From Opitutia bacterium KCR 482 (lineage in GTDB: Bacteria > Verrucomicrobiota > Verrucomicrobiia > Opitutales > Intestinicryptomonadaceae), in assembly GCA_029269845.2 (NCBI GenBank), contig CP149973.1, positions 540,001 through 572,000 of the forward strand: a stretch of DNA of 32,000 nt, given 5' to 3'. Made by a program: the position numbers and the translations under genes. A model generated the notes under the pieces. The model was not told the DNA's origin. It did not search any database and saw nothing but the letters and a program-made list of their open reading frames with translations. Numbering within the stretch: the first letter of the stretch is position 1; every line of letters starts with the position of its first letter. This document shows, piece after piece, positions 1-32,000 of the stretch.

Positions 1-123
1 GTGGCGGCGAGCGGCTGGGCAAATGGCAATTACGGGCGAAAAATCGAGCAAGCTTTGAAGCAGCCGAATATCATTTTTGTTTCGGAGTCAGTCCTGAAAA
101 ATTTCCGCGAATTTACCTTATAA
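1..123 (+). CDS. 3' end of an unidentified CDS entering from upstream (40 codons plus TAA)
   Basis: Frame 1 is open from base 1 to TAA at 121-123 (...GRKIEQALKQPNIIFVSESVLKNFREFTL*). Too short to assign a family. Confidence 0.3.
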   Translation: MAASGWANGNYGRKIEQALKQPNIIFVSESVLKNFREFTL

Positions 124-240
124 CCCGCCTACCTGCCGCCTACCAAAGCCCGCAAACGTAGGCAGAACAGCAAACCACATTTAATTTGTAATCATCAGGT
201 CGTCAGTTCAAGCTGACAGCTGGCTTACTTTTAACAGAAA

Positions 241-266
241 GGGTTTCCGTTCGGAAACCCTTTTTT
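241..266 (+). terminator. Rho-independent terminator (possibly bidirectional)
   Basis: Perfect 8-bp stem GGGTTTCC/GGAAACCC with GTTC loop, followed by TTTTTT (261-266). An A-run precedes it, so it could also serve the convergent minus-strand gene ending at 328. Confidence 0.6.
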
Positions 267-327
267 GCGTTCGGATTGCGCGTTTTTGCGTTTGCTGACA
301 TTCGTCTGCTACTGCGATTTTACGGGC

Positions 328-873
328 TCAGGCGTTCGGCAGTTTAGAGAGCCATTCGAAGACGGCGGGGCGGAGGCGGGCGGGCATGGCGGGCGCGGTG
401 TGGCTGAGGAATTCAAGTTTTTCTACCACTTTCCCAGCGATTTCCGTTGCCGCCTTGCGGTAGTCGCGGTCGCATGACGCGTAGATTTTTGCCGCGTCCA
501 AAACAAGCGTCTCTGTGCGCGGATAGTATGATGTCATCAAGTTCCACGGGTTTTCGCCGCTGTCGCCGCCCGTGCGGAAGTCCGTCCGCAACAGAACTGA
601 CGGAATGTCGGCGAATTTCGCGAACATGAATTCCACGACCGTTCCGCTGTCAAGCTCGCAACCGTCGTAATTGAACAAAGCCAAGTCGCACGAGAGCAGT
701 GCGGAGATGTCTGCGTCGCGGATTTCCTTCGGCGAGCTGCCGCGGTGTTCGATATTTTGCGGCAGAAGGCACTCGAACTTTCCACACGAAACACGCCCTA
801 TTTCGTCGGCGAGCATAGCGTTTCCCGCCAAGTCTTTATGCGTGAAAAGCGAGCCTGCAAAGTACACTTTCAT
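328..873 (-). CDS. Nucleoside 2-deoxyribosyltransferase-like protein
   Basis: 181 aa. MKVYFAGSLF N-terminus and ELDSGTVVEF (DxGTxxE) motif are typical of the nucleoside 2-deoxyribosyltransferase fold. ATG start; its start codon lies 1 nt downstream of the stop of the upstream MFS gene. Confidence 0.7.
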   Translation of the reverse strand: MKVYFAGSLFTHKDLAGNAMLADEIGRVSCGKFECLLPQNIEHRGSSPKEIRDADISALLSCDLALFNYDGCELDSGTVVEFMFAKFADIPSVLLRTDFRTGGDSGENPWNLMTSYYPRTETLVLDAAKIYASCDRDYRKAATEIAGKVVEKLEFLSHTAPAMPARLRPAVFEWLSKLPNA

Positions 874-874
874 C

Positions 875-2083
875 TCAGTTTGTCTCCGATTTCTTCATTG
901 CCTGAATTGTCCGCACCCTCGGCAGGAAGTATGCCACGATTCCCAGAAGCGGGAAGAACGAGCAGAGTTTGTAGACGAACTGAATGTCCGTGGCGTCCGC
1001 TATTTTCCCGAGCACCGCCGACGACACCCCCGCGATTCCGAACGCGAACCCGAAGAAAATTCCCGACACAAGCCCGACTTTCATCGGCAAAAGCTCCTGC
1101 GCGTACACGAGAATCGCCGAGAACGCCGACGACATTATAAGCCCTATTATCACGCTCAGCGCAACCGTCCATTCGAAGTTTGCGTACGGCATTGCCAGCG
1201 CGAACGGAGCGGAGCCTAAAATAGACCACCAAATCACGAGCCTCCGCCCGTATTTGTCGCCGACGGGCCCGCCGACGAGCGTCCCCAATGCCGTCGAGAG
1301 CAGAAACACAAAAAGCATGACCTGCGATGTCTCGATGCTCACTCCGAATTTCGACATCAGATAAAACGTGTAGTAGTTCGAAAAGCTGACCGTGTAGAAG
1401 TTTTTGGAGAACACCAAAAACATGAGAATCGCCATGACGAACCAGACCGTTCTGCGCGGAAGCGCGCCCGATTCCGATGCGTTCGAGACCGGCAGCGAAG
1501 TCTCGCGCGCGGCGATTCTGCGCGAGTACCAGCGGCAGGCGGGAACGAGGGAGACCATCGCCAAGACGGCGAGAACCGCGAATTTTGCCACGCACGTCTG
1601 CTCGCGCACGAACAGCGCGGCGAGGAGCGGCCCGAGCGCGAAGCCCGTAGAGCCGCCGACCTGAAAAATCGACTGCGCCAAGCCGCGCTTTCCGCCCGAC
1701 GCAAGCGACGTTATCCGCGACGCCTCCGGGTGCATTATCGACGACCCTATCCCCGACACGAACACCGCGCCCATGACCGAATATAGCCCGCCCGAAAACG
1801 CAATCAGAATCAGCCCGCACATCGTGCAGCAAAGACCGACGGGGAGAAACCAGCCCGCGGGTTTTTTGTCGAAAACGTAGCCGAAAAGAGGCTGCATAAT
1901 CGACGACGAAATTTGGTATGTGAGCGCAATCAGCCCGATTTCGCCGTAGGTCAAATTCAGGTTGGATTTCAGCAGCGGGTATATCGCAGAAATGATGGAC
2001 TGCATTGCGTCGTTAAGCCCGTGCGCCGCCGCGAGCGCAACGAGTATGCCGAACATGAAGCCCTTTTTATCCGTCTTAGCCAT
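875..2083 (-). CDS. fsr: MFS transporter, fosmidomycin-resistance (Fsr) family
   Basis: 402 aa, about 12 hydrophobic segments. Long collinear similarity to E. coli Fsr as I recall it (LNDxxQSxIxAIYPLL, GGxxGLAQSIFQVGG, YYTFYLMxKFG, AFSAILVYAQELLP, GLVSGxFFGFAFG). Confidence 0.9.
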   Translation of the reverse strand: MAKTDKKGFMFGILVALAAAHGLNDAMQSIISAIYPLLKSNLNLTYGEIGLIALTYQISSSIMQPLFGYVFDKKPAGWFLPVGLCCTMCGLILIAFSGGLYSVMGAVFVSGIGSSIMHPEASRITSLASGGKRGLAQSIFQVGGSTGFALGPLLAALFVREQTCVAKFAVLAVLAMVSLVPACRWYSRRIAARETSLPVSNASESGALPRRTVWFVMAILMFLVFSKNFYTVSFSNYYTFYLMSKFGVSIETSQVMLFVFLLSTALGTLVGGPVGDKYGRRLVIWWSILGSAPFALAMPYANFEWTVALSVIIGLIMSSAFSAILVYAQELLPMKVGLVSGIFFGFAFGIAGVSSAVLGKIADATDIQFVYKLCSFFPLLGIVAYFLPRVRTIQAMKKSETN

Positions 2084-2113
2084 TCTCGAATAATCCGCCG
2101 CCGCCCGTAAAAA

Positions 2114-2734
2114 TCAAGCCAATATTGGCGACCCTCCGCGCCCGCGGAAAAGCGCAAAGCCCGCCGCCGCGCAAATCGCGCCGAGCGTGTCGGCAAGCAT
2201 GTCCTTTTGGGCGTCCCAAATGTCGCCCTGCGAACCGAGGAAAGCCGCGCCGACATCTCCGCCGTCGATTTCCGCGTACGCCCATTCCACAAGCTCCCAC
2301 AAATTCGCCAGCGCCATAATCGCAAGCACCGAAAACACCGCCGCCGATTTCGCCGAATTTACAATCCCCTTTCCGAGCAAATACTCCGCGACGGCGAGCG
2401 CGTTAAGCCCGACAGCGAAATGCGCAAGGCGGTCGAAATGGTTTCGCTCCGCGCCGACAAGCCCGGTAAAAAATCCGAACGGCACAAGCTCGAACGAATA
2501 GTGCGCGCCTACAATCTGCAAAGCTTCCCAGAAGCAGAAGACGGCATACGCGGCGGTCGAAAATTCGAAGCGGCGCGACAGCCACGCAAACGCGGCAAAC
2601 GGCACAAGCGCAGTCGCGCTTTCCACATACCACACGCCCCTGCTGTGCGGGTTCGCCGCCGACCACACAAAAAGCGCAAGAAGAGTCAGCGTTAAAAAAA
2701 CGCAAATTTTGTTTTTTAGAATCACCGTATTCAC
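2114..2734 (-). CDS. DUF2238/YjdF-family inner membrane protein
   Basis: 206 aa polytopic membrane protein. NHFDRLAHFAVG and WELVEW...GSQGDxWDAQKDM motifs resemble the YjdF family. GTG start. Confidence 0.65.
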   Translation of the reverse strand: MNTVILKNKICVFLTLTLLALFVWSAANPHSRGVWYVESATALVPFAAFAWLSRRFEFSTAAYAVFCFWEALQIVGAHYSFELVPFGFFTGLVGAERNHFDRLAHFAVGLNALAVAEYLLGKGIVNSAKSAAVFSVLAIMALANLWELVEWAYAEIDGGDVGAAFLGSQGDIWDAQKDMLADTLGAICAAAGFALFRGRGGSPILA

Positions 2735-2857
2735 GGCATGAATTGAACACGAAAACGCGCCCGTTTGCGAGCGTTTTTTCGCGGCGCGGCGGAACGCGGG
2801 AAAGCCGCGGGAATGCGGAGGAAGCGGGCAGTCCGCGGCGTCCGTTGCGCCGCCGCG

Positions 2858-5542
2858 CTACGCAAGCCCGCGCAGTTTTTCCTCCAACTCCGACACGGGA
2901 AGCGCGCCCGCGCGGGGGGAGATTCTGAACGCGTCGTTCGCGCGGTTGCGCTCGGTATTGACGCGGGCGAACTCGATGTCGTAGCCGCAAGAGTCTATCG
3001 CCCGCGCGATTTTATAGAGCAGCCCCACCCTGTCGCGCGCGCGGATTTCGAGCGACAACCTGCCGAACTCGCGCTTGACGAAAACGTCGGCAACGGCGGA
3101 ATCGCCCGCGCGGGGGTCGGCGCGGAACATGGCGTCTATGCGCCTGTCGAAGGAGTCGCCGCCCGAAAGCGCGCCGCACACGGCCGACTCGAACCGCGCC
3201 TTCATTTTCGGGTTCGCCGCGACGCCGTCGGCGATTCCGCGCACGTAGAACGCGTCGAGGGTTATGCCGTCGTCGCGCGTAAAAATCTTCGAGCCTAAAA
3301 TGTCCATGCCCGTGATTGTCATGACGCCCGCGAGAATCGCGAACAGCCCGCTGCGGTAGGTCGAGACCACATACAGCCTGCTTATCGAGTCGTTGGGTTC
3401 GTCGCGCCACTCGATTACGGGAGTGTCGGAGTTCCCGCCTTCTATTTTCGCGCGGAGCTTGCGTATCATAGCCGCGTGCATAAGCAGGTCGGTTCGTCCG
3501 TGGAAGAGGAAATAGTTGCGCGGAAGCATTTCGAGCTGTTCGAAGATGATTGCCTCCAAGCCTCGCGAGCGCGGGTCAGCAAGCGACTCCTCCAACGCCC
3601 GCGCCTTGCGCCGTTCGAGCGCGGAGGTCGACTGGCGGCGGCGGAAAAATTCGATAGTGCCCGCATAGAGCGCGGAGTGCAGGCTCTGCTTGTACGAGTT
3701 CCAGAAGCCGTCGGCTGTGCCCATGGCGTCGCAAAAAGTGAGCACATAAAGATATTTCAGCAGCTCCTCGTTCTTCACGATTGCCGCAAATTTCGCAATC
3801 GACGCCTCGTCCTCCACGTCGTTCGACTGCCAGAACCGCGCCATCTGCAAATGGTTGCGGACAACAAAAAGTATGTTTTCAATGTCCGAGTCGGGCACGC
3901 CCAAACGCCGTAAAATACGCTCGCCTATCTCCGCGCCTATCTCCGCGTGCCCGCGTATTCCGTCGCCTTTGCCGATGTCGTGCAGGAAGAGCATCAGATA
4001 CAGAAGTATCGGCGATGGCGAGCTTACGAGAACTTTGTGGTACTCCCAATACACGCCGTCGGACTCCCTCGCGCGGAAGATTTTGTCGAGCTGCGCGATA
4101 GTGTTTAGAATGTGCACGTCTATCGTAAAGCGGTGGTAGAACTCGTGCTGAACCATGCAGGTGATGTCCTTGAATTCGGGGACGAACGCCCCCAAGACGC
4201 CCCAATAGTGCATGAGTTCGAGCGTCGGGAACACCGCGCCGCGACGCTGGAAAATTGAGAGGAACGCCGCGTTTGTGGCGGGGTCGGAGCGCACGGAGGC
4301 GTCGAGCAGCCCGCGCGAGTCTTTCATCAAAACTTCGAGCCTGTCGGACGGCACCGCGCCGTACTCCTGAAAAATCGCGAACACCCGCACGAGCCGCGAC
4401 GGGTCGCGCCGAAATACCGACGGCGACTGCGCGTCGGCAACCCCCCTGTAAATGGAAAATCCGTCAACCGAAAACTTCCTGTTGCGCGGCATGCGCGTGC
4501 CCATGTGGCGCATGTTTTCCTCGACGTCCCCCGGGAGGACAAGCCCCATGCGCTTGCGGGCGGTCTTCGAAACGGAGTCTATCGCGCGGAACGAATTGTA
4601 GACGTCGCGCATGAACGCCTCGACGCGCTCGAACTCGCCACCCATTGTGTAGCCGAGCCGCGCGGCGATTTTCGGCTGCGTTTCGAGGTCGAGCAAATCG
4701 TTCTCCCTGTCGAAATAGTAGTGCATGTCGTTGCGCACGCGCAGTAGGAAATCGTAGGCGCGTCTGACGGCGCGGTACTCGCGCGGCGAGATTATCGCGC
4801 GGCGGGCAAGCTCGCGCAGGTCGGACGAGCCGAAGTTGAGGCGTGTTTTCCAGACCATGGTCTGGGCGTCGCGCAGTCCGCCGATTCCGTTTTTGAGGTT
4901 CGGCTCTTGGAGGTACGGAGTCCAGCCGCACTTTTCGTGGCGGTCGCGTTTGAGGCGCATAAGCCCGTCGAAGTGCTCGTTTTTCCGCGCCGAGCAGAGC
5001 GACTCGAACTTCGCCGCAAACTTCGAATACAGCGCGATTGAGCCGCACACAAGCCGCGCGTCGAGCATCGAATTGCGCAGAATGATGTCCGCCTTTGCGT
5101 CTTCGAGAGCCTCGCGGTAGGTGCGCGACGAGTGCCCGAGCTTCAAGCCCGCGTCCCAAAGCGGATACGCCACCGAATCCACGACGGCGGTTTTGAAGGC
5201 TTCGGTAGCGGAGGTGTCGTAGAGAAAAAGAATGTCGATGTCGCTCCGCGGGCAAAGCTCGGAACGCCCGTATCCGCCGAGGGCGACAATGCAGAAATCG
5301 CGGCACGCGCCGCGCATGCGCCCGACAAACGCCGAATGCAAACGCTCCAAAATTCCGTCAACGGCGATTGCGTTCGCCGCGCACACGGTCTTTCCGCCAG
5401 CCCCCGCCTCGTGGCGCGCGCGGATTGCCGAGCGCGTCTTGGCAAGGCAGTCCGCCAGAGCTTCGCGGACGGGGCGTCCGTCGGCGAAAGATTCCGCGCA
5501 GATTCCGCGGACGTCGGCGAACAGTTTTTCCGATTTCAACAT
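2858..5542 (-). CDS. glnD: [Protein-PII] uridylyltransferase/uridylyl-removing enzyme GlnD
   Basis: Nucleotidyltransferase motif GGYGRSELCPRSDIDILFL, HD motif LFLHDIGKG, and a C-terminal ACT-like pair. The track ORF starts at TTG 5581; I prefer the in-frame ATG at 5542 (894 aa). Confidence 0.9.
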   Translation of the reverse strand: MLKSEKLFADVRGICAESFADGRPVREALADCLAKTRSAIRARHEAGAGGKTVCAANAIAVDGILERLHSAFVGRMRGACRDFCIVALGGYGRSELCPRSDIDILFLYDTSATEAFKTAVVDSVAYPLWDAGLKLGHSSRTYREALEDAKADIILRNSMLDARLVCGSIALYSKFAAKFESLCSARKNEHFDGLMRLKRDRHEKCGWTPYLQEPNLKNGIGGLRDAQTMVWKTRLNFGSSDLRELARRAIISPREYRAVRRAYDFLLRVRNDMHYYFDRENDLLDLETQPKIAARLGYTMGGEFERVEAFMRDVYNSFRAIDSVSKTARKRMGLVLPGDVEENMRHMGTRMPRNRKFSVDGFSIYRGVADAQSPSVFRRDPSRLVRVFAIFQEYGAVPSDRLEVLMKDSRGLLDASVRSDPATNAAFLSIFQRRGAVFPTLELMHYWGVLGAFVPEFKDITCMVQHEFYHRFTIDVHILNTIAQLDKIFRARESDGVYWEYHKVLVSSPSPILLYLMLFLHDIGKGDGIRGHAEIGAEIGERILRRLGVPDSDIENILFVVRNHLQMARFWQSNDVEDEASIAKFAAIVKNEELLKYLYVLTFCDAMGTADGFWNSYKQSLHSALYAGTIEFFRRRQSTSALERRKARALEESLADPRSRGLEAIIFEQLEMLPRNYFLFHGRTDLLMHAAMIRKLRAKIEGGNSDTPVIEWRDEPNDSISRLYVVSTYRSGLFAILAGVMTITGMDILGSKIFTRDDGITLDAFYVRGIADGVAANPKMKARFESAVCGALSGGDSFDRRIDAMFRADPRAGDSAVADVFVKREFGRLSLEIRARDRVGLLYKIARAIDSCGYDIEFARVNTERNRANDAFRISPRAGALPVSELEEKLRGLA

Positions 5543-5647
5543 GCCGAAACTGTAATTTAGGCGAATCGCCGACTTCAACAAAATAAAAAAGAAAGTTTGT
5601 CTTTCGGAAATGAGCGTTCATAATCGGCGTCGATTTTAATAAACAAT

Positions 5648-6280
5648 ATGGAAGACGACATCATTTCAAAACCCGAAAAACAATCGCAACTCACGCCCGC
5701 AATCGCGCTGTTGGGGCTTGGATTGGGAATAGTAGCGCTCGCGCTCGGCATAATCTCGATGGTGAAAGTCGGCGACACCGCCGCCGACATGAACGACAAA
5801 ATCGAAAAGGCGGCCGCGCTCTCGCTCGAAACCAAGAAAATAAGCGACAGAATAGACTCGCTCGCGCTCCAAATCGAAACGATTAAGGAGGACGAAAAAA
5901 CGAAGTCGAACAACCTCGTTTCGCAAATCGCCGCCGAGCTTAGAAAACTTTCCACCGCGATTGAAAACACGCGCTCCATCGCAGTAGAAAACCGCAGCGC
6001 GATTGAGGAGGTCGCAAAACGCGCCGCCGCACCGCGCAGACAGCAGGCAGAGCAAAAACCGCAGGCGGCAGCCGAAGCAACCGCGCAGCAGGCGGAACAG
6101 CCAGCGCAATCCGCGACGGCAAGCAGCGCGCCCGACGGAAAAAAATACAAAATCCAAAGCGGCGACACGTTCGCAAAGCTCGCAAAAAAATTCGGCGTTT
6201 CGGTCGACGCAATAATTTCGGCGAATCCCGACGCAAACCCGTCGAGGCTGAAAGTCGGACAGGAAATCACGCTTCCCTAA
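5648..6280 (+). CDS. Membrane-anchored LysM domain protein
   Basis: 210 aa. N-terminal TM helix (LTPAIALLGLGLGIVALALGII), a coiled-coil and Q/A-rich linker, and a C-terminal LysM (YKIQSGDTFAKLAKKFGVSVDAIISANP...LKVGQEITLP). Confidence 0.85.
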   Translation: MEDDIISKPEKQSQLTPAIALLGLGLGIVALALGIISMVKVGDTAADMNDKIEKAAALSLETKKISDRIDSLALQIETIKEDEKTKSNNLVSQIAAELRKLSTAIENTRSIAVENRSAIEEVAKRAAAPRRQQAEQKPQAAAEATAQQAEQPAQSATASSAPDGKKYKIQSGDTFAKLAKKFGVSVDAIISANPDANPSRLKVGQEITLP

Positions 6281-6288
6281 CATTTCGG

Positions 6289-6314
6289 CGCGTTCCTTCG
6301 GGAGCGCGTTTTTT
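6289..6314 (+). terminator. Rho-independent terminator after the LysM gene
   Basis: Stem CGCGTTCC/GGAGCGCG (8 bp, one G-U pair), TTCG loop, then TTTTTT at 6309-6314. Confidence 0.6.
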
Positions 6315-6341
6315 ATAGGGCAAAATAAATTCGGCGGACTT

Positions 6342-6902
6342 ATGGACGTAAAAAAATGGAAATTCGAGGGCGAAAAAACCGTCGCCGACTGCAAAGTTTT
6401 CAAGGTGAAGGCGCAGACCTTCGCCCACCCCGACGGACGCCGCGCCGTCTTCTTCATAAACGAATCGCAGGACTGGGTTCAGGTCGCCCCGCTCGTCCGC
6501 GACGGAGGAAGAATCCTCACAGTGCTCGTAAAGCAGTTCAGGTTCGGGACGCGCAGAATGTCGTGGGAATTTTCGGGGGGAATTGTGGAGGTCGGCGAAG
6601 CCCCCGCCGACGCCGCCGCGCGAGAGCTCGCAGAGGAAACGGGCTACACGGGCGACGCCGCAAAAATCCTCGCATCATACTCGCCGAACCCCGCAATACA
6701 AAACAACCTTGCGCACTTTGCGGTAATCGAAAACTGCAAAAAAACCTCCGCCCTGAATTGGGACGAAAACGAGGAAATCGAAACGAGGCTCGTTCCCGTG
6801 GACGAGCTTGACGCCATGGTCGAGCGCGGCGAAATCTACCACGCAATCGCGATAGACTCCATCTATTTTCTGCAAAAATACCTAAACAAAACGGCGAAAT
6901 AA
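6342..6902 (+). CDS. NUDIX hydrolase (ADP-ribose pyrophosphatase-like)
   Basis: 186 aa with a Nudix box GGIVEVGEAPADAAARELAEETGY (Gx5Ex7REUxEExGU). Confidence 0.85.
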   Translation: MDVKKWKFEGEKTVADCKVFKVKAQTFAHPDGRRAVFFINESQDWVQVAPLVRDGGRILTVLVKQFRFGTRRMSWEFSGGIVEVGEAPADAAARELAEETGYTGDAAKILASYSPNPAIQNNLAHFAVIENCKKTSALNWDENEEIETRLVPVDELDAMVERGEIYHAIAIDSIYFLQKYLNKTAK

Positions 6903-6916
6903 CCGATTCTATCAAA

Positions 6917-7285
6917 ATGCCGCTCCACGAAGACAGCCCCGAATTAAGCGATTTCAGGCAGATGCCCTACACACCCACGCTCTCGAAAAAGCGCGGCACG
7001 CGGGGCGTGCCCGAAGCGTCGGCGAGCCTTGCGGAGCGGTTTTTGGCAAAGTTCAAAATCAGGGTCGAAAACGCCGTAAAAATTGTGGAGGAACACTGGG
7101 ACGAATGCGTGCCCAAACGCTTTGCGGGGAAATCCGCGCCGCAAAACGTACGGCTCGGCGTGCTGTACGCAAGCGTGTGCAACCCGTCGGTGCGGCAGGA
7201 AATGATGTTCTGCGAGCGCGAAATTTTGCAAAAAGTAAGGCGGCTCGACGGCTGCAAAAAAATCAAAAAAATCAGGTTCGTATGA
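6917..7285 (+). CDS. DUF721 (DciA-like) protein
   Basis: 122 aa. The pattern GVLYASVCNPSVRQEMMFCEREILQKV matches the DUF721 consensus as I recall it. The stop overlaps the next gene in an ATGA. Confidence 0.6.
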   Translation: MPLHEDSPELSDFRQMPYTPTLSKKRGTRGVPEASASLAERFLAKFKIRVENAVKIVEEHWDECVPKRFAGKSAPQNVRLGVLYASVCNPSVRQEMMFCEREILQKVRRLDGCKKIKKIRFV

Positions 7286-8076
7286 GAATTGCACTTGCAC
7301 AGACAGACACCGCTCAGGGCGACTTCGAAAAAAATCTCGAAAAAATTTCGGACTTCGCAAAGACGGCAAAAGACGGCGGCGCGCAGATTGCCGTATTCCC
7401 CGAAATGTGCGTCTGCGGCTTCGACTACAAAAAGAATCTCGACTACCTGCAAACTTTCGGAAACGCCGCCGAACAGCGGCTGCGCGAAATAGCAAAAAGC
7501 CGCGACATCGCAATCTGCGGCTCGCTTCCGCACCTCGAAGCGGGCGATCCGCGCCCCTCGAACCGCATGCTTTTCGTCGGCGCAGACGGCAACGACATCG
7601 CCCGCTACGACAAAATCCACCTCTTCGGCGTCTTCCGCGAGAACAAGTACGTCAAGGCGGGCGGCGAAATCGTCGTCGCCGATTCGCCGTTCGGGAAAAT
7701 CGGGCTTGCCGTCTGCTATGACATTCGCTTCCCCGACATCTTTGTGAGAATGGCGAAGCTCGGCGCAAAAATGATAATCCTTTCGGCGGCGTTCCCCCAC
7801 CCGCGCTCGGAGCATTGGCGGATTTTGTCGCGGGCGCGGGCGATTGAAAACCAGTGCTTTTTCATCGCGGTGAACAGGGGCGGAACGGAAAATTTCGGCG
7901 AAAGGCAAATCAAATATTTCGGAATGTCGGCGGCAATAGACCCATGGGGCGGCGTCATAGCCGAATGCCCGCAGGACGCCGAAAGCCTCGCCTTTGCCGA
8001 CATAAACCCCGACGAAGTCGACAATATCCGCGCCCAGATTCCGTCCTTTGCCGACAGGCGCGACGACATCTACTAA
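7282..8076 (+). CDS. Carbon-nitrogen hydrolase family protein (nitrilase/omega-amidase-like)
   Basis: 264 aa from ATG 7282 (MRIALAQ...). Contexts for the Glu-Lys-Cys triad are present: AVFPEM, YDKIHLF, GLAVCYDIRFPD. The track ORF start at 7105 is an upstream extension overlapping the DUF721 gene. Confidence 0.85.
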   Translation: MRIALAQTDTAQGDFEKNLEKISDFAKTAKDGGAQIAVFPEMCVCGFDYKKNLDYLQTFGNAAEQRLREIAKSRDIAICGSLPHLEAGDPRPSNRMLFVGADGNDIARYDKIHLFGVFRENKYVKAGGEIVVADSPFGKIGLAVCYDIRFPDIFVRMAKLGAKMIILSAAFPHPRSEHWRILSRARAIENQCFFIAVNRGGTENFGERQIKYFGMSAAIDPWGGVIAECPQDAESLAFADINPDEVDNIRAQIPSFADRRDDIY

Positions 8077-8261
8077 ATCTGCATTCGCAAAAGAACAGCC
8101 GCTTTGACGGGCGGCACAATCCGCGCGTTATTGCAAATCTGCGCGCCGAAAAAGCCCGCATGCCACGGCGTTCACTGCGCCGACCGCTTCGCATCTCCCG
8201 CGCTTAAAGCCCCGCGAAACGCATTGCGCGGCGCAAAATCCGCCCGCGCGGCAAAGCTTAA

Positions 8262-8882
8262 CTACTTTTGCGCAGACTCCGCCGAATTGTTTTGCGGGCA
8301 GGATTGCGGGGGCATTGAGTACTCGCAACCGCAGTATGTCTGGTTGTAGAAGCCGTATTCGCGCAGAAGCTGGGCGCGGCGTTCGCTAAGCCCTCCCTTG
8401 CGCCAGTTGCGAAGCCAAAAACGGACATCGGGAAATGCCGATTCCGCAAAAGCCCCCGCCTCGGCGACCTGTTCCGCGCTCTTCCAGCGCGACGACGTGA
8501 GGGTTGTGCTGAAAACCGAAAAGCCGTTTGCGCTTGCGTACTCCGCAGTTTTGAGCAGGCGCAGTTTGAAGCATTCAAGGCAACGCGCCCCGCGTTCGGG
8601 TTCGGCGGCGAGCGGCGAGCATTGCGCCGACCACTCCGAATGCGTCCAGTCGGCGTCGATAAACGGCGCGCCCATTGAAAGCGCAAGTTTTTTGTTTTCG
8701 CTCTTGCGGAGTTCGTACTCTTGGAGCGGAAAAATATTCGGGTTGAAATAGAAAACGGCGAAGTCCGCCCCCATTCTTAAAAGCTCCTCCATGACAGCCG
8801 CCGAGCACGGCGCGCAGCACGAGTGCAAAAGAATTTTGCCTCCCGCAGGAGGCAAAAAATCGGGGTTAATCCGTCCTTTCAT
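8262..8882 (-). CDS. queH: Epoxyqueuosine reductase QueH (DUF208)
   Basis: 206 aa. LHSCCAPCS cysteine motif, CxxC (CLECF) and a C-terminal YCGCEYS are characteristic of QueH. Confidence 0.8.
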   Translation of the reverse strand: MKGRINPDFLPPAGGKILLHSCCAPCSAAVMEELLRMGADFAVFYFNPNIFPLQEYELRKSENKKLALSMGAPFIDADWTHSEWSAQCSPLAAEPERGARCLECFKLRLLKTAEYASANGFSVFSTTLTSSRWKSAEQVAEAGAFAESAFPDVRFWLRNWRKGGLSERRAQLLREYGFYNQTYCGCEYSMPPQSCPQNNSAESAQK

Positions 8883-8885
8883 CGG

Positions 8886-9455
8886 CTACATTTTGCTCAG
8901 CAATTCCTGCAATTTGAGCTGGAATGGATACATGTCGCTCTGCGGCGGCGTCTTGCCCGCTTCGGGGATAAGACCGAGCTGCCCCATGCGGTCTATGCGC
9001 CACTCCGCCTTTGTGCCGTCCGAGAAAACGACGTCGCCCGAAACTATGCAATCGGGACGCTGAATCGGGCTTACCGAAACCTGAATGTTCGCGGCCTGCG
9101 CGGGGTTTTCAGGTTGCGCGGGGCTGCCGTAGCCGCCCTCTTCCGCCGCGGGTTCAGTGTCGTCGGCGTCGGCGTAGTCGGGTTCTCCGTAGCCCGAATT
9201 GTCGTCGTAGCTTTCGGCTGGGTCGGGCTGCATGCCGCCCGCGGATTCCTGAGGAATTTCGGAGGGCGCGTCGGCTTCGGAGGGCTGCTCTTTCGAGACG
9301 ATTTCCGCGCCGAGGTCGTCAATAAGGAATCTTACGTCCATGTATGTCATGGAGATTCCGAATTCCGATTTCAGGCGGCTTTGCACGTCGGCGACGCTCG
9401 CGCCGTCGGCAACCCAGGATTTCACACAAGCGGATTGATTTTTATCCAAATTCAT
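8886..9455 (-). CDS. Hypothetical protein with an acidic low-complexity centre
   Basis: 189 aa with an ATG start. Gaps are 4 nt from the upstream pseudopilin gene and 3 nt to queH. No family recognised. Confidence 0.55.
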   Translation of the reverse strand: MNLDKNQSACVKSWVADGASVADVQSRLKSEFGISMTYMDVRFLIDDLGAEIVSKEQPSEADAPSEIPQESAGGMQPDPAESYDDNSGYGEPDYADADDTEPAAEEGGYGSPAQPENPAQAANIQVSVSPIQRPDCIVSGDVVFSDGTKAEWRIDRMGQLGLIPEAGKTPPQSDMYPFQLKLQELLSKM

Positions 9456-9459
9456 TGTT

Positions 9460-10569
9460 TTACATCATCGGTTCGGCGATAAACTGCACGCGCTTTGTCA
9501 CAGTGTTTCCGTACTGCGACACGAGGCGTTTGTAGTTTTCGACGCCGAGAGTTCCGTTTTTCATCATGCCGCGCATTTCGAGCGCGCCGACGTCCGAAAT
9601 GAACGTCATGGAAAAGTCCGCAAACGCGAGGAATCCGTCCTCGACCAAGCTCGATTCGACGGGGTATTTGCCGCCGCCCGATCCTATGCCGTAGGCGTTT
9701 GCCGCGAGGATTTTCGGGCCGATTGTAACGGGCGTGCCCGGCGGAATGTACGCAATTTTATATTCGGGCTCGTTTATGCCCTTGTTCGGGTTTTTGTAGA
9801 ACACGCCCAAGGTGAGGCGGAAGTCGACAATATTCATCACGAGCAGGTTTTCGGGAGCGAGCGTCCACGAGCGCAAGTCCTGACCGGGCTGTTCAAGCCC
9901 CTGTTCGTCGATAATCGTGCACGATTTCTGCCACAGGTTGCCCGACAGCGCGTATTTGTAGCTTTCGGAATTGGGGTCTTTTGTGTATCCCTGAACGGTG
10001 TCGCCCATGGCTTCGAGAACGGTCGAGCGGGGGTCGATTACCGCGCGGTAAAGCCCGAAGAACGCGTTGTACTGCGTCAAGTTCGCCGACGAGTCCGACG
10101 ACGACTTCATGAACGGGCTTTTAATTGCAAGCTGGTACTTGATTGCGCAGACGCTTCCGGGAATCGGGACTGCCTGTTTCGAGCGGGTGTCGTCGCCCTG
10201 ATTTGCCGTCGAGATTTGGTCGCGCGTGTAGCGCGGGCGCAGAACCGTGGACGAGAAGAACATGATTTCCGGCGGTTTGAGCGGCGTGGCATCGAGGTAG
10301 TTCGAGCCGCTGAGAACGCCGACGTTGTCGGGGTAGTCAACCTGAAACCACGCTCTGCCGTCGCGCTTTATCATGACGCTTTCGAAGTCGTCCTGCAAAA
10401 TGTTGCCGACAACAGTTGCGTCGAACTTGTTTTTGAGTTCGCCGCTCGCCCTGTTCCAAGTGTTGAGAATGTTTGTCGTTACGCTCAGAACCGCAAGCAC
10501 GATTATCGTCATTATGGCGCTTGCCGCCATAATTTCCACGAGTGTAAAAGCTTTTTTTACAGATTTCAT
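9460..10569 (-). CDS. Large prepilin-type N-terminal domain protein (GspK-like minor pseudopilin candidate)
   Basis: 369 aa. N-terminus MKSVKKAFTLVEIMAASAIMTIIVLAVL is a class III signal/methylation motif plus a hydrophobic helix. It is the last and largest gene of the five-gene cluster. Confidence 0.75.
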   Translation of the reverse strand: MKSVKKAFTLVEIMAASAIMTIIVLAVLSVTTNILNTWNRASGELKNKFDATVVGNILQDDFESVMIKRDGRAWFQVDYPDNVGVLSGSNYLDATPLKPPEIMFFSSTVLRPRYTRDQISTANQGDDTRSKQAVPIPGSVCAIKYQLAIKSPFMKSSSDSSANLTQYNAFFGLYRAVIDPRSTVLEAMGDTVQGYTKDPNSESYKYALSGNLWQKSCTIIDEQGLEQPGQDLRSWTLAPENLLVMNIVDFRLTLGVFYKNPNKGINEPEYKIAYIPPGTPVTIGPKILAANAYGIGSGGGKYPVESSLVEDGFLAFADFSMTFISDVGALEMRGMMKNGTLGVENYKRLVSQYGNTVTKRVQFIAEPMM

Positions 10570-10571
10570 TG

Positions 10572-11195
10572 CTATCTCATTTTCATGATTAGACCCTGAA
10601 AGACGCGGCGCTCCTCGTTGACCCTGTCGTCGCCCGACCCTTTTGTGATGTCCTGACGCGGCTCGGCGAAGACTTCAATCGTCAGCGGCAGGTAGGAAAG
10701 CGCGTAGTTCGAGGCGTCGCCGCCGAGCGAGCCGCCGCCGTATTCGGTGTTGTCGCCGATGCGCACGCGTTCGCCTTTAAGACCGTTCTGGTAGAGCGAA
10801 ATGTTCGCCCTGTAAACGTCGCCCTCCGAGTTTTCGAGCGCGTCGCTCGACGGAGGCATTGACGGCACCGCACCCTCGTTTTCCGACGACATCGTAAAGA
10901 GGCTCGAATTGTCGGGATCGTCGGGGTTTTGGTATTCGTCCCAAAAATAGACAACATAGGGCTGCGAGGGGTTCGCGACCCAGCGGAAAACTTCGTCGAA
11001 GCGTTTCGTGCGCAGAATGGTTTCCATCAGCGCAACGCAGTTCGCCGATTTTTGCTGGTGGCGGATTTGCGTGATGTTTGCGGTAATCGCGCCCAAAAGA
11101 CCTATCATCGAAGTAATCGAAACCGCGATTACCCCAACCGCAAGCATGACTTCGACGAGCGTAAACGCCTTTTTTTGTGAATTCTGTTTTCGCAT
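10572..11195 (-). CDS. Prepilin-type N-terminal domain protein (minor pseudopilin candidate)
   Basis: 207 aa. N-terminus KKAFTLVEVMLAVGVIAVSITSMIGLL. A 2-nt gap separates it from the next gene. Confidence 0.75.
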   Translation of the reverse strand: MRKQNSQKKAFTLVEVMLAVGVIAVSITSMIGLLGAITANITQIRHQQKSANCVALMETILRTKRFDEVFRWVANPSQPYVVYFWDEYQNPDDPDNSSLFTMSSENEGAVPSMPPSSDALENSEGDVYRANISLYQNGLKGERVRIGDNTEYGGGSLGGDASNYALSYLPLTIEVFAEPRQDITKGSGDDRVNEERRVFQGLIMKMR

Positions 11196-11204
11196 AAGAA
11201 AAAA

Positions 11205-11909
11205 TTATTTGATTGTTTCCTCCATCTCGTCGTGTCCCGAAAACGGAATCGTGTGTCCGAGAAGCCTGATTACGAAGCCAAGCTCCGAATCGGGGTTGTC
11301 GATAACGTACATTCCGTTGGCGTCGAGCCTGCCCATGGCAATCATGACGTATGCGCCCGGGTTGAGGGAGAGACCGTCGGAGGAGAATTTGTACGAGTAC
11401 CAGTCGCCGCTGCCTTCGGTGAGCGCTTCGGGCTGGCGGCTCGGAAATTCGGTGATGTTTACAATCTCGAACGCGCCCGTGTAGCCGTTGTTGAAGGTGC
11501 TTTTGTAGACCTCGCTTTTGTCGATGTCCTTGCCGAGCTTCACGAATTTGTCGAAGTCGTTTTCGGGCGGGACAAAGAACACGTTTTGCGGCATGATGAA
11601 GCCGTCGTTGAGCGCGACCCAGCCAAGCTCCATGTCGTTGCGCCCCTTCGAGCGGTAGATTACGCCCACCTGCCTGAGTTTGCGGGTTATGTCCGGCCCC
11701 TTGTAGATGATTACGCGGCAGTCGGTCTGCTTCTGCATCGCCGTTACCCGCGCTTCGTAGAAAGCCGTTATCAACGACTGCTGCGCCGAATACGCCGACT
11801 GCGAGGAGTCTTTCATATTCAGCATGGAAATACCCATCGACAACACCGAAATAATCGCGATGACCACGAGCATTTCGATGAGGGTAAAGCCTTTTCTTTG
11901 CGAACGCAT
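11205..11909 (-). CDS. Prepilin-type N-terminal domain protein (minor pseudopilin candidate)
   Basis: 234 aa. Canonical RKGFTLIEMLVVIAIISVL with Gly at -1. Confidence 0.75.
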   Translation of the reverse strand: MRSQRKGFTLIEMLVVIAIISVLSMGISMLNMKDSSQSAYSAQQSLITAFYEARVTAMQKQTDCRVIIYKGPDITRKLRQVGVIYRSKGRNDMELGWVALNDGFIMPQNVFFVPPENDFDKFVKLGKDIDKSEVYKSTFNNGYTGAFEIVNITEFPSRQPEALTEGSGDWYSYKFSSDGLSLNPGAYVMIAMGRLDANGMYVIDNPDSELGFVIRLLGHTIPFSGHDEMEETIK

Positions 11910-11927
11910 ATTGGATAATGAAAAATG

Positions 11928-12554
11928 TTATTGCCAAGTAAAGACGTTTTCGGAGCTGAAATCCGCCGTCGCGCTGAACGAGTCCTTTTTGAGCGTAAAG
12001 ATTATCGCCTTTGCGCGGATACCCGCCGTGGGGTTCGGCACTATTTCCTTGATTTCCTGAACGGTGAAGCCGTCGGTGATTGCGGGGAAGCCAGCCTTGA
12101 TGAAGCCGTCGTTGTCGCCGTCAACGCAGACGTAGATGTTGGGGTTGCCGAAGCTGTCTATAATAACCCATTTGCCCTCGCGCTTGATGATGTTCGAAGT
12201 CGCGATGTCCAAAAAGTTGCGCGATTTGCGGTTGTACTCGCGGCGGTCGCTCTGCGTGAGTCTGCCGCCTTCGGGGGTTTTGCCCGTGAGCGCCTTTATC
12301 ATGCCCTCGGAGAAGTTTTCCTGCGCGAGGTTCGTTCTGTCGCGCGAGGTGAGGAACGCGGGGTAGTATCCGTACTCCGTCTGGTAGCGTTCGAGCGCGC
12401 TTACCATGTTCGAGAAAAGCGTTTTGGAGGTCGTCGCCAACGCCCTCTTCTGCGCCCCCGAAATCATCGGGGTCAGCATGCCCACGAGCACGCCGATAAT
12501 CGCGATGACAATCATCAGTTCCACGAGTGTAAAAGCTTTTTTGCCTAGTTTCAT
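11928..12554 (-). CDS. GspG-like major pseudopilin
   Basis: 208 aa. KKAFTLVELMIVIAIIGVLVGML N-terminus and a DSFGNPNIY motif (compare GspG DPWGxPYxY). Confidence 0.75.
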   Translation of the reverse strand: MKLGKKAFTLVELMIVIAIIGVLVGMLTPMISGAQKRALATTSKTLFSNMVSALERYQTEYGYYPAFLTSRDRTNLAQENFSEGMIKALTGKTPEGGRLTQSDRREYNRKSRNFLDIATSNIIKREGKWVIIDSFGNPNIYVCVDGDNDGFIKAGFPAITDGFTVQEIKEIVPNPTAGIRAKAIIFTLKKDSFSATADFSSENVFTWQ

Positions 12555-12597
12555 ATTGTTTCCTTTTTTTGTAAATGGGGTGTGGGGTTGTAAAATA

Positions 12598-13269
12598 TTA
12601 GTCGTCGCGCCCGTAGACGATGTTGTCGAGGTTTTCCTCGGGCATTCTGTACGTTTCGTCGTCGGGCATGATTCCCGTTGTGTACATGTTGCCGACCTCC
12701 TTGATTTTCTGGTCCGCGCCCTTCGAAATCAAAAGAAACCCCGGCGAACGCCAGCTTGTGTTGCCTTCGTTTGTTACATATGCGGTTGTGTCGAAGAAAT
12801 AGAGATAGGGTTCGTTCCACGGGTCGCCGAAATAGACGCCGTTTTTTTCGGGATCTACGTCCTGCAAGAGCGGGTCCACAGGGTCGCAAATGCGGAGTTT
12901 TGAGGCGTCCACAAAGGGCTTGCGGTTTGTGCCGACTTCCGACATCACTACCTGCCCGTCGTCGAGGCGCAGAATCATTTTTCCGACAAGGCATTTGTAG
13001 AGATTGCCAGCGGCTTTCTTTTCGTCGCCGTTTGCGTTGAGGCGGGGAAAGCCGCCGTATTTTCCGGCAAAGGCTTCGAGGCTTGCGGCGATTATCGCCA
13101 TGTCGGTCTTTGCGCGGGCGCGACCCTGCGACGCGCTTACCGTGCCCAACATTTGGGTGGTAATGCCCATTAAAAGCGCGATTATGCCTATTACTATGAG
13201 AATTTCGACGAGCGTGAACGCCTTGCGGGCGCGCCGCGTCGAGGTGGGGGTAAAGTCGTAGATATTCAT
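12598..13269 (-). CDS. GspG-like major pseudopilin
   Basis: 223 aa from ATG 13269 (MNIYDF...RKAFTLVEILIVIGIIALLMG) with a GDPWNEPYLYF motif. The track start at 13308 is a TTG extension. Confidence 0.75.
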   Translation of the reverse strand: MNIYDFTPTSTRRARKAFTLVEILIVIGIIALLMGITTQMLGTVSASQGRARAKTDMAIIAASLEAFAGKYGGFPRLNANGDEKKAAGNLYKCLVGKMILRLDDGQVVMSEVGTNRKPFVDASKLRICDPVDPLLQDVDPEKNGVYFGDPWNEPYLYFFDTTAYVTNEGNTSWRSPGFLLISKGADQKIKEVGNMYTTGIMPDDETYRMPEENLDNIVYGRDD

Positions 13270-13316
13270 GTATGGGAACACGGTAGTCGGGCAAACCGAC
13301 GTTGTCAAATTTATAC

Positions 13317-14321
13317 TTAAACCGAAAACGATTTTTTACACATGTCGTAGATTTCCTCTTTGAGGCGGGGTATGCCCTCCTCGGACAGGCACGAAATCGG
13401 GATTACGTCGAGCTTGGGGTATTTGCGCAAAAACGCTTTCAGATTCTTGGGGGCGTCGGGTTCGTCCATTTTGTTGGCGGCGACGATTATCGGTTTTTTC
13501 GCCAAGTCGGGCGAGTACAATTCAAGCTCGCTCAAAAGGTTTTTATAGTCGTCTGCGGGCTTGCGGCCGTCGGCGCCCGCCATGTCGATTAGCAGAACAA
13601 GCACCTTGCAACGCTCGATGTGTCTGAGGAATTTGTGCCCCAAGCCCTTGTTTTCGCTCGCGCCGACGACAAGCCCCGGAATGTCGGCGAGCTTCAAGAC
13701 CTCGTATTTTTCGGGGTAGTCGAGCGTGCCGATGTTGACGTGCAGCGTCGTGAACGGATACGCGCCGATTTTCGGGCGCGCGGGAGTAAGCAGCGACACA
13801 AGCGACGATTTCCCCGCGTTCGGGAAGCCCACCATGCCCGCGTCGGCGATGGTTTTCAGCACGAGGTTGAACTCGCCCGATTCGCCCTCCGTGCCGTATG
13901 TGAACTGGCGCGGCGCGCGGTTTACCGAGCTTTTGAAGTGGACATTGCCCAAGCCGCCCCTGCCGCCGCGAAGCAGCAGCACGCGCTCGCCGTGGCGCAA
14001 AACTTCGGCGACAAACGCGCCCGTTTCGGCGCTGTAAATTATAGTGCCGGGGGGGACGCGCAGTTCGGCGTCTCTTCCCGACGCTCCCGTTTTCAGACGC
14101 CCCATACCCTTGCCGCCGTTTTCTGCGGAGAGGTTCGGAGTGTACTGGTAGCGTTCCAAGTCTCCGATGTTTTCGTCGCCGACAGCCCAGACGTCGCCGC
14201 CCTTGCCGCCGTCGCCGCCGTCGGGACCTCCGCGGGGAATGAATTTTTCACGGCGGAAGCCCGCGCAGCCCTTGCCGCCGTCCCCCGCTCTCAGCGATAC
14301 CGTTGCTTCATCGACAAACAT
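13317..14321 (-). CDS. obg: GTPase Obg/CgtA
   Basis: 334 aa. Glycine-rich Obg fold (GGPDGGDGGKGGDV), G1 GFPNAGKSS, G3 DIPG, G4 NKMD. Confidence 0.95.
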   Translation of the reverse strand: MFVDEATVSLRAGDGGKGCAGFRREKFIPRGGPDGGDGGKGGDVWAVGDENIGDLERYQYTPNLSAENGGKGMGRLKTGASGRDAELRVPPGTIIYSAETGAFVAEVLRHGERVLLLRGGRGGLGNVHFKSSVNRAPRQFTYGTEGESGEFNLVLKTIADAGMVGFPNAGKSSLVSLLTPARPKIGAYPFTTLHVNIGTLDYPEKYEVLKLADIPGLVVGASENKGLGHKFLRHIERCKVLVLLIDMAGADGRKPADDYKNLLSELELYSPDLAKKPIIVAANKMDEPDAPKNLKAFLRKYPKLDVIPISCLSEEGIPRLKEEIYDMCKKSFSV

Positions 14322-14363
14322 TTTTTCCCTTCCTGTCAGCTTGGGGTTCGAACGAGCCGAAGC

Positions 14364-15779
14364 CTATTTTTTCAGGGCTTCGCGCCACGCCGATATTTGC
14401 GACTCTATCTGGCGCGCCCCCGGCATGCCGATTTTCTCGCGCATGGCAAACGCGCGTTTGAGGTCGAAAACATCGCGCCACGATTTGTCCGCCTTGTCGC
14501 AGATTGCAAAAACGTCGGCGTCGTCGAGCTTGTCTATCGGCGTTTTTTTGCGCTCCGAAAGCGCGACGATTTCGCCCACGCAGTGGTGCGCCTTTCTGAA
14601 CGGAACGCCGCGCATGACGAAATAGTCGGCGAGGTCGGTCGCAAGCAGAAGCGGGTCGGAGACGGCGAGGTCGCACTTGTCTTTGCGGAACTTGATTTTC
14701 TTTGCGCATTCGGTCAGAACGTCGAGGCAAATGGAGGTTTGGGCGAAGGAGTCGAAAATCGGGGGTTTGTCCTCCTGTAAGTCGCGGTTGTATGTGAGCG
14801 GAAGCCCCTTGACGAGCGCGAAAAGCGCGGACAAATTGCCGATGAGCCGCGCGGATTTTCCGCGCATAAGCTCGAACGCGTCGGGGTTTTTCTTCTGCGG
14901 CATGAGCGACGAACCCGTCGTGAACGTGTCGGGCAGCGAAACGAACGCGAACTCCGACGTATTCCAAATTATGACGTCTTCCGAAACCCTCGAAAGGTGC
15001 ACGCCGAGCGTCGCGCACGCGAACGCGAATTCGAGGAAAAGGTCGCGGTCGGCGACGGCGTCCATGCTGTTGCCCGTAAGGACGGGATCTCCCGTTTCGG
15101 GGTCGGTAAAGCCGAGAAGCTCGGCGGTTTCAAGCCTGTCGATGGGAAGCGTCGTTCCCGCAATCGCCCCGCTGCCGAGCGGGCACACGTTGGCGGCGTC
15201 GAATGCGAACTTAAAACGCTCGACGTCGCGGGCGAACATTTCGACCCACGCCAGTATGTGGTGCGCCGCGCTCACGGGCTGGGCGCGCTGCAAATGCGTG
15301 TAGCCGGGAATGAAAACCGCCCTGTTTGCGTCGGCAAAATCGACAAGCACGCGCAGAAGCTTTTCGAGCTTTGCGACAATCTCAGCGCAGGCGTATTTGA
15401 AAAAGAGGCGCATGTCGGTGGCAACCTGGTCGTTGCGGCTGCGGGCTGTGTGGAGCTTTGCGGCGGCGGGAACTTCCTTTGTGAGCGCCTGCTCGATGTT
15501 CATGTGGACGTCTTCGAGCGACGCACTCCACTGGAAGTCTCCCTTTTCGATTCTCTTTAAAATTTTCGCAAGCCCGCCCACAATCTGCCTGCACTCCGAC
15601 TTCGATATGATTCCCGTTTTTGCGAGCATTTTCGCGTGCGCCGTCGAGCCCTGAATATCGAAACGCGCAAGGAGTTTGTCGAACGATACGGACTCGCTGA
15701 AACGCAACATCAAATCGCTGGGGGCTTCCGAAAACCTGCCGCCCCAGCTTGCCTGAGATTCTTTTCCGTCTTTTTTCAT
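14364..15779 (-). CDS. argH: Argininosuccinate lyase
   Basis: 471 aa. SWGGRFSE N-terminus and the fumarate-lyase signature [12 protein letters not shown]. Confidence 0.95.
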
Positions 15780-15900
15780 ACTGCAAAAAACTACAACACA
15801 AGTTCCCCCTCTTTACAACAAAAAAGCTGAACAGCCGCTTGCCCGCGCCCGTATTTTAAATTTGACACCCGCGCGCGTTTTCCGTTTTTTAATTAAACCT

Positions 15901-17031
15901 ATGAACAAACGGGATTTTCTCACAGGCGCGGGAATAATGACCGCGGCAACTCTTGCAAACGCAATTCCGGCATCCGAGGCAAAAGCGCCGGGCGCGCTCA
16001 ACGTGCGCGACTTCGGCGCAAAGGGAGACGGAAAAACCTCGGATACCGCCGCGATTCAGGCGGCTCTCGACGCCGCGGGCAAAACCGAGGGCACGGTGTA
16101 TTTTCCGAGCGGCGTGTACTTGTGCTCCGACCTTAAAGTGCGCCCGTACACAACCCTGCTTTCCGAACCGCAATGGATTTATTCGGGCGAAAAACGCGGC
16201 GCGGTGCTGCAACTCGACTCCGAAAACGCAAGCTGCTTGCTCGACATTACGAGAGCATACGCCGCGCGCATACGCGGGCTGACGCTTTGCGGCATACGCA
16301 ATGCGGAAAAGCGCATACACGGAATCTACCTCAACAACGAAAAATTCAGCCCGAAAGAGGACACGGTCGTAATAGACGACGTTAAGGTGCAAAAATTTTC
16401 GGGGCACGGAATTTTCCTGCAGCGCGTGTGGCTGTTTATAATCCGCCACAGCATATTTTACTCCAACGCGGGTTGCGGAGCAATGCTGATAGGCTGGGAC
16501 GGATTCGTTGCGGACAACCAGTTTTCGGGAAACGCCTCGCACGGTTTCGCCTGCGCGGGAGTCGGAAGCACGGTGATGTTCACAGCCAACCGCGTTGAAT
16601 GGAACAGGCAATACGGGCTATACATACCCAAGGGGAACACATGGAATATCACGGGCAATTCGTTCGACAGAAACTTCGGCGCGGGCTTGAAGCTCGAAAA
16701 CGTAGATTCCATCACGGTTACGGGAAACGTGTTCCGCCGCTGCGGCAAGGACAGCGGACAACTTGCGGAGGGCGAAACTTCGGCGCAGGTGATTTTCGAC
16801 GGCTCGAAGGGAATCTGCGTAAGCGGCAACGCGTTCAAGGCGGGACGCGACGATGGAGGGAAAGGCAAATACACGCCGCAGGTAGGGTTTATATTGAAGA
16901 ATCTTTCGCATTCGGTAATATCGAACAATACCCTCTACCGCGGATACATGAACGAAATGAAACTCGATCTCGGCGGGCACGGCAGGGATTTTATATTTTC
17001 GAACAACGTAGGCTGCCCCTTCGGGGAGTAA
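15901..17031 (+). CDS. Secreted right-handed beta-helix protein (pectate-lyase superfamily / GH28-related)
   Basis: 376 aa from ATG 15901. Tat-like signal MNKRDFLTGAGIMTAATLANA, then LNVRDFGAKGDGKTSDTAAIQAALDAA...GTVYFPSGVYL and repeated GN-containing beta-helix turns. Confidence 0.75.
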   Translation: MNKRDFLTGAGIMTAATLANAIPASEAKAPGALNVRDFGAKGDGKTSDTAAIQAALDAAGKTEGTVYFPSGVYLCSDLKVRPYTTLLSEPQWIYSGEKRGAVLQLDSENASCLLDITRAYAARIRGLTLCGIRNAEKRIHGIYLNNEKFSPKEDTVVIDDVKVQKFSGHGIFLQRVWLFIIRHSIFYSNAGCGAMLIGWDGFVADNQFSGNASHGFACAGVGSTVMFTANRVEWNRQYGLYIPKGNTWNITGNSFDRNFGAGLKLENVDSITVTGNVFRRCGKDSGQLAEGETSAQVIFDGSKGICVSGNAFKAGRDDGGKGKYTPQVGFILKNLSHSVISNNTLYRGYMNEMKLDLGGHGRDFIFSNNVGCPFGE

Positions 17032-17041
17032 AAAAAGCGGC

Positions 17042-17083
17042 GCGCGGAGCCGCGAAAGACGCGGACGCATTTTCCGCGCTTTT
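17042..17083 (+). terminator. Possible terminator after the beta-helix gene
   Basis: Outer stem GCGCGGA/TCCGCGC encloses an inner CCGCG/CGCGG hairpin, followed by TTTT (17080-17083). Confidence 0.4.
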
Positions 17084-17107
17084 CGGAGTTTGCCCTGCTT
17101 CGTTTGC

Positions 17108-17135
17108 TTGACATTTTTTTTATATATGTAAAAAT
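17108..17135 (+). promoter_or_regulatory. Candidate sigma70-type promoter for ppdK
   Basis: Perfect -35 TTGACA (17108-17113). An AT-rich spacer leads to TAAAAAT (17129-17135) as a -10 candidate (15-16 nt spacing). It lies about 230 nt upstream of the ppdK ATG. Confidence 0.4.
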
Positions 17136-17365
17136 GTACCAAATAAACTCCACCGTTTTGCGGCTTGAAAATCTCGCAACCGCGCTCTGTCGGACGCATT
17201 CGGAGGGGCATATTACCGCCGGACGGAAACGCCGGCGGAATCGGGGACAGTCCGCTCCCGCAGACACCGACCGCCGTGCGGCATTCCACTCCGGAACGCG
17301 CAGCGCGGCGCAAGAGTCGGTCGGCGGACAAACAAACAAACGGAAATAACGAAAGACAAAATACC

Positions 17366-20143
17366 ATGGCAAAAAAAGTTGCTAAAAAAGCCCCCACCAA
17401 AAAAGCTTCCGTAAAATCGGCAAGTTCCAAAAACAAAAAATATACATACCTGTTCGGAAGCAAAACCGACGGCGACGCAAAAATGCGCAACCTCCTCGGC
17501 GGCAAGGGCGCAAACCTCGCCGAAATGGCGAGAATAGGACTGCCCGTCCCCCCCGGATTCACAATCACGACGGAAGTCTGCACGCACTTTTACGACAACG
17601 GCAAAAAATATCCCGCGTCGCTCGAAGCGCAGGTAAAGGCGGGCGTGCAGTCGGTAGAAAGGCAGATGGGCAAAATCTTCGGCGACGAAAAAGATCCCCT
17701 GCTCTTCTCCGTCCGCTCCGGCGCGAGGGAATCCATGCCCGGCATGATGGACACAATCCTCAACCTCGGTCTCAACGACAAAACCGTTGAGGGGCTTTCC
17801 GCAAAGACAAACAACCCCCGCTTTGCGTGGGACTGCTACCGCAGGTTCGTCCAAATGTACGGCGATGTCGTGATGGGCGTTCAGGCGCGGAACGAAGCCG
17901 AAACCGAGCCTTTCCACAAAGTGATGGAAACGCTGAAAGCGGAAGTCGGCGCAAAGCTCGACACAGACCTCGACGTCGCCGCGCTCAAAGAGCTTGTCAA
18001 ACGCTACAAAGCCCTGATTAGGGAACGCGCGGGCAAGAGCTTCCCGCAGGACGTATACGACCAGCTTTGGGGCGCAATCGGCGCGGTGTTCGGCTCGTGG
18101 ATGAACGAACGCGCAATCATCTACCGCCAAAAATACAACATTCCCGCAAGCTGGGGCACGGCGGTAAACGTGCAGACAATGGTCTTCGGCAACAAGGGCG
18201 AAACGAGCGCGACGGGCGTCGCCTTCACGCGCGACCCCGCAAACGGCGAAAACGAATTCTACGGCGAATACCTCATCAACGCGCAGGGCGAGGACGTCGT
18301 GGCGGGCGTACGCACCCCGCACAAAATTTCCGAACTCTCGAAGGAAATGCCCAAGGCATTCAAGGAGCTGCTGGCTATCCGCAAGAAGCTCGAATCGCAC
18401 TTCAAGGACATGCAGGACTTCGAATTTACAATCGAGGAAAACAAACTCTACATGCTCCAAACCCGCAACGGCAAACGCACGGGGCTTGCGGCGGTGAGAA
18501 TCGCGGTGGAAATGAACAAGGAACGCTTCATGGACGAAAAAACCGCCCTGATGAAAATCCCCGCAGACTCGATTTCAAGCCTGCTCGTTCCCGTGTTCGA
18601 CCCCGCGTCGGTCAAAAAGGCGAAAGTCGTCGCAAAGGGGCTGCCCGCAGGGCCTGGGGCGGCGTCGGGCGAAGTCGTGTTCACGGCGGCGCAGGCGGAG
18701 CTCGTGGCGGCGCGCGGACGCAAATCGGTTCTCTGCCGCGAGGAAACGTCTCCCGAAGACCTGCGCGGAATGATTGCCGCCGAGGGCATTCTTACATCGC
18801 GCGGCGGCGTAAGCTCGCACGCGGCGCTCGTCGCCCGCCAGATGGGCAAAGTCTGCATTTGCGGCGCAAGCGACGTCTCGATGGACTACGAAAAACGCCT
18901 CATGTCGATAGGCGACATCGTAATCAAGGAGGGCGACTACATCTCGATTGACGGCACCACGGGCGAAATTTTCCTCGGCGAAATCGACAACGCCCCGAGC
19001 GAAGTAATCCGCGTGCTTTCGGGCAAAATGAAGCCCGCCAAGAGCTACACTTACAGGCTGTTCGACACCGTCATGAAGTGGGCGGACAAATACCGCAAAC
19101 TCGGCGTCCGCACAAACGCCGACACCCCCGAACAGGCGAAGCGCGCGGTGCAACTCGGCGCGGAGGGAATCGGGCTTTGCCGCACAGAGCACATGTTCTT
19201 CGAGGGCGACAGAATCGACGCCGTGCGCGAAATGATTCTCGCGACCGACAAAACCGAACGAGAAAAGGCGCTCAAAAAACTCCTGCCCTACCAGCGCAAA
19301 GACTTCGAGGGCATATTCAAGGCGATGGACGGGCTGCCCGTTACCGTCAGACTCCTCGACCCCCCTCTGCACGAATTCCTGCCGCACGAAAGCGCGGCTC
19401 GCAACGCGCTCGCGGAAAAAATGAACCTTCCGCCCGAAATCCTCGTCGAACGCTGCAAGGCTCTTGAAGAGCAGAACCCGATGCTCGGACACAGAGGCTG
19501 CCGACTCGGCAACTGCTTCCCCGAAATCACGGAAATGCAGGCTCGCGCGATTTTCGAAGCGGCGGCTTCGCTGCTGAAAAAAGGCAAAAAAGTTAAAGTA
19601 GAAATCATGGTTCCGCTCGTCGGATTCGTGAAAGAGCTGAAATTCCAGGCGGAGACAATCGCAAAGACATGCGCGGCTGTCGAAAAGGAAAAGAAAGTCA
19701 AAATAGACTACATGCTCGGCACAATGATTGAAGTTCCGCGCGGGGCGTTGACTGCGGACGAAATCGCGGAAGTGGCGCAATTCTTCTCGTTCGGCACAAA
19801 CGACCTCACCCAAACGGGGCTTGGCATGAGCCGCGACGACGCAGGCAGCTTCCTCGGACGCTATAAGGAACTGGACATTCTGCCGAAAAACCCGTTCGCG
19901 TCAATCGACGTCGACGGCGTGGGACAGCTTGTGAGAATCGGCGCGGAAAAGGGACGCTCTGCGCGCAAAGACCTGAAACTTGGCGTGTGCGGCGAACACG
20001 GAGGCGACCCCGATTCAATCAACTTCTTCAACGACGTCGGCTTGAACTACGTCAGTTGCTCGCCGCCGCGAGTGCCCGTAGCCCGACTCGCCGCGGCGCA
20101 GGCGGCTCTCAAAACCGCCGCCGCCAAGAAGGCGAAAAAATAA
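17366..20143 (+). CDS. ppdK: Pyruvate, phosphate dikinase
   Basis: 925 aa from ATG 17366. Motifs [12 protein letters not shown], the catalytic-His region [18 protein letters not shown], and C-terminal [10 protein letters not shown]. The track start at 17165 is a TTG extension through the leader. Confidence 0.95.
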
Positions 20144-20159
20144 TTCCCAAAAACACAAA

Positions 20160-20187
20160 CGCGGGGCAAACAACCCCGCGTTTTTTT
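20160..20187 (+). terminator. Rho-independent terminator of ppdK
   Basis: Stem CGCGGGG/CCCCGCG with loop CAAACAA, followed by TTTTTTT (20181-20187). Confidence 0.8.
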
Positions 20188-20296
20188 ATTTCATTTTCCC
20201 CTCAAATGCGTGGACTTTGAAAGCATAAAAAACATAAGCAACACCCCCGCAACACGCGAAGCCGTCGCACGCGAACGCCGAAATTACCGAAACAAG

Positions 20297-20327
20297 AAGC
20301 CCGCAACTCGTGAAGAATTGCGGGCTT
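20297..20327 (-). terminator. Hairpin terminator downstream of the tRNA
   Basis: 10-bp perfect stem AAGCCCGCAA/TTGCGGGCTT with an 11-nt loop, starting 5 nt after the tRNA 3' end. On the minus strand it is followed by CTTGTTT, a weak U-tract. Confidence 0.5.
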
Positions 20328-20332
20328 TGAAA

Positions 20333-20407
<75 letters not shown>

Positions 20408-20424
20408 GATTTTTAAAGCCTTGT

Positions 20425-20452
20425 AATGTACGAATCCGCGCGGGTAAGTCAA
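20425..20452 (-). promoter_or_regulatory. Candidate sigma70-type promoter for the tRNA
   Basis: On the minus strand: TTGACT (20452-20447), 16-nt spacer, TACATT (20430-20425). An A/T-rich UP-like tract lies upstream, and the tRNA 5' end is 18 nt downstream of the -10. Confidence 0.45.
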
Positions 20453-20643
20453 GACATATTTCCTCTTTTTTCTTAAAAAATTTTTGCGGATTCTCTCGCA
20501 AAGCGCACAAGTCGATTCTGCGCCCAAACGTCGTCGGCTTTCGGCGGTCGGCGCGTTTTGCGCATGCGCCGTTTTGCGGAATTCTCAGAGCAAACTCAAA
20601 TCGGCGAACGACGCGATTTCTATTCCGCGACAAAAGGCGGAGA

Positions 20644-20680
20644 CAAAAAAAACCTTTCGGGGAAATTCCGAAAGGTTTTT
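20644..20680 (-). terminator. Rho-independent terminator of rplU-rpmA
   Basis: Stem AAAACCTTTCGG/CCGAAAGGTTTT (12 bp), followed on the minus strand by a T8 run. It starts 18 nt after the rpmA stop. Confidence 0.7.
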
Positions 20681-20697
20681 GAAAGATTAAAACGGCG

Positions 20698-20946
20698 TTA
20701 TTCGGAAACAACGACCGACACCTTGCGGTGCGCACCGTCCCACTTTACGATACCGTCTTTGAGCGCGAACAGCGTGTAGTCTTTGCCTATGCCGACGTTT
20801 TCGCCGGGGTGAACCTTAGTGCCGCACTGGCGCATGATGATGTTGCCCGCCAAAACAAATTCGTCGCCGAATTTCTTTACGCCGAGACGCTGCGCGTGCG
20901 AATCGCGTCCGTTTTTCGCGCTACCCTGACCTTTTTTATGTGCCAT
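20698..20946 (-). CDS. rpmA: 50S ribosomal protein L27
   Basis: 82 aa, [24 protein letters not shown]..., a canonical L27 N-terminus. Confidence 0.97.
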
Positions 20947-20962
20947 AAATTAGTGCCCTTTC

Positions 20963-21277
20963 TTATGCTTTTACGGATTCGACCTTAACCACCGAAAGCT
21001 CCTGACGGTGACCCTGCTTGCGCTGGTAACCCTTTCTGCGCTTTTTCTTGATGATTACAACCTTTTTGCCGCGCTTGTTTTCGAGGATTTTTACGGAAAC
21101 GCTCGCGCCGTCGATGTAAGGCGAACCGAACTTGACGCCATCGCCTTCGCCGGCCATGAGAACTTCCTTGATTTCTACTGTGTCGCCCGCTTTGGAATTA
21201 ACGAAACGGTTGACAAAAAGTATGTCTCCTTCGCTGACGGTGACCTGTTTTCCCTGTATTTTGATTGTCGCTTTCAT
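20963..21277 (-). CDS. rplU: 50S ribosomal protein L21
   Basis: 104 aa with a typical L21 sequence (KQVTVSEGD...[16 protein letters not shown]), immediately upstream of rpmA. Confidence 0.95.
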
Positions 21278-21305
21278 TGTCTTATTAAAATATCAAATGG
21301 TTGAA

Positions 21306-21334
21306 ATTAAATGGTCTATCCTCTCGCGGGGCAA
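21306..21334 (-). promoter_or_regulatory. Candidate promoter for rplU-rpmA
   Basis: On the minus strand: TTGCCC (21334-21329), 17-nt spacer, TTTAAT (21311-21306), about 30 nt upstream of the rplU ATG. Motif match only. Confidence 0.3.
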
Positions 21335-21427
21335 GACTTTTTTGACCACTTTTCCCTTTTTGAATAAATAAAGAAGTTATCAAAGTACCCCCTCTTTAAA
21401 AAAAATCAAGCTTCTTTTTTGACAAAT

Positions 21428-21521
21428 GCAGGCTGGCAGCCTGCACGGCGTCGGAGCCGCGGACGCAAGGTGCGCCTCCCTACGGAGCTTCGGCAGGCTG
21501 CAGCCTGCACGGCGTCGGAGC
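21428..21521. repeat. Pair of 29/30-nt direct repeats, each containing an internal palindrome
   Basis: GCAGGCTGGCAGCCTGCACGGCGTCGGAGC (21428-21457) and GCAGGCTGCAGCCTGCACGGCGTCGGAGC (21493-21521). They are identical apart from a 1-nt indel and lie 65 nt apart start to start. Confidence 0.8.
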
Positions 21522-21544
21522 TTCGCTCCTTTCGGTGGTTATGC

Positions 21545-21570
21545 GCGGCAAGTATACTTGCCGCTTTTCT
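21545..21570 (+). terminator. Plus-strand terminator-like hairpin with no upstream plus-strand CDS
   Basis: Perfect 20-nt palindrome GCGGCAAGTATACTTGCCGC (21545-21564) followed by TTTT on the plus strand only. Confidence 0.5.
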
Positions 21571-21660
21571 CAGTTAGTTCGTATTGGCTTCGCCAATTAC
21601 TGGCATTGAAAAATCTTTTTGCTTTGCGAGAAACAAATTAAAATAGACGCGCTTCGCGCG

Positions 21661-21700
21661 AAAAAAAAAGCGGAAACCCGCAAACATGGATTCTCCGCTT
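21661..21700 (-). terminator. Minus-strand rho-independent terminator inside the long intergenic region
   Basis: On the minus strand: AAGCGGA...TCCGCTT (or the inner GCGG/CCGC) hairpin followed by a T9 run (complement of A9 at 21661-21669). A second CGCGC-GAA-GCGCG hairpin with a T-rich tail follows immediately. Confidence 0.6.
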
Positions 21701-21706
21701 ACCAAT

Positions 21707-22023
21707 CAACTCCACTTTTATCCCAACGCACTCTAAAAATCTTCGTGCGCCAGCACTGTAATTTTAGGGGCGTCAAAATGCCCCTATAAGAGTGGCTTTC
21801 CTGTATGCGCAGGGCGCGTGGCGTACGCGGCTATCCCTACGCTACGGTAGCTGGCGAAACGCCCCACCCAACTTTTATCCCAAAACAACCTAAAAAACTT
21901 CGTGCGCAAGCACTCACTATTTAGGCGCGTTAGAGTGCCGTTCAGACGGTGGCTTTCCCGCGATTGCGGGGTGCGTGGCGTACTTGGCGTACGCGAGCAG
22001 TCCGCAAGTGCGGGGAAACGCCG
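21707..22023. repeat. Tandem duplication of a roughly 157-nt structured non-coding unit (2 copies; candidate ncRNA)
   Basis: Shared blocks recur at a constant 157-nt offset: CTTTTATCCCA (21715/21872), CTTCGTGCGC (21741/21898), GTGGCTTTCC (21792/21949), GCGTGGCGTAC (21816/21973). GAAACGCC recurs at 21856/22015. Sequence between the blocks diverges but keeps hairpin potential. Confidence 0.75.
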
Positions 22024-22045
22024 TATCAACGGTGCTATAACGCGC

Positions 22046-22519
22046 CTACTCGAAGGCGGCAATTCCAGTGGGCGCATTCGATTTTATGCGGATTACGCTG
22101 AATACCGTGCCGTTTTCCGTTACGATTTTTTCGGACACAACCGAGCCGTCCTCCGACGGCAATACCGATTTTGCGATTTTTTCGTCGTGCGCCGGCATGG
22201 TGTCGACCGCAAGCTTCATCAGAGCTGCGCAGACAATCATCAGCGCCGCAACCGCCGACCATTCCAGCGCCGCGCGGACGCGGGAAGTTTTCTTTGCGGC
22301 GAAAAACGGCGAGCTTACGCCGTCGAGCGGAGCAAAAACCGCCTTTTTGCCGTAGATGGAGCACATTGCGGCATGGAGACGGCAGGACTTGTGGAAAATG
22401 TCCGCCATGCGGGGGTCGTCGCGGACGCATTTTGCGAGCAGTTCGATTTCGGCGGGAGTCGCCTCACCGTCGAGATACGACGAAACGAGTTCGTCGAATC
22501 TACCCCGCGAAATTTTCAT
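22046..22519 (-). CDS. Anti-sigma factor (single-pass membrane)
   Basis: 157 aa. Its start overlaps the sigma gene stop by 1 nt (TAATG). The N-terminus LVSSYLDGEATPAEIELLAKCVRDDPRMADIF is typical of ECF anti-sigma N-terminal domains. TM helix ALEWSAVAALMIVCAALMKLAV. Confidence 0.75.
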   Translation of the reverse strand: MKISRGRFDELVSSYLDGEATPAEIELLAKCVRDDPRMADIFHKSCRLHAAMCSIYGKKAVFAPLDGVSSPFFAAKKTSRVRAALEWSAVAALMIVCAALMKLAVDTMPAHDEKIAKSVLPSEDGSVVSEKIVTENGTVFSVIRIKSNAPTGIAAFE

Positions 22520-23115
22520 TACTTTAATTTTTCAAGTTCCTCGCGCAGATACTCGCGGGCTCTCGACAGGCGGCTCTTGACCGTGCCGACGCTCAGCCCC
22601 AGTCTGGACGCGATTTCCTCGTAGCTCAAATCCTCGGCATTGCGCAGTTTGAGAACCTCTCCGTATTTTTGAGGAAGGGCGTCAATCGCCTTGGGAAGAA
22701 GCTCGGAAAACTCGGTGAAAGCGGCGGTTTCGGCGGGGTTCTGTTCTTCGCCCTCGATGAGGTCGCAAACAGTCATGTCGCCGTCGTCGCCGACGGGAGT
22801 GTCGAGCGAAATCGACTCGCCGCGTTTGCGCCGCCACCAGTACCAGTGCTTGTTGTGGGCGAGATTTGTGGCGATATGGTAGAGCCAAGTGGAAATGGAG
22901 CAGTCTCCCCTGAAATTGCCTATGCTTTTGCGGGCGCGGATAAATGTGTCCTGCGCGACCTCCTCGGCGTCCTGCCGATTGTCGAGCAGACTGTTGGCGC
23001 GGTTGTAGATTTTATCCCAGTGGGAGTTGACCAACTCTCCGAACGCAACGTCGTCTCCGCCCTTCAAACGTTCGAGGAGGTTGTCGGAACAAGTAGATTC
23101 GGTTGTTTTTGCCAT
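22519..23115 (-). CDS. ECF-type RNA polymerase sigma-70 family factor
   Basis: 198 aa. Region 2 (DAEEVAQDTFIRARKSIGNFRG...STWLYHIATN) and region 4 HTH (LSYEEIASRLGLSVGTVKSRLSRAR). Confidence 0.9.
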   Translation of the reverse strand: MAKTTESTCSDNLLERLKGGDDVAFGELVNSHWDKIYNRANSLLDNRQDAEEVAQDTFIRARKSIGNFRGDCSISTWLYHIATNLAHNKHWYWWRRKRGESISLDTPVGDDGDMTVCDLIEGEEQNPAETAAFTEFSELLPKAIDALPQKYGEVLKLRNAEDLSYEEIASRLGLSVGTVKSRLSRAREYLREELEKLK

Positions 23116-23140
23116 AGATGCTGAATAGTCTTTGTATATT

Positions 23141-23168
23141 ATAGACGCGCAGACGGCGGAAACGTTTC
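23141..23168 (-). promoter_or_regulatory. ECF-type autoregulatory promoter candidate
   Basis: On the minus strand: TGAAAC (23168-23163), 16 nt, CGTCTA (23146-23141), about 25 nt upstream of the sigma ATG. This matches the general ECF pattern GAAC-N16/17-CGTC. The -35 lies within the palindrome GAAACGTTTC. Confidence 0.4.
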
Positions 23169-23314
23169 AAAAAAACTTGAATTTTCGCAACGAGCCGCGC
23201 GCGAAACGCGCCGTTATCGGGATAATCGTACTTTCCCGCGCGGACTCAACTTTTTTTTTCGAAAAAAAACTCCGACCGACCGACAAGCCGAAACGCGCCG
23301 AAAAACGCCAAAAA

Positions 23315-25090
23315 ATGGTTGCCAAAAGGGAGACATCAATTAAGAATACGATAAAAGAATATATGTTTGGATTTGGACTACACAAAAAAAACCGCCGCAA
23401 ACTCGCGCTGATAGACTGCGCGGACGCGTCGGTAAGCGAAACATCGCACTTCCCCGCCACGCTCGGAGGCTCCAACGACCCGCTGAAAACGGGCTTTCCC
23501 TTCCCGTTTCTCGAAGTCTCCGAAACGAAGGGCGGAAAACTTCTGCTCACGCCGACCGACCCCACCGCCGACGTGAAAATCAACGGCACCAAAATCTCCG
23601 AACCCGTGGAGCTTTCGGGAGCTGCTACAATGCAGCTCGGCGAGCGCCTCTTCTACCTTTCCGACGACCCCAAAACCATCGAAAAGGCGCGGAACATGGA
23701 CGTCTCGAAATGGCTTGTCTTCTACGCCGAAACGGGGCGGATAGAAGACGAAGTGCCGTTCGCGCGGCTGAAACAGTCGGTGCTCGGACGCGGGCTTAGC
23801 GGCGCGGGAATAGCAATCTGCCCGAAGGGCTTTGAGCTTGGCTTCATGTTCTCTTCGGTGTTCGGCGACGGCTCGGATTCCGACGCGACAGTGCCGATTC
23901 TCTCGGAAAATTCGGAGGCAATAACGTGCCCGCTCTGCTGGCTGAAATTCGACGTCGGCGACGCCATGAGCATAGCGGTTCACGAGAGCCTGCGCGGAGA
24001 TCCCGTGCTTGGGCAGGACGAAATGCTGCGCTTTCTGCCGACATCTTTCACGGAGGACGGCGTGGCAATCGACCCCGCGGGAATGCCCGCCCCCGACGTC
24101 GCATGCCCGCACTGCCGCAGAAAGCTTCCGCCGAACTACCTTGAACTCGACCGCCGCATATTCTCGATAGTGGGCGCGCCGAGCGCGGGGAAGTCGTACT
24201 ACCTGAGCGCGCTAATAAGCATGCTGCAAGGCTCGCTCTACAAAAATTTCGGCATTGTGCTCAAAGACCTCGACCCGTCGGGAAACATGCTGCTTACGCA
24301 AATGAAAAACAGCCTGTTTTCGGCAAAACGCCCCGAAGACGCGATTCTCGCAAAAACCGCGCTCGAAGGGAAGATGTACGAACGCTACCCGCGCTTCGGA
24401 AAAATAGTCGCGCTGCCCAAACCCATGACGTACTCGCTCTCGCGCGACGGCGCGGAGGGAACTTCGATAATTTTCTACGACAACGCGGGCGAACACTTCG
24501 AACCGGGGCTTGACATAGAGGAGTCGCCTGGGGCAATGCACGTGGCAAGCTCGTCGGGAATATTCTTCCTTTTCGACCCCGCCGCAAACCGCAACTTCAA
24601 GGCGGCTCTCGGCGACTATCCCGACCCGCAGCTTTCAATCGACGGACGGCTCGACCAGCAGGACACCATTTTGTCGGAAATGGAAATCCGCATAAAAAGA
24701 ATACTCGCGATTGAGCCTCTGAAAAAAATAGACACGCCGCTTGCGATTCTCATCGGCAAGTGCGACATGTGGAAACACCTGCTGAAAACGCCGCTCGCGG
24801 AGCCGATTTCCGACGGGAGGCTCGACCTCGCCGCGGTTGACTCCAACAGCGGAATTTTGCGCGACTTCCTCGCGGAAATAGACCCCACGATTCCAGCAAG
24901 CGCGGAGTCGATTTCAAGCAACATAAGGTATTTCGCCGTAAGCGCGCTGGGGCACTCGCCGCAAATGCTTCTCGACGGCGAATGCGCGGGGAAAATCGCG
25001 CCGATTCCCTCGAAAATCAAGCCGATAGACGCGGAAATTCCCGCAATCTGGCTGCTGTCGCAATCGACAAAACTCATTCCGACAAAATAG
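23315..25090 (+). CDS. FHA-like / split Zn-ribbon / P-loop GTPase fusion protein (uncharacterised)
   Basis: 591 aa from ATG 23315 (alternative ATG 23363; the track start 23132 is a TTG extension). G1 GAPSAGKS (24173-24196), G3 DNAGE (24479-24493), G4 GKCD (24755-24766), G5 SAL. Cysteine pairs CPLC...CPHC lie at 23927-24115. An FHA-like segment lies at about 23402-23665. Confidence 0.8.
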   Translation: MVAKRETSIKNTIKEYMFGFGLHKKNRRKLALIDCADASVSETSHFPATLGGSNDPLKTGFPFPFLEVSETKGGKLLLTPTDPTADVKINGTKISEPVELSGAATMQLGERLFYLSDDPKTIEKARNMDVSKWLVFYAETGRIEDEVPFARLKQSVLGRGLSGAGIAICPKGFELGFMFSSVFGDGSDSDATVPILSENSEAITCPLCWLKFDVGDAMSIAVHESLRGDPVLGQDEMLRFLPTSFTEDGVAIDPAGMPAPDVACPHCRRKLPPNYLELDRRIFSIVGAPSAGKSYYLSALISMLQGSLYKNFGIVLKDLDPSGNMLLTQMKNSLFSAKRPEDAILAKTALEGKMYERYPRFGKIVALPKPMTYSLSRDGAEGTSIIFYDNAGEHFEPGLDIEESPGAMHVASSSGIFFLFDPAANRNFKAALGDYPDPQLSIDGRLDQQDTILSEMEIRIKRILAIEPLKKIDTPLAILIGKCDMWKHLLKTPLAEPISDGRLDLAAVDSNSGILRDFLAEIDPTIPASAESISSNIRYFAVSALGHSPQMLLDGECAGKIAPIPSKIKPIDAEIPAIWLLSQSTKLIPTK

Positions 25091-25094
25091 CGAA

Positions 25095-26408
25095 ATGGCA
25101 TACCAACTCATTTACACAAGCGCGCCGGCGTCGCTCACACTGGGCAGAACGGGTTTTTCGACCGTCGCCCGCACGCGCGACATGCCCGAAAAACTCGCCG
25201 CCGCCGTCGAAAGGTGCGGAGTCTACGAAATAGGCTCCGGCGAAGTGTTCTCGCACAAAACCCTGCAATACGGCGGACAGACATGGCATATCCTCACGCG
25301 CATGCGCGACGCGGGGACGGACTACACAAACAGAAACAACTACGTCGCCCACCACATCGCGATTCCGCAAAGCGACATCGGCGGACTCGCAAATCCCGCC
25401 GAAATTCTGGCGCAGTGGAGCGGCTGGGTGTCGAAATGGAGCGGCGACCCGCGCTACGTCGGCGAAGTTTTCGGGCTTGAAAACATCAAGGCTAAAAACT
25501 CCCTGCCCGCAAAAAACTGGGAAAAATATTTCGGCAACCCCGCAAAGGCCGCGCTGCTTTCGAACTGCCCCGCGCAGATTTCGGCGTCGCCCGACGACGC
25601 GCGGACGCTGCTCGACCTCTTCTCCGAAAGCCTGCTGCTCAACGCCAACCCCGCCGACGCGTGGGACATCACGTTCACGACGTCGATGGCGTCGGGGGAA
25701 AACCCGAACGCGTTTCTCTGGAAGACCGACACGTCGGGAAACGCCGCGGCGATAAACCTTTCCGCAAAAACCGCGCCCGCCGCGCCCGACAATCGCGCCG
25801 CGAAATACGCGCTCACGGGCGAAAAAAACAACCGCGAACGCTACAATCTGAAAGTCGGCGCGCCGAAGGCGGTAGTCCGCTACGATGTGGTGGAAACGCA
25901 AAAGGGCGGCTCGAAAAACGCGCCAATCTACGGAATTTCGGCGGCGATAACGATTGGGGCAATCGCGGCGGCGGCGTTTGCGCTCATGCCCGAACGCGAA
26001 AAAACGCGCAGTTCCGACACAGAACAGCGCGAACTTCCCGTGCTTGCAAGCGCAGCCGAAACGCCGACAGGCGCGGAGGAAGAACCCGCAAAAAAGTCGC
26101 TCGCCCAGACGGCGGGGGAAGTGAGGGAAAAAATCGCCTCCGACGACTTTGCGGGGGCTTTGGAAATCTGGAAAAATTCGGGCTACTCCGAAAAAAACCC
26201 GTCGCTTGAACGCGACATTTTGGAGGACATCGGAACGCGGGCGGACTCCCTCATGCGCCGCGCCGAAAACCTGCTGACCGTCGGAACTCCGCAGACCCGC
26301 GCCGACGCCGCAAAACTGCTCGCCGCCGCGCGGCTTGCCCTCGACATTCCCGACATTCCCAAGCGCGAAACGCGCGAAACAAAATGGAAGGCTTTGAAAC
26401 AAAAATGA
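25095..26408 (+). CDS. Single-pass membrane protein with a GAP1-N2-like (GTPase-associated protein 1) N-terminal domain
   Basis: 437 aa starting 4 nt after the GTPase stop. N-terminus MAYQLIYTSAPASLTLGRTGFSTVARTRDMP...GTDYTNRNNYVAHHIAIP. TM helix at aa 277-299 (25923-25991), then a helical C-terminal tail. Confidence 0.75.
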   Translation: MAYQLIYTSAPASLTLGRTGFSTVARTRDMPEKLAAAVERCGVYEIGSGEVFSHKTLQYGGQTWHILTRMRDAGTDYTNRNNYVAHHIAIPQSDIGGLANPAEILAQWSGWVSKWSGDPRYVGEVFGLENIKAKNSLPAKNWEKYFGNPAKAALLSNCPAQISASPDDARTLLDLFSESLLLNANPADAWDITFTTSMASGENPNAFLWKTDTSGNAAAINLSAKTAPAAPDNRAAKYALTGEKNNRERYNLKVGAPKAVVRYDVVETQKGGSKNAPIYGISAAITIGAIAAAAFALMPEREKTRSSDTEQRELPVLASAAETPTGAEEEPAKKSLAQTAGEVREKIASDDFAGALEIWKNSGYSEKNPSLERDILEDIGTRADSLMRRAENLLTVGTPQTRADAAKLLAAARLALDIPDIPKRETRETKWKALKQK

Positions 26409-29167
26409 CGCCGCAACTTCTGACAGTAAAAATTCAGGCAATTCTCGGCGGGCGGTCGAACGCCTCCGACATGCAAAAACGCTCCGTCGCAACCGAATAC
26501 TACAAGCTGTGCGCCCAGACGGAATCGCAGCTGGAACACTGCGTCGCGCTAATCAAGGCGGGGCGCGACTACACCGCATTGCAGGTCGCCGAATCGTCCG
26601 ACCTGCTCGACACGCTCAACGCCCTGCTCTTCCCCGAAATCGAACAGTGGCGGGCGTTCTGCGACGGCGCAAACCTGCCCGTTCCGCCGCCGTTCGACGA
26701 CGCGCAAATAGAGCTTGTGAACTCGCTGTACTCGCGCGGAATTTCGCAAAACCACCCTCTCTACCGCGACTTCCGCAGGGCGATGCGCATGCGCAGATAC
26801 GAGGACGCGCTCGCGGTAATCAAAACGATTTCAAAAATCAACGCCTACGATGCCGAGGCGCGGCGCGAGTGCGAAAAGCTGTCCAGACGCGTCGCGTCGG
26901 CAAAGCTCGCGCAGCTCGAACGCGCGGTCGCGTCGGACGACTTCGCCGAAGCGTCTAAAATACGCGACGCCCTCGCGCCCGAAGCGGCCACGCTCTCCGA
27001 CAACAAAATCTGGCGCAACGCCGAACTCTACCTGCGCTCCCACACGGAGGAAGCCGAGCGCAAACGCTGCGCCGAAATCGTCGCCGAGCTTGAAAAACTC
27101 GACGTCGAGCGCGACTTCGCCGCCGCCGCCGACCTCGTGAACGAATTCAACCTCCTGCGCGGCGACGCCGACTTCGACGGAACGGAATTCGTCGAAAGAA
27201 TCTCCGCCGAAACCGCGAAAAAGCAGGACGCCGCGATTGCCGCCGCAAAGGCTGCGCGGGCGGCAAACCTCGCGCGGGCGGAGCTTGAAAAGCCCGACAA
27301 ATCGGAAAAACGCGCCGAAAGACTCGCGCGGCTGACAGCCCTAAAAGCGGAGGCGGCGGACGCGCTCGACGCGGAGGCGGCTAAGAGGCTCTCCTCCGAA
27401 ATCTCGAAGCTCCGCGCGGCGGCAGCGCTCGCAAAACTCGCCCTCGCGGCGGCTGTTTGCGCGGGAATAGCGGCAGTCGGCGCGGGCGCGTATTTCGCGT
27501 GGAGCTACGAAACCGCGCGGCAAAACGAAATCGCCGCCGAAAACGAAATCGCGGAAATGGAGAATCTGCGCGAGCCGTCGCACCTGCCGAAAAAAATCGC
27601 GGAGTTCGAAAGAAAATACCCGTCGAAAAAATACGCCGAAAGGCTCGCGGCATTGGCGGACTCCGCGAAAATCGCGGCAAACAGACTCGCGCGGGTAAAG
27701 GAGGCCGTGCGATCGCTCGAAAAGTTCGACCCAAAAACCGCAAAACCCGCCGACTTCGAAAAGGCGAAAAATCTGGTCGAGGAACTGCGCCTCGAAGCGG
27801 CGTCGCTCTCGCCCGTCGAGCAGTCGGTATACCGCGGAATAATCGACTCCTCGGGCAAAAGGATTTCAGCCGCAGCCGAGGAACGCAGGGCGAAAAACGC
27901 CGCCGACCTCAGGAAATACCTTGCCCAATACGAAGCCGTCGCCGAAGAGTACGAAAACTTCGCGCGGGCAAAGGCGGACATCGACCGCGACGCCGACGCC
28001 GTTCTGGAAAAGCTCCGCCCGCTCGTGGGCGAAGTGTCGGCAACGTTCAGACCGCACAGACTCGATTCCGAAAAATTCGACGAAATTTCGGTGAGGGTAG
28101 CCGACGCGAAAAACGCCTACGCGAAGTTCGACAAGCTCCGCTCCGCCCTGCTTACGTCGCAGAGCGCGGCGGAATACGCGGCGTCGCTCGAAAGCCTTGC
28201 GGAATCGGGCGCGGCGCCCGCGGAATTTTCGCGCAAGCTCTCGAAAATCGCGGAGGTAAAGGACGCCATTCTGCGCGGGCAAACGGCGGAATTCGGAACG
28301 CCCGAAGCCGCCGCGCGGCTCGACTCGGCGGGAATCGCCGCAAAGGCGTCCCTGCCCGAAAACGAAATGCTCACAAACCTCTACAAATACTCGCGCGAGG
28401 GCAGGCTCGACGTGTACACGCTCGGGAAAATCTCGGAGAAAACCTCGAAGTGGCGCGGCGGCTCTGAGGTCGTGCAGGAGGTGCGAGAAGTGGGCGCGGG
28501 CGGGAAAATACTGACAGCCCCCTACCGCAAGCACTTCATCGACGGGCGCGCCCCGCGCGGCGTTCTGCTTGTAGGCGGCGCGAAAACGGCGGAGTCAATG
28601 CTCGCCGAAAAGGCGGCGCAAACGGCGTCAAAGCAGTCGCTGCTATCCGCGCTCTCGCTTGTGGGCAACGCGCGGACTAACCCTATTTTCCGCGCCTATC
28701 TGGAAAAGCTGATTTTCGCAAAGCTCGCGGAAAACCCCGTGGAAACGCTGCTTGAATACTCGCCGAAAGCCAGGACGCGAATGGCGGCATTGGAACGCTA
28801 CGCAAAGCCGCTCGAAGCGCATTCGTGGATTTTCGAGTCGAACTCGAAAACGCGGCTCGTGGGAAGCGAGCTCTACGGCTCGCCCGCGCCCGACTATTTC
28901 GACGACGCGCGGACGCATGTCAACGCGCTGAAAATCGCGCTCGAAAACCCGCTCGAACTCGTCGGCGTGTGCGACGAAAACGGGAAGCCCTCGATATTCA
29001 GGGAGGCGGCGGGCGCGGTGTGGTCGGTGGACGCAAAGACTGGGAAATTCGGGAAGCTCGGCAGGGGAAAGCCCGCGCCGCTTGCGCCGATTTTCCGCGA
29101 GCGCAAATCGGCGGCGGAAATCATGCGAGAAGCCTCGCAAAAAGGCGCGGGCGAAAACAACGGCTAA
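26405..29167 (+). CDS. Large (920 aa) predominantly alpha-helical single-pass membrane protein, uncharacterised
   Basis: The ATG at 26405 overlaps the upstream stop (ATGA); the track alternative is ATG 26384. Ala/Glu/Lys/Arg-rich helical sequence on both sides of a central TM (LALAAAVCAGIAAVGAGAYFAW, about 27419-27502). The last 280 aa or so look like a globular mixed alpha/beta domain. Confidence 0.75.
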   Translation: MTPQLLTVKIQAILGGRSNASDMQKRSVATEYYKLCAQTESQLEHCVALIKAGRDYTALQVAESSDLLDTLNALLFPEIEQWRAFCDGANLPVPPPFDDAQIELVNSLYSRGISQNHPLYRDFRRAMRMRRYEDALAVIKTISKINAYDAEARRECEKLSRRVASAKLAQLERAVASDDFAEASKIRDALAPEAATLSDNKIWRNAELYLRSHTEEAERKRCAEIVAELEKLDVERDFAAAADLVNEFNLLRGDADFDGTEFVERISAETAKKQDAAIAAAKAARAANLARAELEKPDKSEKRAERLARLTALKAEAADALDAEAAKRLSSEISKLRAAAALAKLALAAAVCAGIAAVGAGAYFAWSYETARQNEIAAENEIAEMENLREPSHLPKKIAEFERKYPSKKYAERLAALADSAKIAANRLARVKEAVRSLEKFDPKTAKPADFEKAKNLVEELRLEAASLSPVEQSVYRGIIDSSGKRISAAAEERRAKNAADLRKYLAQYEAVAEEYENFARAKADIDRDADAVLEKLRPLVGEVSATFRPHRLDSEKFDEISVRVADAKNAYAKFDKLRSALLTSQSAAEYAASLESLAESGAAPAEFSRKLSKIAEVKDAILRGQTAEFGTPEAAARLDSAGIAAKASLPENEMLTNLYKYSREGRLDVYTLGKISEKTSKWRGGSEVVQEVREVGAGGKILTAPYRKHFIDGRAPRGVLLVGGAKTAESMLAEKAAQTASKQSLLSALSLVGNARTNPIFRAYLEKLIFAKLAENPVETLLEYSPKARTRMAALERYAKPLEAHSWIFESNSKTRLVGSELYGSPAPDYFDDARTHVNALKIALENPLELVGVCDENGKPSIFREAAGAVWSVDAKTGKFGKLGRGKPAPLAPIFRERKSAAEIMREASQKGAGENNG

Positions 29168-29173
29168 TTCCGA

Positions 29174-29569
29174 ATGAAAAAATTTTTTCTCAGTTGGAAG
29201 GGAGCAGAAAGCGGCCCGTACTCGGCGGAGGAAATCGCCGATATGCTCGAACGCGGAAAAATCGGGCTTCTGCATCTTGTACGGACGGAATCCACACAGT
29301 GGCGGCCGCTGAAAGACGCGAACCTGCAAACCGATTTCGACGCCCCGCAAAGCGCGTCGAAAACCGACATTCTTGCGCCGATAGTCTACGCGGCGGCGGG
29401 GCTTGCGTTCCTGTCGCCGTGGGTGCTTGCGGCGTCGGGCGCGATGTCGGTGTTCTTGTGGATTTCGGGCGACAGGAAATCGGCGGCGTTTTCGTTCGCT
29501 CTGGCGGCGTTGATTGCGTGCGCGGGACTGGCGTTTTTCGGCATCGTATACCCTGCGGTGGCGGAGTGA
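29174..29569 (+). CDS. GYF_2-like domain protein with two C-terminal TM helices
   Basis: 131 aa starting 6 nt after the previous stop. FFLSWKGAESGPYSAEEIADMLERGKIGLLHLVRTESTQWRPL fits the GYF_2/DUF4339 pattern (W..G...GPys.eEi..m...G.i......v......W.pl). Two hydrophobic helices follow. Confidence 0.65.
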   Translation: MKKFFLSWKGAESGPYSAEEIADMLERGKIGLLHLVRTESTQWRPLKDANLQTDFDAPQSASKTDILAPIVYAAAGLAFLSPWVLAASGAMSVFLWISGDRKSAAFSFALAALIACAGLAFFGIVYPAVAE

Positions 29570-29623
29570 TTTTCCCGCGTAAAAAGGTTGCGAAATCCGC
29601 GCCGCTGTGGTTTCGTTATATAT

Positions 29624-30457
29624 GTGGACGATAATAAGAAAATCCTGTTCGTAGTGAACAAAACGAAAACTTCGGCGGAGGAAATCGCCGAAAAGCTTTC
29701 GAAACTCGCACTCGCAAACGGAATGTCGTGCGAAATCTGCGCCGACTTCCCCGTGCCCGAAAGCGCGTTCAAAGACAAGGACATCTGCTGCGTCATCGGC
29801 GGCGACGGCACAATACTCTCGTGCGTGCCCGCAATCGCAAAGTACGACCTCCCCGTCTTCGGCATAAACCTCGGCAAGCTCGGATTTTTGGCGACGTACA
29901 CCGACGAAATTTCCGAGGCGGAATTCCTTTCGCTCGTGCGCGGGGAACGCCGCGTGCTCGAACGCGCATTGCTCGAAGTAGTCTACAACGGCAGAAGATA
30001 CCTTGCGCTCAACGACCTCGTTTTCAAGGACGTCAGGCTCGACGGAATCTCGAAGTTCGCGATTTTCGCAGACAAGGAGTTCATCGCAACCTATGCGGGC
30101 GACGGTCTGATTTTTTCGACGCCCACGGGTTCGACCGCATACAACCTTTCGGCGGGCGGCCCGATTATCCACCCCAAGGGAAGGGTTTTCGCGATGACGC
30201 CCATCTGCCCCCACACGCTCTCGAACAGAAGCCTCATCTACGACTACGGCGCGCAGATAAAAATCGAATGCGTAAGCGGCGAAAGCGCGCTAATCGCCGA
30301 CGGCAAAAAAGTGGCAACCCTCACGCAGGGCTCGTCGGTGGAAATCAGCATGCCGTCGAACACGATACGCTTCGTGCGCCTGCGCGGGCACTCGCATTTC
30401 GCGATTTTAAGAAGCAAGCTCGGCTGGGCGGAAGACCCCCGAAAGTACGAAAGATGA
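29624..30457 (+). CDS. nadK: NAD kinase
   Basis: GGDGT, NLGKLGFL and DGLIFSTPTGSTAYNLSAGGPI motifs. I prefer the in-frame GTG at 29624 (MDDNKKILFVV..., 277 aa) over the track's TTG at 29588. The start is uncertain. Confidence 0.85.
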   Translation: MDDNKKILFVVNKTKTSAEEIAEKLSKLALANGMSCEICADFPVPESAFKDKDICCVIGGDGTILSCVPAIAKYDLPVFGINLGKLGFLATYTDEISEAEFLSLVRGERRVLERALLEVVYNGRRYLALNDLVFKDVRLDGISKFAIFADKEFIATYAGDGLIFSTPTGSTAYNLSAGGPIIHPKGRVFAMTPICPHTLSNRSLIYDYGAQIKIECVSGESALIADGKKVATLTQGSSVEISMPSNTIRFVRLRGHSHFAILRSKLGWAEDPRKYER

Positions 30458-30789
30458 ACAGGGACGCAACCGACACTGCTAAACGCAAACGCACGGCGAT
30501 ACGCCTTGCGTTTGCGGCGGCGTTCGCGCTCGAAGCCGCATGGCTTTTCTTTGCGGACTTCGGGTCGGACATTCCGTGCTTTGCGTCGCAAATCTCGGCG
30601 GGAATAGACGCGCTAATCGCCGCCGCGCTCGCGGCGGGCTTCCGCCCGTCGAACTTCGCGGTTTTCAAAACGTTCGCGTTCGCGGGATTTTTCGCGTACG
30701 CGTGGTACTCGCTGGGAACTTCGCCCGAATGCGCGGCGGCGGCGGCAGTCTCGGCGGCATTGGGGCTTGCGGTCTACACAATTTTATAA
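30454..30789 (+). CDS. Small hydrophobic membrane protein, uncharacterised
   Basis: 111 aa. The ATG at 30454 overlaps the nadK stop (ATGA). It is the downstream in-frame part of track ORF 29728..30789. Three or four Ala-rich hydrophobic segments. Confidence 0.5.
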   Translation: MNRDATDTAKRKRTAIRLAFAAAFALEAAWLFFADFGSDIPCFASQISAGIDALIAAALAAGFRPSNFAVFKTFAFAGFFAYAWYSLGTSPECAAAAAVSAALGLAVYTIL

Positions 30790-30801
30790 AGGAGAGACAA
30801 A

Positions 30802-32000
30802 ATGGAATCGGCGCAAAAGAAAGTCGGAATCTTCGAAAAAATCAAACGCTACGCCACGAAAACGATATGGGAAAAGGACATATCGGCAATGGGAGTCAAG
30901 GGGAAGGCGGTCGCGTTTCTGCGCGTGCTTATCTCGACGGTCGGCGGAATTTTCGGAAAGCGCGTGCTCGTGCAGGCGTCGTCGCTTTCGTACGCGACGC
31001 TGCTTGCAATAGGCCCGATGCTCGCGATAGTGATTATGTTCGCGGGAATGTTTTTCAGGGAAAACAAAAACGCCGTCTACGAAAAAATCATGGACGCCGC
31101 GACATTCGTAATGCCCGCGTTCAACCAAATACAGCAAAACGCCGACGGGCAAAGCTCCGGAATCAACCCCGAAATAATCGGCTTTATCGACAACATCTCG
31201 AAGGCGGGCGCAAAGGCGGGGGCAATCGGCATGCTCGCAATGCTCGCAACCTGCCTGCTGCTTTGCGTCAACGCCGAAAACGCGTTCAACTTCATCTGGG
31301 GAATAAAAAAGGGGCGCAAGTGGATTAACAGAATCGTGTTCTACTTCTCCATGATTTTCTTCGGGTCGGTGGGAATGATTTTCGGAATGACATTCTTCAC
31401 GACGTCGCAAATGCCGAAATTTCTTGGCGACCTCCCCTTCGTGGCGCAATACCTCACGGGATACGCGTCGTGGATTACATACATTCTGGGGCTTGGAATC
31501 ATCACCTGCGTGCTGGCGGCGTTCTACAAATTCATTCCGCCGACGCGCGTGAAATGGAAGCCCGCGTTCGTGGGAGCAATCGTGATAATGTGCCTGCTTG
31601 TGCTCAACAACAAAGGCTCGTTCCTCTACATAAGCTACATCGCAAAACAGCAGAGCTTCTACGGATATTTGGCGATTGTCGCCGTGGCGATGTTCAGCCT
31701 CTACATTTTCTGGACGATGATTCTCGTCGGCTGCCTGATTACATACTCGGTGCAGTACGTCGATTTCCTCTCCGACGACGACGCATGGAACAAAATGGGA
31801 GACAGGGCGAAAAAAATCTGCGCGCTTGCGGCGTTCGTGGAAATAGAGAGGTCGTTCTACGCGGGCGCGGCGCACTCGCCGACGATAGAGACGCTGCTGG
31901 GCGCGCTTAAAATGCCGAAGTCGGCGGTGATTGCAAGCGTAGACTGGCTCGCGGAAAAAGAGCTGGTCTGCGAGGCGGGCGAAGTCAACGACTCCGACAA
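30802..32000 (+). CDS. YihY/BrkB-family inner membrane protein (3'-truncated by the window end)
   Basis: ATG 30802 is preceded by AAAGGAGAG (SD, 7-nt spacing) and the frame is open to the window end. ASSLSYATLLAIGPMLAIV and multiple TM segments are typical of the YihY family. It is absent from the ORF track because no stop is reached. Confidence 0.7.
   Translation, partial: MESAQKKVGIFEKIKRYATKTIWEKDISAMGVKGKAVAFLRVLISTVGGIFGKRVLVQASSLSYATLLAIGPMLAIVIMFAGMFFRENKNAVYEKIMDAATFVMPAFNQIQQNADGQSSGINPEIIGFIDNISKAGAKAGAIGMLAMLATCLLLCVNAENAFNFIWGIKKGRKWINRIVFYFSMIFFGSVGMIFGMTFFTTSQMPKFLGDLPFVAQYLTGYASWITYILGLGIITCVLAAFYKFIPPTRVKWKPAFVGAIVIMCLLVLNNKGSFLYISYIAKQQSFYGYLAIVAVAMFSLYIFWTMILVGCLITYSVQYVDFLSDDDAWNKMGDRAKKICALAAFVEIERSFYAGAAHSPTIETLLGALKMPKSAVIASVDWLAEKELVCEAGEVNDSD

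Follow-up and report, generated by a model that had tools for sequence, protein, structure and literature searches.

A variant GAP1-N2-type GTPase operon beside an ECF sigma/anti-sigma pair in the Opitutia: a candidate envelope-spanning switch

GTPase-centric systems of the GAP1-N2 type were put forward as a computational prediction by Kaur, Burroughs, Iyer and Aravind (eLife 2020, PMC7159879), and GAP1 systems are known only from this one comparative-genomics paper, whose authors interpreted the class as biological-conflict systems. According to their description, two GTPases occur in only 38% of systems; the GTPase of the GAP1-N2 subtype usually carries N-terminal zinc ribbons, usually two of them; members of the DO-GTPase2 family have a conserved Glu in Walker B; GAP1-N is followed by GAP1-M and GAP1-C; GAP1 is frequently fused to C-terminal TM helices; effector components vary between close relatives; and planctomycete and verrucomicrobial systems include a GYF and TM-rich partner with paired GYF domains (PMC7159879). 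A literature search by Pfam accession returned nothing, and we found no experiment on any member of a GAP1 GTPase-centric family. A second point of comparison is GltJ, a membrane switch of ZnR-linker-GYF layout that works with the GTPase MglA and its GAP MglB in Myxococcus gliding (Attia et al., Sci Adv 2024, PMC11135422). In the MglA switch, the partner bound by the GYF domain of GltJ is rich in proline. Proteins with GYF and ZnR were reported to be over-represented in Planctomycetes-Verrucomicrobia, in operons with receptor-like TM proteins (PMC11135422).

Here we analyzed a four-gene operon, P1-P4, of an Opitutia bacterium (Verrucomicrobiota) within a window of 32 kb, the whole stretch of DNA under study. 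We consider it highly probable that the locus is a system of the GAP1-N2/DO-GTPase2 class. A preliminary description had argued for a distinct or new system. As judged from its domains, the operon is instead a member or variant of the known, purely predicted GAP1-N2 kind, since the subtype described by Kaur et al. covers several of the supposed differences.

Operon structure and predicted proteins

Inspection of the ORFs confirmed that P1-P4 form a real plus-strand operon (Table 1). The TAG of P1 (25088-25090) is separated by 4 nt from the ATG of P2 (25095), P2 and P3 share an ATGA overlap (26405-26408), and a gap of 6 nt lies between the TAA of P3 (29165-29167) and the ATG of P4 (29174), all exactly as the preliminary description had claimed. 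The gene order and the few-nt junctions recur in about 75 other loci, which argues that this tight translational coupling is no accident. The sigma and anti-sigma genes diverge from P1, also as described. P1 itself had been taken to be a protein of 591 aa starting at ATG 23315, about 200 nt from the sigma gene. However, all homologues of P1 begin at residue 17 (MFGF...) of that version, and ATG 23315 lies just before, and adjoins, the -35 hexamer of the likely P1 promoter. The most likely start is therefore ATG 23363, which would give a protein of 575 aa and a divergent gap of 247 nt.

Table 1. Genes, protein regions and putative promoters of the locus. Nucleotide positions refer to the window; residues of P1 follow the 591-aa numbering.
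Feature	Position (nt)	Strand	Size or residues	Basis or remark
Anti-sigma factor	22046..22519	-	157 aa	ORF; gene overlaps sigma stop codon by 1 nt
Anti-sigma, anti-sigma-domain-like helix			N-terminal	F..LVS.YLDGEA...L..C
Anti-sigma, TM			81-110	
Anti-sigma, tail outside membrane			~47 aa	short, variable
ECF (group 4) sigma factor	22519..23115	-	198 aa	Pfam and NCBIfam
ECF-type promoter, sigma direction	23143..23168	-		GAAAC-N16-CGTCT(A); pattern scan
Sigma-70-like promoter for P1-P4	23319..23347	+		TTGCCA-17-AAGAAT, A-tract ahead; promoter scan
P1, switch GTPase	23363..25090	+	575 aa	AF2, Foldseek, Pfam, motif conservation
P1, FHA-fold domain	23402-23662	+	30-116	AF2 and Foldseek
P1, Cys4 ribbon	23927-24115	+	C205/C208...C264/C267	
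P1, TRAFAC GTPase domain	24149-25087	+	279-591	
P2, GAP1-type partner	25095..26408	+	437 aa	Pfam, TM prediction
P2, GAP1-N2 domain	25095-25451	+	1-119	PF20013
P2, probable divergent GAP1-M region		+	about 120-275	
P2, TM helix	25920-25991	+	276-299	one TM helix in total
P2, C-terminal helical part			about 138 aa	predicted outside membrane
P3, single-pass membrane protein of unnamed family	26405..29167	+	920 aa	AF2, TM prediction
P3, conserved helical N-domain, predicted cytoplasmic			1-~160	motif HPLYRDYRRAMR
P3, exposed loop	26666-26698	+	88-98	LPVPPPFDD
P3, TM helix	27410-27502	+	336-366	coiled-coil between N-domain and TM
P3, part predicted outside membrane			about 550 aa	helical, two small beta modules (659-727, 851-898)
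P4, GYF-TM adaptor	29174..29569	+	131 aa	Pfam, TM prediction
P4, GYF_2-like domain	29195-29317	+	8-48	
P4, hydrophobic C-terminal half	29369-29566	+	66-131	2-3 TM helices

The proposed combination of a GTPase with FHA and zinc-ribbon modules in P1 was supported by the AF2 model (pLDDT 73) and by Foldseek comparison with the PDB, in which the FHA domains of Ki67 and KIF13B were found at TM 0.73 along with EF-Tu, atlastin and G-alpha. The GTPase motifs are all intact (G1 GAPSAGKS, G3/Walker B DNAGE, G4 GKCD, G5 SAL) and their residues, including DNAGE, are invariant among homologues. The DO-GTPase2 profile PF19993 gave a weak match to P1 (E 2.9e-4; 21 bits vs a Pfam cut-off of 27), matched 21 of 36 P1 relatives at 27-54% identity, and is present in the precomputed annotation of several close homologues. 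P1 is a TRAFAC GTPase, placed in the DO-GTPase2 family weakly by its own score and more clearly by its relatives, with the Walker B Glu in place. P1 has one Cys4 unit (CxxC, ~55 aa, CxxC), which is invariant and lies where the model is of low confidence (pLDDT <50 at 219-260); its spacing, with 19 aa between the second CxxC and Walker A, is kept in nearly all relatives checked. The FHA-fold module is degenerate, and P1 itself is cytoplasmic. We considered whether the module might read phospho-threonine and rejected this: the Opitutia orthologues lack the canonical GR...SxxH residues and there is no adjacent kinase, so that a phospho-independent interaction module appears more likely.

The preliminary description had likened the N-terminus of P2 to GAP1-N2, and PF20013 indeed matches it far over the Pfam cut-off (E 2.2e-19; 70 bits vs 24), as it does all 29 P2 orthologues. 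GAP1-M was matched by two of these 29 (best E 2e-5), while the planctomycete counterparts show it clearly, and GAP1-C by none. In P4, GYF_2 scores slightly under the Pfam cut-off (E 5.8e-5), and 8/21 orthologues match the same profile, the best at E 8.9e-8. The orthologues keep a WKG...GP.S...G.IGLLH motif as well as a TM motif, Y..CG..FL.P, in agreement with the GYF-like membrane protein described earlier. TM segments were found in P2, P3 and P4, so all three partners of P1 are membrane-anchored as proposed, and the anti-sigma factor has one too.

P3, described earlier as a helical membrane protein, is mostly helical in its AF2 model (pLDDT 85). It has no signal peptide at its start, and the bias in charge on either side of the TM segment, judged from the sequence by eye, favours a location of the N-terminus inside. 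The N-domain is strongly conserved and the C-terminal half is fast-evolving. No Pfam family was matched in P3 or in 28 orthologues, and comparison of its fold with the PDB gave nothing under E 1e-3. The only PDB profile matches, to apolipoprotein and designed coiled-coil sequences, were dismissed as coiled-coil/amphipathic-helix noise. A word-indexed search yielded only 30 homologues. The profile searches place P1, P2 and P4 in the predicted GAP1-N2-type system and P3 in no family. By hhalign, P3 is homologous to unannotated proteins of ~980 aa encoded in four planctomycete GAP1-N2 operons (probability 99.9%, E 1.4e-31, columns 12-533), whose genes occupy the operon position of P3. By this alignment and position, the P3 family is a new conserved component common to Opitutia and the examined planctomycete loci. 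The PPPF loop of P3 as a ligand for the GYF domain is a speculative idea, because across clades just an LP...P..D core is conserved.

Conservation and genomic context

We scanned genomes with a narrow GTPase alignment and took the best 80 loci. All belong to Opitutia-type Verrucomicrobiota and have the order P1, P2, P3, P4 wherever the contig extends far enough. The complete block, with the anti-sigma and sigma genes facing away from P1-P4, is kept in 70 of the 77 informative Opitutia loci, with differing outer flanks. No sigma gene adjoins the operon in 6/77 of these loci or in any of the four planctomycete loci (L083-L086), and the loci without it showed no other conserved partner upstream in its place. 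The synteny of sigma and P1 could be an inherited gene order without functional coupling. The planctomycete loci have the order GTPase, GAP1-N2+M, ~980-aa protein, with a GYF_2 gene in all but L086, whose GTPase carries the GYF_2 domain as a fusion; GYF_2 is accompanied by DUF4190 in L083 and by PLDc_N in L085.

The neighbours of P1-P4 are housekeeping genes (rplU/rpmA, nadK, PPDK, obg, argH, glnD and queH), and a distant homologous locus is flanked by rsfS, nadD, phoH, recR, lpxI and panB. Within the gut clade, median identity is 65% for P1, 64% for NadK and 69% for the sigma factor; P1 has diverged no faster than NAD kinase. Relatives showed no variation in effectors, the four genes and their order being fixed in the Opitutia loci with enough sequence. 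Judging from gene content and synteny, the locus looks vertically inherited, with a distribution like that of housekeeping or envelope genes and not like that of a mobile defence island caught in an arms race. Outside the membrane, P2, P3 and P4 evolve fast (34-41% median identity), which is what arms-race sensors would show.

Promoters and possible functions

The sigma factor matches Sigma70_r2 (E 1.6e-12), Sigma70_r4_2 (E 2.6e-18) and Sigma70_ECF (E 3.6e-8) in Pfam and, over the cut-off, the sigma70-ECF superfamily in NCBIfam (E 8.9e-31). The zf-HC2 match of its neighbour is not significant (Pfam, E 0.054), and the assignment of the latter as an anti-sigma factor therefore rests on context and on its N-terminal motif, which is kept together with the TM segment in 22 orthologues. 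With regions 2 and 4 in the sigma factor and an N-terminal anti-sigma-type helix in a membrane protein, the two have the makeup of an ECF sigma/class I anti-sigma pair. The GAAAC-N16-CGTCT(A) pattern upstream of the sigma gene is the single match in the whole window. In 28/41 gut-clade loci, a relaxed form of the motif (G[AGT]A[AC][CT]-N15-18-GTC[TA][AT]; background 0.015 matches per 150 nt) stands 11-65 nt ahead of the sigma start, which suggests that the sigma operon is autoregulated through its ECF-type promoter. On the P1 side, related loci likewise carry an A-tract and a (G)TTGC[CA] element, about 55-60 nt ahead of P1. The sigma-70-like P1 promoter is a consensus match, and such sites are no commoner in the region than in shuffled sequence. 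In the freshwater clade of the Opitutia, only about 26-95 nt separate sigma from P1; the promoter figures given here are for gut-clade loci.

ECF sigma factors often control adjacent genes, and the two units are divergent and adjoining in 70/77 loci, so one might expect P1-P4 to be the regulon of the neighbouring sigma factor, induced by envelope stress from the common intergenic region. The -35 element GAAACGTTTC is moreover palindromic in the window. Yet it is not followed on the plus strand by a properly spaced CGTC, an ECF-type -35/-10 pair was found in the P1 direction in 0/41 loci as against the 28 with one in the sigma direction, and the conserved sigma-70-like element is suitably spaced from the start of P1. 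We therefore regard this arrangement as improbable. Still harder to sustain is the idea that the system is new in kind, with no relation to those described. It would accommodate the lack of a family or fold match for P3, the lack of PADLOC and NCBIfam matches for P1-P4 (PADLOC-DB v2 gave 0 families at E up to 1 and NCBIfam nothing useful) and the absence of the FNIII component, no fn3-type Pfam match being found in P1-P4 or their orthologues. However, P2 is a clear GAP1-N2 protein, the relatives of P1 are DO-GTPase2, and P4, with GYF_2 and TM segments, corresponds to the published PVC flavour, so that the Pfam matches and the published description largely refute it and leave it very little probability. 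The preliminary case for novelty had invoked a single GTPase and membrane partners, both already allowed in the GAP1-N2 subtype (PMC7159879); it is weakened because it rested on the GAP1-N1 subtype, with its double GTPases, soluble helical GASH partner and appended effectors. Three features do go beyond the text of Kaur et al.: the P3 family, the lack of FNIII and of variable effectors, and the conserved link to an ECF sigma/anti-sigma pair.

Of the two roles proposed earlier, phage defence and envelope signalling, the latter fits better. In an anti-invader system of the conflict or abortive-infection type, as put forward for the whole class, GAP1 and P3 would detect the invader at the membrane, the threshold for a response would be set by the GTPase, and the TM-rich GYF protein, P3 or both would be effectors that perturb the membrane. 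The locus does fall in a class defined as conflict systems, some distant GTPase relatives of P1 have TIR, protein kinase or FGE-sulfatase domains at their N-termini, the sensor-like external regions evolve fast, and the published systems include pore-forming SLATT effectors and TM-rich GYF partners (PMC7159879). Against this, the architecture is invariant over the best 80 species-level loci, with effectors never swapped; the chromosomal position is orthologous and amid housekeeping genes; P1 is as conserved as NadK; and the P1 promoter looks constitutive. Nor did PADLOC give a match, and no mobile-element genes were present among the scanned ORFs of the window. As the preliminary description had stated, there is no visible effector: Pfam, PADLOC and NCBIfam scans of P1-P4 found no nuclease, protease, TIR or other enzymatic effector domain. 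We consider the anti-invader role unlikely, with roughly one chance in its favour for every three against.

We set about equal store by and against a reading of the operon as a PVC-lineage variant of the GAP1-N2 type that acts as an envelope-spanning, GTP-gated signalling or assembly switch. The housekeeping mechanism that we envisage for it, plausible if somewhat short of an even chance, is as follows. P1-P4 would be transcribed from their own sigma-70-like promoter and not by the ECF sigma factor. P1 would cycle between GTP and GDP on a cytoplasmic platform made up of the N-domains of P2 and P3 and the GYF domain of P4, and the external segments of P2 and P3 would sense the state of the envelope or the extracellular space and bias this cycle. 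The GYF domain of P4 would serve as an adaptor and might bind P3 at its conserved proline loop, in a manner comparable to the GYF domain of GltJ in the MglA switch. A link between the switch and the anti-sigma factor is doubtful; if the two units are linked, the switch would more likely act on the anti-sigma factor in the membrane, with its short external tail, than the other way round. The boldest form of this idea, a non-immune, core envelope-spanning GTPase machine of the PVC lineage with control, in Opitutia, over an ECF sigma factor by way of a short-tailed membrane anti-sigma factor, is more doubtful still. If true, it would represent a previously undescribed, GTP-gated route of ECF activation, with the P3 family as its unnamed TM sensor or scaffold.

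The locus is a minimal, effector-free version of a GAP1 system that is fixed in a whole bacterial class, its carriers include the cultured gut isolates Intestinicryptomonas porci and Puniceicoccaceae Marseille-Q1082, and the autoregulated ECF promoter is a candidate built-in read-out. Two questions thereby become directly testable: do such systems serve immunity or act as housekeeping switches of the envelope, and can an ECF anti-sigma factor be gated by a GTPase? It deserves attention that an entire class keeps such an operon beside a stress sigma factor, and that its 920-residue membrane protein is undescribed.

Comparison with known systems

Like RseA-RpoE and RsiW-SigW, the Opitutia pair combines regions 2 and 4 in its sigma factor with a single-pass anti-sigma factor that is co-transcribed and begins with an anti-sigma-like helix, and has an apparently autoregulatory promoter of the form GGAAC/GAAAC-N16-17-(C)GTCTA. 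Unlike in those systems, the anti-sigma tail is very short and variable and the pair is fixed beside a GTPase operon; no RseB-, RseP- or DegS-like genes were found locally. The text of the ECF reclassification paper (PMC7826278) mentions neither GTPase nor FHA nor Verrucomicrobia. In the locus as in the GltJ system, a membrane protein begins with a GYF domain of the bacterial type and is accompanied by a zinc ribbon and a GTPase; in GltJ these work as a nucleotide-state sensor that controls the assembly of an envelope-spanning complex. Here, in contrast, the zinc ribbon is on the GTPase and not on the GYF protein, and the GTPase is of the DO-GTPase2 type and not MglA. Pfam and NCBIfam scans matched no MglA, MglB or roadblock family at the locus, and AglZ and Agl-Glt genes are absent. 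We therefore treat GltJ-MglA as a mechanistic analogue only, the likeness having been compared for the GYF domain alone.

The closest relatives remain the GAP1-N2 systems of Kaur et al., from which the locus differs in several respects. P4 has one GYF domain and not a pair, GAP1-M is barely detectable and GAP1-C went unmatched, the GTPase bears an FHA-fold module, and instead of a variable effector array we found an architecture that is fixed and syntenic throughout the class. The conserved ECF sigma/anti-sigma neighbours are a further difference, the words 'sigma' and 'ECF' having 0 occurrences each in the main text of that paper (PMC7159879), and the part of its supplement available to us has no Opitutales entries. 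Where the published systems have a protein with rapidly evolving FNIII repeats, this locus has P3, a helical single-pass protein that is absent from the text of the paper and that both Opitutia and the four examined planctomycete loci conserve. The resemblances are nevertheless extensive: a TRAFAC GTPase that has the Walker B Glu and, towards its N-terminus, a probable zinc ribbon, a GAP1-N2 gene directly downstream of it whose product has a C-terminal TM helix, a GYF and TM-rich partner, an occurrence in verrucomicrobia and planctomycetes, and the membrane as the place where the system is predicted to act.

Gene layout and conservation of the block

The ORF table and junction sequences bore out the gene layout of the preliminary description, in which four tightly packed genes (P1-P4) diverge from an ECF sigma/anti-sigma pair. 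The start of P1, which had been placed at ATG 23315 (591 aa), is corrected here. Because all 31 homologues in the alignment begin at residue 17 of that reading (MFGF...) and ATG 23315 immediately adjoins, on the 5′ side, the -35 hexamer of the sole upstream sigma-70-like site, P1 most likely starts at 23363 and comprises 575 aa. By simple hydropathy, P2 (residues 276-299), P3 (336-366) and the anti-sigma factor (81-110) each contain a single TM segment, P4 contains two hydrophobic stretches, and P1 contains no TM segment.

Coordinates of the block and of other features in the window
Feature	Position	Strand	Basis or remark
Unannotated ORFs around pilin-like genes (four)	8886-9455, 9460-10569, 10572-11195, 12551-13294	minus	
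Prokaryotic N-terminal methylation (type IV pilin/pseudopilin) motif genes	11205-11909, 11928-12554	minus	
obg	13317-14321		
Pyruvate phosphate dikinase-like ORF	17165-20143		
rplU-rpmA	20698-21277		
rplU to anti-sigma gap	21278-22045		~770 nt
Terminator-like hairpin	21545-21564	plus	between rplU and anti-sigma
Terminator-like hairpin	21648-21660	minus	between rplU and anti-sigma
Anti-sigma gene	22046-22519	minus	ORF table; 1-nt overlap with sigma
ECF sigma gene	22519-23115	minus	ORF table
GAAAC-N14-19-CGTCT match	23143-23168	minus (sigma strand)	sole match in window
TTGCCA-17-AAGAAT	23319-23347		sigma-70-like site
P1 stop	TAG 25088-25090	plus	junction sequence
P2 start	ATG 25095	plus	junction sequence
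P2 stop / P3 start	ATGA overlap 26405-26408	plus	junction sequence
P3 stop	TAA 29165-29167	plus	junction sequence
P4 start	ATG 29174	plus	junction sequence
Region after P4 with the NAD kinase gene	29570-30457		gene ~20-55 nt downstream of P4

Scanning a genome collection with the P1 alignment yielded 482 relatives, and our locus counts rest on the best 80 of these, which were labelled almost all as Opitutia, Opitutales, Puniceicoccales or unclassified Verrucomicrobiota MAGs (two labels were odd); the closest was Opitutia bacterium UBA4654 (98% identity). ORF calling and phmmer with the window proteins recovered the arrangement anti-sigma<-sigma / P1->P2->P3->P4 in every one of these loci with enough contig. 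A divergent sigma gene lies ≤1.2 kb from P1 in 70 of the 80 loci; of the other ten, three end before any upstream sequence, one is interrupted by a 7-kb insertion, and in six the genes upstream are unrelated. One Opitutales MAG (L047:3004-9974) has an insertion of ~7 kb between sigma and P1, in which a DEAD-box helicase gene lies, and another ~2.5 kb between P1 and P2. Since the outer flanks differ between clades, with rplU-rpmA and nadK bordering the genes in gut-clade loci and a PEP-utilising enzyme in freshwater ones, the conserved unit is the six-gene block. Median identities to the window within the gut clade were higher for P1 (65%), NadK (64%), sigma (69%) and L21 (81%) than for anti-sigma (43%), P2 (41%), P3 (35%) and P4 (34%).

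Components in Opitutia and planctomycetes

In Foldseek searches with the AF2 model of P1 (mean pLDDT 73, >80 across most of the FHA and GTPase parts), EF-Tu, atlastin, G-alpha and Ras were matched by the last 300 residues. The FHA-like module was likewise recovered, residues 30-116 resembling the FHA domains of Ki67 and KIF13B (TM 0.73, rmsd 2.3-2.7 A), and sequence and a regex search suggest that the Opitutia domain lacks the canonical GR...SxxH phosphopeptide residues. The motifs GAPSxGKS, DNAGE, GKxD and SAL are invariant in the P1 alignment, as are cysteines C205/C208/C264/C267. By exhaustive search, the ribbon-plus-GTPase core (residues ~200-585) is present in 1376 clusters at 50% identity, and the CxxC, ~55 aa, CxxC, 19 aa, Walker A spacing is retained by nearly all checked representatives. 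P1 matched DO-GTPase2 weakly (E 2.9e-4, under the cut-off). The family was also matched by 21 of 36 diverse representatives, whose N-termini vary: FHA (n=5), GYF_2 (n=2), and one each of protein kinase, TIR, FGE-sulfatase and a GAP1-N2+M fusion.

The N-terminal GAP1 (N2 type) domain ascribed to P2 exceeded the Pfam cut-off (E 2.2e-19) and recurred in 29/29 orthologues, with GAP1-M in 2/29. P4 is GYF-like as described, matching GYF_2 (E 5.8e-5) along with 8 of 21 orthologues. Freshwater Opitutia orthologues of P4 (L046, L058, L065, L079) are longer, ~210 aa (e.g., L046:6825-7457), and those of L046, L058 and L079 carry a poly-proline stretch, PPPPPG, in the linker that joins the GYF domain to the TM region, which could be an intramolecular or trans ligand of the GYF domain. 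The sigma factor has ECF-type regions 2 and 4. In the anti-sigma factor, a YLDGE-type helix is conserved at the N-terminus, next come a TM helix and a tail that is short and variable, and the Pfam search gave no significant zf-HC2 match.

No Pfam family was found in P3 or in 28 orthologues, no PDB fold matched below E 1e-3, and PDB sequence matches were compositional only. Its AF2 model is confident (pLDDT 85) and runs from a helical N-domain through long helices and the TM helix into a further helical region, in which two small beta modules are found. In the alignment, the N-domain is strongly conserved (HPLYRDYRRAMR; LP..P.D in an exposed loop), as is the TM position, while the post-TM region is highly variable and the C-terminal part moderately conserved.

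Using distant GTPase representatives as query, we retrieved planctomycete homologues and their contigs, giving four loci. Their order is GTPase, GAP1-N2+GAP1-M, zero to two small genes and an unannotated 978-1009 aa protein. A GYF_2 gene then follows in three, accompanied by DUF4190 in L083 and by PLDc_N in L085; in L086 it is the GTPase that carries the GYF_2 domain, as a fusion. Profile-profile comparison matched Opitutia P3 to the ~980-aa proteins (probability 99.9%, E 1.4e-31) over 511 columns spanning the N-domain, TM helix and membrane-proximal helices, with no alignment of the C-terminal halves. On this match, P3 is a fourth conserved component in both lineages examined; it goes unnamed in the published text of Kaur et al. 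(2020; PMC7159879). As a sigma gene adjoins the operon in none of the four planctomycete loci (a sigma region-2 protein lies ~6 kb upstream in L085), the ECF link appears specific to Opitutia. Ser/Thr kinases lie immediately upstream of the GTPase in two loci (L083:6167-7726, L085:2529-7976) and some GTPase relatives bear canonical FHA domains, which suggests that in planctomycetes a kinase provides the input, in the place taken by the ECF pair in Opitutia. L085 further bears a kinase-FGE-sulfatase fusion.

Promoters and neighbouring features

In 28 of 41 gut-clade loci, a relaxed ECF-type motif precedes sigma by 11-65 nt (background 0.015 per 150 nt); in the P1 direction it never occurs. A conserved A-tract and (G)TTGC[CA] element, accompanied by a -10-like hexamer, is found repeatedly upstream of P1. 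At the consensus level, sigma is probably autoregulated and P1-P4 probably have their own housekeeping-type promoter. NAD kinase follows P4 in most gut-clade loci and not in the freshwater clade; as no convincing terminator was found after P4, read-through into nadK and co-transcription with it are possible.

The remaining window genes are housekeeping (glnD, a NUDIX gene, queH, pilin-like genes, obg, argH, PPDK, tRNA-Met, rpmA, rplU). The gap between rplU and anti-sigma, ~150 nt in related loci such as L002 and L004, is longer here, of lower GC (~0.49), and has no convincing ORF, tRNA or Rfam match. The co-directional minus-strand genes at 8886-13294 may constitute a pseudopilin or type II secretion-like cluster. 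The pyruvate phosphate dikinase-like ORF reaches further upstream, to a TTG codon, and appears to have a lysine/alanine-rich N-terminal tail before the conserved enzyme start. obg and rplU-rpmA are commonly clustered in bacteria; here they lie ~6 kb apart, separated by argH, a beta-helix protein gene, PPDK and tRNA-Met.

Proposed function and relation to known systems

P1 is a cytoplasmic GTPase with intact motifs, and its co-occurring GAP1-N2 partner P2 is membrane-anchored; P3 is a scaffold that crosses the membrane once, its cytoplasmic face conserved and its external face variable, P4 is a GYF adaptor on a membrane anchor, and the four genes are translationally coupled and deeply conserved. 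We infer that P1-P4 would form a GTP-gated transmembrane switch. The best local candidate for its output is the co-inherited anti-sigma factor, whose external tail has only about 47 aa. Alternatively, the locus may be a typical defence island shaped by an arms race, as the fast evolution of the sensor regions and the fusion of GTPase relatives to TIR or kinase domains might indicate. We consider this unlikely, however: the architecture is invariant, syntenic and effector-less, and the proposed check against defence-system profiles (PADLOC) returned no match.

For the transmembrane switch, we regard GltJ of Myxococcus, by analogy, as the nearest experimentally studied counterpart. In this membrane protein the GYF domain binds a proline-rich partner, the linker beside it binds MglA-GTP and a zinc ribbon recruits the GAP; Planctomycetes-Verrucomicrobia are noted to be rich in GYF proteins and in ZnR proteins, whose operons also encode receptor-like TM proteins (PMC11135422). 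Speculatively, the target of the P4 GYF domain may be the conserved proline loop in P3, or the P1 segment GMPAPD.

GTPase-centric systems were defined as DO-GTPase plus GAP1; only 38% have two GTPases, N-terminal zinc ribbons are usual on the GTPase, C-terminal TM helices are often fused to GAP1, and in planctomycetes a linked gene encodes a GYF + TM-rich protein (Kaur et al., 2020; PMC7159879). We found no mention of the DO-GTPase/GAP1 families in the later papers searched, and the class therefore remains purely predicted. The preliminary description was confirmed in its observation and partly supported in its interpretation. Its comparison fits the GAP1-N1 subtype (GASH partner, appended effectors), and the features it took as novel are already published. 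Because the locus is real and conserved, has in P3 a conserved component not named before, stands beside an ECF pair in a link not reported before, and is found in culturable gut Opitutales, it makes the disputed function of the class testable. With its single GTPase, TM-fused GAP1 and GYF+TM partner, all shared with published systems (PMC7159879), it is a previously unreported variant of a known predicted class rather than a separate kind.

What the first reader, a model, noticed from the sequence alone, without database searches (positions are those of the whole stretch)
23315..25090. Unusual domain fusion: degenerate FHA-like module, GYF-like segment, split four-Cys ribbon and a GTPase with a long G1-G3 insert
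The full G-motif set is visible directly in the translation. G1 is GAPSAGKS, G3 is IIFYDNAGE (hhhhDxxG), G4 is LIGKCD (an xKxD variant of NKxD, consistent with guanine specificity), and G5 is VSALG. G1 and G3 are about 95 residues apart, far more than in Ras-like GTPases, which implies a large switch-I insert. Immediately upstream, CPLC (aa 266-269 in track-ORF numbering) and CPHC (aa 325-328) form a split Zn-ribbon-like four-Cys set. Further N-terminal, LLLTPTDPTADVKINGTKISEPVELSGAATMQLGERLFYL follows the C-terminal half of the FHA pattern (D..S.NGT.vNG..i....L..G..i.lG...f), but the canonical phosphothreonine-binding Arg, Ser and His positions are not evident. KWLVFYAETGRIEDEVPFARLKQSVL weakly resembles a GYF_2 motif, echoing the standalone GYF-like gene at the end of the operon. 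I do not recognise this combination as a described architecture.
Basis: partly seen in the sequence, partly recalled or inferred. Interest (0 to 1): 0.75.

Follow-up and report, generated by a model that had tools for sequence, protein, structure and literature searches.

The report
DO-GTPase2 switch with relic FHA/GYF domains

Summary
The ORF is real, although it starts at 23363, not 23315, which lies inside a conserved promoter. G1, G3, G4 and G5 and all four Cys are invariant or nearly so down to 30% identity, and a G2 Thr (T332) is also conserved. An AlphaFold2 model (pLDDT 88) gives a TRAFAC-like GTPase, a beta-sandwich that matches the Ki67 FHA domain, and a small domain whose best PDB matches are GYF domains, though those matches are not significant.

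The novelty claim does not hold. The zinc ribbon plus GTPase core, with its Walker-B Glu, is DO-GTPase2 (PF19993). The next gene is GAP1-N2 (70 bits). This is the "GTPase-centric" system of Kaur et al. 2020, which they reported in verrucomicrobia.

Among 150 representative relatives, 22 carry a Pfam FHA domain and 31 carry GYF_2. Nine inspected relatives have a canonical FHA–GYF_2–ZnR–GTPase order. A profile-profile alignment joins the query's N-terminus to those nine (97.9%, E 5e-13). In the query the phosphothreonine-binding residues are lost.

In Opitutales the operon is chromosomal and syntenic. It lies next to an ECF sigma factor and lacks the usual FNIII partner and any recognisable effector.

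Verdict: a new variant of a known, experimentally untested family. Interest is moderate to low.

The parts
23319..23347 (+). Sigma-70-like promoter of the operon: -35 TTGCCA, 17-nt spacer, -10 AAGAAT, preceded by an A-tract.
   Evidence: Consensus scan. The A-tract + TTGC(C/A) element is conserved about 45-50 nt upstream of the start codon in many related loci. Function is inferred, not shown.
23363..25090 (+). CDS of the 575-aa FHA-like / GYF-like / Zn-ribbon / DO-GTPase2 protein, with the start corrected
   Evidence: 1219 word-index homologues and 1383 representative clusters were found.
23402..23662 (+). Degenerate FHA-like beta-sandwich (aa 14-100). The phosphothreonine-binding Arg/Ser/His are replaced by G36/P46/F49. 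This is the fastest-evolving part of the protein (31% pairwise identity among close homologues).
   Evidence: The AlphaFold2 model is all-beta here, pLDDT 82-91. Foldseek matches Ki67 FHA 1r21, E 2e-4, TMt 0.70. The aligned regions of homologues P0195 and P0178 pass the Pfam FHA threshold. hhalign to canonical FHA-GYF_2 relatives gives 97.9%, E 4.8e-13.
23669..23863 (+). GYF-like small alpha/beta domain (aa 103-167) with invariant W117 and near-invariant G160-F161. It is probably a degenerate GYF_2.
   Evidence: Domain model pLDDT 89. The top PDB Foldseek hits are GYF domains of GIGYF1/2 and Smy2, but E is 0.56-2.7. The only Pfam hit on this region in 10 homologues is GYF_2, E 0.067. The collinear hhalign covers W117 and the G..P segment. 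31 of 150 relatives carry a bona fide GYF_2.
23918..24130 (+). Zinc-ribbon module (aa 186-256). Knuckles are CPLC (23927-23938) and CPHC (24104-24115), separated by a 55-aa insert. This is the most conserved segment of the protein (83% identity among close homologues).
   Evidence: The four Cys are invariant. CxxC-(59 aa)-CxxC followed 23 aa later by Walker A is fixed across the family. Both knuckles sit at beta-hairpin turns in the model. Zinc binding is inferred.
24149..25066 (+). TRAFAC-type GTPase domain (aa 263-568). G1 24173-24196; conserved KDLDPSGN motif 24263-24286; G2 K331-T332 within 24347-24370; G3 DNAGE within 24467-24493; G4 GKCD within 24749-24766; G5 VSALG 24938-24952.
   Evidence: Model pLDDT is mostly above 90. 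Foldseek top hits are EF-Tu, eEF1A, atlastin, RNF112, MRAS, RhoA, G-alpha and Der, E 1e-5 to 2e-4. Pfam DO-GTPase2 gives E 2.7e-4 for the query and hits 108 of 150 relatives.
25095..26408 (+). GAP1 (GTPase-associated protein 1), N2 type, 437 aa, with one predicted TM helix at aa 280-298. It starts 4 nt after the GTPase stop codon.
   Evidence: Pfam GAP1-N2 E 2.2e-19, 70.3 bits against a cut-off of 24. TM prediction. Present next to the GTPase in 74 of 80 related loci.
26384..29167 (+). Third component: a 927-aa, largely helical protein with one TM helix (aa 347-365) and no known family. It occupies the position where GAP1-N2 systems usually have an FNIII-repeat protein.
   Evidence: No Pfam, NCBIfam, PADLOC or PDB match. 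40 homologues were found, none with a Pfam domain. Its N-terminal ~120 aa is homologous to the 987-aa third gene of a distant FHA+GYF_2 DO-GTPase operon (E 7e-7). Present in 63 of 80 loci.
29174..29569 (+). Last gene of the operon: a 131-aa protein with an N-terminal GYF_2 domain and two C-terminal TM helices
   Evidence: Pfam GYF_2 E 5.8e-5, 23.2 bits, just below the cut-off of 25.8. An 88%-identical homologue carries a precomputed PF14237 hit. Conserved architecture across loci. TM prediction.
22046..23115 (-). Divergently transcribed ECF sigma factor (22519-23115) and a putative anti-sigma factor (22046-22519). They are conserved neighbours; whether they are functionally linked is unknown.
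   Evidence: Pfam Sigma70_r2, r4_2 and Sigma70_ECF. Weak zf-HC2 hit, E 0.054. The sigma gene is adjacent and divergent in 63 of 80 loci.

Best explanation
The gene encodes a soluble GTP-binding switch of the DO-GTPase2 family. It is the first gene of a four-gene GAP1-N2-type 'GTPase-centric' operon.

Shown here:
- The C-terminal 300 residues fold as a TRAFAC GTPase with conserved G1, G2 (T332), G3 (DxxGE), G4 ([G/N]KxD, which implies guanine specificity) and G5.
- A four-Cys zinc ribbon with a very highly conserved 55-aa insert is an integral, fixed-spacing part of the family core.
- The N-terminal 170 residues are homologous to the FHA-GYF_2 tandem that is canonical in distant family members. 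In this clade they have lost the phosphothreonine-contacting residues and most GYF signature residues.
- The three downstream proteins are all membrane-anchored.

Inferred:
- GTP binding, possibly with dimerisation, and hydrolysis assisted by E377 (which sits at the Ras Q61 position) toggles the protein's association with the cytoplasmic GAP1-N2 domain. Through it the GTPase connects to a membrane complex of GAP1, the 927-aa protein and the GYF_2-2TM protein.
- The degenerate FHA-like and GYF-like modules no longer read phospho- or proline-rich peptides. They serve as clade-specific docking surfaces. The FHA-like part evolves as fast as the partner proteins.

Biological role. The locus is chromosomal, sits in a core-genome neighbourhood across Opitutales, lies next to an ECF sigma/anti-sigma pair and has no recognisable toxin domain. 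I therefore lean, with modest confidence, towards a resident membrane- or envelope-associated signalling function in this clade. The alternative is an invader-triggered suicide system. That conflict role, proposed for the family as a whole, is not excluded.
For: Family identity:
- Pfam DO-GTPase2 E 2.7e-4 for the query, and hits in 27/32 and 108/150 relatives.
- The downstream gene scores 70 bits on GAP1-N2.
- The Walker-B Glu, N-terminal zinc ribbon, TRAFAC class and occurrence in verrucomicrobia all match the description in PMC7159879.

Fold:
- AlphaFold2 pLDDT 88.4.
- Foldseek hits to TRAFAC GTPases and to Ki67 FHA.

Motif conservation.

FHA/GYF homology:
- Homologues pass the FHA threshold at the aligned position.
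- 22 of 150 relatives have FHA and 31 of 150 have GYF_2.
- Nine relatives have canonical FHA-GYF_2-ZnR-GTPase.
- hhalign gives 97.9%, E 4.8e-13 over 133 columns.
- GYF domains are the top structural hits for the small domain.

Membrane partners: TM predictions.

Operon and synteny:
- GTPase-GAP1-927aa-GYF is conserved. The sigma gene is adjacent in 63/80 loci. L27-L21 and NAD kinase flank the cluster in about 20-24 species.
- GTPase identity (55-82%) is comparable to NAD kinase (54-88%), while the partners are at 27-60%.
- The FHA-like module is at 31% against 83% for the ZnR.
- There are no plasmid or phage copies and no PADLOC hit.
Against: - The query itself scores 21 bits on PF19993, below the 27-bit gathering cut-off, and matches only about 50 profile positions.
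- No biochemical or genetic data exist for any member of the family. No solved structure is detectable by sequence.
- Zinc binding, GTP specificity, dimerisation and the GAP1 contact are all inferred.
- The GYF assignment is not significant for the query alone.
- The usual FNIII-repeat partner of GAP1-N2 systems is absent.
- The operon appears to have its own sigma-70-like promoter, not an ECF-type one, so the link to the sigma factor is adjacency only.
- Fast-evolving partners, and relatives fused to TIR_2, FGE-sulfatase and kinase domains, fit the conflict-system reading.
Confidence: 0.75

Rival explanations
1. It is the switch of an anti-invader (biological conflict) system, as Kaur et al. 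proposed for the family. A fast-evolving sensor (GAP1 and the 927-aa protein) detects an invader. The GTPase licenses deployment of an effector. Here the effector would be a membrane-perturbing TM protein such as the GYF_2-2TM protein or the TM part of GAP1.
For: - The family-level inference is in PMC7159879.
- Relatives of this same subfamily are fused to TIR_2 (P0167), FGE-sulfatase and protein kinase domains.
- The GTPase is constant while the partners are variable.
- All partners are membrane proteins. The paper notes SLATT pore-formers and GYF-TM proteins as components.
Against: - No recognisable effector or toxin domain is present in this operon.
- No PADLOC model matches.
- The locus is vertically syntenic in a housekeeping neighbourhood across many Opitutales species, unlike the patchy distribution of a defence island.
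- There are no plasmid or phage copies.
- No member of the family has been tested experimentally.
Confidence: 0.35
2. One reading: an undescribed, one-off domain fusion that defines a new GTPase architecture outside known families.
For: - NCBIfam, PADLOC and PDB sequence searches find nothing.
- The query is below Pfam's cut-off for DO-GTPase2.
- FHA or GYF fused to a DO-GTPase is not mentioned in the text of the 2020 paper.
Against: - The core (ZnR, DxxGE GTPase, GAP1-N2 neighbour) matches the published family feature by feature.
- 1383 representative clusters are homologous.
- FHA and GYF_2 fusions are frequent and detectable with standard Pfam models in relatives.
Confidence: 0.05
3. The FHA-like and GYF-like modules are still active peptide readers (phosphothreonine and proline-rich motifs). 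They would couple the GTPase to Ser/Thr kinase signalling, as in actinobacterial GAP1-N2 systems that carry kinases and PP2C phosphatases.
For: - Canonical FHA and GYF_2 are present in distant relatives, and one relative has a protein kinase fused.
- The paper describes a kinase/PP2C theme.
- The GYF-like module is fairly well conserved in the clade (61%).
Against: - The Arg, Ser and His of the FHA phosphothreonine pocket are replaced by G36, P46 and F49.
- The FHA-like module evolves almost as fast as the disordered linker (31% against 28%).
- There is no Pfam FHA or GYF_2 hit on the query.
- No kinase or phosphatase gene lies in the operon.
- The proline-rich linker seen after canonical GYF_2 in relatives is absent here.
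Confidence: 0.1
4. The NTPase is an ATPase or a catalytically dead pseudo-GTPase that serves only as a scaffold.
For: - The first G4 residue is Gly instead of Asn.
- There is a large G1-G3 insert.
- The profile hit to PDB is a weak match to the Grc3/Clp1 kinase P-loop plus a DLDP motif (E 0.5).
Against: - The G4 Lys and Asp are conserved in 72/72 and 71/72 sequences. G1, G2 Thr, G3 DxxGE and G5 are all near-invariant. That pattern is not expected for a dead enzyme.
- All top structural neighbours are GTPases.
Confidence: 0.05

Closest known systems
[quoted passage not shown]
   Same: - TRAFAC GTPase with a conserved Glu after the Walker-B DxxG.
- N-terminal zinc ribbon.
- GAP1-N2 gene immediately downstream.
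- Membrane-anchored partners.
- A GYF-domain/TM protein in the neighbourhood (described for planctomycetes).
- Occurrence in verrucomicrobia.
- A single GTPase copy, as in most such systems.
   Different: - The N-terminus carries a degenerate FHA-GYF_2 tandem that the paper's text does not mention for the GTPase component.
- There is only one zinc ribbon, the split one.
- The third component is a 927-aa helical single-TM protein of no known family instead of an FNIII-repeat protein.
- There is no tubulin, HSP70, kinase or recognisable effector.
- The locus is syntenic in a core-genome setting next to an ECF sigma factor.
Canonical FHA-GYF_2-ZnR-DO-GTPase2 relatives (for example P0189, P0203, P0225, P0265; locus L081)
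   Same: - Same domain order and spacing.
- Same fixed ZnR-to-Walker-A geometry.
- Same downstream GAP1 (N2+M), and a ~990-aa third protein that shares an N-terminal domain with the 927-aa protein.
   Different: - These relatives keep GR...SxxH...NG (FHA) and WYY...GP...W (GYF_2) signatures that score up to E 2e-20 and 1e-17 in Pfam. They also have proline-rich linkers after the GYF domain.
- The query clade has lost all of these.
Classical TRAFAC GTPases (EF-Tu/eEF1A, Ras-like, atlastin/GBP, Der)
   Same: - P-loop fold.
- G1-G5 in the canonical order.
- A switch-I Thr.
- They are the best structural matches to the model.
   Different: - Only 9-15% identity, and no single TRAFAC family stands out.
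- There is a ~96-residue G1-G3 segment with an extra strand, helices and a hairpin, and a conserved DLDPxGN motif.
- Glu replaces Gln or His after the G3 Gly.
- A zinc ribbon is obligatorily fused.
FHA domains (PF00498; for example Ki67, YscD cytoplasmic domain)
   Same: Beta-sandwich fold (TM 0.70 to Ki67 FHA) and the C-terminal sequence pattern (..NG......L..G..i.lG...f).
   Different: The phosphothreonine-binding Arg, Ser and His are absent, so canonical phosphopeptide binding is unlikely.

Membership tests
DO-GTPase (DO-GTPase2, PF19993; Kaur et al. 2020) | P-loop GTPase of the TRAFAC class | tested here: met
   AlphaFold2 model pLDDT 88. Foldseek top hits are all TRAFAC GTPases, E 1e-5 to 2e-4. 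The conserved switch-I Thr T332 is kept in 72/74 sequences.
DO-GTPase (DO-GTPase2, PF19993; Kaur et al. 2020) | Conserved glutamate in the Walker B motif (DxxGE) | tested here: met
   D373-N-A-G376-E377. The Glu is conserved in 69/73 representatives. The feature is stated in PMC7159879.
DO-GTPase (DO-GTPase2, PF19993; Kaur et al. 2020) | One or two N-terminal zinc ribbons (60% of the family; usual in the GAP1-N2 type) | tested here: met
   CPLC and CPHC are invariant. Fixed spacing to Walker A across the family. Only one ribbon is present here; many relatives have a second, canonical one upstream. Metal binding was not tested.
DO-GTPase (DO-GTPase2, PF19993; Kaur et al. 2020) | Encoded next to (upstream of) a GAP1 gene of the matching subtype | tested here: met
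   The downstream gene 25095-26408 scores 70.3 bits on GAP1-N2 against a cut-off of 24. It is conserved in 74 of 80 loci.
DO-GTPase (DO-GTPase2, PF19993; Kaur et al. 2020) | Scores at or above the Pfam gathering cut-off (27 bits) on PF19993 | tested here: inconclusive
   The query scores 21.1 bits, E 2.7e-4, below the cut-off. P0141 scores 27.4 bits. Homologues at 60-79% identity carry precomputed PF19993 hits. 108 of 150 representatives hit at E below 1e-3. This is a detection threshold, not a biological feature.
GAP1-N2-type GTPase-centric system | A partner protein with rapidly evolving FNIII repeats | tested here: not met
   The 927-aa third gene has no FNIII or any other Pfam hit, and neither do its homologues. 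It does evolve fast (27-60% identity). This system is therefore a variant of the described type.
GAP1-N2-type GTPase-centric system | Variable effector component(s) with recognisable toxin or enzymatic domains | tested here: not met
   No effector domain was found in the operon by Pfam, NCBIfam or PADLOC. Only TM proteins are present.
FHA domain (PF00498) | Beta-sandwich FHA fold and profile-level homology | tested here: met
   Foldseek match to Ki67 FHA, E 2e-4, TMt 0.70, rmsd 2.8 A. Homologues P0195 (25.3 bits) and P0178 (23.1 bits) pass the cut-off of 20.7 at the aligned position. hhalign 97.9%. The query itself has no direct Pfam hit.
FHA domain (PF00498) | Phosphothreonine-binding Arg (GR), Ser and His (SxxH) | tested here: not met
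   In the hhalign alignment these positions are G36, P46 and F49 in the query. The module is therefore an FHA-fold relic, not a canonical phosphopeptide reader.
GYF_2 domain (PF14237) | Significant profile match and GYF fold | tested here: inconclusive
   No Pfam hit on the query region. The only hit among 10 homologues is GYF_2 at E 0.067. hhalign against the operon's own GYF_2 gene family gives 31.7%, P 4.9e-4. Top Foldseek hits are GYF domains but with E 0.56-2.7 and TM 0.44-0.50. The collinear hhalign to canonical FHA-GYF_2 relatives covers about two thirds of the domain, including W117.
Zinc ribbon | Two CxxC knuckles at beta-hairpin turns that coordinate one Zn | not testable with these tools
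   The sequence pattern and invariance are met, and the knuckles lie at strand-turn-strand positions in the model. Metal content needs experiment.

The most novel reading that the evidence does not exclude
In Opitutales the DO-GTPase2-GAP1 module is not an invader-triggered conflict system. It would be a vertically inherited, core-genome, membrane-associated GTP switch, possibly working alongside the adjacent ECF sigma/anti-sigma pair in envelope signalling or membrane organisation. Its FHA and GYF peptide readers would have been converted into fixed docking surfaces. A previously unrecognised ~930-aa single-TM protein family would be the obligatory third component in place of the FNIII sensor. 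This would be the first 'domesticated' housekeeping role for a family so far interpreted only as immunity.
Probability: 0.3. Interest if true: 0.55.

Novelty: new variant of a known kind. Interest (0 to 1): 0.38.

Why it matters
The DO-GTPase/GAP1 systems were predicted purely by computation in 2020 and, as far as the searchable literature shows, have never been tested. This locus adds three things.

- FHA and GYF_2 peptide-reader domains are a recurrent N-terminal attachment of DO-GTPase2, and in one order-level clade they have decayed into relics. This says something about how the switch is wired to its inputs.
- The PVC-type systems use a different, uncharacterised ~930-1000-aa membrane protein as third component.
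- In gut Opitutales the whole module behaves like a core-genome operon. The GTPase is as conserved as NAD kinase and lies beside an ECF sigma factor. This questions the blanket 'conflict system' interpretation.

Two cultured relatives carry the operon: Puniceicoccaceae Marseille-Q1082 and Intestinicryptomonas porci. The question is therefore testable, but it is a niche one.

Tried and rejected
- PADLOC and NCBIfam scans of the whole operon gave nothing relevant.
- PDB sequence searches with the single protein and with a profile gave nothing significant. The best hit was a Grc3 P-loop plus DLDP match at E 0.5.
- A homologue search for the 131-aa GYF gene returned only 2 proteins. I rebuilt its family from related loci instead. 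hhalign of that family against the GTPase's GYF-like region was weak (31.7%).
- My first synteny probe used 'orf353' (29728-30789). This turned out to be an alternative frame of the NAD kinase gene (29588-30457), and I redid the analysis with the correct gene.
- I looked for an ECF-type promoter upstream of the GTPase operon to link it to the neighbouring sigma factor. I found instead a conserved sigma-70-like promoter. The ECF-like TGAAAC-N16-CGT element faces the sigma gene itself.
- Plasmid and phage collections contain no homologue.
- The first genome scan with the 32-sequence alignment failed for lack of a conserved block. It succeeded with a closer 17-sequence alignment.
- I considered a SIMIBI/GPN-loop-like classification because of the DLDPxGN motif after helix 1. 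I rejected it because all structural neighbours are TRAFAC GTPases and a switch-I Thr is conserved.
Full report
**1. What is at the coordinates**

On that numbering:
- CPLC is at 189-192 and CPHC at 248-251.
- G1 GAPSAGKS is at 271-278.
- G3 IIFYDNAGE is at 369-377.
- G4 LIGKCD is at 463-468.
- G5 VSALG is at 526-530.

- Homologues are 574-581 aa and begin MFGF....
- The ATG at 23315 lies inside an A-tract plus TTGCC(A) -35-like element that is conserved about 45-50 nt upstream of the start codon in many related loci.

**2. Is it more than chance?**

Yes. A word-indexed search found 1219 homologues. An exhaustive HMMER scan of 1.84 billion cluster representatives found 1383 at E below 1e-3.

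In a 32-sequence alignment reaching 30% identity:
- The four Cys, G271, G276, K277 and S278 are invariant.
- D373, A375, G376, E377, K466 and D468 are at least 90% conserved.

In 75 further representatives:
- The Cys are kept in 66-71 of 68-72 sequences.
- The G4 Lys is kept in 72/72 and the G4 Asp in 71/72.
- The G5 Ser is kept in 69/71 and the G5 Gly in 70/71.

**3. Structure**

An AlphaFold2 model built on the 32-sequence alignment has mean pLDDT 88.4. It shows these segments:
- aa 14-100: an all-beta domain.
- aa 103-167: a small H-E-E-H-E-H domain.
- aa 171-183: a disordered linker.
- aa 186-256: a beta-rich segment that carries the two CPxC knuckles at hairpin turns.
- aa 263-568: a Rossmann-like NTPase domain.

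Foldseek against the PDB returns only TRAFAC GTPases at the top: EF-Tu/eEF1A, eRF3/Hbs1, atlastin, RNF112, MRAS, RhoA, ARF1, G-alpha and Der. E-values are 1e-5 to 2e-4 and identities 8-15%. The same search returns the Ki67 FHA domain for the N-terminal sandwich (E 2e-4, target TM 0.70, rmsd 2.8 A over 97 columns). No single TRAFAC family stands out.

The 96 residues between K277 and D373 contain an extra strand, two helices and a beta-hairpin. They are better conserved (78% among close homologues) than the GTPase domain as a whole (72%). They include a near-invariant KDLDPxGN motif of unknown role.

**4. What it is**

Pfam gives a sub-threshold but significant hit to DO-GTPase2 (PF19993, E 2.7e-4, 21 bits against a cut-off of 27). 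It gives a strong hit to GAP1-N2 (PF20013, 70 bits) for the gene that starts 4 nt downstream. 27 of 32 and 108 of 150 relatives hit DO-GTPase2.

These families come from Kaur, Burroughs, Iyer and Aravind (eLife 2020, PMC7159879). That paper describes 'GTPase-centric systems' with these features:
- A previously unrecognised TRAFAC GTPase family with a conserved Glu in Walker B.
- One or two N-terminal zinc ribbons in 60% of members.
- A GAP1 protein encoded downstream.
- Membrane-proximal components.
- In planctomycetes, GYF-domain proteins fused to TM regions.

The query matches point for point:
- It has DxxGE (E377).
- It has the zinc ribbon.
- It has the GAP1-N2 neighbour.
- GAP1 (TM 280-298), the 927-aa third protein (TM 347-365) and the last gene are all membrane-anchored. 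The last gene is an N-terminal GYF_2 domain plus two TM helices.

The closest genome is Opitutia bacterium UBA4654 (98% identity). Nearly all of the 80 best loci come from Opitutales, Puniceicoccales or other Verrucomicrobiota.

The CxxC-(59 aa)-CxxC unit followed 23 residues later by Walker A is a fixed feature of the whole family. Many members add a second, ordinary zinc ribbon upstream, which explains the paper's 'two ZnRs'. Its 55-aa insert is the most conserved part of the protein (83%).

**5. The FHA-like and GYF-like modules**

- The aligned N-terminal regions of homologues P0195 (25.3 bits) and P0178 (23.1 bits) pass the Pfam FHA cut-off of 20.7.
- Among the 150 representatives, 22 carry FHA (best E 2e-20) and 31 carry GYF_2 (best E 1e-17).
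- Nine representatives that I inspected have a textbook FHA (GR...SxxH...S.NGT) followed by a textbook GYF_2 (W[YF]Y...G.GP....L......G.i....lvW....W). Both lie directly upstream of the ZnR-GTPase, in the same order and spacing as in the query.
- A profile-profile alignment of the query subfamily's residues 9-172 against these nine gives 97.9% probability, E 4.8e-13, over 133 collinear columns. It spans the FHA and about two thirds of the GYF domain, including the invariant W117. With only the close (55% identity or more) Opitutales group it still gives 92%, E 6.4e-7.

In that alignment the phosphothreonine-binding Arg, Ser and His correspond to G36, P46 and F49.

For the GYF-like domain alone the evidence is weaker.
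- There is no Pfam hit on the query, and only GYF_2 at E 0.067 in one homologue.
- Local hhalign probability against the operon's own GYF_2 gene family is 31.7%.
- In a Foldseek search with a dedicated domain model (pLDDT 89), GYF domains of GIGYF1/2 and Smy2 are the top hits. However, E is 0.56-2.7 and TM is 0.44-0.50.

I conclude that both modules are degenerate descendants of an ancestral FHA-GYF_2 tandem. I hold this with high confidence for FHA and moderate confidence for GYF.

Within the clade the FHA-like module evolves nearly as fast (31% pairwise identity) as the disordered linker (28%). The GYF-like module is at 61%.

**6. Context**

The operon GTPase-GAP1-927aa-GYF_2/TM is tightly packed and ends at 29569. 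The next gene is NAD kinase.

Across the 80 related loci:
- GAP1 follows the GTPase in 74.
- The ~930-1000-aa third gene is present in 63.
- A divergent ECF sigma factor lies upstream in 63, including distant aquatic Opitutae. It usually has a putative anti-sigma gene behind it.
- In about 20-24 gut species the flanks (L27-L21 upstream, NAD kinase downstream) are also conserved.

GTPase identity to the query (55-82%) tracks that of NAD kinase (54-88%). GAP1, the third protein and the GYF/TM protein are far more divergent (27-60%).

A distant relative with canonical FHA+GYF_2 (P0189, locus L081) has the same trio. Its 987-aa third protein shares an N-terminal domain with the 927-aa protein (E 7e-7). 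That third protein has no Pfam domain in any of 40 homologues and no FNIII repeats. It therefore differs from the partner described for GAP1-N2 systems.

There is no PADLOC hit, no plasmid or phage copy and no recognisable effector domain. The rest of the window is ordinary chromosome: an MFS transporter, a GlnD-like protein, QueH, Obg, argininosuccinate lyase, PPDK and L21/L27.

**7. How it most likely works**

Shown:
- The fold.
- The complete, conserved G-motif set, with [G/N]KxD arguing for guanine.
- The integral four-Cys module.
- Homology of the N-terminus to FHA-GYF_2, with loss of the ligand-contacting residues.
- Membrane anchoring of all three partners.

Inferred:
- The protein is a GTP-gated switch. 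E377, at the Ras Q61 position, is likely to assist hydrolysis.
- It binds the cytoplasmic GAP1-N2 domain and thereby controls a membrane complex.
- The relic FHA and GYF modules act as clade-specific docking surfaces, with the FHA-like part co-varying with the fast-evolving partners.

On the biological role I lean modestly towards a resident membrane or envelope signalling function in this clade. The reasons are the core-genome synteny, housekeeping-level conservation of the GTPase, absence of an effector and absence of mobile copies.

The family-level conflict-system hypothesis remains a serious rival (about 0.35). Relatives in the same subfamily are fused to TIR_2, FGE-sulfatase and kinase domains, and the partners evolve fast.

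The sigma-factor link is adjacency only. The operon has its own conserved sigma-70-like promoter. The ECF-type TGAAAC-N16-CGT element faces the sigma gene.

**8. Novelty and verdict**

The core architecture and the system were published in 2020 and have Pfam models. No experimental follow-up was found in the searchable literature. One preprint merely cites the family as predicted to act in membrane stress.

The following are not in that paper's text, although its figures and source data could not be read:
- The FHA-GYF_2 attachment to the GTPase, and its decay in Opitutales.
- The non-FNIII third component.
- The core-genome, sigma-adjacent setting.

This is a new variant of a known kind. I score interest at about 0.38.

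Noticed in passing
window 23305-23347 (+): An A-tract followed by TTGCC(A), and about 17 nt later an A/T-rich -10-like hexamer, is conserved upstream of the GTPase start in many Opitutales loci. It is probably the operon's sigma-70-type promoter with an UP-like element.
   Followed up: partly
window 23169-23145 (-): The only TGAAAC-N16-CGT match in the window (an ECF/sigma-W-like promoter pattern) lies 30-55 nt upstream of the ECF sigma gene on its own strand. A related AACGTTTCAAAA motif recurs in other loci. This suggests an autoregulated ECF promoter. By count alone it is not significant (about 1.2 expected).
   Followed up: partly
window 22046-23115 (-), and 63 of 80 related loci: An ECF sigma factor, usually with a small putative anti-sigma gene (weak zf-HC2 hit), is divergently adjacent to the DO-GTPase operon even in distant aquatic Opitutae at 45-50% GTPase identity. 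The reason for this deep conservation of adjacency is unexplained.
   Followed up: partly
window 26384-29167 (+); L081 8816-11779; L045 14156-17146; L075 14746-17754: The third operon gene encodes a ~930-1000-aa, largely helical single-TM protein with no Pfam, NCBIfam or PDB match in any homologue. Its N-terminal ~120 aa is conserved between distant systems. It looks like an undescribed conserved third component of PVC-type GAP1-N2 systems, replacing the FNIII protein.
   Followed up: partly
window 24263-24286 (aa 301-308, KDLDPSGN): A near-invariant D-x-D-P-x-G-N motif follows a short strand directly after the P-loop helix, inside the G1-G3 insert. The only profile hit in the PDB (E 0.5) is the P-loop plus 'DLDPG' segment of the Grc3/Clp1 polynucleotide kinase. 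Its role (nucleotide contact or dimer contact) is unknown.
   Followed up: no
related loci L001-L040 against the window: There is a sharp rate split inside one operon. The GTPase is as conserved as NAD kinase (for example 72% against 62% in L006), while GAP1, the 927-aa protein and the GYF/TM protein are at 40-45%. Within the GTPase, the FHA-like module (31%) is far more variable than the ZnR (83%).
   Followed up: yes
proteins P0167, P0169, P0132, and members of alignments A4 and A5: Relatives show other fusions. P0167 has TIR_2 in front of the FHA-like/GYF-like/ZnR/GTPase. P0169 has a fully canonical FHA domain inserted inside the GTPase domain shortly after G4. P0132 has extra N-terminal zinc ribbons. 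Other representatives carry an N-terminal protein kinase, FGE-sulfatase domains, or a direct GAP1-N2/GAP1-M fusion.
   Followed up: partly
proteins P0189, P0203, P0254, P0241 (N-termini): In relatives with a canonical GYF_2 domain, the linker between GYF_2 and the zinc ribbon is strongly proline-rich (for example PLPPGPGAAPRP...PAPAPAPQPQP). It could be an intramolecular ligand of the GYF domain. The query's linker (GDGSDSDATVPILSENSE) is not proline-rich, in step with its degenerate GYF.
   Followed up: no
window 29588-30457 (+) against 29728-30789 (+): The 353-aa ORF 29728-30789 is an alternative frame that overlaps the real NAD kinase gene (Pfam NAD_kinase + NAD_kinase_C). Even so, it gave 30-60% tblastn matches in related loci. 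This is a reminder that long alternative-frame ORFs in this ~58% GC genome can look conserved.
   Followed up: yes
window 23244-23275: There is a T9-CG-A8 palindrome (TTTTTTTTTCGAAAAAAAA) in the divergent intergenic region between the sigma gene and the GTPase operon. The terminator scan flags a weak stem plus T-run on the minus strand nearby (23294-23269). Its function is unknown.
   Followed up: no

Follow-up and report, generated by a model that had tools for sequence, protein, structure and literature searches.

The closest described relatives of the gene analysed here are the GAP1-N2 DO-GTPase systems delineated by Kaur et al. (2020, eLife, PMC7159879), who described the GAP1-N2 family together with a transmembrane (TM)-anchored form, verrucomicrobiae included, and allowed for C-terminal TM fusions of GAP1. 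That study predicted an interaction between GTPase and GAP1 and a membrane-proximal role, noted ties of tubulin and of assemblies resembling a cytoskeleton to N2 systems, described a planctomycete variant in which a pair of GYF domains is fused to a TM-rich region, and proposed that the whole family consists of biological conflict systems. Sigma factors do not figure in its main text, which refers to FHA domains only for effectors of vWA systems, and its supplementary text file contains neither Opitutia taxon names nor the term 'GYF'. A literature search found no experimental study of any GAP1/DO-GTPase family member.

The locus described here lies in a 32,000-nucleotide stretch of DNA from Opitutia bacterium KCR 482, hereafter the window; its features are collected in Table 1. 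Like the described systems, it has a GAP1-N2 gene directly downstream of a TRAFAC GTPase gene, at the distance of 4 nt given by the first-pass annotation (TAG at 25088-25090, cgaa, ATG at 25095), a GTPase that carries a glutamate in Walker B and Cys motifs in its N-terminal part, a GAP1 with a C-terminal TM, TMs in other proteins of the operon, and a linked TM protein with a sub-threshold GYF match, one GYF-like domain here against the described pair. It departs from them in having one GTPase rather than a pair, no FNIII-repeat protein and no variable effector, no detectable GAP1-C and only a faint GAP1-M, and in its FHA-like GTPase N-terminus and its pairing with an ECF sigma/anti-sigma module. 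Whereas the described systems occur sporadically in multicellular bacteria, the Opitutia cluster is syntenic, apparently vertically inherited and found in unicellular hosts. On balance, we think that the gene probably encodes the membrane-anchored GAP1 of an Opitutia N2-type DO-GTPase/GAP1 system, a transmembrane GTPase switch paired with a sigma factor.

Table 1. Features of the GAP1-N2 locus, in coordinates of the window
Feature	Coordinates	Strand	Basis
Putative single-pass anti-sigma factor, 157 aa	22046..22519	-	Position and architecture
ECF sigma factor, SigW/RpoE-like, 198 aa, divergent	22519..23115	-	Sigma70_r2, Sigma70_r4_2, Sigma70_ECF
ECF-type promoter-like site TGAAAC-N16-CGTC	23144..23169	-	28 nt upstream of sigma start codon
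A-tract then TTGCCA-N17-AAGAAT, sigma-70-like promoter-like site	23309..23347	+	16 nt upstream of GTPase start
Partner GTPase, 575 aa, true start M78 of 652-aa ORF	23363..25090	+	Homolog starts
FHA-like beta-sandwich, GTPase aa about 14-100	23402..23662	+	Foldseek
Cys4 motif of GTPase, CPLC 189-192 and CPHC 248-251	23927..24115	+	Invariant in alignment
GAP1-N2 family membrane protein, 437 aa	25095..26408	+	ORF, PF20013 match, AF2 model
GAP1-N2 domain, aa 1-119, beta-rich alpha+beta	25095..25451	+	PF20013, conservation, AF2
Conserved middle alpha/beta domain, aa 120-260	25452..25874	+	pLDDT about 90
Single TM helix, aa 277-299	25923..25991	+	Hydropathy, AF2
Predicted disordered linker, aa about 300-335, inferred periplasmic	25992..26099	+	pLDDT <50
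C-terminal helical bundle, aa 336-437, inferred periplasmic	26100..26405	+	AF2, pLDDT about 90
Third operon protein, P927, about 920 aa	26405..29167	+	Conserved start ATG 26405
Single TM of P927, aa 347-369 of 927-aa ORF	27422-27490	+	Hydropathy
Small GYF_2-like protein, 131 aa, 2-3 TM helices	29174..29569	+	GYF_2, TM segments

Judged by its sequence, the gene is a genuine member of the computationally described GAP1-N2 family, as first proposed from its N-terminus (MAYQLIYTSAPASLTLGRTGFSTVARTRDMP) and a second motif-bearing segment (AGTDYTNRNNYVAHHIAIP, aa 73-91). The Pfam profile PF20013 matches its first domain at E=2.2e-19 over profile positions 1-130 of 139, and the 70.3 bits obtained against a gathering score of 24 place this match far beyond chance. 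The same profile is found in all 49 full-length homolog clusters, which agree with the protein in length and architecture, and in all 25 homologs (30-93% identical to the protein) of the alignment used to measure conservation; 3225 representative clusters of relatives give the size of the family. The motif named in the first-pass annotation is borne out by this alignment, in which D72, D76, Y77, T78, R80, N82, A85 and H87 are invariant, with conservation of 90% or more at S9, R18, G20, F21, T23, V24 and R26. The invariant D72, the D76-Y-T-x-R80-x-N82 stretch and H87 are located on a beta-hairpin of the GAP1-N2 domain, and the equivalents of D76, R80 and H87 are invariant also in 55 distant long relatives. 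The expected association with GTPases holds as well, a GTPase homolog lying within 150 nt upstream of the GAP1-N2 gene in 71 of 82 related loci. Long spurious ORFs do arise on both strands of G+C-rich windows, and one may ask whether the ORF is such an artefact or its match fortuitous; given the E value against a curated profile, the homolog clusters, the confident AF2 model (mean pLDDT 82.4) and the conserved operon context, the chance of this is negligible, and we rejected the idea. We regarded a 472-aa ORF on the opposite strand (25074-26492) as a product of the high G+C content.

The conserved domain that follows is possibly a divergent GAP1-M. Its conservation shows in the long relatives, which align from profile position 1 to about 245. 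PF20014 (GAP1-M) has no Pfam match in the protein itself at E<=1, gives faint matches in 5 of the 25 homologs (E 0.08-0.16, at the equivalent of aa about 160-218) and reaches E 2e-4 in one long relative. GAP1-C is absent from the Pfam matches of the 25 homologs even at E<=10. The TM helix proposed at aa 277-299 coincides with the only hydropathy segment (aa 280-298, peak 2.03) and with an AF2 helix at aa 276-296, and a TM segment occupies the same place in 25/25 homologs. Such an anchor had been taken as a departure from described GAP1 proteins; it is instead typical, a single TM pass being found in 54 of the 55 closest long relatives. The 138-aa helical tail reported beyond it (aa 300-437) separates into a linker predicted to be disordered (aa 298-331 in the model) and a confident bundle of five helices (336-348, 352-361, 369-396, 399-416 and 424-436 in the AF2 model), in which A355 and W359 are invariant. 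This bundle is present too in 713-aa freshwater orthologs and in orphan paralogs, which have the same architecture and no adjacent GTPase.

The positive-inside rule favours an N-in/C-out orientation with a modest bias, the 25 homologs carrying on average 2.48 K+R on the N side of the TM and 1.36 on the C side; in the 437-aa protein itself the count runs the other way, with 2 before and 4 after. In longer relatives the TM is followed by Ig, LamG or FGE-sulfatase domains, consistent with a C-terminus outside the cytoplasm. Conservation falls from the N2 domain to the middle domain, the tail and the linker (mean pairwise identity 0.59, 0.43, 0.34 and 0.15), a gradient consistent with a cytoplasmic interface that stays constant and an outer part that evolves faster.

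Based on its invariant G1, Walker B and G4 motifs (GAPSxGKS, 271-278; FYDNAGE, 371-377; GKxD, 465-468) and on its modelled fold, the protein encoded upstream is a TRAFAC GTPase, conserved at 68% mean column identity. The 652-aa ORF called from a TTG at 23132 is over-extended, since homologs begin at M78. PDB sequence searches with the single sequence and with a profile returned nothing meaningful, and an hhalign comparison of the GTPase alignment with H-Ras covered the P-loop only (probability 6.6%); we therefore examined the fold by AF2 and Foldseek. At E<=1e-3 the PDB yielded 109 matches, and those to the C-terminal part include EF-Tu/EF1A, G-alpha, atlastin, Ras, Rho, Der and Rag. The DO-GTPase2 profile PF19993 scores 21.1 bits, below its gathering threshold of 27 and over profile positions 76-131 of 226 only, and 25.8-28.7 bits against five orthologs. 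The N-terminal beta-sandwich superposes on the FHA domain of Ki67 (1r21; TM-score 0.72, rmsd 2.6 A, 97 columns) and also matches that of KIF13A (5djo) in Foldseek. Only P31, G58, N74 and T89 are conserved in it; the canonical pThr-binding Arg and the Ser-x-x-His are absent from the N-terminal alignment, and Pfam FHA does not match this region. The Cys4 motif, presumed to be a zinc-binding element, consists of two CPxC pairs 55 residues apart in a region modelled at pLDDT 40-50, where Zn_ribbon_19 matches weakly.

The GTPase and GAP1 genes are followed, in this order, by those of P927, a 920-aa single-pass protein, and a small GYF-like TM protein. Neighbouring genes are spaced by +4 nt (GTPase/GAP1), -4 nt (an ATGA overlap, GAP1/P927) and +6 nt (P927/GYF-like). 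P927, a homolog of which was found in 67/82 loci, is laid out as a conserved helical N-terminal domain, the TM (flanked by K/R in a 4 versus 1 bias), a helical region that varies and a conserved domain at the C-terminus. It has no relative in Pfam, NCBIfam or the PDB; its profile retrieved only designed helical bundles from the PDB, which we discounted as a composition effect. GYF_2 matches the small protein at E=5.8e-5 (23.2 bits, below the gathering threshold of 25.8) and 4 of 10 orthologs, likewise sub-threshold, at 17-24 bits. The NCBIfam search assigned no family to any of the four operon proteins.

Could the cluster be an anti-phage or other biological conflict system, with GAP1 and its partners detecting an invader at the membrane, the GTPase providing a threshold, and P927 or the GYF-TM protein being the suicide or abortive effector? 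The prediction made for the family as a whole and the planctomycete systems with GYF-TM proteins (PMC7159879) point in this direction, and the faster evolution of the membrane-exposed parts and the variety of ectodomains on long GAP1-N2 relatives would suit an arms race. We nevertheless regard this explanation as unlikely. No defence model in PADLOC-DB 2.0 matches the operon proteins, save a chance-level AriA P-loop hit (E=0.016), and Pfam, NCBIfam and PADLOC detect no enzymatic or toxin domain in them. There is no variable effector, and no FNIII was found in the small GYF-like protein or its orthologs, while P927 and 21 of its homologs show neither FNIII nor a consistent Pfam family. Unlike the content of defence islands, the six genes of the operon and sigma pair are kept as a co-diverging set in a housekeeping neighbourhood, and the host records examined for Opitutia note no multicellular habit.

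The best NCBIfam models for the divergently encoded ECF sigma factor are SigW and RpoE, and a homolog of it was found in 62/82 loci. The 157-aa protein beside it, whose start codon shares 1 nt with the stop of the sigma gene and which has a TM at aa 87-105, is a putative anti-sigma factor on the strength of its position and architecture; zf-HC2 matches it weakly (E 0.054). TGAAAC-N16-CGTC, a candidate autoregulatory-type promoter, has its single match in the whole window upstream of the sigma gene and suggests that the pair is autoregulated. Among 58 orthologous intergenic regions, 27 have a relaxed version of the ECF motif on the sigma strand (mean 0.32 and maximum 2 in shuffles) and none has it on the GTPase strand. 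The operon side has instead a housekeeping-type promoter-like site, whose A-tract and TTGC[CA] recur in 22 loci at 36-47 nt from the GTPase start, with two at 60-65 nt; a generic scan of the region for terminators and promoters gave no enrichment over shuffles. Because no ECF-type promoter lies upstream of the GTPase operon in the 58 loci, we rejected direct control of the operon by the sigma factor; together with the housekeeping-type site, this makes a role of sigma as operon activator unlikely.

By sequence comparison, the cluster beside a stress sigma factor is conserved across the class Opitutia (Verrucomicrobiota). The sigma factor, the GTPase and P927 are found all together in 60 of the 82 Opitutia loci, and the same four operon genes recur across the class with no component varying between close relatives. 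GAP1 identity tracks that of the GTPase (rho 0.82) and of sigma (rho 0.73). In about 20 species-level genomes the locus sits between rplU-rpmA and nadK, and the full set of six genes is kept together and diverges in step with rplU, rpmA and nadK; the constancy of these housekeeping neighbours suggests vertical inheritance. Those more distant relatives that were examined (L086 and L087) show no such link to sigma. Hosts are gut, rumen and freshwater Opitutia, mostly represented by metagenome-assembled genomes, with the cultured Intestinicryptomonas porci and Puniceicoccaceae Marseille-Q1082 among the carriers.

Core-like conservation and synteny of this kind would also be expected of a housekeeping machine for the envelope or for cell organisation (positioning, polarity or envelope assembly, for instance), built around a GTPase/regulator pair resembling MglA-MglB, with sigma merely co-located or sharing a divergent control region. 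The constitutive-type promoter-like site on the operon, the strong conservation of the GTPase, the published links of N2 to tubulin and cytoskeleton-like assemblies (PMC7159879) and the weak fold resemblance of the GAP1 N-module to regulators of the TagF, longin and FLCN-FNIP type all lend themselves to this account. That resemblance is below significance, however, the cluster contains no cytoskeletal, peptidoglycan or division genes, and the sigma pair has remained linked over a range of about 45-99% sigma identity; we hold simple housekeeping to be a rather improbable explanation.

We return to the transmembrane GTPase switch, and propose the following model, in which the GAP1-N2 protein most likely serves as its transmembrane coupler. 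The cytoplasmic module of GAP1, comprising the GAP1-N2 and middle domains (aa 1-260), would bind the GTPase, with the D76/R80/H87 hairpin possibly presented to its nucleotide pocket or its FHA-like domain. The periplasmic bundle of GAP1 and the periplasmic part of the 920-aa protein would report an envelope or extracellular cue, so that the GTPase-GAP1 complex could operate as a GTPase switch across the membrane. From the conserved pairing, an envelope-stress-type ECF sigma pathway may be its output or a parallel arm; an attachment maintained over such a span of sigma divergence is hard to explain without functional coupling. Several observations weigh against the model: the marginal DO-GTPase2 match, the faint GAP1-M and undetected GAP1-C, the modest topology bias, a sigma link that is one of gene neighbourhood and missing in distant relatives, the orphan paralogs lacking an adjacent GTPase, and the weak resemblance of the N-module to GTPase-regulator-like folds (best match TagF, E=8e-3). 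We further speculate, as a doubtful but specific extension, that the GTPase, GAP1, P927 and the GYF/TM protein form an unrecognised transmembrane input device of the ECF sigma factor. The ectodomains of GAP1 and P927 would read a periplasmic cue, the TagF-like N-module of GAP1 would pass it to the FHA-GTPase as a GTP/GDP state, and this state would control the neighbouring anti-sigma factor.

What does the Opitutia locus add? The family and the TM-anchored GAP1-N2 form are already known (Kaur et al. 2020, PMC7159879). What appears to be undescribed is the four-gene operon divergent from an ECF sigma/anti-sigma pair in Opitutia, its constant housekeeping neighbours and its lack of a variable effector and FNIII protein, and the FHA-like domain on the partner GTPase. 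Comprising a single GTPase and a single GAP1 with two membrane partners, plus the sigma/anti-sigma module, the locus represents a simple, conserved form of the system, and its cultured carriers make the function of the GAP1/DO-GTPase family testable. Should the sigma link prove functional, a GTPase-based mechanism would be added to the known controls of ECF sigma factors, and the assumption that the whole family serves biological conflict would be called into question; were the input-device proposal true, at least this branch of a 'conflict system' family would be a core envelope-signalling pathway.

Beyond the DO-GTPase systems, three comparisons may be informative. The GAP1 profile found nothing meaningful among PDB sequences. 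The five top PDB folds for the AF2 model of GAP1 are all TagF chains, from two species (9T0N, 6IZ8). These matches are below significance (E 8e-3 to 5e-2, TM-score about 0.25, up to 240 aligned columns) and cover the two-domain alpha+beta / alpha/beta body of the model. TagF of type VI secretion acts by binding an FHA-domain protein (PMC5995506), and the adjacent partner of GAP1 likewise carries an FHA-like domain. In contrast to GAP1, TagF is soluble and its system lacks a GTPase; the two share no sequence similarity, and no type VI secretion genes lie near the GAP1 locus. In concept, GAP1 is also comparable to the longin, roadblock and DENN regulators (MglB, FLCN-FNIP, Ragulator/SEAC), small alpha+beta platforms that bind and regulate a cognate GTPase, and the invariant R80 could be a catalytic or contact arginine. 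FLCN-FNIP2 and SEAC-EGOC chains are among the weak fold matches of GAP1, but none of its structural or sequence matches to these regulators is significant. Finally, the SigW-RsiW and RpoE-RseA modules provide the nearest parallel for the sigma side. A divergent GTPase-GAP1 operon as an input to ECF sigma modules is not described in the literature searched, and the cluster, unlike these two modules, showed no gene for a site-1 or site-2 protease; the SigW/RpoE-like sigma factor, the single-pass protein encoded next to it and the candidate promoter of autoregulatory type are features that the Opitutia locus has in common with both.

The gene at 25095-26408 (+) encodes the 437-aa protein GAP1, which opens with an ATG codon and the N-terminus MAYQLIYTSAPASLTLGRTGFSTVARTRDMP and carries the motif AGTDYTNRNNYVAHHIAIP at residues 73-91. 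The GAP1-N2 family, named from this motif by the first-pass annotation, is borne out by Pfam, where residues 1-119 match PF20013 (GAP1-N2; E=2.2e-19, 70.3 bits, gathering score 24); NCBIfam and PADLOC returned zero matches. The 4-nt spacing to the GTPase gene also stands: a TAG at 25088-25090, four bases, then the GAP1 ATG at 25095. The finding holds and its identification is correct; the protein is a member of a family already described by computational analysis. An antisense ORF of 472 aa (25074-26492, -) spans the entire gene; its predicted translation is arginine-rich, a composition typically shown by spurious ORFs where DNA is G+C-rich.

Is the membrane anchor of GAP1 unusual? A word-indexed search found 49 homolog clusters of its length (about 420-480 aa), all carrying PF20013, the named members being from Opitutales. 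Twenty-five of these homologs, at 30-93% identity, were aligned and used for an AlphaFold2 model (mean pLDDT 82.4), in which a helix at the hydropathy peak is followed by a helical bundle, in agreement with the single transmembrane (TM) helix and helical tail first described. The motif residues prove to be conserved: D72, D76, Y77, T78, R80, N82, A85 and H87 are invariant, as are E39, L67 and W142, among others, while S9, R18, G20, F21, T23, V24 and R26 are at least 90% conserved. An exhaustive profile search gave 3225 representative proteins (E<=1e-3). The entire short architecture recurs in about 30 of them; most others, among the matches listed, have 600-1300 aa and are matched only over profile positions 1 to about 245. 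In 55 of these long relatives the residues corresponding to D76, R80 and H87 are likewise invariant; downstream of the N-terminal module, 54 of the 55 have a single TM segment, and the C-terminal parts of some contain Ig, LamG or FGE-sulfatase domains. The TM helix, initially regarded as foreign to described GAP1 proteins, is thus typical for the family, and TM-fused GAP1 is listed by Kaur et al. 2020 (PMC7159879). Given the one TM segment and variable C-terminal domains of the long relatives, the general plan of this large clade, as read from sequence, puts an N-module of ~250 aa, conserved and cytoplasmic, before a single TM helix and ends in an outer part that varies; the window protein is a minimal version.

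The GTPase is called as a TTG-started 652-aa ORF both in the window and in public gene calls (P0050; locus L085). Its homologs align from residue 78, placing the real start at ATG 23363 (575 aa); the 77 extra codons (23132-23362, +) cover the promoter region. Conservation across the family is very high (mean column identity 68%): a CPLC...CPHC pair is invariant, and so are further motifs (table), which agree with the "Walker B glutamate" noted for DO-GTPases. The match to Pfam DO-GTPase2 is marginal (21.1 bits; orthologs 25.8-28.7; gathering score 27), PDB sequence searches gave no match, and hhalign against Ras aligned the P-loop alone. With the AlphaFold2 model (pLDDT 73.7), Foldseek returned 109 matches at E<=1e-3: the C-terminal part resembles EF-Tu/EF1A/eRF3/Hbs1, G-alpha, atlastin, RNF112, Ras, Rho, Der and Rag, and the N-terminus models as an FHA-like beta-sandwich, residues about 14-100 (23402-23662, +) resembling the FHA domains of Ki67 (TM-score 0.72, rmsd 2.6 A) and KIF13A. 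Pfam detects no FHA in this region, and the alignment shows no conservation of the Arg and Ser-x-x-His that bind phosphothreonine in canonical FHA domains, so that the domain, although FHA-like, is possibly phospho-independent.

P927, the third operon protein (26405-29167, +), is called as a 927-aa ORF from 26384 but most likely starts at ATG 26405, overlapping the GAP1 stop as ATGA; its homolog consensus begins MTPQLL, which makes the start at 26384 less likely, and the overlap suggests translational coupling. The protein comprises a conserved helical N-terminal domain, one TM segment (residues 347-369 of the 927-aa ORF; four K/R before, one after), a helical middle that varies, and a C-terminal domain that is again conserved. 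Its two strongly conserved regions, residues about 30-170, with an invariant HPLYRD-x-RRA-x-R, and about 680-927, are presumably cytoplasmic and periplasmic, respectively, and neither they nor the whole protein have relatives in Pfam, NCBIfam or PDB. The N-terminal region is recognisable (27-29% identity) beside distant GAP1-N2 genes (L086, L087), and P927 may hence be a third core component of GAP1-N2 systems. Six bases after its stop begins a small protein of 131 aa, which has 2-3 TM segments and a GYF_2 match below threshold.

Features of the window and of the GAP1 and GTPase proteins (aa, residue numbers)
Feature	Position	Strand	Remark
Pyruvate phosphate dikinase-like	17165-20143	+	
tRNA-Met	20333-20407	-	
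rpmA	20698-20946	-	
rplU	20963-21277	-	
Putative anti-sigma, single-pass	22046-22519	-	divergent from GTPase operon
ECF sigma, SigW/RpoE-like	22519-23115	-	divergent from GTPase operon
TGAAAC-N16-CGTC	23144-23169	-	28 nt upstream of sigma start
nadK-like	29588-30457	+	
GTPase GAPSxGKS	aa 271-278		invariant in alignment
GTPase FYDNAGE	aa 371-377		invariant in alignment
GTPase GKxD	aa 465-468		invariant in alignment
GAP1 beta-rich alpha+beta domain	aa 1-119		AlphaFold2, pLDDT about 90
GAP1 second alpha/beta domain	aa 120-260		AlphaFold2, pLDDT about 90
GAP1 helix	aa 276-296		AlphaFold2; coincides with hydropathy peak 280-298
GAP1 disordered linker	aa 298-331		AlphaFold2
GAP1 five-helix bundle	aa 336-436		AlphaFold2, confident

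A genome scan yielded 80 loci, nearly all from Opitutales, Puniceicoccales or unclassified Opitutia of gut, rumen, freshwater and marine origin, cultured strains included; four loci from metagenome contigs, less two duplicates, bring the set to 82. The association with a GTPase gene recurs across it, at most 150 nt upstream of GAP1 in 71 loci; sigma is present in 62, P927 in 67, and all three in 60. GAP1 identity correlates with that of the GTPase (rho 0.82) and of sigma (rho 0.73), and in about 20 gut Opitutales genomes the cluster keeps its housekeeping neighbours, lying between rplU-rpmA and nadK. Freshwater Opitutae orthologs (L044, 7001-9142; other loci within L042-L084) are about 713 aa long and carry about 270 aa of additional beta-rich sequence C-terminal to the helical bundle. 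Their small GYF-like protein has about 210 aa, including a stretch rich in proline; both extra parts seem to have been lost in the gut clade. In more distant long relatives the gene order GTPase, GAP1, large protein, small protein is retained, and sigma is absent. Nine orphan paralogs of about 465-770 aa (L068, L053, L063, L066, L075, L077, L078, L040, L050) have no GTPase homolog in the available flanks, which are short for some. One of them (L068, 6995-8398) lies between aspartate kinase and asd-like genes and shares the N-module, TM and helical-tail plan, and the MAG binchicken_co54_398 holds both an orphan (L040) and a GTPase-linked copy (L051). Some MAGs that bear the labels Sphaerochaetaceae, Enterobacteriaceae and Akkermansia muciniphila also contain Opitutia-type GAP1-N2 loci (L053, L066, L075, L071), for which mis-binning or a wrong label is a likelier cause than true transfer. 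The cluster is apparently inherited vertically and Opitutia-wide.

Family identity, the GTPase partner, the tight operon, the single TM helix, the domain layout and the conserved neighbourhood are established here. We propose that the cytoplasmic N-module of GAP1 binds the GTPase, an interaction predicted by Kaur et al. from the co-evolution of both (PMC7159879), with the invariant D76/R80/H87 hairpin as candidate interface; that the periplasmic bundle and P927 would serve as sensors for a cue from the envelope or the outside; and that the GTPase state would be relayed onward, plausibly to the anti-sigma/sigma pair. We regard this scheme as a whole as reasonably probable. Of its main rivals, a generic "conflict system" role seems unlikely to us, and a housekeeping envelope role independent of sigma quite improbable. 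How might sigma take part? Of 58 orthologous intergenic regions, 27 have a relaxed form of the TGAAAC-N16-CGTC motif on the sigma strand (shuffle mean 0.32) and none has it on the GTPase strand; confined to sigma's own strand, the motif makes sigma appear autoregulated. The GTPase strand instead carries, in 22 loci, an A-tract followed by TTGC[CA] 36-47 nt before the start codon (60-65 nt in two), in the window TTGCCA-N17-AAGAAT. The operon thus appears to be driven by a housekeeping-type promoter, which argues against sigma simply switching it on.

Among known systems, the nearest is the GAP1-N2-type DO-GTPase system described by Kaur et al. 2020 (PMC7159879), who already list verrucomicrobiae, TM-fused GAP1 and GYF-TM partners; our literature search found no later work on the family. 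The window system shares with it the N2 domain, its adjacency to the GTPase gene, and a GTPase of the same class with the Walker-B glutamate. Borderline are GAP1-M, matched faintly in some homologs, the PF19993 (DO-GTPase2) score close to its threshold, the Cys pair as a putative zinc ribbon, and the GYF domain. The window system was searched for GAP1-C, the FNIII protein and the variable effector of such systems, and none of the three was found. The main text of that paper makes no mention of sigma factors, longin or DENN, and FHA appears there in vWA-system effectors only; the sigma/anti-sigma pairing (62 of the 82 related loci) is not mentioned. At the system level, what is added is an Opitutia-wide variant that combines an FHA-like GTPase with a conserved ECF sigma/anti-sigma partner.
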